From the NCBI RefSeq assembly GCF_006345805.1, contig NC_043008.1, forward strand, positions 42,160,001 through 42,224,000: a stretch of DNA of 64,000 nucleotides. Reading direction: 5' to 3'. This stretch comes from Octopus sinensis. Its lineage: Eukaryota. Made by a program: the position numbers and the translations under genes. The notes under the pieces are model-generated. The model saw only the letters and a list, made by a program, of their open reading frames with translations, did no database searches and was not told the DNA's origin. Each line of letters opens with the position of its first letter. The first letter of the stretch is position 1. This document shows, in pieces, positions 1-64,000 of the stretch.

Positions 1-163
1 TTAGCTTTGTATGGCCATACTTTTGAAAGAGTGATTATCAAGTAAGTATATTTATGATTTTAAATAGCATCTGAAAAACGTTGTTTCCGAGTTGTCCAAA
101 AACTGCATGAATTTAAAGACGCCGATTGGCTGATTTAATGATTTGTTTTACTTCTATTTTCAG

Positions 164-273
164 GCGTGGGAAGATGACTTTTTGATGTGGGATCCCATAG
201 ATTTTCATAATATCACAGCATTAAGAATACCCTGCTACAAACTTTGGCTCCCTGATATGGTTTTATACAATAA
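164..273 (+). CDS. nAChR alpha-like (alpha9/alpha10-like) subunit, internal 110-bp exon (extracellular domain, loop A)
   Basis: The acceptor is ttctattttcag at 163 and the donor gtgagt at 274. The exon translates as AWEDDFLMWDPIDFHNITALRIPCYKLWLPDMVLYN+AA, which contains the WxDxxLxW and WxPDxxLYN Cys-loop receptor motifs. It ends in phase 2, which matches the exon at 37414 (AA+T = Asn). It is too short for the ORF track. Confidence 0.95.
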
Positions 274-351
274 GTGAGTAAAACATTCAACATATCGAAT
301 TTTCACATATTATCTACCTCCATATATATATATATATATATATATATTAGC

Positions 352-707
352 AATAATAATAAAGAGTAATAATGTTTTTTGAATGGCACAACAATGCACT
401 ATAATAACTGGTGTAATTTAATCATTCATAGTCTGATATAATGTTTAGGAATATAAAAATCCCTTCTTCAGATGTCCCAAGGGATTGATCGAGTCACTGC
501 TACAATCGATTTTCGAAAAACGCCGTTGGAAAATCGATTGTAGCAGTGATTCGATTAATCCCTAGGGATATCTGAAGAAGGAATTTTTACATTCCGAAAT
601 ATTATAACAGACTATGGATGATTAAATTGCAACAGTTATTATAGTCCGTTATTTTATTATAGTGCATTGTTGACATTCAAAACACATCATTACTATATAT
701 TATTATT
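352..707. repeat. Long imperfect inverted repeat (fold-back element, probably Penelope-like) with degenerate hammerhead cores in both arms
   Basis: The arm at 352-514 is the reverse complement of the arm at 529-707 (for example cactgctacaatcgattttc / gaaaatcgattgtagcagtg). The right arm has gatat-CTGAAGA-a-ggaat/attcc-GAAA at 567-608. (TA)n tracts lie on both sides. Confidence 0.85.
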
Positions 708-752
708 CTTTACAAACAATGCACAATGCTTCAAGCGAACTACAATAATCTC

Positions 753-800
<48 letters not shown>

Positions 801-809
801 ATATATATA

Positions 810-845
<36 letters not shown>

Positions 846-1074
846 TGTAGTATGTATGTATGTATGTATGTATGTATGTATGTAGGTAGGTATGTATGTA
901 TGTATGTATAGTGAAATAAATTATAATAAAAGAAGGAAAATGCACACAATCAATGTATATTTTATATGTTTTATGAGACAGAAAATCATCATAGTCCACC
1001 GGTTTCGCCTTTTGTTAATCATGACTGGGAAACTATATTTATTCAAAATTCACACCTTATATATACACACGCAC

Positions 1075-1140
<66 letters not shown>

Positions 1141-1144
<4 letters not shown>

Positions 1145-2282
1145 ATATACATATATACATACATACATATACATGGCGATTGGAAAGTTAATAACTCTTT
1201 ATTATTAACAGCAAATTAATGAAGATGATTATTAACAACAAATTAGTGAAGTTGCTTAATTCGCTATTAATAATAAACATTTAGTAACTTCCCAATCTCC
1301 ATTTCCTTTTCTTCTTTTATATGAATATAAACTATATGTTTCTATATATATGTACCAATTATTTTAGGGAAAATAATCCCCAAAAAAACTCTTGGTATTG
1401 AACCGGTATTTCCTTGGTAGAAACCATCCCTTCACGAGTTTAACCTCTAATAGAATATATATGTATATATATATGGACATATTATGAAAGACATTTCAAA
1501 TTGTTAGAAAAGTTCCGCTAAAATTGCCTTCATTGCATTTTAAACATTTAAATGGAGTTCCTTTACTCCAAACGCATTAGGACGGTATAACAACTACCAT
1601 GAAGTCACTTGGAATGGATCCAGTGTGGTGGTGGTGGTGGTGGGGGGGGCGACCGTGGTGTGTTTTTTTTATGTTGTTGGCGTTGGCTATATTAGTGCTG
1701 GGGATGATGGTGGTGACGGTGGTAGAGTATTTGTTACGTTTTTCCTAACAGAATGAAAGCATAGCAACATCAATTCGTGTTTATGCGATGCACTTTTATT
1801 ACATCGGATGATGTGTGTAAGGAAGTCTCTTCAGGTTCATGAATACATTTCTAGTCCTTCCTGAATGCGTCACCGTCGTAAACAGACAGGTGGGACGTGT
1901 AGAACGTGGGCTGGAATCATGTTACCAAAGATTGTCGTCAATGTTGTATCATCACCAATTTATGGGAAGAATGAAACGGTAAACTGTTCTTGCGAGTTCT
2001 ATCAAAACAATTATTGGATATTATTTCCAATAAAAACAAGACATTCTAAGATCATCATCTTCATCATTATCCTCCTCCTCCTCTTCCTCCTCCTCCTCCT
2101 CCTCATCATCATCATCATCACCATAACCATCAGTATTGCCATCATAATCACCATCATCACATCATCATCATCATCACCATCACCGTCATCATGAAGATCA
2201 TCATCATCATCACCAATATCGTCATCATCATCATCACCATCACCGTCATCATGAAGATCATCATCATCATCATCTTCATCAC

Positions 2283-2316
<34 letters not shown>

Positions 2317-3715
2317 GTCATAACCAAGATTTTACATATGATTATTCCAGACGAACTGAACTTGTTTTACTTTCGAAACACCTTGTAACGGTGGCTGGGT
2401 GGTTAAGAAGTTGGTTTCACGACCACCATGTCTCCGGTTCACTCCCACTTGGTGGCATCTGTGGGGTGTGTTTATTTTTATATCATCGCAGTGGATCAAA
2501 GATGTCTGAAGCAAATTGTGTCTGTTGGGTATGTGTTTGTGTGTGCGTGCGTGTGTATGAGTGAGTGTATGTGCGTGTGTGTGTGTGTTTATATACATAT
2601 ATACATACATACATACATATACATGGCGATTGGAAAGTTAATAACTCTTTATTATTACAGCAAATTAATGAAGATGATTATTAACAACAAATTAGTGAAG
2701 TTGCTTAATTCGCTATTAATAATAAACATTTAGTAACTTCCCAATCTCCATTTCCTTTTCTTCTTTTATATGAATATAAACTATATGTTTCTATATATAT
2801 GTACCAATTATTTTAGGGAAAATAATCCCCAAAAAAAACTCTTGGTATTGAACCGGTATTTCCTTGGTAGAAACCATCCCTTCACGAGTTTAACCTCTAA
2901 TAGAATATATATGTATATATATATGGACATATTATGAAAGACATTTCAAATTGTTAGAAAAGTTCCGCTAAAATTGCCTTCATTGCATTTTAAACATTTA
3001 AATGGAGTTCCTTTACTCCAAACGCATTAGGACGGTATAACAACTACCATGAAGTCACTTGGAATGGATCCAGTGTGGTGGTGGTGGGGGGGGGGGCGAC
3101 CGTGGTGTGTTTTTTTTTATGTTGTTGGCGTTGGCTATATTAGTGCTGGGGATGATGGTGGTGACGGTGGTGGAGTATTTGTTACGTTTTTCCTAACAGA
3201 ATGAAAGCATAGCAACATCAATTCGTGTTTATGCGATGCACTTTTATTACATCGGATGATGTGTGTAAGGAAGTCTCTTCAGGTTCATGAATACATTTCT
3301 AGTCCTTCCTGAATGCGTCACCGTCGTAAACAGACAGGTGGGACGTGTAGAACGTGGGCTGGAATCATGTTACCAAAGATTGTCGTCAATGTTGTATCAT
3401 CACCAATTTATGGGAAGAATGAAACGGTAAACTGTTCTTGCGAGTTCTATCAAAACAATTATTGGATATTATTTCCAATAAAAACAAGACATTCTAAGAT
3501 CATCATCTTCATCATTATCCTCCTCCTCCTCTTCCTCCTCCTCCTCCTCCTCATCATCATCATCATCACCATAACCATCAGTATTGCCATCATAATCACC
3601 ATCATCAACATCATCATCAGCATCAACACATCATCATCATCATCACCAATATCGTCATCATCATCATCACCATCACCGTCATCATGAAGATCATCATCAT
3701 CATCATCTTCATCAC

Positions 3716-3749
<34 letters not shown>

Positions 3750-4007
3750 GTCATAACCAAGATTTTACATATGATTATTCCAGACGAACTGAACTTGTTT
3801 TACTTTCGAAACACCTTGTAACGGTGGCTGGGTGGTTAAGAAGTTGGTTTCACGACCACCATGTCTCCGGTTCACTCCCACTTGGTGGCATCTGTGGGGT
3901 GTGTTTATTTTTATATCATCGCAGTGGATCAAAGATGTCTGAAGCAAATTGTGTCTGTTGGGTATGTGTTTGTGTGTGCGTGCGTGTGTATGAGTGAGTG
4001 TATGTGC

Positions 4008-4020
<13 letters not shown>
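1141..4020 (+). repeat. Near-identical tandem duplication, unit ~1.45 kb (about 1141-2586 and 2587-4020)
   Basis: The unique sequence recurs at an offset of ~1448, with matching ORFs at 1865 and 3313. The breakpoints lie in (GT)n tracts. Confidence 0.95.
1173..1302. repeat. Imperfect inverted repeat with ~47-bp arms (second copy at 2623-2751)
   Basis: atggcgattggaaagttaataactctttattattaacagcaaattaa pairs with ttaattcgctattaataataaacatttagtaacttcccaatctccat. Confidence 0.8.
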
Positions 4021-4039
<19 letters not shown>

Positions 4040-4819
4040 ATACCATTATATCTAAGTATAATACTTACGTATGCTAATCATATGGTTGAAGTATTTATTC
4101 AACCGAAACAGTTATTGAAAATAAATTGGTGAATGAAATTTACAATTATCTAGTGTTTACTGTTGTAAATATCTACACTGATAGACAGATAAACAGACAA
4201 ACAGATAAGTTGATAGCTCTCTCTTTCTTCAACTCCCACTATTTCCCACTCGTTTATCTCCCCTGTACCTTTCTCTTTGTCTCTGATTTTTTTTAATCCT
4301 TCAATCCCCCTGCCCCCTACCCATCTCTCTTCCTTCCACGTGACTGTTGTCCATCCAGCCATGATTTTTCTTTCTTGGTCTGACTGCCAACCGCCAACAC
4401 CTCTTACGTCCGTCTCCTACGTTCCTGCCTTTAGGCCTTCACTTCATACACGCCAGCTCCATTTGATTCGTTCTCAGTCGATTCCTAATTGTGTACCATA
4501 TTCTCCATAGTTTTTGTTTGTTTATTTTTTGTCTTTTTTGCCGTACACATTCTCTAGCTTTCTTACAAAGGGGTATAATGCTCTTAGCTTAGACATTTGG
4601 GGTGGGGTAGGGCAACAAGATCGAACCATCTCAAGTGTAACTGTCCGAAATGGTCGTGACTTCTGGAACTTGACTGAGGAAAGAAAGTTACGACTGTCCC
4701 ATCTTCTTTTGCCTGTCCTTCTAATTGTTTTATCTCTTGTCCGACTTTGTATCATCTATCTGTCCGAATGTTTTAATGTCCTCTATTGCGTTTTTGATTT
4801 TGTTCCATTTATATATATA

Positions 4820-4888
<69 letters not shown>

Positions 4889-5033
4889 GAGAGAGACAGA
4901 GACAGAGAGATAGAGAGAGACAGAGAGAAAGATACATTTATAGACACAGATTAGCAGACAGCAGGCACTAATAAATGTACATGCATACATACATACATAC
5001 ATTCTATAGACATACATAGACAGACAGATAGAA

Positions 5034-5260
<227 letters not shown>

Positions 5261-5574
5261 TAACATGTATCGATAGATCGTTAATCACTAATACCTCACT
5301 AGTTATCGTAATTATCTTAATGTCTTATTTAACGACTTCCAAAATAAATCATCGCTACACGGACAATGTTGATGTTTTGTCAGTGAATGTTACCATAGTA
5401 ACTTTACATGTTTTAATCCAACAGCCACTTGTCATTTCGCATTGTTGTAGTCTTTGCTGTTGTTGTTGTTCTGGTCGATCTTCAATTTCTTTGATGTGTT
5501 TTGTCCATTCTTTCTCCTCCTGCTTTCCTTTTCTCTCTACCATTCCAGTGCTTCACCATTTTTACGTCTCTCTC

Positions 5575-5616
<42 letters not shown>

Positions 5617-6184
5617 ACTGTTCTCTCTTCCGCTATTGTTATCCCACTGCATCGCTTTCTAATTGTACCTCTCTAAATCAACTTCTCCTTCCTCTTCTTC
5701 TGCTACTTCCTCTTTTCTTTTTCTTCTTCTTCTACTTCTTCTTCTCCCCTCACTCTCCTTCTTCCCGCTCTTTCTCTTTCTGAATGAATAATGCTGAGTG
5801 TACTTCACAATCACAGCAACAGCCTCCCCGCCAATCTCCCTACATTCAATAGAAAACACTTAAATCTACTTTACGTTTCTAACCTAACTGAGAGCAAAAA
5901 ATCAAGAATTTCAGAGACATTTCTGCAGAAAGGAAAGTGTTGCAACCGCAAAATTAGTTTATTTCGTTCCGTCGAGATACTTTTCGAGTTCAAAGTTCAC
6001 CCAAGTCGACTTTGCTTTTCACTGTTAGAAATCAATAAAGCATTACATTGCATTAAACAACATCACGTGACCAAAGGCGGTGACCTGGCAGAATTTATAA
6101 CATGGTCAGCAGCATTTCGTCCGTCTACACGTTCCAAGTTCAAATTTCACTCAAATCGGTTTTGTCTTTTGGCGTCAATATAAT

Positions 6185-6371
6185 GGTGTCCGACAATAAA
6201 GTCACAGGAAAAAAGTCACTGTAATAAAGTTACAATTTTGGCTAGGGAAAAAAAGTCACAATTAATTTATGTTGGCTGATAATAAAGTCACGGATATACC
6301 CCTACTCCGGACAAAATCCTTTTGAATTTATTACAGTCACTTTTTTCCTGTGACTTTTTTAATTTGGATTC
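6185..6371. mobile_element. MITE-like non-autonomous DNA transposon nested in a degenerate SINE
   Basis: It has a 31-bp subterminal inverted repeat aaagtcacaggaaaaaagtcactgtaataaa (6198-6228) / tttattacagtcacttttttcctgtgacttt (6327-6357) and repeated AAAGTCAC motifs. The flanking aatataat / aatataac is a candidate target-site duplication. SINE halves lie at ~6070-6184 and ~6372-6425. Confidence 0.75.
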
Positions 6372-6427
6372 AATATAACGACCAGATAAGTATTGGGGTT
6401 AAACGTAAACGATTGCTCCATTCCTGG

Positions 6428-6474
<47 letters not shown>

Positions 6475-7069
6475 AGTGGCCTGAACTCTTTACATGAACA
6501 CCACCCTGTACATAACTCCATGTCCCCCAACATAGCCTTGCTTTTTGCTTTTTGAGCCAAAAATTAACTAACTAACTAACTAACTAACATATATATAAGC
6601 ATTTGGACAAACCGTCATAAAGCCATCGAATCGACAAGATCGTCATGGATGGGATCTATCTAGTCACAATTGTTGTAAAAGTGGAGAAGAAGTTAAACAT
6701 TATTAACTTAAATAACATTTGTTCCTACGCTGAATGTACCTTATGGATCAAAAGACCAAAGCAGCAAATGTCTTAAAATTGCTGGATCCCTAAATTTTTT
6801 TGGCAATCCGTCGTCGGCTAAGATTTATAGTACACTGTTGGGTTTCTAGTTCTGCTATAAAATTCAAAGTGATTCTTCTCTGATCGCTGCTGGCTTTACG
6901 CATAGATTAATATTTAACAGATATTTCGGAAGGCAACTTCACTGCAGGAATTATTATAACTTGTTATGTGTAACCTCGTCCGACTTCCTATTTATTTCTC
7001 TATATGTGTGTCTGAATATCTCTATACAATTGAGTTTGTGTGTGTATCAATCTATACAAACGTACATAT

Positions 7070-7131
<62 letters not shown>

Positions 7132-7345
7132 TATTGTGTCTGTGTGTGTGTATATAAATCTATATTATTAATCTATATTGTTAGTTTCGTCATCATTACT
7201 TCACAATTTTAATTACATATCTTAGTAATCGCATACAACAGTTTCATCTTTCTCTCTCTCACTACTTCGACTACTCTCTCTACTTCCACTACTTGCTGTC
7301 ACTTCCTCCCCTCTCACTTTCTATTTGTCTGTCTTCTATCTTTCA

Positions 7346-7571
7346 TATTTCTTTACTACCCACAAGGGGCTAAACACAGAGAGGACAAACAAGGACAGAC
7401 AAACGGATTAAATCGATTACATCGACCTCAGTGCATAACTGGTACTTATGTAATCGACCCCGAAAGGATGAAAGACAAAGTCGACCTCGGCGGAATTTGA
7501 ACTCAGAACGTAACGGCAGACGAAATACCACTTAGCATTTCGCCACTTAGCATTCTGCCAGCTCGCCGCCT
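7346..7571 (-). mobile_element. SINE family A copy
   Basis: It is the reverse complement of the element at 25934 (aggcggcgagctggcagaa...gagttcaaattccgccgaggtcgactttg) and has a B-box-like GTTCAAATT. Confidence 0.85.
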
Positions 7572-7971
7572 GCGTGTGTTTGTTTGTGTGTGTATGCGTG
7601 TATCCGTGGGTGTATGTAATGTGTGTGTGTGTGTGTGTGCGCGCGCGCGTGTGTGTCCAGGTAGAAAGATACTTCATGAAGGTGCCGCGTGCTGAGATCG
7701 AACGCGGAAACAAGTGCTTGCGATGCAAACTTCTTGACGGTGCAGCTATGCGTTCGCCCATTTTAGGTAATTTGATGAGGAATGATCTACTTAATACAAC
7801 TTCAATAACAATAATCGATTATAGATGCACCCAATACCAGTCACCACTCTCTGAGCCTTCCATGCTCTCTCTCCTTCTCTCCTCTTCTCCTTCTCTCCTC
7901 TCTTTCTCTCTACCCTTGTCTTTCTCTCTTCTCTCTCTCCCCTTCTCTCTTTCTCTCTAGCCTTGTGTTTC

Positions 7972-8007
<36 letters not shown>

Positions 8008-8720
8008 CACACACACCAACGTCTTTCATAAAGGTACATTAGTACATTATATCGAAAATTCTATTCTTTATGTATCTTCTTGATCATTCTCTACAATTCC
8101 TATTTATTCTATCAACCTAAGCACTTAAAGAAGATTGCATGCAATGTGTCTGTATTGTCTTTACATTCTTCTTTCCGTTCTTACCATTCCTACAACTAAC
8201 CACGTCTCACCTACACTCTTCTTTACATCTCCAACTTTCTTCGCGGTTTCTTTGTACATTTTTTGTTTTCTTTTCTACCGTTTCCCCTCTTCATTGTTTT
8301 TTTGCGTCGACGCCACACTCCCGATCAGCCTGATTCATCGTAATATACACAGAATAGCCTACAATACAGCTTACGTAAAACCTAAAATGATTAATTATAT
8401 TCGCTTATATGTATTTATACAAATGAAGATGCACCAACAGAGAATGCTTATCAGACAATCTTGACAACAGCTATTCTTTGTTTTGACATTCAACTGTGTT
8501 ACGACTAACGGTGAAATGGGTTTCAGCATACTTCATGTAATAATTCACGGAATTATAATTAATTATATCATACTGTTACTGAGGAGGTATCTTCTTAATC
8601 AGTAATTTAGATTTTTTTAAAGGAGTATGGGAGACAACCGAGGACATTACATGAATCGCAGAGAACTGACAGAGTAAGTAGCAACATGTCTGATATTTGT
8701 ATTAACTATCTTAATAAGAT

Positions 8721-8793
8721 GTGGCGGCACATGGCCTAGTATTTATAGCAGCGGACTCTCGGTCGAGGGATCGCGGGTTCGAATCTCAGACCC
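8721..8793 (+). mobile_element. tRNA-derived SINE head fragment
   Basis: It has an A-box-like tggcctagt...tagcagc and a B-box ggttcgaatc. There is no complete cloverleaf. Confidence 0.6.
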
Positions 8794-8937
8794 ATCAAAT
8801 TTCAAGCATTATACCTTAAGTAGAAAGGGGTAATTGATAAACATTTCTGATTGATTGATAAAAGAATTAATCAATCAATGGATTTCTCAATTGGTTCAAT
8901 GTTAACGAATGAACTAATAAATGTAAACGAAGTGAAA

Positions 8938-9390
8938 GGCGCCGGTGCGGCTGTGTCTTGAGAAGCTTGCTTCCAAAAGCCACATGGTTCTAGGTTCAGT
9001 CCCACTGTGTGGCACCTTTGGCAAGTGTCTTCTACTATATCTACGGGCCGACCGTAGCCTTGGGAGTGGATTTGGTAAACGGAAACTAAAAGAAGACCGT
9101 GTCGTGTGTATGTGTCTGCATGTGTGTGCGCGCGAGTGCGTGAACGTGCGTGCTTGTGTGCCAAAGTCTGTGTGTTTCGTTTTGTCTTTGTTCCCCACCA
9201 ACGCTTGACAACCGATGTTGGCTTGCTTACGCCCCCCGTAATTTAACGGATCGTCGTAAAGATAGATAGAATAAGTACCGAGTTTTTAAAAGTTACTGGG
9301 CTCTATTCATTCAACTAAAAATAAAAACAACTTCAAGGCGGTGCTCCAGCGTGGTTGCAGTCTAATATCGAAACGAATACATCAAATATA
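8938..9390 (+). mobile_element. SINE family B copy, near full length
   Basis: The sequence ggctgtgt...ccacatggttctaggttcagtcccactgtgtggcacctttggcaagtgtcttctactata...tttggtaaacggaaact recurs at ~2385, ~3818, 16380-16585(-), 28380-28470(-), 32535-32680(-) and 58030-58180(+). Confidence 0.8.
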
Positions 9391-9995
9391 AAAGAACTGA
9401 AATAAAACCAGTGCATGTGTTTATTATTAGCATAGTGATCCTCCCGAGAGACAACAAACTCTCTTTCAAAGCATGTTTTTAAAATACATTGTGAACCAAA
9501 TGCAAAAACGAAAATAGAATGAGGATGGTAGGGAATTCTGGAGGAATATTTCTGTTGTATTCACGTGTCCTGATATTATTGAAATCAACATTATCAAATG
9601 AATTCAAACCTTTACACTTATTTACGGTTTGTTAAGTGCATTGGCTTCCGTTTCTAGATCTCAGAACATATTTTAATGAGCAGTCATTAAGACCGGTCAC
9701 TAATTCATGGTGCATTTAATTAAACGTCATATAATTTATAGTAATAAACACGAGGGAGAAGGGAAAGGAATATGAATATAATCAATTTGACAGGTGACTG
9801 ACCGTTGAGACATTTATGAAGGTTATGAGAGTTTAACTACGACGAATATGACATATACGTTTATTTAGCAGCTTGTTACATATCATTCAATGTGGATATG
9901 GCTTTGGTTGCGTGGTTAACGGGTTCATTTGGCTACAACACTGGATCTCATAGCCTCACATCTCCATTACATGCTCTCTAGTATAACCTTCGGCT

Positions 9996-10031
<36 letters not shown>

Positions 10032-10123
10032 CCATTATACATTGTAAGTGGAATTTAGTACTCGTCATATATATGTGTGTGTATGTATACATGTATATAT
10101 GCATATATGTATAGGTGTATATA

Positions 10124-10339
10124 TACTTTTCTAATCTAGGCACAAGGCCCGATATTTTGGGGGAGGGGGCCAGTCGATTAGATCGACTCCAGTACGCAGC
10201 TGGTACTTAATTTATCGACCCCGAAAGAGTGAAAGGCAAAGTCGACCTCGGCAGTATTTGAACTCAGAACGTAAAGGCAAATGAAATACCTCTAAGCATT
10301 TCACTCGGCGTGCTAACGATTCTGCCAGCTCACCGCCTT
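10124..10339 (-). mobile_element. SINE family A copy
   Basis: It contains the shared core tttatcgaccccgaaag...aaggcaaagtcgacctcggc...tttgaactcagaacgtaa. Confidence 0.85.
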
Positions 10340-10344
10340 ATATA

Positions 10345-10562
10345 TATAGTTAGTTCAAACAAGAAAGCACAAAAAAAAAAAACAACAACGCGAGGACGTG
10401 GAACAAATATAGTATTATTGGACGCTCAGGAAAGAAGGGAAGAAAGAAGGTTTAACGTTTCGAACGGAGCTCTTCGTCAGAAACATAGGAGAAGGAAAGA
10501 TCCAGAGAAGGGAAGACAGAGGAAAAAAATCGTCAACGGTACACACGAGGTCACATTTTGAA
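10345..10562 (-). mobile_element. Short Penelope-like terminal-repeat element carrying a minimal hammerhead
   Basis: It is homologous to 56238-56420(+), sharing gagcgtc...aatac...ccacgtcctc-cgttgttg. It is bounded by (TA)n and has a hammerhead at 10450-10484. Confidence 0.7.
10450..10484 (-). ncRNA. Minimal type I hammerhead ribozyme motif
   Basis: The minus strand reads gttt-CTGACGA-a-gagc(tcc)gttc-GAAAC-GTT-aaac. Stem I is gttt/aaac, stem II is 4 bp, and stem III is the palindrome ACGT. Confidence 0.7.
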
Positions 10563-10786
10563 ATATATATATATATATATATATAATATATATGTGTGTG
10601 TGTGCGTGTGTAGATATGGATATAGATATAGATATAGATATGTACAGTCAGATGATGGCTTAGCGTGTTGACATTTCGAAGTCACTATCAGTACTATTCG
10701 TGTTAAGATATAATAATTTCATATTCTACCAAAAGTAGTGAGTAATTCTTTAATTTAATATAAAATTGTTTTTTTATTATGGCATA

Positions 10787-10821
<35 letters not shown>

Positions 10822-12244
10822 CGAGAGTGAGAAACAGAGAGACAGACAGAGAATAATAAAACAGGAAAAATACTTCACACGTTCTTAGTCAATGTTATTT
10901 GTTTGATAGAGAAGAAAGAATGAAAAGAGTAAAGACTGTTACCTTTCGGATATAGTCCTTTCTCAAATAGCAGAGAATAGTCCAGCGAACCGGGGAAGTG
11001 AAGGAAAGAGAAGAAAGGTGGTAAAAGAAGAGATAAGAGAAAGATACACCGAGAATCAAAGATTTGTGTGTATGTGTGTGCGTGTGTGTATCAGTTGGTA
11101 AAGAGGAGCATCGCGAAAATACAGAATGCGCCGCCGTGTCAAGGAATCTATCCGACAACATTTTAGTCCCACAATTTTCTTTAACATTTGAATTCCTCCC
11201 CATTTAAACGTAGTTCTGCACTTTAACCCCGCAGCCATTGTATCTCTCTACTTGAAAGTTTATACATTAGCGTGTTCTGTACACGCTCTTATGATTATAC
11301 TGTATGTAGTATTCGGCGGTAAGACAGAAAAAATATTATCGGTGACTGTTGTAACAAGGGAATTTTACACTTTGGAAAACCTAATTTGCAATTATTAGCT
11401 GAACTTTGTAAACTACTTTGAATGAACTTTTTAAAACTGTAGTCGCATCAGTCACTGAATATAGAGATTGTGGTCAGATAAGGTTGAGGTTTTGTCAGAC
11501 ATGAACTTGGCAAATAATTTTGTTCTAAATCAGGTTTCCAGAGAAGATAAACAACATAAGAACTACTTTAGAAAGATTATATAAAAATTATTTGTGAGAA
11601 CAAAACCGTTTGGACAAAATCAATGAAAAAGAACTTCTTGACTGCAAACTTCGTTCAAGTTAGAATCAAAGTTTCTATTCTGTTTTGCTTTGTATTTCCA
11701 TTTTGTGAAGATAAAACGTGAATTCTAAACGAAGACATTTGAAATGCATGTGGAATAGATTTGACACAGCGAGGCCAGTAGAAACCAACGCTGAAAGATA
11801 AATACAAAGCCATTTCTGTATGAAACGTGCAAAAGTTTAAAGAATTGAGTGAATTTATTTAAAAAATGGATTTCCACTTCCATTCAGTGAAACATTTTAA
11901 AGTTAAGATTCTGAAAACGATGTTCTCCTAGTTGGAAACTGCGTTATTGTCTCGTTGCAAAAATCCAACAATACGAATAACGCTGAGGTATTCTAACATT
12001 TTTACAAAGACACCCATTTATATAAATGGAATTTTGTATTTATTTACTGAATTCACACACAGTATATTACTGGAATGCCATTTTAGTAACCCCACGAGAG
12101 TTGAGAAGCAAAGTCGGATGAGGTGAGATTAGAGTCAGATCTTAAAGAAAGAAAAAAAAAACTGAATGCTGCGAAAAGCTTAGTCAAGTACTCCACAAAC
12201 GCCACTACATCTACCAAATTTTTAATATATATAAATCAATAAAA

Positions 12245-12276
<32 letters not shown>

Positions 12277-12297
12277 TATTATTATTATTATTATTAT

Positions 12298-12361
<64 letters not shown>

Positions 12362-12450
12362 TTCCTTCTTTCTTCTCGCCAAGTGTTTTCCATACACCTA
12401 GGGCAGAGAAGCTGTGTATGCATTCCCAGTTTACACACGTAAATTCACAG

Positions 12451-12484
<34 letters not shown>

Positions 12485-12491
12485 CATCATC

Positions 12492-12560
<69 letters not shown>

Positions 12561-13105
12561 CATTATCATTATTATTATTATTATTGTTATTATTATTGAG
12601 TGAGAGAGCAATGCATGCCATCAAAGTGACACTGGAGTACAAATATACGAAGTCTAACACACCATGACTACTCGTCTGATAAGGTTACACTAGCACATGC
12701 ATCACAACCATATGTGTGCGACATGGTGAGCTCATATCAAGATAAACAGCGCCTGACCTTTAAGGTGGGTCTCGGGATATTCCTCAGGTCGAGTAATCCA
12801 TTCCACTCAAAAGTTCCCTGAATAAGGGTTGTTTAAATATGTTGAACGAACCATCTATGTTTCCAGAGGTGAATTATCCAAAACCCAAAGAATTCCTTTC
12901 AACACATGGCTATGATGCTCCCCCAACAAATTATGCTCATGATCAGAGTTGTACATATTGTCAGCCACTAAGTGACATACTCACTGTTTAAGGTCAAGCA
13001 ACTGACAAGCAAATCTGTAGTATTGACTAATATATATGTCGTAACCCAGCTTTTATACCAAGACAAAACATGTATATGATAGCTCTTCATATCAGTCAAG
13101 ATCAA
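12245..13105. repeat. (ATT)n/(TAG)n tracts with embedded interspersed repeat fragments (12361-12450, 12598-13105)
   Basis: Complex sequence blocks have sharp borders against trinucleotide tracts, like the LINE insertions at 20-22.7 kb. I recognised no coding motif. Confidence 0.5.
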
Positions 13106-13229
13106 CTATTATTAATGTTGTTGTTGTTGTCGTCGTTGTTGAGATAACGATGATGATGATGACGATAAAGCGGAGACAGAGGAAACATAGAAATAGTCAT
13201 AACGAGATATCACTGGTTTCGTGTTGGAT

Positions 13230-13430
13230 GAAGGAGGTGACGGTGGTCATGTTCTTGATTATTATGATCATCATTATGGCCGTCGTCGGTCTTGCGATCC
13301 TCTCCATCATCATCATGATCATCAGCATCAACTTCATCATCATCGTCATCATCATCGTTGTGTCGTCATCATCAACATCATCATCGTCATCATCATCATC
13401 ATCGCCATCATCATAACCATCATCATCGCC

Positions 13431-13478
<48 letters not shown>

Positions 13479-13496
13479 GCCATCATCGCCATCACC

Positions 13497-13551
<55 letters not shown>

Positions 13552-13793
13552 CAGAGGCAGCAGTCACAAGAGCAGTAGCCGAGGCATGAACACCTCCGAT
13601 ACCATCCTAACCATCACAATCATCGCCGTTGCCGACATCATTATATAATAATCGTTATCATCATCATTGCCAAATTCGTTATCCTCCGCTTCCTCCTCCT
13701 CCTCCGTCACATCATCATCATCACCATCATCATCGTCATCATCATCATCGTCATCATCACCATCATCATCACCATCATCATCATCGTCATCAC

Positions 13794-13828
<35 letters not shown>

Positions 13829-13900
13829 CCATCATCACCATCATCATCATCATCACCATCATCATCGTCATCACCATCATCATCACCACCATCATCATCA
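13230..13900. repeat. Degenerate (CAT/CAC/CGT)n trinucleotide array
   Basis: Directly visible. It produces the spurious poly-His, poly-Ile, poly-Ser and poly-Met ORFs. Confidence 0.95.
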
Positions 13901-14300
13901 ACGGTATAAAAGAAGCCGACTTCTTTTTCTAAAATGAAAGCTAACGAAAAACGATCGATAAATTTGAATTACTTCAAATGACTGAAATTTTTTTGCTTGT
14001 TTTTTGTTTCATGAAGAAAAATATGTGACGCATGCGCACATATACACACCCTCTCTCTCCATCACAAAAAACGCATACACACAAATATACATATACATAC
14101 GCGCAAGCAAACACTCATATTTCATATGTGCTAATGTGTAACGATATAAATATCAATACATATATATGGATGTATATATATATATATGTGTGTATGTATG
14201 TGTGTGTGTGTGAATGTGCGTGTGTGCGTGTATGTGTGTGTAGATTGATAGATAGAAAATATGTGTATGTGTATACATAAATATATATATGTATATGCAT

Positions 14301-14346
<46 letters not shown>

Positions 14347-14452
14347 GTGTGTGTATGTATATATATATATATGCAGGTACATATATGTGCATATATATAT
14401 GTATGTATATATATATATACATATGTATAGGCATATATATGTATATATATAC

Positions 14453-14553
<101 letters not shown>

Positions 14554-14575
14554 TATACACACATATATATATATA

Positions 14576-14642
<67 letters not shown>

Positions 14643-15889
14643 GGGTATGTGTGTAAGGAAAGAAATTGTGGAATATTTTATAGTTTCTTAATTTTCTTAT
14701 TTTATCTTTTTTATATTTATTTAATTTTTGTTGTTGTCGCCTTTTCCTCGTACTATCGCTGTTGTTTTTCTTGTTAACGGTTTTATTGTTTTTATATTTT
14801 TGTATCTCTGTTGTTGTTCTTCTTCTTAAGTGTTTATTGTTTTATTGTTTCTGCGATTCCTTTTACCTTCTTTGATTCCATTGTTCCGTTCAATCATTAA
14901 ACATCTTAGTTTCAATTACCATCATTGTACATTCCACAATGTACGTTCACTCTTCACTTGCGGAGACACAAAAACACTCATGCATGCAGACTGATCTCTG
15001 CTTCTTTCTTTCTCTCTTTCTTTCTTGCTTTCTTCCTGTCTTTTTAACCTTATTTCTTTATTTCGTTCTTTCTTTCTTTCTCTTGCTCTCCCTGTCTCTC
15101 TCTCTCAGACACCCACACGTCAAAATACAAGCTCTCCCTAACTCTTCCCCTCAGTCTGTCTCTCTGGACCTCTTTCGCTTGTACAAGTGTGTCAGTGTGT
15201 GTGTGTGTCTGTATGTTGTTTGTGTGTGTATGTCTGTACTTGTATGTATATATAATACATATATAGCATGTGCACATAAATATGTATATATATATATATA
15301 TACACAAACACATGATTTTGTAGAAGTAATATACATCTATATATGAATATATACATTGATATCCCTCTTTATTCATATATACAAATATATGTATGTATAT
15401 ATGTATGTATACATACATATATACGTATATACACACATATACGTATAGAGGGAATTACATTTGTTTGCTTATAGAGGGAAATATAAATATACTTATATGC
15501 AGATGTGTGTGTATACGCTATATGTATATATATTGTGTTTATATGCATGTACTCGCACGCACATACACAAATGCACACACGCACACACCTATATGGATGC
15601 ATCCTTTCCTACCTGCATGCACAGAAAGATACCACTCTCTCTCTCTCTCTCTGTCTCTCTCTTTCCCTTTCGCTCCGTCGCTCCTCCTGTTCTAGTTGAT
15701 GAGGCAAATTCTTAAATTCAATCACCACCACCGCCACCATCACCATCTCAAGTAGCATCGTTACTATCACCATCATCAGCAGTGTTGCTAAGCAACAGCC
15801 ATTTGCTTCATCAGCTATTATGTTCACTATCGTACCCATGTTACTTTCCCTATTGCATTACGCAACTACCAATTCTATATAAACACCAA

Positions 15890-15922
<33 letters not shown>

Positions 15923-16024
15923 AATTAACAGCATCATATTTCTCATCATCGTCACCATCATCATTAACACCACCATCATGATTGTCATCAACGTTGTTAT
16001 CGACATTATCATTGTCAACGTAAT

Positions 16025-16062
<38 letters not shown>

Positions 16063-16585
16063 CAATCAGCAGCAGCATGATTAACGTGATACAGGTAACA
16101 CTAATAAACAACACCTTTATGACTTTTCCGTTGAAAGCTCCTAAATTTGAACCGATTCTGATAAGCATCGGTCACGAAACTCTCAGTTTTACAAGTGATA
16201 AAGGAAATTATCTTATTTCCCACTTCTACTTTTGAAATAAGTCTTAATCCACTCGAATGATTCTGTCAACTTCTGAGGCGATGGTCATCTGTAGATAAGA
16301 GGTCCGGAGAATATGGAGCTTTTTAAGCCTGATAATTTCTCCCATTTGCCGAACGGCTAGTTACCAGGATGTTAACGCATCAACACCGGTTGCCAAGATG
16401 TGGCACGGGACATACAGATACCAAGTCACACTTACACACGTAAACACACACTCACATACACTCACGTGCACATACACATACACACACGCACATTTATCTA
16501 AGATAGGCTTCTTTCAGTTTCTCTCAACCAAATCCATGCGCAAGGCTTTGGTCAGTCCGAAGCTATAGTAGAGGACACCTGCCCA

Positions 16586-16664
<79 letters not shown>

Positions 16665-16724
16665 GTATATATACATATCAAATATATACATATTAAAATA
16701 AGCAACAAGGATATCCAGAGGTAA

Positions 16725-16811
16725 TGCAGTACGATCGTTTCAAGCGACTCCATTTAATTGAACAATGAAAATATTACATCAATTTAAAATGCAAATCAAT
16801 CATCAGCTGCA
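16725..16811 (-). ncRNA. Type I hammerhead ribozyme motif with extended, partly decayed stem II
   Basis: The minus strand reads tgcag-CTGATGA-[58-nt imperfect hairpin with cattt/aaatg and aattga/tcaatt]-GAAAC-gatc-GTA-ctgca. Stem I is 5 bp and stem III is the perfect palindrome ACGATCGT. It sits in a ~240-bp element (16682-16925) between (TA)n tracts. Confidence 0.75.
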
Positions 16812-16928
16812 CAAAAATATAGAATTTAGTTAATTCGAAGGACTCATTAGAATAATTTTGTCCAAATCACCAGAGGATAAGAAGATGGACAAAGAACATG
16901 CTTTACCAAGAACATCACAGTTGTAATA

Positions 16929-16970
<42 letters not shown>

Positions 16971-17137
16971 AATATTAGGAATATATCCAAATTTACAGGG
17001 ATAAAAAAATCAGATTTAGATTACATCCAATTTTATAGTAAAATATTATAAATATTATTTGAGACAAAACCACTATTTGCAAAACAAACAAGGAAAGACT
17101 TAATCATACATAAAATTTAATAAATAGTCAAAAAACG

Positions 17138-17180
17138 CCACTACAATCGTTTCTTGTCTTGATCGACAATCTTCAGGTGG
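17138..17180 (-). ncRNA. Mirror copy of the intact hammerhead motif
   Basis: It is the exact reverse complement of 17220-17262. Confidence 0.85.
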
Positions 17181-17219
17181 ACTTCCAATAATTCAGTTAC
17201 AAACTGAATTATTGGAAGT

Positions 17220-17262
17220 CCACCTGAAGATTGTCGATCAAGACAAGAAACGATTGTAGTGG
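17220..17262 (+). ncRNA. Intact minimal type I hammerhead ribozyme motif, sense to the nAChR pre-mRNA
   Basis: The sequence is ccac-CTGAAGA-ttgtc(gatcaa)gacaa-GAAAC-gatt-GTA-gtgg. All core nucleotides are present, with stem I of 4 bp and stem II of 5 bp. The GUA triplet predicts cleavage after 17258. Confidence 0.85.
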
Positions 17263-17345
17263 CGGTTTTTTTGACTATTTATTAAATTTTTATGTATTGA
17301 TTAAGTCTTTCTTGTTTGTTTTGCAAAAATGGTTTGTCTCAAATA

Positions 17346-17397
<52 letters not shown>

Positions 17398-17405
17398 TAC
17401 ATACA

Positions 17406-17437
<32 letters not shown>

Positions 17438-18033
17438 CAAATATTATATGTATACTTCCAAATATGTGAGTGTGTATATGCTAGTTCTTCAACCTTTTAC
17501 ATGTCTTCCTGTTGTCCAGCTGTTTAACATATCTTTTTCTCCCTTCCCTTTTGTGTTTGTGGGGGCTGCAGAATAGACCAGGGAATAATTTAACTCAAGC
17601 TTTACAATGAACCAGAGATAGCAAACTATACAACAGACCCTCAAAAGCAGAAGAAATGGATTTTCTGAGTCTCAATGCTGAAGATGGATGCAGGTGATAA
17701 GGCATGAAAATTACGCCAAAACTTTTATACTGATGATAAAAACAATCCAGACTATATTCAGATTTCTTTTACTGTTTTTTTTTTTTAAATAGATTGGACT
17801 CGGTGACATTTTAGAATAAAACTTACTACTAGAGATCTTTGGGTCTATCCTATGTCTATCCTGGCCAAGCAAACCTTCACAAATTTCAATGGATTTCCTC
17901 AATGACAAATATCTAAATTTTCTGATCATGCAATTTCTTATTCAGTGTCAATATTTATTTCTCTCTTACATTTTATTTTCCTTATATTTCTCATGTCACA
18001 CTGACCATGGCTTTCCATTCTTTATAACATGTA

Positions 18034-18066
<33 letters not shown>

Positions 18067-18125
18067 TCTTCCTCTTCCTCTTTCTCTCTCCTTCCTTCCC
18101 TCTTTCCCTCTCTTTCTCTTTCTCC

Positions 18126-18184
<59 letters not shown>

Positions 18185-19056
18185 TTGTCTTTCTTTCTCT
18201 CTCTCTCATTCTCTCTCTTCCGCTTTTCTCTCTCTTTCTTTCTTCCTCTTTCTCTCTCTCTCTCACGGTCTACCTGTCTCTCTCTCTGTCTTCCTCTTTC
18301 TCCATCCCTCTCTCTCTCTCGATCTGTCTGTTTCTTTCTCTCTCTCTTTCTTTCACATACACACCCACACCCAACTCCCTCAAATCTCTGTCATCCACCC
18401 CCTCTTCAATACTCCTCCTCTCTCATTTACTCCTCCTTGCATCTCTCTCCCACACTATTTCCCTTACACACACACACACACACATCCACTCACCCACCCT
18501 CTCTCTCTCTCTTCCCCCCTCTCTCTCTCACTATTATTGCGTGGTTGTGATTGTCGCTTTAACAGCGTTATCTCCGTTTTCAAAAAATGCACATAAGTAT
18601 TTCAACCATCCTTGCATATATATCTGAAAACCCGAAGGCCCCGGCAGCCAGCCTCGTTGCACGTTAATGAAACGACATATTGACAGAGTAGCAAAGAAAA
18701 TACACTCCAACAACATAATTGCAAATAGGATATTTCCCATGATGCACTGCTAATTAAAACGTCTCAAAATTTTCAAGAAGCCTTAGGTGTTATTGTGATT
18801 CACAACATTGATTAAACAAATTGTAGACTAATCTCATTAATATGAGTGTGTGGACGAGTGTGTGTGTGTGTGTGTGCAGTTATATGTCTGTATAAATAGT
18901 TGCTTCAATGTGTGAACGTATTGAGATACAAATTTACCTATTTTCGTATTTACAAACATACATATATATAGATATAGATAGCTATTATGTAGATTTGTAT
19001 AAATGGAGATGTATATACGTACATGCACACATACACACATACACACACACCCTACA

Positions 19057-19115
<59 letters not shown>

Positions 19116-19296
19116 AGATATATAATATATATACAGTGTACACATGCGCAAACACATATACAAATGATTGCCTCAACATATTTTTAATAAATCTGTCACC
19201 GTATTTTAATACGTGTGTGTGTCTACGTATGTATCTGTGTGTGTATGTGTACATAATATCTAAAACATTCATATATATATATATATATATACATTC

Positions 19297-19365
<69 letters not shown>

Positions 19366-19413
19366 TGTGTACTTGCATATGTGTATATGCATACATATAT
19401 GTATAAAGTATTC

Positions 19414-19447
<34 letters not shown>

Positions 19448-19525
19448 ACTTTCACAGAAACACACATACAATAAGAACTATGTCAGTTGTCAGTTAACTT
19501 TCGTTTATTTATTTATTTGCTGTCC

Positions 19526-19602
<77 letters not shown>

Positions 19603-19904
19603 ATTATCATTATTATTATTTTTATTATTATCATTATTATTGCTATAATATTTTTGTATGATAATTACTCGGAAATGAAAGCAAAGGTGTTCCTCTGAAA
19701 TGGTATAGAATTGGATGGGAGGACTTCTGAAAGAAGGAATCTGGTATTCCTGGAAAACATTCATGGAACGATGCCTTCGGTTTAATGATATCATAATGGA
19801 AGAATATTAAGATATGTCATATTTATCGAAAAGAAGAGGATATATGAAAATGAGATACGTATGAGAACTTATCAGAATGCGGATGTTCATAATAAGAAAC
19901 ATGC

Positions 19905-20092
19905 AGGCGTCGAGCTGCCAGAAACGTTAGCACGCCAGGGGAAATGCTACCTTCTAAGTTCAAAATTCGACGAATTTTGCCTTTCATTCTGTCAGGGTCA
20001 ATAAATTAAGTACCAGTTGCGTACTGGGGTCGATCTAATCGACTGGACCGCACCCCTAAAAGTTCAGGCTTTGTGTCTAAAGTAGATAAGAA
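19905..20092 (+). mobile_element. SINE family A copy, internally deleted
   Basis: It reads aggcgtcgagctgccagaaacgttagcacgcc...aagttcaaaattc...taaattaagtaccagttgcgtactggggtcgat. Confidence 0.8.
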
Positions 20093-20108
20093 TATTATTA
20101 TTATTATT

Positions 20109-21668
20109 CAGTAGTTTTATTTTTATAGCGTGCTTTCTCTTCACTACCGAGCGCAGCTCTGTGTGCCTTGGGTATGTGCTGTGATTTGTTGTGATGCTCT
20201 GATGGTTATTGTATGGAATGTGTTCTGCGTAGGATGTGTGCAGTGCCTAGTAGTGCAATTTTCTGTATGTTATATGTGTTTGTAAGTCCTGGTGTTTTTG
20301 TCATGTATTTGTCTGAATATTTTTTTATCATGCCTAATGCACCTACTATGATAGGAATTATTTCTGTTTTCAGATTCCACATTCTAGTTACCTCTATTTC
20401 CAGGTCTTTGTATTTTGAGAGTTTCTCCATTTCTTTTAGAGACACGTTGTCATCTGCCGGTATTGATACATCAATTAGAAAGCATTTTTTTTCTTCATGA
20501 TCTCTGACAACTATATCTGGTCTGTTGGCCTTAATTTCTCTATCTGTGTGTATCGGCATATCCCAGAGTATGGTTGCTTTCTCGTTTTCTGTAACCTTTT
20601 CTGGTGTGTGCCTATACCATCTTTTTTCTGTTGTTATTCCATAATGTTGGCATAGCTTCCAATGTATGTAGGTTCCAACTCTGTCATGTCTGTGAATATA
20701 TTCCTTCTTAGCCAGGACTGGGCAGCTATATGATTTATTGTTTCTTGTCCATCTCCACATATTCTGCAGTTACTTGTAATATTTCTTTTCATTAAATGTT
20801 TTTGGTAATTTCTGGTGGGGAGGCTTTGGTCTTGTGCTGCAATTAAAAATCCCTCTGTTTCTGCTTTGAGTCCTGAGATTCTCAACCATTGCTGGGATTT
20901 TTCTTTGTCTATTTCTTTTGCGTTTAGTTTAGTCCAGTATTTACCATGAAGGGGCTTTTCTTACCATCGTTTTATCATGGCTCGTTGCTGTTCTATTTTT
21001 AGTTTGGATTTCATTTGTTTTATAGCTTTTGTTGTTTCTTCATCATCTTCTTCTTCTTTGTGTTTATTAGGTGGTATGATTTTTTGTTTGTATTTGTCAG
21101 CTTCCTTAAATACGGAGAACAGTTTTTTGTTTTGCCCGTGTTTTGCTGCTACCTGGATCAGTTTTCCTTCCTTCTGAAGTAGGTATTTTTGCAGTACTAT
21201 GGTGGTTATTTTATAGTAGTTTTCCAGCTGTATAAGGCCTCTACCACCTTCTATACGTTGTATATATAGTCTTTCTATGTCAGATTTTGGGTGATGCATC
21301 CTAGATCCTGTCAGTATTTTTCTTGTTTTCCTATCTATTTTGGACAGTTCATTTCGTGTCCAGTTAAGGATATTGTAGCTGTAACTTATAACTGGGACAG
21401 CTAAAGTGTTGATACCTATTATCTTGTTTTTAGCATTGAGCTCTGTTTTTAGTATTGATCTAACTCGTCTATAATATTCTTTTTTTATTTTCTCTTTCAT
21501 TTGTGTGTGTTATGTCTTATCTAGTTCATGGATTCCTAAGTATTTGTAAGTTTGGCTTTGGTTTTATCTAGTGTGATGTTGTTACTCTTAACTAGTTTTC
21601 CTCTTTTCATGGTTACTTTGGCGCATTTTTCTAATCCAAATTTCATATCTATTTCTTTGGTAAATCCA
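20109..21668 (-). mobile_element. 5'-truncated non-LTR retrotransposon with restriction-like endonuclease (R4/Dong-like clade), disrupted
   Basis: It shows the RT C-terminus (MKFGLEKC..., TYKYLGI), a CCHC knuckle CRICGDGQETINHI...CPVL (frameshifted), RHD, the RLE motif RPDIVV...IDVSIP and the terminal QKIALLGTAHILRR. The ORF pieces are 20961-21500, 20634-20885 and 20206-20760. (ATT)n flanks both ends. Confidence 0.92.
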
Positions 21669-21677
21669 TTATTATTA

Positions 21678-21719
<42 letters not shown>

Positions 21720-21720
<1 letters not shown>

Positions 21721-22162
21721 GACGTCGCACATTATACAATATCGTGAGGTTGTTGAGTGAAGATATTGAGTCTACCGAGATTTTGTACTGTTTGTCAAGT
21801 CACAAGGGCCCCAAATAGACTACTTTCCGCAATATACGTGCAGTTCCAAGTAATGCCGACTTTTGCAGTACATCTAGTTTGAAGGGTATTTTCAGATTTC
21901 ATTTTAGATTGGGTGGTATTGAACCCAATGCTCAGATAACAATGGAGATAACCTTTATGTTCGATTCTCGTAGCTGCCACATCTTGGCCATTTCAAGTCT
22001 CCATTTATATCGACCGTTTCTCTTTCTTTCATGAGGATAGGTTGATCTCCTGGCACAGCTACGTCGATTATGAGGCATTCTTATTTGTCCCTCCTAAAGG
22101 TTACAATTATTCGGCCTTCGGTGCTCTAACACTTTGACTGTCTGGAAATCAAAGCCCCAGGG
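21720..22162 (-). mobile_element. Second, distinct RLE-LINE 3' fragment (degenerate)
   Basis: The minus strand translates in pieces as WGFDFQTVKVLEHRRPN, ECLIIDVAVPGDQ and LDVLQKSALLGTARILRKV. (ATT)n flanks both sides. Confidence 0.85.
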
Positions 22163-22226
22163 AATTATTATTATTATTATATTATTATTATTATTATTAT
22201 TATTACTATTATTATTATTATTATTA

Positions 22227-22267
<41 letters not shown>

Positions 22268-22269
22268 TA

Positions 22270-22303
<34 letters not shown>

Positions 22304-22347
22304 CATCATCATTATCATTATTATTATTATTATATATTATTATTATC

Positions 22348-22397
<50 letters not shown>

Positions 22398-22550
22398 CAT
22401 TATTATCATCATCATTATCATCATCATTATTATTATTATCATCATCATCATCATTATAATTATTATATTATCATTATTATCATTATTATTATCATTATTA
22501 TTATTATTATTATTTTTATTATCATCATTATTATTATTATTATTATTATT

Positions 22551-22743
22551 TCCATTTAGCTTCTCTGAACCCTTGGTTTCAGCTGTTTCGGCTAATTCTG
22601 TAAGAGCAGACAGCAATCTGTTGTCAAGGATCTCACTGGGTCTCTCCCCACAATGCATAACATCTAAGTACCAAACTCAAATTTCTCGTTGTCCACAACA
22701 GAGCAGTTATTTAAACCCGTTCCACACTCATGCCAATCCCAAA
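22551..22743 (-). mobile_element. Third RLE-LINE extreme 3' fragment
   Basis: The minus strand reads GIGMSVERV*ITALLWTTRNLSLVL, which resembles the QKxALLGTARILR terminus. A short UTR follows and runs into (AAT)n. Confidence 0.6.
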
Positions 22744-22753
22744 GATAGAAAGG

Positions 22754-22854
<101 letters not shown>

Positions 22855-23367
22855 CATGCATACATGCATACATATGCCTGCCGCTCTCTGTCATTCTTTC
22901 TCTCAATTGCCCTCTCGCTTTTTCTCGCTTTCTCTTTATCACACACATCAAACACATCAAATAAACGATTATATACAGGTGGTGATTGAAAAGATTAAAT
23001 CACCACACCGATAATCATTGATCTTAAACCTGTATCAGAAACCACAGAAACCTACTCACGCTATCTCAGGCATTCGCTATCGACGTCCCTCGCAAATACT
23101 CTTCCCTTGTTATGAAAGTTTCTTGAGAGAATACAAAAATACTTTTCCGTTGCTCTTGTTCTCCATCTTCTCGGCTAGATACAATCAAATCTTCCGCTCA
23201 TATATGGTCATAAAAAATGTTACAATACGAAAGAAACGCAAAATATTTTCTTCTAATAATTCTACAATTTGACTGCTTCGTTGCTGATATTAAATTAATT
23301 GCCTGAAGGAGAGTAATATGTAAAGTTTATCTCGGTGGAATTTGAACTCCGAATGTCAAGACTAGAA

Positions 23368-23470
<103 letters not shown>

Positions 23471-23534
23471 TATATGGCAAATTATCTTATTTAACGTTTT
23501 ATCGGTTCTGCTACATCGCAACCGGTTGTAGACC

Positions 23535-23770
23535 AATATTGATTTCATATATGAAAGTAATATCCTTAATATGGGATCAGCATATTTATCAATCAATATT
23601 GATACTGTATTTGAAAACAATGTCATTAAAGATATAATCGATATTGCTTTGAGAGAAACTGATTCCATACTATAAAACAATATCATTAATATGAGATCGA
23701 TGAGATTAGAAATTAATATTGGTCCCATATTTTTAAATAATGTAATTATGTATGGGATCAATATTGTCCA
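23535..23770. repeat. Degenerate ~60-bp minisatellite, ~4 copies
   Basis: The pattern aatattgat...aaaacaatatcattaatatg-gatc recurs. Confidence 0.6.
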
Positions 23771-25573
23771 TTGCTATTGGAATATTTCTTCCGGTTCTTA
23801 ACAATCTGAAGAATTCTTGGATAATGGAAATAATGCGTTGCCCGGTTTAAAATTACTATCAGATTCTACGGTGCCTTTAGTGGAGTCCATCTATTGGAGG
23901 CATTTGGGGTACATGTTTGGATTGAGGTCACCATTTTGTCTTCCTCCCACCCAACTCAGACGGCTGAAAACAACCATGGACGCTGCCTTTTCGGCCTAGG
24001 TTAGACTTTAAAGCAAAATATTGAAAATATGTGAACTTGATCTAATCGATAATAAAAGTGAATCTGAAACTCAGCAACTTCGGTATATATCGTTTACTAC
24101 TTCTGACATGTTGGCAACCATTTAATTGAAATTTTTGTATTGAAAAGGCGTCAAGTTTCAAGACCAAAAATACCTTTATATACTCACCACAGTACCCGAT
24201 CTCTTCACATCTTCCGTTATCTCCGACTGTGTTGTTTAGTCACTGGTCGATTACATTTTCTATTTTTGTTATAACAAAATCAATCATTTGTCAATAGGAA
24301 ATACTGGACTGAACACGGCTGAAACGATTTTGCTTAAGTGAAACACCGAAGGAAAACTTACACAAGAATAAGTTTGTTCTAACCTGCGACAGGGTTATTT
24401 ATTTTTAGATCCAGTCCTGCCGTGTACATATGTATGGTTGTGATGGTAGTTTTAAAGACGCGGTTAAGCTGGAGAAAGTGAAGCCGTGTCCCTAAATATT
24501 TCATTAAAAGCTTTCAAATTTATTTTGCTGTTAATTTTGAAATCATACATTTTGCTTGGTTTTTCTTTCATTTACCCCTGTAGATACCAACACATACAAA
24601 CATAGAATTTAATTGGTTGCGAACCTGAAGGCACCGGACTTAATTAATTTCCAGAAAGCATGTGAATAAATCCGGTAATAAATCCTAAGCAACTTCCAAG
24701 GACTATATTTAGTTTCATATTTTTCTGGCACTACAGAAATATCGAAGTTGGAACAGCTTCTTCGGAAATATAAACTTGCCGTTCTTGGCTTTCATACTTA
24801 AACAGTAAACAAATTTAACTCATTTTTTTTCTTTCTCTCTTTAGAATTGTCATACAATCTAATAATGATTCCTTGCTTTAAGATTCTCATTGGAACTGTA
24901 TCAACGTCGGTTTATTTGGTATTTTCAACTTGTTTAGTATTTTTAAATTATTTGTTTACTTTTGCGGTGTAATTTACTCTAAAAGAATACTTGTTGGCTA
25001 AATATATTCATTTCCATTAGCTTTTAAGAACTTGTTGCCATTGCTGCTGTTGTGGTTGTTGCTGTTGTTGTTCGTGGATTAACTGTAAAACCAAAAAGAA
25101 TTAAACAAAATTAAAACGAAAGACGAAACATTAATGATAAAGCGAACAATTGCCGTTGTGAAGCAAGTATTTCGACTCTATTTTAAGTGTTCGACAACAC
25201 ACCAAACCAACTTGCCGTAGTTTCTTTTATCAAATGCCGAAAACCAGAAATTGTCTTAAACCAAAAGAAAAAAGAAAAAAAATATATTCTCAAAGATATA
25301 TTTACCCTTCCCTTTGCAATGTAAAAATAATTTTATGTTTCCATAGACATCTTATACATAGATTAGTCTATACTTTAACCATTCCACACAAGACTAGATA
25401 AGTGGGCAGGCAAATTTGGGGGAAAAAGAGAGAGAGGGAGAAATACATAAAGATAGGCAAATACGTTGAAGGAAGCATACAAATATACATACATATATTC
25501 ACACACAAACATAGATATATACATACAAACATACGTACATATATTCATTCACACACACACATAGATGCACACG

Positions 25574-25628
<55 letters not shown>

Positions 25629-25933
25629 CATACATACATATGGTACTCTGGTAGGTGTCCGTCGTTCAATGATGTGTTGTTTGGTCAATTGTATTATCTG
25701 CTGATGAAATTGACATGTAAGTGACTGAGTATTCCGCCGACACATGTTACCTATAATGTAATTCTCCGACAGAATCATCATGGCACAGTGTGTCACACGG
25801 CTGTAACTTCTCAAACACAGACTGAATCCACACAAGGGACTTCTGTGCAATTCCCTTCAACACCATTTCATTCATAATATATGGACCGACTTGAGCAAGG
25901 GTCGATGACCGTTACCCAATATTGAATCCATGT

Positions 25934-26511
25934 AAGGCGGCGAGCTGGCAAAAGAGTTAGCTCGCCGGGCGAAATGCGTAGCGGTGTTTCGTCCACCGTT
26001 ACGTTCAGAGTTCAAATTCCGCCGAGGTCGACTTTGCCTTTCATCGTTTCGAGGTCGATAAATCAAGTACTAGTTACGCACTGGGTTCGATATAATCGAC
26101 TTAATCCGTTTGTCTGTCCTTGTTTGTCCTCTCTGTGTTTAGCCCCTTGTGGGTAGTAAAGAAATAGGTATTTCGTCTGCCATTGCGTTCTGGGTTCAAA
26201 TTCCGCCGAGGTCAACTTTGCCTTTCATCCTTTCGGGGTCGATAATTTAAGTACCAGTTACGCACTGGAGTCGATATAATCCGTCTGTCTTTGCTTGTTT
26301 GTCCTCTGTGTTTAGCCCGGTGTGGGTAGTAAAGAAATAAGTATTTCGTCTGCCATTACGTTCTGGGTTCAAATTCCGCTGAGGTCGACTTTGCTTTTCA
26401 TCCTTTCAGGGTCGAAAAATTAAGTACCAGTTGCGTACTTGGATTAACCTAATCGGGTGGACGCTTCCCCAAAAGATTTTGGGCCTTGTACCTAGAGTAG
26501 TAAAGAATATT
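25934..26511 (+). mobile_element. SINE family A tandem trimer
   Basis: A full copy at 25934-26168 is followed by two 5'-truncated units, each restarting at gtatttcgtctgcc after ...gggtagtaaagaaata. Confidence 0.88.
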
Positions 26512-27805
26512 GAATCCGAGTGCTTGTGGTTGCGAACTGCACTTGTTAAAGATTTGGTCAATATGTACCAACACATCCATATATACATAAATAGAACTAG
26601 TCAATCACCAATTCCCTCTCTCTTTCTCTCTCTCTCGTCCTTTCCTTCTCTCTTTCTTTTTTCTCTTAGCCTTCCTGTCCCTCTCTCAATTCCTTTCTCT
26701 CTACACTGGCTAAATAAAGAATTTAAGAATAATACGTTTCTATCAACCCTTTAAAGGCAGCTACTAGGAACACAAGAAAAAATAGTGTGCCAAAGCCACT
26801 ATTACGAAGTTGTAAATAGATACATTGACGATGTAGCAGACACCAGTCTCATTAAAACTATCAGCTCTGTGTAATTGACAGCTGTGTAAATCTCCCGAGT
26901 ATAAATCTTTCGAGTTCAGTGAGGGATCGTCTCTGGAAGCACAAACTATGTTGTAAGTCTCGCAGTAATAGTTTGTTCATTTTTTACAACCATTATGCTA
27001 TTATTTTTTTCTCTTTGTTTGTTGATAACGCGGCAACACATAAATCTTGTGGAACTTTAAAACTACATTACAGAACATGAAAAATGAATCATTCACTAAA
27101 CCTTACTATCTTGAAAATATCCTTTTTAACCCCTCCCCCTCCATAAATCCTAGAAGGTAAAAATTTTAAGTCTACATTGATTGATGGCATTCCACCATAT
27201 GATGGCTCATAATTCGGTGATGTGTTTTCCTGAATTCAATTTACTTACAGAAATAACGGTTTTGATTCTCAACCTGTAACGCGATGAAGGAAATGTTTAA
27301 CAGAAGACTTACAGTGCTTTTAACACTGCATAAACCTCCTCTCTATCTTCCCCTTCTCTCTCTCTCTCCCTCTCCCTCTCTCTCCCTCTCTCTCTTCCAC
27401 CGACACATACTCTTTCCAATCTAACTTATATATTCCCTCTGGAGCTAATTATAACGGCAGTTTTCCGAACTTTTATAAAAACAAATTAATCCGGATAATT
27501 AATTTCGTTCAGTTTGCACTTAGTAATAAATCTGCGTCTCAACTTTGTGTTTTTTGTTTTTGTTTTTTGCTTAACAAGTTGCACTCATCATATCATAAAC
27601 CGTGATTATAATTGAAGACCTCCAAAGTACAGCTGATACTTTTGACTATTTCTCTCATAAAACATCAACTTGTTGCCGTCATAAAGCTGCCTCCTTTCTC
27701 TCGTCTTATCTTTTCCAAGTTACGCATTTTATGAACATTAATTACTACCTTACAAGTAATTGATTTCAAATTTTAGCACAAGGCCAGCAAGATCGGGGGA
27801 GGGCA

Positions 27806-28378
27806 TTGTGGAAACTGGCCGATTGCAGACTTTGTATTGTTCACACTGAAGATAGCACCCACATATCACCAGGGTATTATCTACCGATGAGACATGACGC
27901 TGTAGCTAGGACACTCTATAATGAAATCCGTCGGAAGGATAAACCCGATGACAAAGAAATGGGAACCCACAGTATGGTAGAAGGTATAGCCACTCATAAC
28001 GAAAAGGAACACTGGTGGAAAATGTCCCCGTGAATACCTCAACAAAATGTAAGCACAACAGACCTGATACAATGATCTGGGATAGAGAATAGAAAAGGTG
28101 CACAGTTGTGGAAATTAGCTGCTCAGCGGTTGTTAAAATAAAGCTGAAGATTAGTAAAAAATAGAAAACATATTCTGAACTATTGAGAAATCTGCAGTTA
28201 CTCTTTCCAGGTTACAGTTTCAAGTTTATACCTGTAATTATTGGGACCCTGGGATATGTAACACGCTGCCTAAATACCAATCTTGAGAAATTAGGCTTCC
28301 TAAAACCAGAAAGTAGGAAGTTAATTCGAAGACTAAAGATCCAATCCATCACTGGAACTGTAAAAATCTGTATATTTT
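27806..28378 (+). mobile_element. RLE-type non-LTR retrotransposon 3' fragment (another family), degenerate
   Basis: It translates in pieces as CRLCIVHTEDSTHI...YYLPMRHDAVAR, KCKHNRPDTMIWDRE*KRCTVVEISC and FKFIPVIIGTLGYV, with stops and frameshifts. Confidence 0.85.
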
Positions 28379-29359
28379 GCAGAAACTTACCAAATGTGCT
28401 ACACAGCGGAACTGAACCTGGAACCAGGTAGTTTGAAAGCAAACTTCTTACCACAAAGCCATGGCTGCGATGGGGGAGAGATTTGCATAACATTCTACAA
28501 GCTTTTAACCTGAATTTTATTTAATTATATACACAGTCAGATGTACTCTTCGTGGTGCTTATATATTTCAACCAGAAATTTAAAAGGTTTCAATACTTAT
28601 TGACGGAACGTTTTGTGTTTGTTTCAAAAGTCTAATTCATTTTACATGTTTTGGTTGTGGGTTTCTTTTGTCTTTTCATGAACATTGCTTTTAGTACAAG
28701 ATAAATATCGCTCCTTAAATGGGAAAAGGGAATAATTAATCAATCATAATTCATTTAGAAGTCAGTTTTGTTTTGTTTCGTTAATTGTAGAGTATGTGCG
28801 TGCGTACGCGTCTGTGTTTGTGTTTGAACGTGTGTGTGTGTGTGTGTGTGTGCCTATTTTTTTATCTCTCGTTACTACTTGAGAAATATATAAAATGAAA
28901 ACAATTCAAAAAACATACTCCACAAAAAATATTTAAAGAAAAGGCAATAAAATAAAAAAAAGTGAACATTTAGAATTGCTTTTGTATTTTTTTTTGGTGG
29001 GGGTATTTAGTTTTTTCGTTTTAATTATATTTTTAAATTTAAATATTTGTTTTTGTAATTTAAGAAGAAAAACAAGACAGAAAACGAGTGCGTTTCAAAA
29101 TAATGTGTTTTCTGGAGAACGTTTCACAGCTTGAGAAAACCTGCTAAATGCGCACTCCCCTCTTTTCTTTTATTCACTGCTGCATTCGGACAGGACGATG
29201 GGGGTTGCCGGTTGTTGGAGGAGTCTGTCGCGTGGGAGGGGGTCAAAAAGAGGGAATCTGATATAAAATTGATGAAATTGGTACCACATCGGTTGTGATT
29301 GTGCTGACAAAGGAGAAAGATGATACGAAGAAAGGCCAAAGCAGATAACAGTAATGATG

Positions 29360-29392
<33 letters not shown>

Positions 29393-29445
29393 TTTGCAAC
29401 AACAATAATAATAATAATAATAATAAAGATAATATTAACAACAAC

Positions 29446-29493
<48 letters not shown>

Positions 29494-30478
29494 GATAACA
29501 ACAATGACAACTATGATGATGATGATGATGATGATTAGATATTTTTCTTTGGGTGAATATTTCTACAGACCCCCCTCCACGCCATCCTATTTGTTAATCT
29601 TTTTGTTGCGTTCCTCAATCGCCGTTGTCTCATTTATATTTCTAACACAACAGTCTTGAATAGCAATTTTCCAAAACGCCCTCCAGCCAAACATGGAATC
29701 AAAAGTCTACACAATGAAATCTATTTGTCTATTCTTTACCAGACGATTCTTCTTATTCTTATTCTTAATTTTCTTCTACTTCTCCTTCTTTTGCCCCTAT
29801 CTTCTTCGAATTCTTCTTTGAATTTTCCGTCTCCTCCTCCTCATTCTTCTTCTTCTTCTTCTTCTTCTTCTTCTTCTTCTTCTTCTTCTTCTTCTTCTTC
29901 TTCTTCTTCTTCTTCTTTTACTCCTCCTTCCTCTTCTACTCCTCCTTCCTCTCCTTCAACTCTTCCTTTTCTTTCCCCTCCATCTTCTTCTTCTCTTTCT
30001 CCTTCTTATTCTTCACGTTCGCCTTCTTCTGCATCTCTTTCACAATCCCTTGCTTTCAATTTATCTTTTTATTTAATTTATATTTTATTAATTTTTCACA
30101 AACTGTGTCAGAATAATCAATAGCTTGTGCTGTTGTGGTGTTTATTCCTATTGTTTTGTTGTGTATATTTTGTATTGTTTTCGTTTAGGACATCAGTTTT
30201 TTCTTTCAATGTCTATTTGTGCTGATTCTTTCCATTTTTTTAAGAGAAACAGAAGGGTTGCTCATATTAATTAGAGTTCTTTCTTTGCGTTTCAGTGTTT
30301 TCATATACTTCTCTATGTTTATATACATGTGTGTATGTGAGTGTGTGTGTATATATGTGGCTATATGGTATGACTTTAAACATTTTGTGTATCATACTAA
30401 TATAAGCACTTATACACTGTATACGCTTATCTAAACGCGCATATAATATATATATATATGAATGTGCGTGTCTGTATG

Positions 30479-30509
<31 letters not shown>

Positions 30510-30517
30510 TATATATA

Positions 30518-30553
<36 letters not shown>

Positions 30554-30690
30554 CATATATATATATACACATATATATATAATATGTGTGTGAATGTGTG
30601 TCTATATATATAAGTGTATATATATTATATGCATATATCTACATATATTTACATTTGTATATACATATGTATACGTATATTTATATATAC

Positions 30691-30734
<44 letters not shown>

Positions 30735-30738
30735 ATAT

Positions 30739-30808
<70 letters not shown>

Positions 30809-31121
30809 TCGTGTATAAATATATATATATATATGTGTGTATGTATATACATTTACGTGCAATTATTTTATGTATATATGTATAGGTGTATGTATATGTA
30901 TATATGTATATATGGTAAAGATATATGACGAAAGATAGATGTAGACAGATATGCGTGCGCATGTGTGTGTATTTGTCTGTGTGTTGTGTAGCATTTTATG
31001 TGCCGTCTTGAATTTGCTAGTAATTGTATATGGTCTGTAATGTGTGCAGATAATTTCATTCATGCTTGAAAATATATGCCCTAGGATATATAGATATATG
31101 CATATGCATATATTCGTACAT

Positions 31122-31169
<48 letters not shown>

Positions 31170-31189
31170 CGATTTGTAGATTTTTTTAT

Positions 31190-32350
31190 TTTGTACAAGC
31201 GCATTGATTTATTTCAATTTTGTCGACTACATGTTATAGTAGGGTCATTTGGGCACCGTCTCTGAGAAAAACAGCACTATGAAGCTCCAATACGGACATT
31301 TCAGAGTGTTTGTCAACTTGAGGACAGTGCAGAGCATTCGGAAAGCTTTGGAAGCATCTAATAGTGATTACGGAATTACGGTAGCTCAGAAAACTCACTC
31401 AGATAGTTCTGGTAAAAAAAAGAATTTCTGAATTTGTTGGTGAGTTCCAGGCCATGATTGACAACGTTCCCTCGAAGTTAATTAGGTCCATCGCCAGGGA
31501 GAGGAGTGCGTCCAAGTTCCTTCTCAGGCAGGTAGTGCCTGAAAAAAATTCTCTATTCCTCATACAAGGAGAGTATGGACCAATTATTATCCTACGCCAT
31601 CAAGGAGAAGAGGAAAGACCGTGCTACGAAACTTTTGAAAAGTTCAAGCATCCTCTCCAACCGAACAGGCTTTGACTTTTCTTCCAGGGTCGGATGCTGA
31701 ACACATAGAACATCCACTGGCTCTGCCTTGTCCCCAAAGCATGTACCGAGAGTGATAAAAATAAAACATCCAGTCAAAATCATGGTGCTTGAAGTCATCA
31801 CTAGTGATGGCGACGTTATGCCTCCATTCGTCTTCCAACACAGCCTCAGACTCAACACTGAGGCCTACATCAAGAACCTGGACGAGGTAGGTCTGCTCTA
31901 TGTCTAGAGGGTGTGTGCTGGAAGACTCTATGGCTGGCAACAGGACTCTGCACCATGCCACACAAGCAGGAGAACCCAGACAAGGCCGTCAGACAATTTC
32001 TAAGACCACATGACACCTATCATCTGGCCACCTAACTCCACAGACTGCAACCCCTTTGATTATTATGTGTGGGGCAGAGTTGAGCAAAACCCCTTGTAAC
32101 ACCCAAAAATTAACTGAAGGATTACGGCAGCATTCACCAACATAAACAAGGAGACTGTCCACAAGAGTTGCAGGAGATTTCGAAGTTGTCCGGAAGTCGT
32201 GGTTGGAGCCAATGGCGACTTTATTGAATAAATTAACTCTTTTGTAATTCAAGATATTTTTTATGTAATTTTATGTCGATATAACTGTTAAAATGAGACG
32301 TGAATGTTATTTTCATTTCTGCATAATTTAGACGACAATTTATTCAGCGT
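31190..32350 (+). mobile_element. Decayed Tc1/mariner-superfamily DD37D (maT-like) transposon
   Basis: It translates as KHPVKIMVLEVITSDGDVMPPFVF and WQQDSAPCHTSRRTQ...WPPNSTDCNPFDYYVWG. I counted 37 residues between the second and third catalytic Asp. It has in-frame stops and frameshifts. Confidence 0.88.
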
Positions 32351-33289
32351 GTGTGGGGGGGGTATGTGCGTGTTTGTGTGTGTCTCTCTATATATATATA
32401 TATGCATACATACACACATACATTCTTACGCATATACATATATACATATAAAGAGAAGAAAGAGAAAAGGGTAAGTAGGGCGATACACACACATTCATAT
32501 ATATGTACACACATACATACCCATTTATGCACGAGAGACTTCTTCCACCTTCCGTCTATCAAATCACAAGCCTTTCGTTTGGCCGAAGCAATAGTGGAAG
32601 ACAGTTACCCAAGGTGCCACCCAGTGGGACTGAACCCGAAACCATTTGATTTGCAAGTAAGCTTCTTAGCATAACAACTATAAAGACCATAGTTTTTTTT
32701 TTGTGTTTTTTTGTAATAGAAAACGGGCACTTATCCGAAGTTCGTTTCCTCTCCCAAATTGAAACCTTTATTGGCTGAAAAGCTGTATTCATTATAAGCC
32801 TTAGAGCATTATTGTTTAATCCACAATAGAATAAAAGAATGAACGAAGTTGGAAACAGAACATATTAACGATATTTACTGATCTAACTCGCATATATCCA
32901 GTAGTTGAATTATGGGACACAGTTACAGCTTAAGGGAGAAAATTCTATAAATTACGACTGAAAAACTCACTAAATGACATTGAAAATATTGCCCCACTAA
33001 ATGGAAATTACTCCTTTTTGTAAACGTAATAATGGCTATCAAATGTCACAAAGCAATTCAGAAGATCGATATTGTGATCAAATGTTTTGTTTGAAAAGAG
33101 AAGAAACTTAACTAAAGATAAATCCTTTCCTTTTTATTCGTTAAAGTTTTCGTTAAATTTTCAGTTTCAATTCACATACAACACACTAAAATCATTACGA
33201 GGGCCAAATTTCATGTGTCCAGCGCCAAATATTGATTATATATTAAGTTGGATTCATTGTGAATATGCCCCGACATGTGAGTGTAATTG

Positions 33290-33835
33290 ATATATTTCAA
33301 CTGTAACGTGATCTTTAATATTCAAAATGTTGGTCCGGCAAAGCTAATATTTAGAGCTTTTCAATGTCAATGAATTTCAACACTTTTATGGACGAATCCT
33401 AAAAGATACAAAAGGGAATCGCAAACATAATACCAGTATCATTCGGATAATTTTGGTGGAATATTTTCCACATGGTGCAAATAAGTGTATATTTTTTTAC
33501 AATTTATTTATACCTGTTCGACCCCGCTTTTCTGTCCACGGCAATTGTTTTTCAATTTCACTGCAGTTATTTCCTCTATTCTCCGTTCTCAGGATGGAGC
33601 AATAGTTTAGCTGAACTTAAAGAATTCAGATCGCAATGCAGGAGGTAACTCCTGAAATGCTTCAAAATGGATAATTTTGAAACTTGTAAAATTTTCAATG
33701 AAGTTTTGACGTAAGATTTATAAATCTATTTGTTTTATCATAATTAAATAACAAACATAAAATTTTGTTGCTCTATTTTTATTTTTATTTGCGCGACTTC
33801 ATTGAAATAGATAGTTAATTCTGGGACACTCTGCG
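33290..33835 (+). mobile_element. Possible highly decayed Tc1-like remnant
   Basis: Fragments read QDGA and SLAELKE...MQEVTPEMLQN. The end gggacactctg resembles a Tc1-type TIR. Boundaries are uncertain. Confidence 0.35.
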
Positions 33836-34643
33836 TATGTATGTGTGTGTGTGTGTGTGTGTATGTGTGTGTGTGTGTGTATGTAGTTGTATCTGTGTGT
33901 GTTTAATTTATGAAAAGATTACTTTCTTAAGTAAAAAATTATATAATTTTACTGCGATTTTCATTATTTATATATTTTTTTTCTTCACATATATTTTGTT
34001 TTTATTCTTCATATCACATAATATCTTCCTTTGATCACTTTAATTAGAATCTTTATTAAAGAAGGAAGGAAACGCTTGCTTTTCCATTCTATTTTTTTAT
34101 ATATATTCTTCATTTTTATATATATATTCTTCGTTTATATTCTTGATGTCTTCGTCTCTTTTACTTCCATATTTCTTATAATTTTTCTTTTGTGGAAGAT
34201 TATTTTATTTCTGAAGATTTTCACGCATTGTTTTCGCATAGTAACTTCATCTTCCCTGTTACGTAGTTGACACATCTTCAGCAACAGACTTTTGGATGAC
34301 CAGCTAATTAAGAAGTCGCTGCTAATTTACTATAATTAGAAGATTACAAACGGCGAAGATTCGTTCATACAAATGACCAGTTATTCGTTAAATTTGAGTT
34401 GAAATTATTGAAGAATTTGCTTTGAATAACTAATTGAAGAAAAAAAATGTCTTTCTTCCTTTCCTCTTTTATTGTGTTTTATTTACTTATTTTATATGAT
34501 TTCGTTTCATTTTATTTTATTATTATTTTTTTTTTAATTTTTCATAGCTAACTACTTGATAACAATTTTAGAACAAATCAATAAATACGAAAGAACAAAC
34601 GGAAAACAAAACTTTATTTCAGCCAAACGTATTTAGATACACC

Positions 34644-35310
34644 GTGTTGGCATTGGTGGTGGTAGTGGTGGTGGTGTTGGTGGTAGTGGTTGTGGTGATA
34701 GTGGTGTTGGTGGTAGTGGTTGTGGTGATAGTGGTGATGGTGTTGGTGGTAGTGGTTGTGGTGATAGTGGTGTTGGTGGTAGTGGTTGTGGTGATAGTGG
34801 TTGTGGTGATAGTGGTGGTGCTGGTGCTGGTTGTGGTGATAGTGGTGGTGGTGATAGTGGTGGTGGTGGTGGTGATAGTGGTGGTGATAGTGGTGGTGAT
34901 AGTGGTGGTGGTGGTGATAATGGTGGTGGTGATAGTGGTGGTGGTGGTGATAGTGGTGGTGGTGGTGATAGTGGTGGTGGTGGTGGTGGTGGTGATAATG
35001 GTGGTGGTGATAGTGGTGGTGGTGGTGATAGTGGTGGTGGTGGTGATAGTGGTGGTGGTGGTGGTGGTGATGGTGGTGGTCGGTGGTTGTGGTGTTTGGT
35101 GGTGGCGGTAGTGGTTGGTAGTGGTGGTGGTGGTGCTAGTGGTGGTGGTGGTGATAGTGGCGGTGGCGGTGATAGTGGTGGTGGTGGTGGTGGTGGTCGT
35201 CGTCGTCGTAGTGGTGGTCGTGGTCGTCGTCCTCTTAGTGGTGGTCGTCGTCCTCTTAGTGGTGGTCGTAGTGGTATTGGTGGTGGAACTGGCGGTGTAG
35301 TAGTTGTTGT
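34644..35310. repeat. Degenerate (GGT/GAT/AGT)n array
   Basis: Directly visible. It gives the poly-Val and poly-Gly pseudo-ORFs. Confidence 0.95.
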
Positions 35311-35767
35311 CTTTGTGATATAATATGGTCTTTAAGATTTCAGTTGCTAATTTTGAAAAGCTGTCTGCTGTGCGGTAATTTACAAGTTTTGGATGAGCGA
35401 CAAAGCAAAGACCGATTTACTTAAAGACGATTGACTTACTTCAACACAAACGAACGCATTGAAAGAGATATCTTATATTCAACTCGATTTATTGATAGCA
35501 AATTTAGCAGGTTGTGGTGGAGCAGCAATGTGACTGGCAAATTATACAATATATGTAATTATAGCGCCATTGAAACTCATAATTTGAATGCCTCCAACAA
35601 GTCATGTTAAACTGAGGCAGTAAATTTTCTTGTTAATATTTTTGAAATTATCAAAATCGACGGAGCATCGGACATAATCTCTTTGTGTAATTAGTTGCGC
35701 CTTTTTTATGTTCTAAACTGGTTATTCGTTTTTTTTTGGGGGGGGGGATTGATAAAAGGATATATGA

Positions 35768-36033
35768 ACCAAATGGTTGGGTCGATATACTAAGCTATAT
35801 CATTGACCAAAACCTGAAGGCTTGTACTTGGGTTTGAAATCAGTATTCCTCTACTCTGCTTCTTTACGTTCCTTCATATATTTTTGCAACACTTGGTTAA
35901 ATTACCACATGGTTCGGTCGATATCCTAAGCGATATCATTGACCAAAACCTGAAGCTTTGGGTTCGAAATTGGTATACTTCTACTCGGCTTCGTCACGTT
36001 CCTTCATTTATTTTTGCGACATTTGGTTAAATT
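35768..36033 (+). repeat. Diverged tandem duplication, ~135-bp unit (35768-35903, 35904-36033)
   Basis: Both units read acca-atggtt-ggtcgatat-ctaagc-atatcattgaccaaaacctgaag...ttggttaaatt. Confidence 0.88.
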
Positions 36034-37413
36034 TATTTCTTCAACAAGTATTCGGATGCACAGAGAGTAGAAGAACAATGCTCTGCACGGTCACCCAAAT
36101 GTGATGCTGCTACTACAGATAATGATGATGTTGATGAGAAGGAGGAGGAGGAGGAGGAAGGCGAAGAATGATTACGATAATGAGGGGGAGGATGAGATGG
36201 AGGATGAGGAGAGGGCGGACGGTGATGAGGACATCTATTCGAACGACGACGATGATGACGATGAGGCGGACGATAATTCACGGTGACGATGATGACACTT
36301 TATCCTAAGCTAATAATATAAGGTAAACAGAAATAATGAAAAAAAAAAAGAACTTATGTCAATCAAAGACGTATTGTTAGCAGTTATCTGTGCGATACAT
36401 GCAGTCTAGGAAGAATGATAAACAGACTTTGATGTAAATCACCGCTTGACCTAGTTTCAGAGAGAAACTTACTTTTATCGACGACGAATACAATTTTGTA
36501 GGTCAACAATTGAAGAAATTGAACATATTGACGCACTACACGAACGCATATATATATACATACGAATATACATATATATATATGCATTTATATATATATA
36601 TATAGGCAGCTATACATATATATACGCATACATATATACATACAGACACACTTATAGTCACATACATATATTTATATGTGTGTCTGGGTGTATGCGTGTA
36701 TACGCGTAATTGTCTCTATCTTTCTCTCGCAGTTATATGCATGGATTTGTAAACCTATTATTGGATATCTATAATCATATATTCATATATATACACACGC
36801 GCGCACACGCTTACACTCATATGAATATGTGAGTGTGGGGGAGGGGGGTACACGTATGTATATATGTGCCAGACATGCGCTTGTTGATGTATGTGGTTTT
36901 GTTGATGTAGTTATGCCTCTGTACATATACGCAGAAACACACACAAACATACACACATATATACAGGAATCACTCGACTATCGCGGGTTTTACGTTCTAA
37001 TACCATCCCCCCCACCGCGATAAGTGAGAATCGGCGAATGTGTATATCTTATTTCAAAACAGAAGGGGATTTTAATGCTATCTCTAGCAAGTCGATTGAC
37101 CACATAAACATTTCGTTGCTGACTTGAAATATCGTATATTGTACACGTGATACCAGCCATTTGTAGAATGTCATATATTAAAATATTGCACCGTACTATT
37201 TTGAATTCTATGCATTACCAATACGGAAATTATAAATTGCATGGTATAAACTTCTGCTCCGTTGTAAATATGTTTTAGTTCTGCAAAATTATATCATCTT
37301 AATACATCATCTTATATGTTATTAGTCGTTAACTTAGATTTTATAAAATACTACGTGACAATAAATACGCCAAATACCTAATTGTATATTATAATATGCT
37401 TGATATCTTGCAG

Positions 37414-37949
37414 TGCTGCTGAATACACGGAGGGTTTGATGCCAGCTAACGCCATGGTTAAACATACAGGAGAAGTGTTTTGGCCCATACCAACCAAGCT
37501 TCAAAGTTCCTGCAAAGTGGACGTCACTTATTTCCCGTTTGACGAGCAGATGTGTAAACTGAAATTTGGTTCATGGACATACGATGGGTTTCAAGTGGAT
37601 GTAACAAACCAGACCAGTGAAGTGGACCTTTCTAATTATGTGGTCAACGGCGAGTGGGAGCTTCTGTCCATCAAAATCGTCCGCAACGTAGTCACGTACA
37701 GCTGCTGCCCGGAACCCTTTCCCGATGTGACCTTCTTTGTCCACATTCGACGTCGGATCTTATACTACATGTACAATGTAGTGTTTCCTTGTATCATGAT
37801 GTCTGCATTAACGCTGTTAGTCTTCTGTCTACCTCCAGATTCTGGTGAGAAGATCGCCCTAGGAATCACAGTTCTCCTAGCTTTCTCTGTCTTCATGCTT
37901 GCAGTCGCAGAGAATCTTCCAGAAACCTCAGAATTTGTCCCACTTATAA
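37414..37949 (+). CDS. nAChR alpha-like subunit exon: Cys-loop, loops B and C, M1, M2
   Basis: The acceptor is cttgcag at 37413 and the donor gtaagt at 37950. The exon carries the Cys-loop CKVDVTYFPFDEQMC, loop B GSWTYDG, loop C YSCCPEPFPD with the vicinal cysteines that define alpha subunits, M1 and M2 (PPDSGEKIALGITVLLAFSVFMLAVAE). Its 536 bp (1+534+1) are frame-consistent with both neighbouring exons. Confidence 0.97.
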
Positions 37950-37964
37950 GTAAGTACAAATTAT

Positions 37965-38039
<75 letters not shown>

Positions 38040-38686
38040 CATATATATATATATACGCATACACACACACACATCCATACATCATTATCGTCATCCTTTA
38101 ACGTCCGTCTTATTATAGCTAAATCAACTACCATAACTGAATCCAGTGATTACAAATGAAATATCGTATTCCCCTCTTCTCTCGAGACAATATTAAGATG
38201 TTCTAGTATGAAATAATCTTTTAAATTGTAAGTTGCTCTTGCAATACGTTTTTTAATTATATTTATTTCCGTTAAGAAAACCGGAAATTATATTTAAAAG
38301 TCTTTAAAAAATGTTACACATTTAAAAAAAATCTATTTCAAAATTTCACAACGAGTGATATTCAAGAACAGTACTTTGTAATGAAGACTGTTTGCCAACG
38401 TAACATGGCAATCCTGGTTTAGGACGAATATTGCTGTAATTTAGTCCCAGGAGACGTCGTCTCCAGCTGGCTATACGACACGATCTGTTTCCTTATATTT
38501 TCGAACAATTTGTCACAAATTTGTACTAAAATATCTTCGAAACTATATTTTTATGAAGAAAACCATGTAAAACATTGTTAAAATGTATCTAAAGTTATTT
38601 ACGAAATTGAAATTCGATGAAGTAACCTGTCTGTAAAATATTTAGTCTTCTAAAAAATGATTTGTTGTTTTTCTCTTTGTTTCTAG
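37950..38686 (+). other. 737-bp phase-1 intron of the nAChR-like gene
   Basis: It has a gtaagt donor and a tttgtttctag acceptor. The junction codon is A+GT (Ser), in VPLI-S-IYLT. Confidence 0.92.
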
Positions 38687-39309
38687 GTATATACCTGACC
38701 ATTGTAATGTCCTTGACCTCAGTATCTGTCATTATGACAGTTCTAGTGTTAAACCTTCACCATCGTGGACCAAGTAAACATGGTGTTCCCATCTGGATAC
38801 GAAAGGTTTTCCTCGAAAAGCTCTCACACTTTTTCTGTGTCAGCAGTGAACCGTCCTACAGCCACTGCTATTCCGATGATGGTCATTTCATTCGGAATGT
38901 CTCCCTGAAACTCACCCTTGAAAATATTGCTCAAGAACTTCAGAGTGAAATCCAGTTAGACAGCAAGATCACCGACACAGTTACAGTAGTGGAGTGTCAC
39001 GGCACGCGGATTGCCGAAAGATCTGAATGCTTGCACAATGTACACCAGAACGAAAACAATTTAAAACACTCAGAGCGGACCTCCTGGTCTCATGCGCGCA
39101 CCAACGAAGAAATATTGAAAGCCCTGCGAAGAATCATCGACAAACACGAAAGAGAAGATAGGGATTACGAAATGATGCAGGAATGGAGACGAGTAGCCCA
39201 AGTTGTAGACAGAATACTCTTCTGGATTTTTCTAATCGGGACTTCTGTCTCGACCTTAGCAGTCCTTGTAATATCACCATTAACGCGGTTCAAACTAACA
39301 CATTTCTGA
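38687..39309 (+). CDS. nAChR alpha-like subunit terminal coding exon: M3, intracellular loop, MA helix, M4, stop
   Basis: A polypyrimidine tract and ctag acceptor end at 38686. The exon encodes IYLTIVMSLTSVSVIMTVLVLNLHHR (M3), VPIWIRKVFL (MX) and EWRRVAQVVDRILFWIF (MA/M4), with TGA at 39307-39309. Confidence 0.96.
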
Positions 39310-42300
39310 GATAGAGAGAGTTGGAGGGGGAAGCAACAGGAAGCAGTTGGTCTAAGCGATAAACATAAAAATACCAATAGAAAGAGAGTTAGGGACGAAG
39401 CAACAGGAAGCTGTAGGGGTAAGGAATAGACAAAAAACATCAATAGAGTTGCTGTCAGACATATTGATTTCAGAAGAAATAAGTGGTAGCAGGTAGAAAT
39501 ATCGAAAATATTTTTGGTTTTCGAAAGAATTTTAGTTGTATCTTCCATTCTGCTTGTTTCTTCATTTGTTTATTTTTTAATTCCCAGACCAACAAAATAA
39601 ATTGTTTTACGAAAAGAAACAAAACTTCAGTATGTATCTATGAATATAGAATGTGTATCTAATCTCAAAACATTCCAAGAGAATATAGAAAATATGGATA
39701 ACAGATAATAATTTAGACAGGAAAACACATTTCAAAAATTCTTGTAATTTTGTCAGAATTTTAAGATATAGATTGTGACAAAATAAATTAAGAATTCCAG
39801 GATGTATTGCGAATTTTGAAAACATTCTTCTAATAAGTAATAATACTCTTGTATATCCTTATTTAGTAAATGCAAGCTTGTAAAAATATATAAAAATATT
39901 TGCATAACTATGAGCGATGTTTGAATAGGCGTTTTTAATAAGTTATTTTTAAACTTTTGTGAAAGTAAAAGTTTTAAAACTAATATAATACTATTATCAC
40001 TAAATTATTAAAGTAAGGAGTATAATTGTAATATTTGAAAATCAAAAGCAAAATACTAATATTTCTTGTTTCGAAACAAATGCAGCTTGACGAAAATAGT
40101 GTTAGTAGCCATCTTGAAATTAAAATATTTAAACGTTAGTTTGTTGTTATGCGATATATGGATGTTTTACATACATCACACATCTACATGCTAGATAATA
40201 TATAAAACAATTATAGAACTCTATTTTTTTATTTATTTAAGCTGTAGTAAATGTGGAAAGAGTTAAAAGCAATCTAGCCGTTCATGATTCGATGCCTAGT
40301 TCCACAGTTCTCTTGATACAAAAATAGCTTCACTGAAATTATATGGTATTCCAATACTCAGCATAAAACATTATGCATATATATATATACTGAGGGGACG
40401 CTGTCGCAGTGTCTATATGGATATTTTTTCTACATAAACGTGTGAGTAGATTTATATATGTAAGTTTTCAGAGGCTTTCACATGAATATAACTCGATTTG
40501 ATTATTTTCATGATAAACACGATAGGATACGCATTGTGCTCTAATTGTATAAATACAAAGATAGAGACGTGTATAGCTGTGAATTCTAAAATAACGTAAT
40601 GGCATTCTATATTTTTTGTTCATTTATTTCAATCATTTGCAAAACAATATAATATAACTGGCTCTAACGATTCTCCACTTAATAAGAAATATGAAGAGAA
40701 AACAATTGTCGAAGTTATGTTACCCCTGGGAACTGTTGGCTTGTTTTTACTGAAATATTTGTTTAACTTCACTTTTATAAAAATGCTACAAAGCGTTATA
40801 TACTTTGCAAAATAGCTTTTCTAGCTTAAAATTTGGAATCCTAGACTGAAAATATTTGCTTTCTAACCCAGTACTTAGCATAATTCTGTTAGCACAATGA
40901 TAATTATATGTTTTTAATTATCAATTTATTCCCTGAGTGAGAATTCCTTGAAATAGTGTAAATGTAATCTCTTGTTCTATTTAATAATGAAACCACATTT
41001 CTCTCAACGAAATTTCAATAGTTTGAAAACGTGGACCAAATTCCTAATTTGTCGACAGAATGCTTCACAATAAAGATGGAGTAATGGTCAAACTTAGGAC
41101 ATTATTCAAATAGCGGCATTACATACACGCACGCACACATGCACGTACACACATATACACGCACGCACACATAGACACTCTACGTGTTAATTCTGTTTAT
41201 GCAGTCACTTGTATCGATGTATTCTCCCGTAGACATTTGATGAACTATCTCCAATTAAAAGATATGTTTAATCACCTGTACCCGGATCAGCTCAACAGCA
41301 AAAATTATTCTAAATAATTTTAACCATTATTCTTTATTATGTTTCAATGAATTTTCAGAAGAATACTGAAAATATATTCAAACATATTCCTATTGGTGTA
41401 AATAATGGATGCTTGGAAGAAAACAATAGATTCGTTTATAAAACTTTGCTGGAAACTTTGCCAGTTCCTATGAGAAGGAACGAATATTTTCTCATTCACA
41501 TAACACCAAGAGAAACGGTATATGCTTCCACTCTACTCATTCCTAGGTTTTGATTTTAGAATTATATTTCTTTGCAGCATTAAACGTAAGGCATATTATT
41601 GGTCGCTCAGACCAATAATATGAAATAAACACATTCTTAACTCCACAACGGATCTAAATTTCTAAACATCCATTCTCAAATTCTATTAACATTTTTTGTT
41701 TTACTTTAGAATAATATTGTGTAAAATATTATGTTGTTCCGGGTATTAACAGAACACCGTTGATTGACTTCACTGTAACAATTCAGCGATAAAAGTCTAG
41801 TGATTCAGGACATGATTGTTTCAGCATAGCTTTGAAATTCAATCTTTAAAAAGATCAGGACTTCTATATAATGTTGTGAACTGGAATATATTAATCTAGA
41901 ATTTTCATGGAATGAATGTAGCATAGTTCCATATATTTAATAGATTCATTGATGTTATTTATTCTGTGATATCGACAATCATGTTATGGCGGAAGATTTG
42001 AATTAAGTGTTTGTGGTTCTGCGCATGTGTGTATCGGTCTGCTTGTGTGTGTGAGCATTTGCGTTTGTAAACCACATACGCACTTTGATAAACTTATGCT
42101 TCTAAATTCAGCAATCAAGAAAATGATCTTCCTCTTGCCTGATTTCTCTCCTCGTTATCTTACACATATGCCTCCATACACTACTTTTCATTATCTCTGT
42201 CTTCCCGTTTGTCTCTCCCTGTCTCGTTTCTCTGTCCCTCTCTCTCTCTCTCTTTTTCTCCCTCTCTCTCTTTCTCTGCTTTAGCAGTTCAATATCTGTT

Positions 42301-42925
42301 GCTATTTCCCATAGAATTAACTTTCTATTTCCTACGAATAATCCCAATCAAATCATAAAGCTTTGTACGTTTCTAAAACGCAACTGCTATATAATCAGCC
42401 ATTCCCACCCCTGACATCCATCACAGTTAAGATTAAAACAGATTACCTGCAGGGAATTTGTCACTAACTCGGTTTTAATCCCTAATCCAGAATCCGGGCT
42501 GAATCAAGATTGAAACCATTTTCACTTCTATTCCACCATTTCTCTCTTACCATATATAAGAATGGCATGAATACCACAACCTCATAGCTCTTTCGAAATA
42601 TCAGAGGTCTCATGAGTAATGAACAACCTCCGTTAGGAATGATAATAAACTTTATCAAAATTAGAATGAGTTGCGCGTTTCCGTACGCAAATCCTCTGTG
42701 TCACGTTCCATTATCTGTACAACATTTCGTGATCGATTAGAGAAGCACAAACTAGAATCGACTACAAATTGATGTCTATCTGGCAACGTAAGTAAATATA
42801 CATTAGCCTAAGTATACTAGTTAACGCCATAGCAAGAAAATGTTCCCAAACTCGAGTAGACTTAATTTTTTTCATATAAATAGTCATCGATGTTCATTCT
42901 GTCCCACGTTTACACCAAATATACA

Positions 42926-42980
<55 letters not shown>

Positions 42981-43208
42981 ATAGAAATTGCAAGACAACA
43001 GAAGAATGAAAGACACCTCGGTATTATGTAGATAGAGGAATTTATCTGTAAATATATGTGAAAATTATTCGGTAACCATGATAAAACTCCGAATATATAT
43101 ATATATATATACATATATAAAAGCACGCATACATATATTCATATGTATATATATATACAACATACATGTATATATACATAGGTACATATCTATATATACA
43201 TATATACA

Positions 43209-43259
<51 letters not shown>

Positions 43260-44357
43260 ACACATATATCTATCTGTATATATGTGTATGTATATGCGTG
43301 CACGTATGTATTATGTATATATAAAACGCTCACATTATGATATATAGTAATTCCGTGTAATGTGTTAGTGTGCGCATGCGTGCTTTTTACAAATTTATTA
43401 CGTAAGTTTTTGTCACATGTTTAATACAACTAAGACTTACCCCACTCCTCAACACACACACCAAAATTAAAACAAACAGAATTTACATTAAATCATAGCC
43501 TTCCTATCACTCCTGGCAAACTTCCAAACCTGCTCTTACGTTCGACGACACGACCGTTCTACTACGGCTCCTGCTGTTGCTGCTGACGGCGATGATGACG
43601 GCAGTGGTGTTGGTGATGATGATGAAGATGATGATGATGATGATGATAATGATGATGATGCACTCACTGCAGTAACTGTGCTAGCGGCAAGTGAATGCAA
43701 TGTAGGGTACCTAGATCTCTATGTGGAATGCTTCCAGCTGATTAAGAAATAGATTTCATTGTTGTTGCATTGAACACACACACACACACATACTCACACA
43801 CACACATATACACACACACATATCCAGTTTCATTTGCATATGTTCAAATTATTACGTCACTTTAGTATGTCGTCCTGTCTGTGACGTCTTCTCTGTTTCA
43901 TCGAAAGTCTCTGAATGGCTGGCAGGAAGTAAATATTTTCTGTAAAGCGAAACATGCCTGCATCAAGTTCTGCTTCGTTTGGAAGCTAAATCAAACCCCA
44001 TAAAACAATACCTGATCGAACATGTTATCGAACACACTAACTATCTACCACTAAGTTAAATCCGATTCAATGTAAACCTAAGATACAAATATGCTATTAA
44101 TAGAACGGGTTTACACTTCGAAATAGCAAGTACAACTTTTTTCCAAATAATTTATACAATTATACATATTAAGATGGCTTCTATACTTTACATTATCGAG
44201 CGATTATTGTTTACATCTCATTCTGAGATTTAATAATGCTTATACAACTTAGTTTGCCGTGAATTATAAGATTTCAACTTTCAAATTTAGTGCTTTGTCA
44301 AGAACGTGGTACATTACGTCAATATATAGATTTCAGTATATATATATATATAGATAT

Positions 44358-44393
<36 letters not shown>

Positions 44394-45800
44394 CGGTTTC
44401 AGTAGTTGTTGAGTTTTGTATTCTCTTTGTTTTCTGCGGGTGTATCATCCTTGTCTTTTGTAGTTCTAAACGATATCACAATTAACTAATTATGAAATTA
44501 ATTCCCTTTCTCCTTTCCCCTGCCAAACACATTCCTTTTCTCATTCGCTCTCTCTTTCTCTGCAAACAGATTTGTGTGTGATAGAGAGAGATAGACACAC
44601 AGTCAGACAGACACACAAACAAAGATAGAGATAGAGTGAGAGAGGCGGGAATGGACAGAGAGATTGATAGATCACATGTTCCTAATACACTACTGTACAA
44701 AAATATACCGACAGGAAACATACATAGTAACCACAATATACTTATAAACTCCACTGACATACAAATATATACACATACACACAGACATACACACAAACAC
44801 AGACACACACACAAACACACACACACACACTCATACACACACATATATATATATACGTGTGTGTATACGTGCGCAAAAATGTGTGTTTGTGGTGTGTTTG
44901 TGAAAAATACGATTATATTCTACTATTACCCTATTTTCATAAACGATTTTACAGTTTAAATTTAAACAATATGGCAGATCACTCTCTGGATCCCTTGTAG
45001 GCTAAAAATAGACGTTGAGAACACAGATTTAGTGGTAAGATGGTTTGACGTCTGTTTTTAGCATACAAAGTATCTACATAGTGATCTCTCATATTGTTTA
45101 TATTTAAATAGAATTCACGGTCCTCGGATATTTTTAAGTATTCTGACCACTGGGTGAAACTGATATTATTTCATAATATTATCTAACATTAATTTTATAT
45201 GTTATTTAATAATATTAATTTTTACTCACTATTTTACAATTATTATCTGAGTTTTTAGATTTTCACACCTTCATCATCTGGACATGAAATATAGTTGGTT
45301 TCTAAATTATCTATTTTATATTAGGCGAATTCATGACGATTCTACCAGCGAAAATTTTGATCGTTATGCTTGCACGTAGATATATATCAGTTAATATACC
45401 CATTAAAACTAATCATCTATGGTCTTAATAATCAAATCCAATATTTGTATAAGAAATCATATACATATACAAATACACTTAGAAGCTTACGCACATGTAT
45501 ACAATCATACATACATATGATCACGTGTTGTTGCATTCCATTCAGTGCTTCATATTAAATTTTATATTCTTGTAGCAGAAATAATTATTCTTTCCTAAAT
45601 AAGTTCTAAATAAGTGTTACCAATATTTAAATGCAAGTAAAAACAATATAGAAACTTATGTAGATTGTAAAGTTAAATTAGTGGTTAAAAAATACCTCAA
45701 GTCAGAATAAACTCAACGGAACAAAAACATTACTAAAATGCGTCGAATATTTACAAAGGACATCGTTATTTTTTCCAATTACCAATTTGTATCTGTGTGC

Positions 45801-45852
<52 letters not shown>

Positions 45853-45886
45853 GGACGTAATGAATATATATTATGTAATATGCACA

Positions 45887-45947
<61 letters not shown>

Positions 45948-46933
45948 CCCTCATTTATCTGTACTTAATAACAATCCGTGTAAGCAGACTAAAATAAACA
46001 GAAGGAGATCAGCCGAGGAAAGATGGAAGGAAACTAGCAAACGTTGCTTTAGAAGTTATCATAATAAATTTTCCGCCATTATTATTTTCATCATTTTATT
46101 TAGTGTCTGTTAAAGACGACGAAGCTTAAGCATACATAATAGAAATAATTTGTTTGCTAGACCAAATTCTTCTTCTCTGGTGGAATATTCTACTCGAAAA
46201 GACATCGTCTTGCTGAACTATAAGAATGAATAACAATAAATAGAATAATAAATAATATGATAACTAATATCTGCTCCGCCATTGAATAATACCGAGCAGA
46301 CCTCGCTGGAAATTGCTGAGTTAATCGTAATATTTTTTTAATATATAAGAGCCAAATAATATTGGCATTTTATTAAACTCTCACGCATACATAGAAATAC
46401 ACACAGGTATATATTTATACGCTCGTGGACATATACACATATTATTGAATTTTCTACTTCCCATATATGTTTTACACTTCAAAGTATAAAAAAGTCTTTC
46501 GTTGCACACTACCAGCCAAGCCGCTCATTGACGTTATGAAATTAGGAAAAGAAAAAAAAATAAGAACAGCGGAATTGAATAAAGCAGACGATAAAATAAT
46601 AATGTGTGTGTGTATATGTGTATGTAAATGTTTGTGGGTGAATATGTGCGCTTGTGTGTCTGTGCCTGTATGTGTGTGAGTAAGAGAAAGTGTGAGTGAG
46701 AGAGAGAGAGAGATAACACAATAGGTAACCCAACAAAACTCGAGCGAAACGAAATTTTTAACTGCTGTAATGCGTAACTTCAGAACAAATCCACTCAATG
46801 ACCATTTCAAAGACAAGAATATAGGAATATATTTGCAAATTTAGACATACTTGTTTTCTTTTAATATGCCAAATTTTTTTATCTTCCTATGTACATGCCG
46901 GTCACTTATATACAGACATATATAAATATGTAT

Positions 46934-46992
<59 letters not shown>

Positions 46993-47034
46993 CTTTATAT
47001 GTGTTTATGTATATATACTATATATATATACTAT

Positions 47035-47090
<56 letters not shown>

Positions 47091-47126
47091 TATATATATA
47101 TGAACTTATATATGTATATATATATA

Positions 47127-47174
<48 letters not shown>

Positions 47175-47589
47175 GATATATATGCATATAGTTTGCACAA
47201 AACTTGTAGCTTATGTAACAAAACAGTTTTATGACAAAAAGGCAAGGATAAAAATATGTCAATAAATTTCTTTAGGTTCTCTAAGTCCGCTTGCTACTGC
47301 TACTACTGTTGCTTCTTAGTATCAAAAATCTCTTACAGAATCTCGTTTATTGAAGAGTCGCTTTCTATGCTCATTGATGTGTTAGTTATTGACACACGAA
47401 CAAAAAAAATTAAACATGGTTGTGAAATTTACAAAGAAAGAGACCGTGTAAAAAAAAATATAAAAAGGAAAAGAATTATCAGATATGTGTCCGTTTGGAT
47501 TTAACAATTTGATGAATAAAAAAGTACAAATAGCAGCAAGAACAAACCCTATGTTTATTATACATACCACATGCATATATACATATATA

Positions 47590-47642
<53 letters not shown>

Positions 47643-47666
47643 TATATGGATATATATGTGTGTATG

Positions 47667-47713
<47 letters not shown>

Positions 47714-48557
47714 TATGTCTGTACATGTGTATATATAATATATAATATATATGCATACATACCATACATACCATACATACATACATATATATACATACAT
47801 TTACATACATATTATATCTTTTCAAAAATGCTGCTATGAGGAAAATAATCATTATTAATATGAATCGCAAACATGGCAATTATGGAAATAATGCCAAATG
47901 CTAACACGGATAAAGATAAAAAGGAAATTATTAATGAAAAGCTTTATTGAAATACTAATTGCAATGGTCATTATAATCGTGTTAATGGTGATTACGAAAT
48001 GGACCGACGATGACGACAATGAAGAGGACGGTGGCGTTGATGAAGAAGACGATGACAACGATTAGTAATGTGATGAAGTTGAGGAAAAGGAAGAGGAACA
48101 AGAAGGCAACGATTCCTAAAACAAAAACAATTTACAGCAAAAGAGAAAAATCTACAGACATTCAATAAAACAAATGAAAAAATTCATATTCAGATAAAAA
48201 AAAATGTGAAAGACGAATTTACTGATGAGGATGATAATGGTGATGTTGTTATGACAATGATTGTGAACAAGCCGACTGTTGATCATACCGATGCCGACGA
48301 TAATAATGATTACTGTGATGATAATGTTGTTTATGGCAACGATGGTAATCATGAAGATGATAATAATGGTGCGCTGTATATTGAGGAAAACCATTTTGCA
48401 TTCAAATGGATTGTGAATTTACAATCAAATTACTATTTAATAGAAAACATAGTACCACTGTATATATTAATCTTTGTGATACTGTCTATTGAATGTATCT
48501 ATTTACGAGCATCTACTTGTCTACATGCATATAATACGTATACATATGTGTGTGTGC

Positions 48558-48595
<38 letters not shown>

Positions 48596-48923
48596 TATAT
48601 ATATATAACTATATATATATATATTATACTTATATATATACACATATATATAGCATACATATACCTGTTTATCTATACATACATACATATATATATGTAA
48701 CTATAATATATATATTATATATATATTGTTGGATTATGTTTAGTACTAAAACATGAAGTCGACAGATACACGATGATGGTGGAAGAGTGTTTGGTCTAGA
48801 AGCATTCTTTTTATGTGTTAACTGGAGATTTTTATCCATATCCTGGTTTCACACAACGCACTTGTCACAAACACATTTATACATACACACAGTATATGAT
48901 ACATACTATATGGTTTTATATAT

Positions 48924-48974
<51 letters not shown>

Positions 48975-49019
48975 TACACATATATATGTATGCATATATA
49001 CGCAAAAACATATACATGC

Positions 49020-49076
<57 letters not shown>

Positions 49077-49627
49077 TATATATATATATATATATATGTA
49101 TGTATATATATATGTATATATGTATTTATGTATATGTATATTATAATGCTAATCAACTGTTGAATCATTGAAAAACTGAATACATCTATTATATTTAGTT
49201 GTTGAAATTTGTATTTATTATCAATTTATTGAAATTTCTACCCAGTGACTTTTGCTTCAAGTTTACGTAATCATTTCTGTGCCCTGTACGGTTTACATTG
49301 ATCAACTCGGGTTCAAAGAACCCTAATGCTCTACAGCCAAACTATCACATCCAGAAACCGCCCAGAATGCAAAATGCAAAAATCATGCTTGTTGTAAATC
49401 ACCATCTACATACCATACTTACATACATACATATTTACATACATACAAAATATATATATATATATATTCATATATATATGCATATATATATATATATAGA
49501 TATATATATATAATACATATATGCATATTATATATTATATATATATATATTATATATATATATAATTATATAATATATACATTATATATATATATAGATA
49601 TGTCTGTGTATATATATTATATATACA

Positions 49628-49658
<31 letters not shown>

Positions 49659-50262
49659 CCATTGGCTTGCTATTTAACAGACTTGCTCAGCTGCTTATGT
49701 TCCCCATTCTTATTTCTCTAATTACAATTTCTTTCAACTTTTACCCCATTTTCGTTTTTTGGGTTCTTTTTATTGTTGTTTTATTTGCTTTCGGTGAAGT
49801 TCGATTTTTTTCCATTCCCAAAAAGAGAGAAAAAAAATCACCAGTATTTCAAAATATCATTTTCCTGACACAACTGTATTTTATTACAAAACTTATTATT
49901 GATTTTTCAGTTTATTTTGTATATTGCCCAAGTGTTTGCAATTTTCATTTGGTTTTAATTTTCTTATTTCCATGATAATGTTTTTCTCATATTGGACCTG
50001 CGATGTTTAGTTTTGTTTTGTTAACGTCACTTATAATCATGGTATATTTACTATTGCTCTCTGCTACTATTATTGTTGTTGTTGTTGTTGCTGTTGTTGT
50101 TATTATTATTATTTCATGCAAACTCACAGCTAATTTTGTTGGGTATGATAGAAAGTGTCAGCTGTCCAAAGCCGATAGATTTATTTACTGATCAAGAACC
50201 CTGCAAAGAACCCTGCGAAAATGTCTTACCGTTCCAAGCAATTATTATTATTATTATTATTA

Positions 50263-50313
<51 letters not shown>

Positions 50314-50352
50314 GTATTATGATTATTATTATTATTAATATTATCATTATTT

Positions 50353-50389
<37 letters not shown>

Positions 50390-51264
50390 TATTATTTTTA
50401 TTATTAGTATTATGTCTATGTTTATTATTATCATTATTATGTTTATTACTATGATGGTGATCGGTGGACGATCAGAAAACTTCGTTTTCCATCTTTAAGT
50501 GTTGAATCACCTGAAGCCCCTGTCGAGAATTAGGACCAATACAACTGTGTTTCGCTCCTATCCGCTGCCAATAAATGTGTTGTTTCTCTCCATGACGTCA
50601 GTTTGCTGTCCTTACTTTGAAGACCATCGTACATAGTGTACATATCTTAAGACGACTAATTAATGATTTATCAAAAATTTAATCCGACCAGGACTAGAGT
50701 CATTTTAGCTAGAACTGTTATTGTCGATATTAACGAAATCCAGTCAAGTGATTTCACCAGCTGTTTTAATAATTATGAAATTGAGACCTAGAGGAAACAC
50801 AGCCACTGTGTACAAGATGAACGGATACAATAGTAACTCTGTGAATATGAATTTAATAGCAAAAATGTCCAAAGTTTAGAGACCAATATACAAATCGTAG
50901 AGTGAAACGCGACAACTAAATGTTTGCTTGATCCACAAATTTATATTTCGAGTCTTCTCAATTATAGCGGTAACCACATACACACACAAACATACACACA
51001 CACACACACAAACTCACACACACACGCACACACACACACTCACTCACGCTCACACACACACTTACATAACACAAACACAGAGGAGAAAGAAACTTCCTTG
51101 TATTATGTCCAAACTTTAATGCCGACAAAAATATTCACCTGAGAATCGCAGGTGCGTGAAACTCGTATAGCGAGGGTATGAAGACATAAAATATGTTTGT
51201 GCCTGTATATATGTGCATGCGTGCGTTGTTGTGAGTATGTGTGTATGTGTGTGTGTATGTGTGT

Positions 51265-51300
<36 letters not shown>

Positions 51301-52777
51301 AACGCATCAATGGCTGACACCCTTTTGCTACTGAAAGCTTCATTCACGTGGAATGTGTAAAATCGAATGAACAGTAGCAGAGGAATATCCGCAAAATATG
51401 ACTTCATTATTCGAGGCAACTCACGTGGTTCAATATGTGGGCGACCCTATAAGTCTTTGTTTACTGGAGTATACTACTAAGGTCGAAAGGAAAGAACATT
51501 CCAGATGCTTGATCAATGTCAATGAGCAGTTACTCCGGGTGCTTGTTGAACTTGCTTCCTTTAGGTTTTGTATCTGAGGTCCATAGGTTTTCGAATGTGT
51601 GTAACTGTCTAAAAGATGATAATAACTCGACAGTATTTCAACTTTCCGGTCAAGTGATTTCACCGTCTGTTTTAATAATCGGGACTTTTCTGCTAGACAC
51701 AGCCTGCACTAATGGGGTACTGAAATGAAATATGATATAACTATCATATTTCGACGTTGCATCATGTTATTGAAATAGGATCCTATTCTTGGCTCTTGAG
51801 ATTTTAGATAAATAGGAACATGTAGGTATCGTTTTCTTTAACGTAAATGTATATAAATGTATATAAAACATTTGAATGTTTGCTGTGAATCTTAGGCATT
51901 TCCAGTCAATACCGCCCGACTGTTTTCGATTCTATACACATATTGCTGCTTTAACTGTTTTGGAAAAATAACAAGCTGTCAGCGAGCATCTCTGACGATT
52001 TAGGTTGTTACATGTGGGCCACTGTGTGTGTGGTGCGGGTGGAAATTTTACTTTACTCTCTTTGTGATCTGGAAAGTGATGTTATCAAGGCAGGAACTGC
52101 AGACTTTAATGTTATTGGTGTTGAACAGATTATCATGTATCCGTATACATGTGCATGTGTGCGTAAATACTCAAATTACATAAATCTGAATGTAAGTTAA
52201 GAATTATGGAACAACATACAGTTTTTAGTGTCACTACTTTGCTTCGCCGAGCTTTACTTTGATGCTATTCCACTGCACCGTGTCAGCCTTAACCGATCAA
52301 ACTTACGGTAAACGGCGCCTTTCAAATAAACGGTAAATACTGGGAACTTCTATTTGTACAACAGTTTGCTTTACATTTGTGAGAGGACTTTGTGCCTGAG
52401 GTGTAACTGATGCTGATGCTGACAAATCTAACGTTTGAAATTCATTGATGCGCGGTTTCACTGAGCTTTTCTGAGATATGCTTTGAGTTCGATTGTTGAA
52501 AACCAACTCGAAGCAATCTCCTTGGATATTGGAGAGACACTCGCGATGTGATTCATTTCCGTTATCCTGACTCCAGTTATTTGCTTTTGCTGGGGTCATA
52601 ATAGTTCCTGGATACATCCAGGAATAATACAAAGTCAAAGACAGAGCAGCAAATAACTGCACGCCATACGCAGACACACACACACATACACACACGCATT
52701 ATATGTCTATATACATATAGGCATGTATATTATGAACACATATATACCATCATTTATATATGTATATATAATATAGT

Positions 52778-52849
<72 letters not shown>

Positions 52850-54079
52850 GAGAGAGAGAGAGATACATAGATAGATAGACAAAGAGATAGACAGACATAC
52901 ATAATACACCTTGCAGGTGTATTACTTTGACGCTCGGGAAGTAAAGAGTTTATATATATCGGAAAAGGTCTTATATATATATATATATATATATCTATAT
53001 ATATATATATATATAGCTTATATATATATATAGTATAATATTATATATATATATACATATATATCGTTAACTGTTATCTCTTGTAAATTTCATAAGTGCA
53101 AATTCTAAAATCTTTCGATGAAGTCATTCAGCTGGTGAACATAATTAACATCAGTTATTTAAACTTTATTTTTGAATTGTACATATGAAATTATTTGACT
53201 TAAAAACTGTGGTTAGCTGTCTGTGTGCGTGCCTATATAGCTATGTACCTATTCAGTCAGTATATGTCACTCTACGCATGCGTACGCACAGATGTGTGGG
53301 TAAACTTAAAACAGACAATACTCTATATTGTAAAGATGTTTGTAAAGAATTTATGCGAAAGACCAACAACATCTAAGCTTCTTGCAAGAGACGGCACGAT
53401 ATTTTCGAAACTCTCTTGCTTAAAATTCTTTTCGAATGACATAAATTCCATTCAGCTTGGAGGCGCTAATCAGGAACATTAAAGATTTCTTTTGGTCAAT
53501 CCGCAGCGCCAGTCTCCAGCCATACAATACCGATTTATGGCCGACATATTTTATACTTATCCTCTGTTATTGCTATTGTGTTATCAAGGAAGCGTAAGTA
53601 CTTGTAAAACTTATTAAGCTGTGTCCAACTTCAACCTGTGAATACGTGTATACACCTCACAAACCACATCAGGTCTGCTTAACATTTTAAATACATTTCT
53701 TGTAATTTATATATTAACTCTAATGGAGACTTGCTGGAGAAAATCTTTGTTATTACAATGAAATTCTAAGCTGTTCTCCACATATCTCTTTAAATATTCT
53801 CATAAATATTGGATTATATGGAAGTCGCATTTAAAGCAAATTTCGTCCAACGAATATTGCTATAGACTCAAAGAATGGCGTTATAATCTAATTGGACATA
53901 TTTTCATTCAATATTCTTGCAGTTAGGAAGTAAACATACATTGTGATGTGTGTGTGTGCGTCTGTGGTGTATGTATGTATATGTAGGTATTCGTGTATGT
54001 ATGTTGTCGAATGTTGTATATATACATATATGTATATATGTATGTATATATGTATGTATGTATATATATAAATATATAG

Positions 54080-54132
<53 letters not shown>

Positions 54133-56237
54133 GTATTCACATATACATATATATATATATATATATATGTCTGTAATATGTGTTTGTGTGTGTGTTTGTG
54201 TGTGTGCATGTTCATATACGTAAAATGTATATGCAAATATATATTAATATACATAAATACATATAATTATGGTGGCGATGGTGTTGGCGCATGTAGTGAT
54301 GGAGGCTGGCGGAGTAAGCGGCGTCGGCAGTGGTGGAGGCGATGGTGGGGGTCGTGGCGGTAGCGGTGGTGGTGGTGCTGTTGGTGGCAGTGGAATGAGG
54401 TGACGTTAGCAGTTTGTGTTTATATGATCGGTCATAACGAACGTCAACGATGTGAGACCGCCTAGCAAGCCTCTCCGACTGAGCCAGACATAACATATCT
54501 AAATGCAATGGAAACATATCTGAATATATAGTTGGTATTAATATGCAAATATATTTAGCTATCATATCGTATTTATCGTTATTCGTAGTTACTTTGTGTG
54601 TTAGTAATGCATCTGTTGATTTATTTAATATAATCGTTAACGAGTATTTTGTGTATATATATATATATATATGCACACGCGTGTGTGTGAGTGTGTGTAT
54701 TTTTGTGCGGATAGATATAGATATGCATGCGTGTATCATATACATATCTATACATATATAGGTGTGTGCCTGTGCTTATAGTGGGTGACAAGATGCTAAT
54801 ATAAGCGTCCGATAGACACGGAGTGAATATTCAGAGTAGTCAGATTACTGAATTCGAAATTCTCCCGCAGCGAAAGGCAAATACTGGATATGATAAATAC
54901 AGAGCTCGGGCGACTAGAAAAGACACAGGAAATGGACACACTATAATGGATAACGGCAAGCCATTTGATAAGAGTTATAACATATATATGTGTGGGTGTA
55001 GGTGTGTGTGCGCGTGTGTGTAAGTTGCATACATATCTTTACAGCTGTTTCCATGATTCGGTGTCTGGTTGATGCTAAAAGGCATTTTATGGAAACAAGA
55101 ATGCGCTTAGCGGTATTTCGTTCGGTTTTAATTTCCGAGTTCGATTTTGCGTTTTGTCCTTTGAGTGTCGGTGAAAAAATGTACCAGATGACCACTGGGG
55201 CCGAGGTAATCGGGCTTACATCAACCCACGAAATTTCTTGTGCAAAAAAATTGAGACTAGTGAGTATACAAAGAGAAAAAGTAAACATATAATCAACTAG
55301 CATGGTTTCATAATACATGATGTGTGTGTCTGTGTACCTGCGCAATATGGCCGTATGGTCAAGCGGTTCACTTTACGCGATTGATATATTTGTTTCGATT
55401 CTGTTGCGTCAAGCTGAATCTCCATAAAACATACAGAATAAGGGTATACATACCCGGCCTACACTCTGCCACTGACGTGCTAATTCAATGAACTTGGTAG
55501 TTTAGTTGATCAATCGGATTTAGTTGATGATCGGATCTTCTGGGATTATGAGCGAAATCCTTTATTTTTATATGTACAACCATACAGCCGAATGGTTAGA
55601 GACTCCCTTCGCATCCCAGTACGATGCGCCTTGAGTGTGCATCTTTTACAATAGACTCGGTTTTGGCACAAAGCTGGGAATTCGGAAACAGTAGTGAAGC
55701 CCGTAGAAAAGTTTGCCTCTGCAATTAAGAGCTCCGGCAGTTCTGCAAGCTGTAAGATGTGTCTTCTGCTTGGGAATTAACTGGAGAACTAACCTTAGGA
55801 GGGGAGGGGAGAAGAAGGAGGAGGGGAAGCGTAAATAAAAGGAAGGAAAATTACAATTCTTTACAAATTTTGGCAGGTTTCAATGAAGTAGCATATACTG
55901 GCACCGGAAAATTATGGATGTGGAGAGACTTGGCCTACGTGATCCACGTAATGAACAATATAAATGAAGAATAGCGAGAAGAAGGAACGTCTTCCGCTTA
56001 TTTTGACTGGAAATAAAAAATATTATATATTTAAAGCTATTTTTGCCTTTTATGTTTCGATTACCCCATTATGAAATGAACAATATTGGCGATCTGTAGT
56101 TTCTCAAAGTTTATAACTGTCACGGTTCACGGTTGCGCTGTGTGGAACCCTCCACTTACACACACACACACAAACAAACACATACACACATATATATACA
56201 TATATAATTATACTATATATAATATATATATATATTC

Positions 56238-56420
56238 AAAATTGAAAGACGTTGACCATTTTCCTTGTGTCTTCCCTTCTCTTGGACTTTCCTCTGTTTC
56301 AGACGAAGAGCGTATGCTCGAAATGTTAAACCATCTTTCCTTTCCGGAGCGTCTGCTAATACATTACGTGTACCACGTCCTCACGTTGTTGTTTTCATTT
56401 TGTATGGTTTGGATTTATTA
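56238..56420 (+). mobile_element. Short Penelope-like element with mutated hammerhead (56296-56331)
   Basis: It reads gttt-CAGACGA-a-gagc(gtat)gctc-GAAAT-GTT-aaac and is homologous to 10345-10562(-). Confidence 0.7.
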
Positions 56421-56696
56421 TGTGTATGTATATATATAATATATATATATATATATAAGCATACGCATTTATATTTATACTTCTGTGTGTGAATGTGTAT
56501 GTGTCACAAGGTATATGAAAATAAAGTGCGTTTAAAGTGTAACATGAGTAAAGTCGAACAGTATGACATCATAGGAAAACTTGAGGAAGCGGTGGGATTT
56601 CGACTGACGAGATAACGGATTCTAAAAACTCTGCAGAGCGTAACAAAATTATGCAAATATATGTGTACGTGCATGTGCGCGTGTTTATGTGTGTAT

Positions 56697-56935
56697 GTAT
56701 GAGTGTATATATTTAACTGTAAGAGTATGCATGTATATATATATATATATGCATACTCTTACAGTTAAATATATGCACTCATACGTATGTGTGTGTATAT
56801 AAATATATATTTATATACATATATATATAAAGTTTTTATTTAATAAATATAATTATATATATATATATAATAATTAATTATTAAATTACAAACTTTATAT
56901 ATATATGTATATAAATATATATTTATATACACACA
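56697..56935. repeat. Two adjacent palindromes centred on (TA)n
   Basis: The first, at 56697-56784, is gtatgagtgtatatatttaactgtaagagtatgcat...atgcatactcttacagttaaatatatgcactcatac. The second, at 56788-56935, is tgtgtgtatataaatatatatttatatacatatatatataaagttt...aaactttatatatatatgtatataaatatatatttatatacacaca. Confidence 0.88.
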
Positions 56936-57021
56936 CACACACGCACATATATATGCGTGCATACATATGTCTATATATATATATATATATTTATAAGTAT
57001 ACGTCATTTATATGTATGTAT

Positions 57022-57052
<31 letters not shown>

Positions 57053-57092
57053 GTATGTATAATATATATATATATTATATGTGTGCGTGTGT

Positions 57093-57123
<31 letters not shown>

Positions 57124-57935
57124 CAGACAGGCAGATAGAAAGAGAGCAAGAAAGCGAGGGAAGGATAGAAATATGTGTGTGTGTATAGCTTGCACGTTAT
57201 ATATGTATGCATGTGTTAATGTGTAGTCTTTTATTCTTTTACTTGTTTCAGTCTTTTAACTGCGGCCATGCTGGAGCATCGCCTTAGGAGTGAAATTTGT
57301 TTGAAGTGTAGCGTAACCAATTTCATTACAGGAAAGTGATAGTTTGTCGAAATCTATAAAAAAATATTCAAAATATTCAAAGCAATAAAGAATTATTGCG
57401 CAAGTTTTATGTATGTTTTTAATATTTATGATTATGGCTTACACACACACACACCACCTATATATATATATATATATTACATATTTATATATATATATAT
57501 ATATATATTTGTCTTTGTAGATAAATAGCTTTATGAATATCAAAGTGTTGCATACCAATCAGGAATTCTCTCTCTATATATAGATATAATATACCCATGT
57601 AAAATTGTGTGTCCGAATTTGCTAGTGAACATGTGTGTATATGAGCTTTTATGGTCTTTTATGTGTGTCTGTGTATCTATATATGCGGGACCGTTTGTGT
57701 ACGAGTAAATATGTTTGCAGAGGTGTGTGTGAGTACCGTTATGAGTGAAGCCGGTAGGGATATTGTACCCACTCAGATATAGGTTGCCCTATTCATCTTA
57801 AACACAAATGAACGGTATTTAAATTTATCTAACATTGAGTCCATATATTATCACAACACACACACAAACTCATATATATAAACATATGCATATATGTATA
57901 TACATATATATAATATATATATTATATATATATAT

Positions 57936-57977
<42 letters not shown>

Positions 57978-57991
57978 ATATATATATAGTG

Positions 57992-58024
<33 letters not shown>

Positions 58025-58249
58025 TATATGTAGGCACAGGCGTGCTGTCTGGTAAGGAGCTTACTCCCAACCACATGGTACCGGGGTTCAGTCCCACTGC
58101 CTGGCATCTTGAGCTAGTGATGTCTACTATAGCCTCGGGCCGCCCAAAGCCTTGTGTGTGAATTTGGTAAACGGAAATCTGTAGTACACATATTTATATA
58201 TATATATATATATTTATACATATATATATATGTGTATATATATATGTAT

Positions 58250-58442
58250 GCTTGACAGCTAAATCCACAAGTTTTTTTTTATATTATTCTCTCTCTGTTT
58301 ATTTTCTGTTAGTCCTTTCTGCTGAAGTGCTTAGGCTCGAAATATAAAAGTATTTTTCACTTTCTCAAGCGTCAAACTAATACAACTGCTTGTTGTTCAT
58401 ACCCCTGTCTCCTTCATCTTTTGTATTTCTAGAAATTCCAGT
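58250..58442 (+). mobile_element. Short Penelope-like element with degenerate hammerhead (58315-58350)
   Basis: It reads cttt-CTGCTGA-a-gtgc(ttag)gctc-GAAA-tata-aaag. The downstream agcgtcaaactaatacaactgc matches a minus-strand fragment at ~52912-52955. Confidence 0.55.
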
Positions 58443-59024
58443 CATATATATAAATGCCGCAGAGCAAGAGGTATTCTTGTTATGAGTTTGAGGCGACTAT
58501 TAGTCAGCGTATAAAGAAAAAAAAGAACTGGGAGAATATACCATCTAAATTTATCGAAAACACATCAAAATATGATGAGACATTAGACACATTGAATTCA
58601 ATAAATTAAAAGGAAACAAAACATATTAGGAAATACAAATGGCATTATTCTATTGTGATATGCAGAATACGTAATAAATGGGGCAATCGTTTGTGTATTC
58701 AGGTCGTCTTATGAGAAAACTTATTATATTTGTTCATCTTTTAGGGATAAAGAGGGAGGAATGAAGAAGGAAAGCTGGAGCAATGAGTCCTGCGAAACAT
58801 AGTTTGGGGATTCATGAAGCTTCAATTCCGGATGAAATATAAAATTACTAATACTATGTATTGAGTACTATATTCTTCTTCGTTTGTAACACATTTATCA
58901 GCCCGTATACATGTGTGTATGTATGTGTATATATGCATCCGTGTGTGTGTGTCTGTGTGCGTGTGTCTGTCTGTGCCTGTGTGCACATATATTGGTATAG
59001 AAAGAGATAATGGATAGGTAAGCA

Positions 59025-59069
<45 letters not shown>

Positions 59070-59794
59070 TGTGACTGTCTGTGTCTGTGTGGCTGTGTGT
59101 ATGACTGCAAGTAGTATACATACATACATACATATATATATATATGTGTATGTGTGTGTGTGTGTGTGTGTGTCTGTGTGTGTGTGTGTGTGTGTGTAGG
59201 TATGTATGTATGTATGTATGTGCATATGAATACATACGTATGTATGTATGTATGTATACATGCTTTTATGAATTTTGCAGTTTTGGTTCTTTTGTCTTAC
59301 TGACCTATCTGGTTCTTCTCGTTCTCTGAAATGTGATTCTTAACTCCTGAATGTCTCACACTTTTTTACTTACGATGGTAAGAGATATTCTTTAGAAGTA
59401 GATCTTCCTATAATTAATAATTCAAAATGGAAAATGAAAACCATTATGGCTCACGAAGAATGCTAGGTAAGAAATATCTGACATGTCACATATATGTATT
59501 CAGATGATGGGAAGAGATGTCAACATGTAAAAAATTAAAACATGCCGCCATTAAATTGTTGCAAGTTTTAGCACGACTCCAGGGAAGATTTTTATTGAGA
59601 TTCAATAATATAAGGGTACATGGAGATTACAAGCTGTACAGAATCGAAAACACACGCGCATACACAATGGCAGACACACAAGAAAACATTATTTTGGATA
59701 CTTTCATGAAGTTTGAGGAAATATAGTTAGTTGGCGTGTCTGTCTGAATCTACCGATATAATACACACACAAACGCACACACACACTTATATAT

Positions 59795-59838
<44 letters not shown>

Positions 59839-60616
59839 ATATATATATACAACCATATATATATATGTGTGTGTGTGGTGTGCGTGTGTATGTGTGTATT
59901 TTTGGCATATGCTTATATATACATGTATATATTATATACATGCATACAAATAAACTTATATAGGCATAGATACACTGCATATTTTCATAGATTTAAAATG
60001 AAGGAATGTTTCTGATATCTATATACTTATGCTGCAATGGATACAGGTATGTGTGTTTGTGTGTGTGTGTGTATTTTTGTATTTCATTATGTGTGTGTGT
60101 GCGCTTGTGTATTTCTGTACTTGTCTGTGTGTCTGTGTGTTTTAAACGCTAGTATCCATCACTGTTAATACATTGGGAGCAGACATTGGTATCCAGCTGT
60201 ACTGAACTATCATTCAACAATTCGAATATCTCTAACATATAAGAATTGCTTCTTTATTCCATTAGAATTTCCGATATTGTATAATGGTTATGTGGTAGTG
60301 CAATGACGAATAAATCCTCGTATATCCTCTTTGAGTCAGAGGATTTTTTTTTCGTTTTTTGAGGTTAGTAAAAATAAGAAATCTTTAATAACTTGTTATG
60401 TGGTAGTGCATGCGGAGAGCTAAGGTGTTACAATTTCGAAGATGAAGAATGGGAGTAATTTACATACGATTGAACGTCACTGATGTGAATTGGGTTATTA
60501 GTAGTAGATGATAAACTGTAGTCTGCTTTTGTATATTGGAAATATAATTAGTTGAGACCAAGAAACAAGTAATGTTTGTATTTTGATATGATTTCATTAG
60601 TTACTGCCAAGAATTT

Positions 60617-60920
60617 TGAAGGCGCAGTGGTTAGAGCGCCGGGTTCCCAATCGTGTGTGTGTTGTGGTCTTGAACAAGACACTTTATTTCACCTTCTTCT
60701 GTTCCATTTCACTCAGTTGTAGAAATGTGTTGCGACGTCACTGGTGCCAAGCTGTATCGGCCCCTTTGCCTTTCCCTTTAATAACATCGGTGACGTGGAG
60801 AGGGGTGATTGGTATGCATGGACGACTGTTGCTCTTCCGTAAACAACCTTTCCTGGACTTGTGCCTCGTAGGGGGAGTTTCTATGTGTAATCTCATAGTC
60901 ATTCATGACCAAAGGGGGAA
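60617..60920 (+). mobile_element. SINE-like element of a third family (tRNA-like head, decayed)
   Basis: It has an A-box-like head gaaggcgcagtggttagagcg followed by gttgtggtcttgaacaagacactttatttcac. Confidence 0.55.
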
Positions 60921-62173
60921 TCATCTTTTGCCAAGAATTGACAGTATATAAGGTAGAAATTATATAGATTAGGAATATCTTCTATTAGGTTATATCCCAA
61001 AATGTCTATAGTTATATATTGAACTGCTAGATAAGTAGATATTTATCTTAGTGGCGATATTTGGTAAAGAGCTCTAAACTAACAATTCGATAGCCTGCTA
61101 ATTTGTATTCTATATACAATCAATGTATTCTAGTAATTCACTGTAGTTTATAATGATTTTTTACTGGTACCACATAATTATAATAATTACCTTTCTAGAT
61201 TTACGATTTTATAAGTTTATTAACAATGTTTTAACTAACACAAGGTAAACAACTCGTTGACAAGAGTATATATCATGAGTTATTTCATTTAACAAATTTT
61301 CCATCTCATGATACAATATCAGAAGATATTGTATCTTCTGTATATCTTCTGATATTCTCTACAAAATATCAGAGAATATCAGCAATTCATGTAGAGAATA
61401 TCAGCAATTCATGTATGTCGCAGACACTCGCGTAAGAGTTCGAGCTTTTAATAGCCTGATGATTGATATATCTGGATATGTTACACCGAGTAAAGATCTC
61501 TTATCAATAACGGACTATATCATTCAGGATAACTCAACTTACTCTGATAGTGTTCATGTAAACAGCCATAAATTATATAAATGATCGGATTGATCTATAT
61601 GCGTATGCCAGCTTGTAAATGTATGTGCCTGAGTGCATATATATGTGTGTGTATGTACGTATGTATGTACGTATGTATGTACGTATGTATGTACGTATGT
61701 ATGTACGTATGTATGTACGTATGTACGTGTGTATGTATGAGTGTGTGTATCTATATGTATGTATATATCTATGTATGTGTGTATTTGTGTGGGTGCTTAT
61801 ACACGGATGTACGCGCCGTTTAACTATATTTTAACCATACCAATAACTGATGTGATAGATCTCTCTACACTAAAACGTTTGCTTTATGACAGATTTTACT
61901 CCTACTTTATCTGTGATCATATTTGATGTAGTGTTTGCTTTTGGTTACTTTTAAATTCTATTTTCCCCATTTATTGTCAAAATATATAACAGCAACAAAC
62001 AACCACAAGGTTTATTGTTAGAAGCGAAAGGAAAAATTGCATAAAAAAGTTACGAAAACGTATTTGTGGGGAGAATTTTTATATTATCTTTAATGTATAA
62101 CAATACAGCAAAAAGAAATACCCATAAAGCCGAAATAAAAACAAACATTATATATTAAAAAAGCATATTATAG

Positions 62174-62237
<64 letters not shown>

Positions 62238-62744
62238 CATATATATACATACATATATACGTATATATTGACTTGTATATGTGTTATATAATCTTTTCAA
62301 CATACAACCAAACAACCGAATGTTTATTTATTATTTTTGTGTGCGGTATTTTCATTTCTTTTTTATATTTTTGTACTTGTTCTTTAAAGTTATCAAAACT
62401 GATATGAAAATTTACGTGCAGGTGTAATTGTATAATAATTGGTTTAGATAATAAATAAAAAAAAATAATAGTAATAATAATGATAATAATAAATATTTAA
62501 CATCCGTATTGAAATTTAAGAGTAAAAAGAATTTCAAGCCTTTTAAATGTTATATATACATATGTGTATAGATGCAATATATACCTACATATATTATAGA
62601 CACACAGACAGACCGAATGACAGACAGGCCGATAGACAAATACATAAATGCATATCAAATCCTTTAATGCTTTTACAAAAAATGTATGAATTTGATTGCT
62701 ATTTTTCATTCATAAACAGTGGATTAGCAAATATGGATTCATAG

Positions 62745-62920
62745 AACCGTTTGAGTATCAGGAGATGAGCTTTTTACGCTCCGAGTTCAAACCCCGCTGA
62801 GGTTAACATTGCTTTTCATCCCTTTGCGGTCAATGAATATGTGACCAGTCATGTACTGGGGTCGGAAGTAACAAGTCTCACATTTCACGCAAACTTTTAG
62901 CGCCAGAGTTAGAAACAAGT
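62745..62920 (+). mobile_element. Degenerate SINE family A copy (another at ~55090-55250)
   Basis: It reads gagttcaaaccccgctgaggttaacattgcttttcatccctttgcggtc...gtactggggtcg. Confidence 0.7.
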
Positions 62921-63063
62921 ATTTTTTAATCATTCATTGTATCTGTGTATATATTCACATATACTCACACACAAACACAAACACGCGCACACACACAAAC
63001 ACACACACACATATATATGTATATATATATATATGTATATATGTGTGTATATATATATATATA

Positions 63064-63418
63064 CTAGGGTGAGTTTAACTGTAATACCATTTTATTTAGA
63101 GAACATCATCATCACTAGACTATCATCTCTTCGGCCCCATGAAAGAGGCTTTGAGAGGCAAACATTATTTCAGTGATGAGTAACTGCAAACTGTAGTGAA
63201 GAAGTGGCTCGAAGAACAGTCAACCGAATTTTACGGGGCAGGGATACATGCTCTCATTCGAAAGTGGAACATTGCTATTGATAGAAACGGTGACTATGTT
63301 GAGAAGTAGGGATGTGATCCACATAGGACCAGCTTCATTTTGATGTGTGATACATGTTCCTGTGCTGTTAATTCTACCTGTCCTAAACAAAATGGCATTA
63401 CGTTTTGACTCACCCTTG
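63064..63418 (+). mobile_element. Internally deleted mariner element with both TIRs
   Basis: The TIRs are ctagggtgagtttaactgtaataccattt / aaatggcattacgttttgactcacccttg, with TA on both sides. The interior encodes the mariner C-terminus DYHLFGPMKEALRGKHY...KKWLEEQSTEFYGAGIHALIRKWNIAIDRNGDYVEK*. Confidence 0.9.
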
Positions 63419-64000
63419 TATATATATATATATATGGTAAAGGTAGTATCTTAATTCAATTTTTAAAAACATAATAAAGAAAGGTCAACTCGATCGATCG
63501 CGTGCAAACAACATTCTTACAATAACTTCATCGGACATTCTGATTTCAAATCCAGCTGAATTCCAATTTCGTTTTCCGTTTTCCCTGAGAGGACAAAATA
63601 CTTATGATACTCTTCACACAAATATGTGTGAATGTTGTGGTTGTGTAAAATTAATGTTAAAGAAAGCGATATATTGGAAAGCTTAAAAACCGTTGTTGTT
63701 GCTATTTTACTATTGTTGTTGTCGTTGCTGTCGTCGTCGTCTTCATCGTAGTCGTTGTTATTGTAGTTATTTCTGCTCTTATTGTTGTCGCTTTGTTTTC
63801 ATCCATTCATACTTCTGCTTGCTCGACGCAATTCAATTTTAATTTTGCCAAGAATAACAGAAGGAAAATTTCTCTTTATCGTTTTTTTTTAAATATTTTT
63901 TCTCATTCCTTTTTCCTGCAACACTCGGGCCATATCCATATACAAAGTCTAACCTATAACTAGCTTTTAACATTTTTATCAATTTTAATTTAACTTACAT

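What the first reader, a model, noticed from the sequence alone, without database searches (positions are those of the whole stretch)
17050..17351. Antisense-locked hammerhead: intact ribozyme inside a 300-bp palindrome in a receptor intron
Seen: a complete type I hammerhead at 17220-17262(+), with CUGAAGA/GAAAC core, GUA site and stems I and II intact. Its exact mirror lies at 17138-17180(-), and the two point outward from the palindrome centre. In either transcription direction the antisense arm is made first and can pair with the ribozyme. Established: Penelope-like elements carry minimal hammerheads with short palindromic stem III that work best as dimers (ACGAUUGU here is self-complementary with two G-U pairs), and coleoid cephalopods edit dsRNA heavily through ADAR. 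Inference: the fold-back form neutralises a self-cleaving RNA in a host pre-mRNA. It could behave as an editing- or temperature-sensitive switch, or be a self-priming non-autonomous retro-unit.
Basis: partly seen in the sequence, partly recalled or inferred. Interest (0 to 1): 0.8.

Follow-up and report, generated by a model that had tools for sequence, protein, structure and literature searches.

The report
Spliced Penelope leader copied head-to-head
This 300-base mirror repeat in a receptor gene's intron is one of hundreds of intron-less stubs of a Penelope-like jumping gene, likely made when two reverse-transcribed copies of one spliced RNA were joined head to head; it is likely not a host switch, but it shows which RNA these elements copy.

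Summary
The palindrome, the exact mirror hammerheads and the intronic position in a nicotinic-receptor-like gene are all real. The unit is the terminal repeat (pLTR) of a young Hydra-type Penelope-like element (PLE): 1,607 exact hammerhead copies and at least 457 head-to-head centres lie in this genome. Fold-back is the usual product (29 of 36 sampled intron-less insertions). Head-to-head pLTRs and opposite-strand minimal hammerheads are published. A lone minimal hammerhead is reported inactive, and simulated editing or temperature change never frees it. The new part: both arms carry the exact exon-exon junction of a 1.3-1.8 kb GT-AG intron of the parent element. Intron-less arms (1,441) outnumber intron-retaining ones (726), occur in three subfamilies, mostly stop at an initiator A, and often show an extra cap-type letter. 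Close fold-backs pair one tailed with one untailed end (30 of 30), and either arm can be truncated. Best model: two target-primed cDNAs from one capped, spliced sense mRNA, joined by microhomology. This argues against the published antisense self-priming model and offers an explanation of PLE intron retention. I found no report of it in the papers I could search.

The parts
16926..16967 (.). left (TA)n tract, the target site
   Evidence: sequence; sampled copies end in (TA)n
16968..17049 (-). about 80-nt tail, present on this arm only; marks the distal (long) start site of reverse transcription (inferred)
   Evidence: in L036 the same sequence runs on into the ORF
17050..17189 (-). left arm, exon 2 of the element's leader, with the mirror hammerhead at 17138-17180; antisense in the host pre-mRNA
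17190..17203 (-). left arm, last 14 nt of exon 1, spliced directly to exon 2 (junction 17189/17190)
17202..17203 (.). 2-nt microhomology (AA) at which the two arms are joined
   Evidence: sequence
17202..17210 (+). right arm, last 9 nt of exon 1 (junction 17210/17211)
17220..17262 (+). minimal type I hammerhead motif, predicted cleavage after 17258
17211..17351 (+). right arm, exon 2 ending at the proximal (short) site without the tail
17352..17394 (.). right (TA)n tract, the target site
   Evidence: sequence
16680..16925 (-). piece of a second, older repeat family with its own hammerhead motif (16724-16812, 58-nt stem II region), abutting the same TA tract
274..37413 (+). 37.1-kb GT-AG intron of a nicotinic acetylcholine receptor alpha-like gene that holds the element

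Best explanation
The palindrome is an intron-less, head-to-head pair of terminal-repeat arms of a young Hydra-type Penelope-like retrotransposon, likely made at insertion by two target-primed reverse transcriptions of one capped, spliced sense mRNA, and likely neutral to the receptor gene. Shown: the parent element has exon 1, a GT-AG intron, a hammerhead exon and an RT plus GIY-YIG ORF; both window arms lack the intron exactly; one arm has the tail and one does not; both ends lie in (TA)n. Inferred: the endonuclease nicks both strands of (TA)n; each nick primes at one of two internal sites about 150 and 230 nt past the splice junction; each cDNA runs through the uncleaved hammerhead towards the cap; the two 3' ends are joined by microhomology or bluntly. 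Because priming is close to the 5' end, a spliced mRNA can yield only a stub without ORF or upstream sequence. Full elements would come from read-through RNA whose downstream intron mostly stays unspliced, which would explain intron retention.
For: Parent: RT motifs, CxCx5C linker and GIY-YIG-type end linked to the same hammerhead in L033, L035, L036, L041/L042; nearest Atlas clusters carry RVT_1, GIY-YIG and HTH_animal on part of their members. Splicing: donor GTAAGT and acceptor TTTTAG bound a 1,290-1,309 or 1,805-1,838 nt intron; both ATT triplets are kept at the junction, so it is not a microhomology deletion. 1,441 junction arms against 726 acceptor arms. The junction occurs in three subfamilies with mostly the same linked alleles as their intron-bearing parents. 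A +4 donor variant occurs (L082, L094). 5' end: none of 30 scored insertions (of 35) keeps over 23 nt of exon 1, 8 keep exactly 23, and that letter is the A of a TCACTTC initiator-type motif (motif consensus recalled). Only 15 junction arms keep 31 nt, against 552 unspliced donors. Next to that A the cDNA strand shows a non-genomic C in 136 arms and the genomic G in 36; in 9 of 29 inspected places the partner arm cannot supply the C, and L171 joins two full-length arms each with the extra letter. Two primers: 30 of 30 close fold-backs in the position-ordered sample and 19 of 20 in the best-hit set have one tailed and one untailed end; among these 50 the tailed arm is cut inside exon 2 with the untailed arm complete in 7, the reverse in 2. 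One template: arms differ 0.41% within and 1.15% between insertions (21 loci, 210 pairs) and share rare junction variants (L077, L082). PMC11167929 reports two internal start sites matching the tail, extension of both strands and use of uncleaved RNA for another PLE.
Against: All evidence is genomic; no transcript, cap or splice was seen in RNA. Asymmetric arms could partly come from deletions after insertion, and arm similarity from gene conversion. In 20 of 29 inspected places the extra C can also be read as partner-arm sequence, and the 100 arms where A follows the C were not inspected. 12 of 36 arms of one subfamily carry an exon-2 allele other than that of its single sampled parent. Rare spliced arms reach 34-367 nt upstream (12 loci inspected of 15), so read-through or upstream-started RNA is sometimes spliced. 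7 of 36 intron-less insertions are solo. Pfam and PDB gave no hit for the parent ORF. Neutrality for the host is assumed from youth and abundance, not tested.
Confidence: 0.75

Rival explanations
1. One cDNA is primed at the tailed site, copies the spliced sense RNA, snaps back on itself and copies itself up to the untailed site.
For: Many centres are hairpin-like with 1-5 nt microhomology, including the window's 3-nt loop; arms are near-identical; it also predicts one tailed and one untailed end.
Against: It cannot give a complete untailed arm with a tailed arm cut at +57 to +168 (7 of 50 fold-backs), nor L171, where both arms end in the extra letter with no loop, unless later deletion is added.
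Confidence: 0.15
2. One reading: the host keeps the fold-back to neutralise a self-cleaving intronic RNA, or uses it as an editing- or temperature-sensitive switch.
For: The hairpin is predicted at -208.5 kcal/mol and excludes the hammerhead fold; it lies in the sense strand of a receptor intron; a 150-bp duplex is a plausible ADAR substrate (own knowledge). A preprint reports retrozymes depleted from Xenopus introns (10.64898/2026.07.22.740005).
Against: Fold-back is the usual product. The copy is young: no substitution against parent L036 over 136 aligned sites. The monomer fold has probability 0.02 alone and stem I 2e-4 in the free arm. With 10-50% of A changed to G or made unpairable the duplex stayed at over 0.998, while the five core A scored survived in 16, 4 and 1 of 40 trials; 10-37 C changed nothing.
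Confidence: 0.05
3. The palindrome is a non-autonomous unit that spreads as a whole (MITE-like, or self-priming on an antisense RNA as proposed in PMC3846280).
For: Some centres recur exactly (the window and L005; several others) and a few palindromes sit in tandem (L040).
Against: Centres vary widely; recurrent ones recur in all three subfamilies at microhomologies; an antisense RNA would not lose a sense GT-AG intron or gain a cap-type letter at the sense start.
Confidence: 0.04
4. Assembly fold-back artefact.
For: The window copy differs from family contigs by several homopolymer indels that may be assembly errors; no spanning read was available.
Against: Hundreds of copies share the structure with fixed tailed/untailed ends and varied joins; the arms are unequal in length.
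Confidence: 0.01

Closest known systems
Head-to-head inverted pLTR insertions of endonuclease-bearing PLEs (PMC3846280, PMC8557442; passages and named sections read)
   Same: Inverted 5'-truncated copy next to the pLTR, palindrome at the join, tail at one end only, 5'-UTR intron near the start site.
   Different: Here most arms have lost the intron exactly; the tail is about 80 nt, not 30-40; the evidence points to a sense template, whereas PMC3846280 proposed antisense self-priming and left the question open.
Hydra clade PLEs, including Hydra-1_Obim (PMC8557442, section 11 and supplement search)
   Same: C-terminal GIY-YIG without CCHH, DKT, CxCx5C linker, CxxC and CxH, hammerhead, (TA)n target.
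   Different: Different hammerhead and N-terminal protein sequence from Hydra-1_Obim; unit about 5.7 kb with a 1.3-1.8 kb intron and an Asn-rich insert; no tree was built.
Minimal PLE hammerheads (PMC4209133; parts 1-2 of 4 read)
   Same: Short stem I, palindromic stem III; that paper already notes pairs on opposite strands 100-700 bp apart and no cleavage by a single motif.
   Different: In D. virilis splicing changes helix I; here the junction lies 9 nt before stem I, so the core helices are the same in both forms.
PAc internal initiation (PMC11167929; parts 1-2 of 4 read)
   Same: Two internal start sites that bracket the tail, both strands extended, uncleaved RNA used, AT-rich target.
   Different: Poseidon clade, in vitro; the parts read give no model for the inverted join or for spliced templates.
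L1 twin priming and processed retrocopies (recalled, not read here)
   Same: Two primers on one RNA, microhomology join, intron loss, extra G at full-length 5' ends.
   Different: L1 twin priming inverts part of a copy; here both primers start near the same place and give an inverted duplication.

Membership tests
Endonuclease-bearing PLE | single ORF with RT and GIY-YIG endonuclease linked to the pLTR | tested here: met
   parent loci L033, L035, L036, L041/L042 by motifs, alignment and Atlas; Pfam and PDB gave no hit; the window copy itself has no ORF
Endonuclease-bearing PLE | partial tandem and inverted pLTRs, tail at one end | tested here: met
   tandems L031, L036; inverted L032-L035, L038; tail
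Endonuclease-bearing PLE | hammerhead motif in the pLTR | tested here: met
Endonuclease-bearing PLE | intron retained after retrotransposition | tested here: inconclusive
   met for long copies (726 acceptor arms), not met for the window copy and 1,441 junction arms
Hydra clade | DKT, CxCx5C linker, no CCHH, CxxC and CxH near the C-terminus | tested here: met
   translations against the definition
Hydra clade | N-terminal RWK motif | tested here: inconclusive
   KWK in L036 and L041; RWK or KWK in homologues
Hydra clade | insertion into (TA)n | tested here: met
Hydra clade | generally under 3 kb | tested here: not met
   tandem unit 5,732 nt in L036; stated as a tendency
Hydra clade | phylogenetic placement of the RT | not tested
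   no tree built
Non-LTR retrozyme | head-to-tail tandem units each with a hammerhead | tested here: not met
   head-to-head pair, one motif per strand; definition
Active hammerhead ribozyme | self-cleavage | not testable with these tools
   fold predictions only
ADAR-edited intronic hairpin | A-to-G clusters in RNA against DNA | not testable with these tools
   only contigs were offered, no raw reads

The most novel reading that the evidence does not exclude
PLEs integrate by twin target-primed reverse transcription of a single capped sense RNA from their two internal start sites. Spliced mRNAs are copied often but can yield only leader stubs like this one, so intron retention and head-to-head repeats both follow from internal priming, with no antisense template. 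These stubs record the element's start site, cap and splice choices in DNA.
Probability: 0.55. Interest if true: 0.68.

Novelty: new variant of a known kind. Interest (0 to 1): 0.5.

Why it matters
How PLEs keep introns and form head-to-head repeats is called unknown in PMC8557442 and left as sense versus antisense template in PMC3846280. More than a thousand intron-less arms with a start-site stop and a cap-type letter bear directly on that question and give a precise model to test in vitro. They also add hundreds of near-perfect 150-bp hairpins to the genome, which would be likely ADAR substrates where transcribed. The locus itself is most likely ordinary transposon debris.

Tried and rejected
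Rfam scan: only hairpin and microsatellite look-alikes among the 150 listed of 247 matches. Pfam on 4 parent ORF pieces and 4 homologues, and PDB by sequence: no informative hit. I first took the ORF for Neptune from memory and rejected that on the missing CCHH and the Hydra motifs. Sequencing runs: no RNA holder on record and contigs only; four runs laid on the left arm showed family-type differences and cannot show editing; four guessed-RNA runs had no contig on the receptor exon, which is no evidence on expression. A donor for the second family's putative intron was not found within 1.5 kb upstream in 33 loci. BLAST-based 5' extents near symmetric centres are noisy (12 short, 11 long, 7 equal), so only gross truncations were used. 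Three look-ups of earlier findings returned nothing. PMC138580 and PMC522041 are not held. No structure or complex prediction was run.

Full report
Observation. The two 43-nt motifs are exact mirrors. The inner 63 bp pair perfectly round a 3-nt loop, and 17050-17351 folds at -208.5 kcal/mol. A hammerhead descriptor finds 3 hits in the window and 1 in 30 shuffled windows. The site lies in a 37.1-kb GT-AG intron of a + strand nicotinic-receptor-like gene: the flanking exons join in frame, match the Pfam ligand-binding and membrane domains, and two earlier exons lie upstream. No call names the organism; that it is an octopus is my inference from recall of its repeat landscape.

It is a repeat family. 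The exact motif occurs 1,607 times in G000, with 0 for the reversed control. Head-to-head centres number 314 with 6-36 nt spacers and 143 with 37-60 nt spacers. Longer loci taken from the first 100 listed places show the parent: partial tandems (L031, L036) and large inverted insertions (L032-L035, L038, L041/L042), several with an ORF carrying RT motifs, an Asn-rich insert, a CxCx5C linker and a GIY-YIG-type end. Pfam and PDB miss it; the nearest Atlas clusters carry HTH_animal, RVT_1 and GIY-YIG on part of their members. DKT, CxCx5C, no CCHH, CxxC, CxH and (TA)n targets match the Hydra clade as defined in PMC8557442. It is not Hydra-1_Obim. I built no tree.

The gross structure is known. PMC8557442 describes an inverted 5'-truncated copy beside the pLTR and a tail at one end. 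PMC3846280 describes palindromes at head-to-head joins and proposes self-priming on an antisense template to explain intron retention, while not excluding an unspliced sense template. PMC4209133 reports opposite-strand minimal hammerheads 100-700 bp apart and no cleavage by a single motif.

The arms are spliced. In the parent the hammerhead exon follows an acceptor, and the sequence found at the centre of the palindrome lies 1.3-1.8 kb upstream, followed by GTAAGT. Both window arms join these exons exactly (17189/17190 and 17210/17211). Genome-wide there are 1,441 junction arms and 726 acceptor arms. The junction appears in three subfamilies, whose sampled parents have introns of 1,290-1,309 or 1,805-1,838 nt, with mostly the same linked alleles; 12 of 36 arms of one subfamily carry another exon-2 allele than its one sampled parent. 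A +4 donor variant also occurs. A single old deletion would not give this.

The template looks like a capped mRNA. I fetched 59 short loci covering the first 100 places that were not already held as long loci: 23 retain the intron, 29 are intron-less fold-backs and 7 are solo or unclear. Of 35 intron-less insertions examined, 30 could be scored; none keeps more than 23 nt of exon 1 and 8 keep exactly 23, ending at the A of TCACTTC, an initiator-type motif by recalled consensus. Only 15 junction arms keep 31 nt, against 552 unspliced donors, some of which are duplicated within one element; the 12 inspected reach 34-367 nt. Beyond that A the cDNA strand has a non-genomic C in 136 arms and the genomic G in 36. 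Of the 36 arms in which the C is not followed by A, 30 loci (29 places) were read: in 20 the partner arm could supply the C, in 9 it cannot, and L171 is two full-length arms each with the extra letter, joined with no loop. An extra C opposite the cap is a recalled property of reverse transcriptases.

Two primers, one RNA. All 30 close fold-backs in that sample, and 19 of 20 in the best-hit loci (27 examined after dropping 3 duplicates), have one tailed and one untailed end. In 7 of these 50 the tailed arm is cut inside exon 2 while the untailed arm keeps exon 1; in 2 it is the reverse. A single cDNA folding back cannot make both kinds without later deletion. Arms of one insertion differ by 0.41% and arms of different insertions by 1.15%, and rare junction variants are shared by both arms. 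PMC11167929 shows for another PLE two internal start sites that bracket the tail, extension of both target strands and use of uncleaved RNA. The simplest reading is twin priming on one capped, spliced sense RNA, followed by a microhomology join (AA at 17202-17203 here). Since the start sites lie only 150-230 nt past the junction, spliced mRNA gives stubs; full copies need read-through RNA that keeps the downstream intron. Why that intron is usually kept is untested; dependence of first-intron splicing on a nearby cap is my guess.

The switch idea. The duplex does exclude the hammerhead fold in prediction, but the free arm scarcely forms it either, and no same-strand partner was found in the window. 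Random A-to-G or unpairable changes at 10, 30 and 50% left the duplex above 0.998, while the five core A scored survived in 16, 4 and 1 of 40 trials; 10-37 C changed nothing. The copy matches parent L036 with no substitution over 136 sites, so it is young. Editing and cleavage could not be tested because only contigs were offered, and the intron versus intergenic comparison needs annotation that I lacked.

Novelty. Searches showed no report of intron-less pLTR stubs or twin priming in PLEs; most results were seen as listings only. Read: PMC8557442 (passages, sections 11 and 15, supplement searches), PMC3846280, PMC2377424 and PMC13282606 (passages), PMC4209133 and PMC11167929 (parts 1-2 of 4), preprint 10.64898/2026.07.22.740005 (part 1 of 5 and passages; its supplements are closed). 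PMC2377424 says that the majority of PLEs contain introns and that most transcripts are spliced, so intron-less copies may be mentioned in older papers that are not held (Arkhipova 2003 and 2006, Evgen'ev and Arkhipova 2005, Pyatkov 2002 and 2004; for the last two). Supplements of PMC11167929 and PMC4209133 were not opened and may bear on this. Verdict: an ordinary locus and a known kind of element, but a variant that bears on an open mechanistic question.

Noticed in passing
window 16680-16925 (-): Second hammerhead-bearing repeat family, about 88-90% identical among best copies, 3,154 first-look candidates. Many copies have an acceptor-like CAG exactly at the window copy's 5' boundary and a few show another upstream sequence, so it may repeat the spliced-stub pattern. 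No donor was found.
   Followed up: partly
L042:569-2362, L036: The parent ORF has a long Asn-rich insert between thumb and linker, as reported for rotifer Penelope ORFs; homologues P0011-P0013 carry Asn-rich inserts at this or other places.
   Followed up: partly
L003 and L039 centres: Unrelated sequence (67 nt in L003, about 620 nt in L039) lies between the two arms; the L003 insert matches nearby flanking DNA, suggesting capture at the join.
   Followed up: no
L033, L034, L041, L042: Two subfamilies carry duplicated exon-1/donor units and internal repeats of about 420 nt in the region upstream of the hammerhead.
   Followed up: no
window 20206-21509 (-): Broken reading frames that look like the C-terminal part of a LINE-type retrotransposon (by recalled motifs); no Pfam hit.
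   Followed up: partly
window 1865-2733 and 3313-4064: Near-identical open frames about 1.45 kb apart indicate a local tandem duplication in the intron.
   Followed up: no
window 56689-56792: Another near-perfect hairpin of about 100 nt centred on a TA tract.
   Followed up: no
window 164-39306 with L150, L151: The host gene is a nicotinic receptor alpha-like subunit with the vicinal cysteines of loop C, spread over at least 86 kb.
   Followed up: partly
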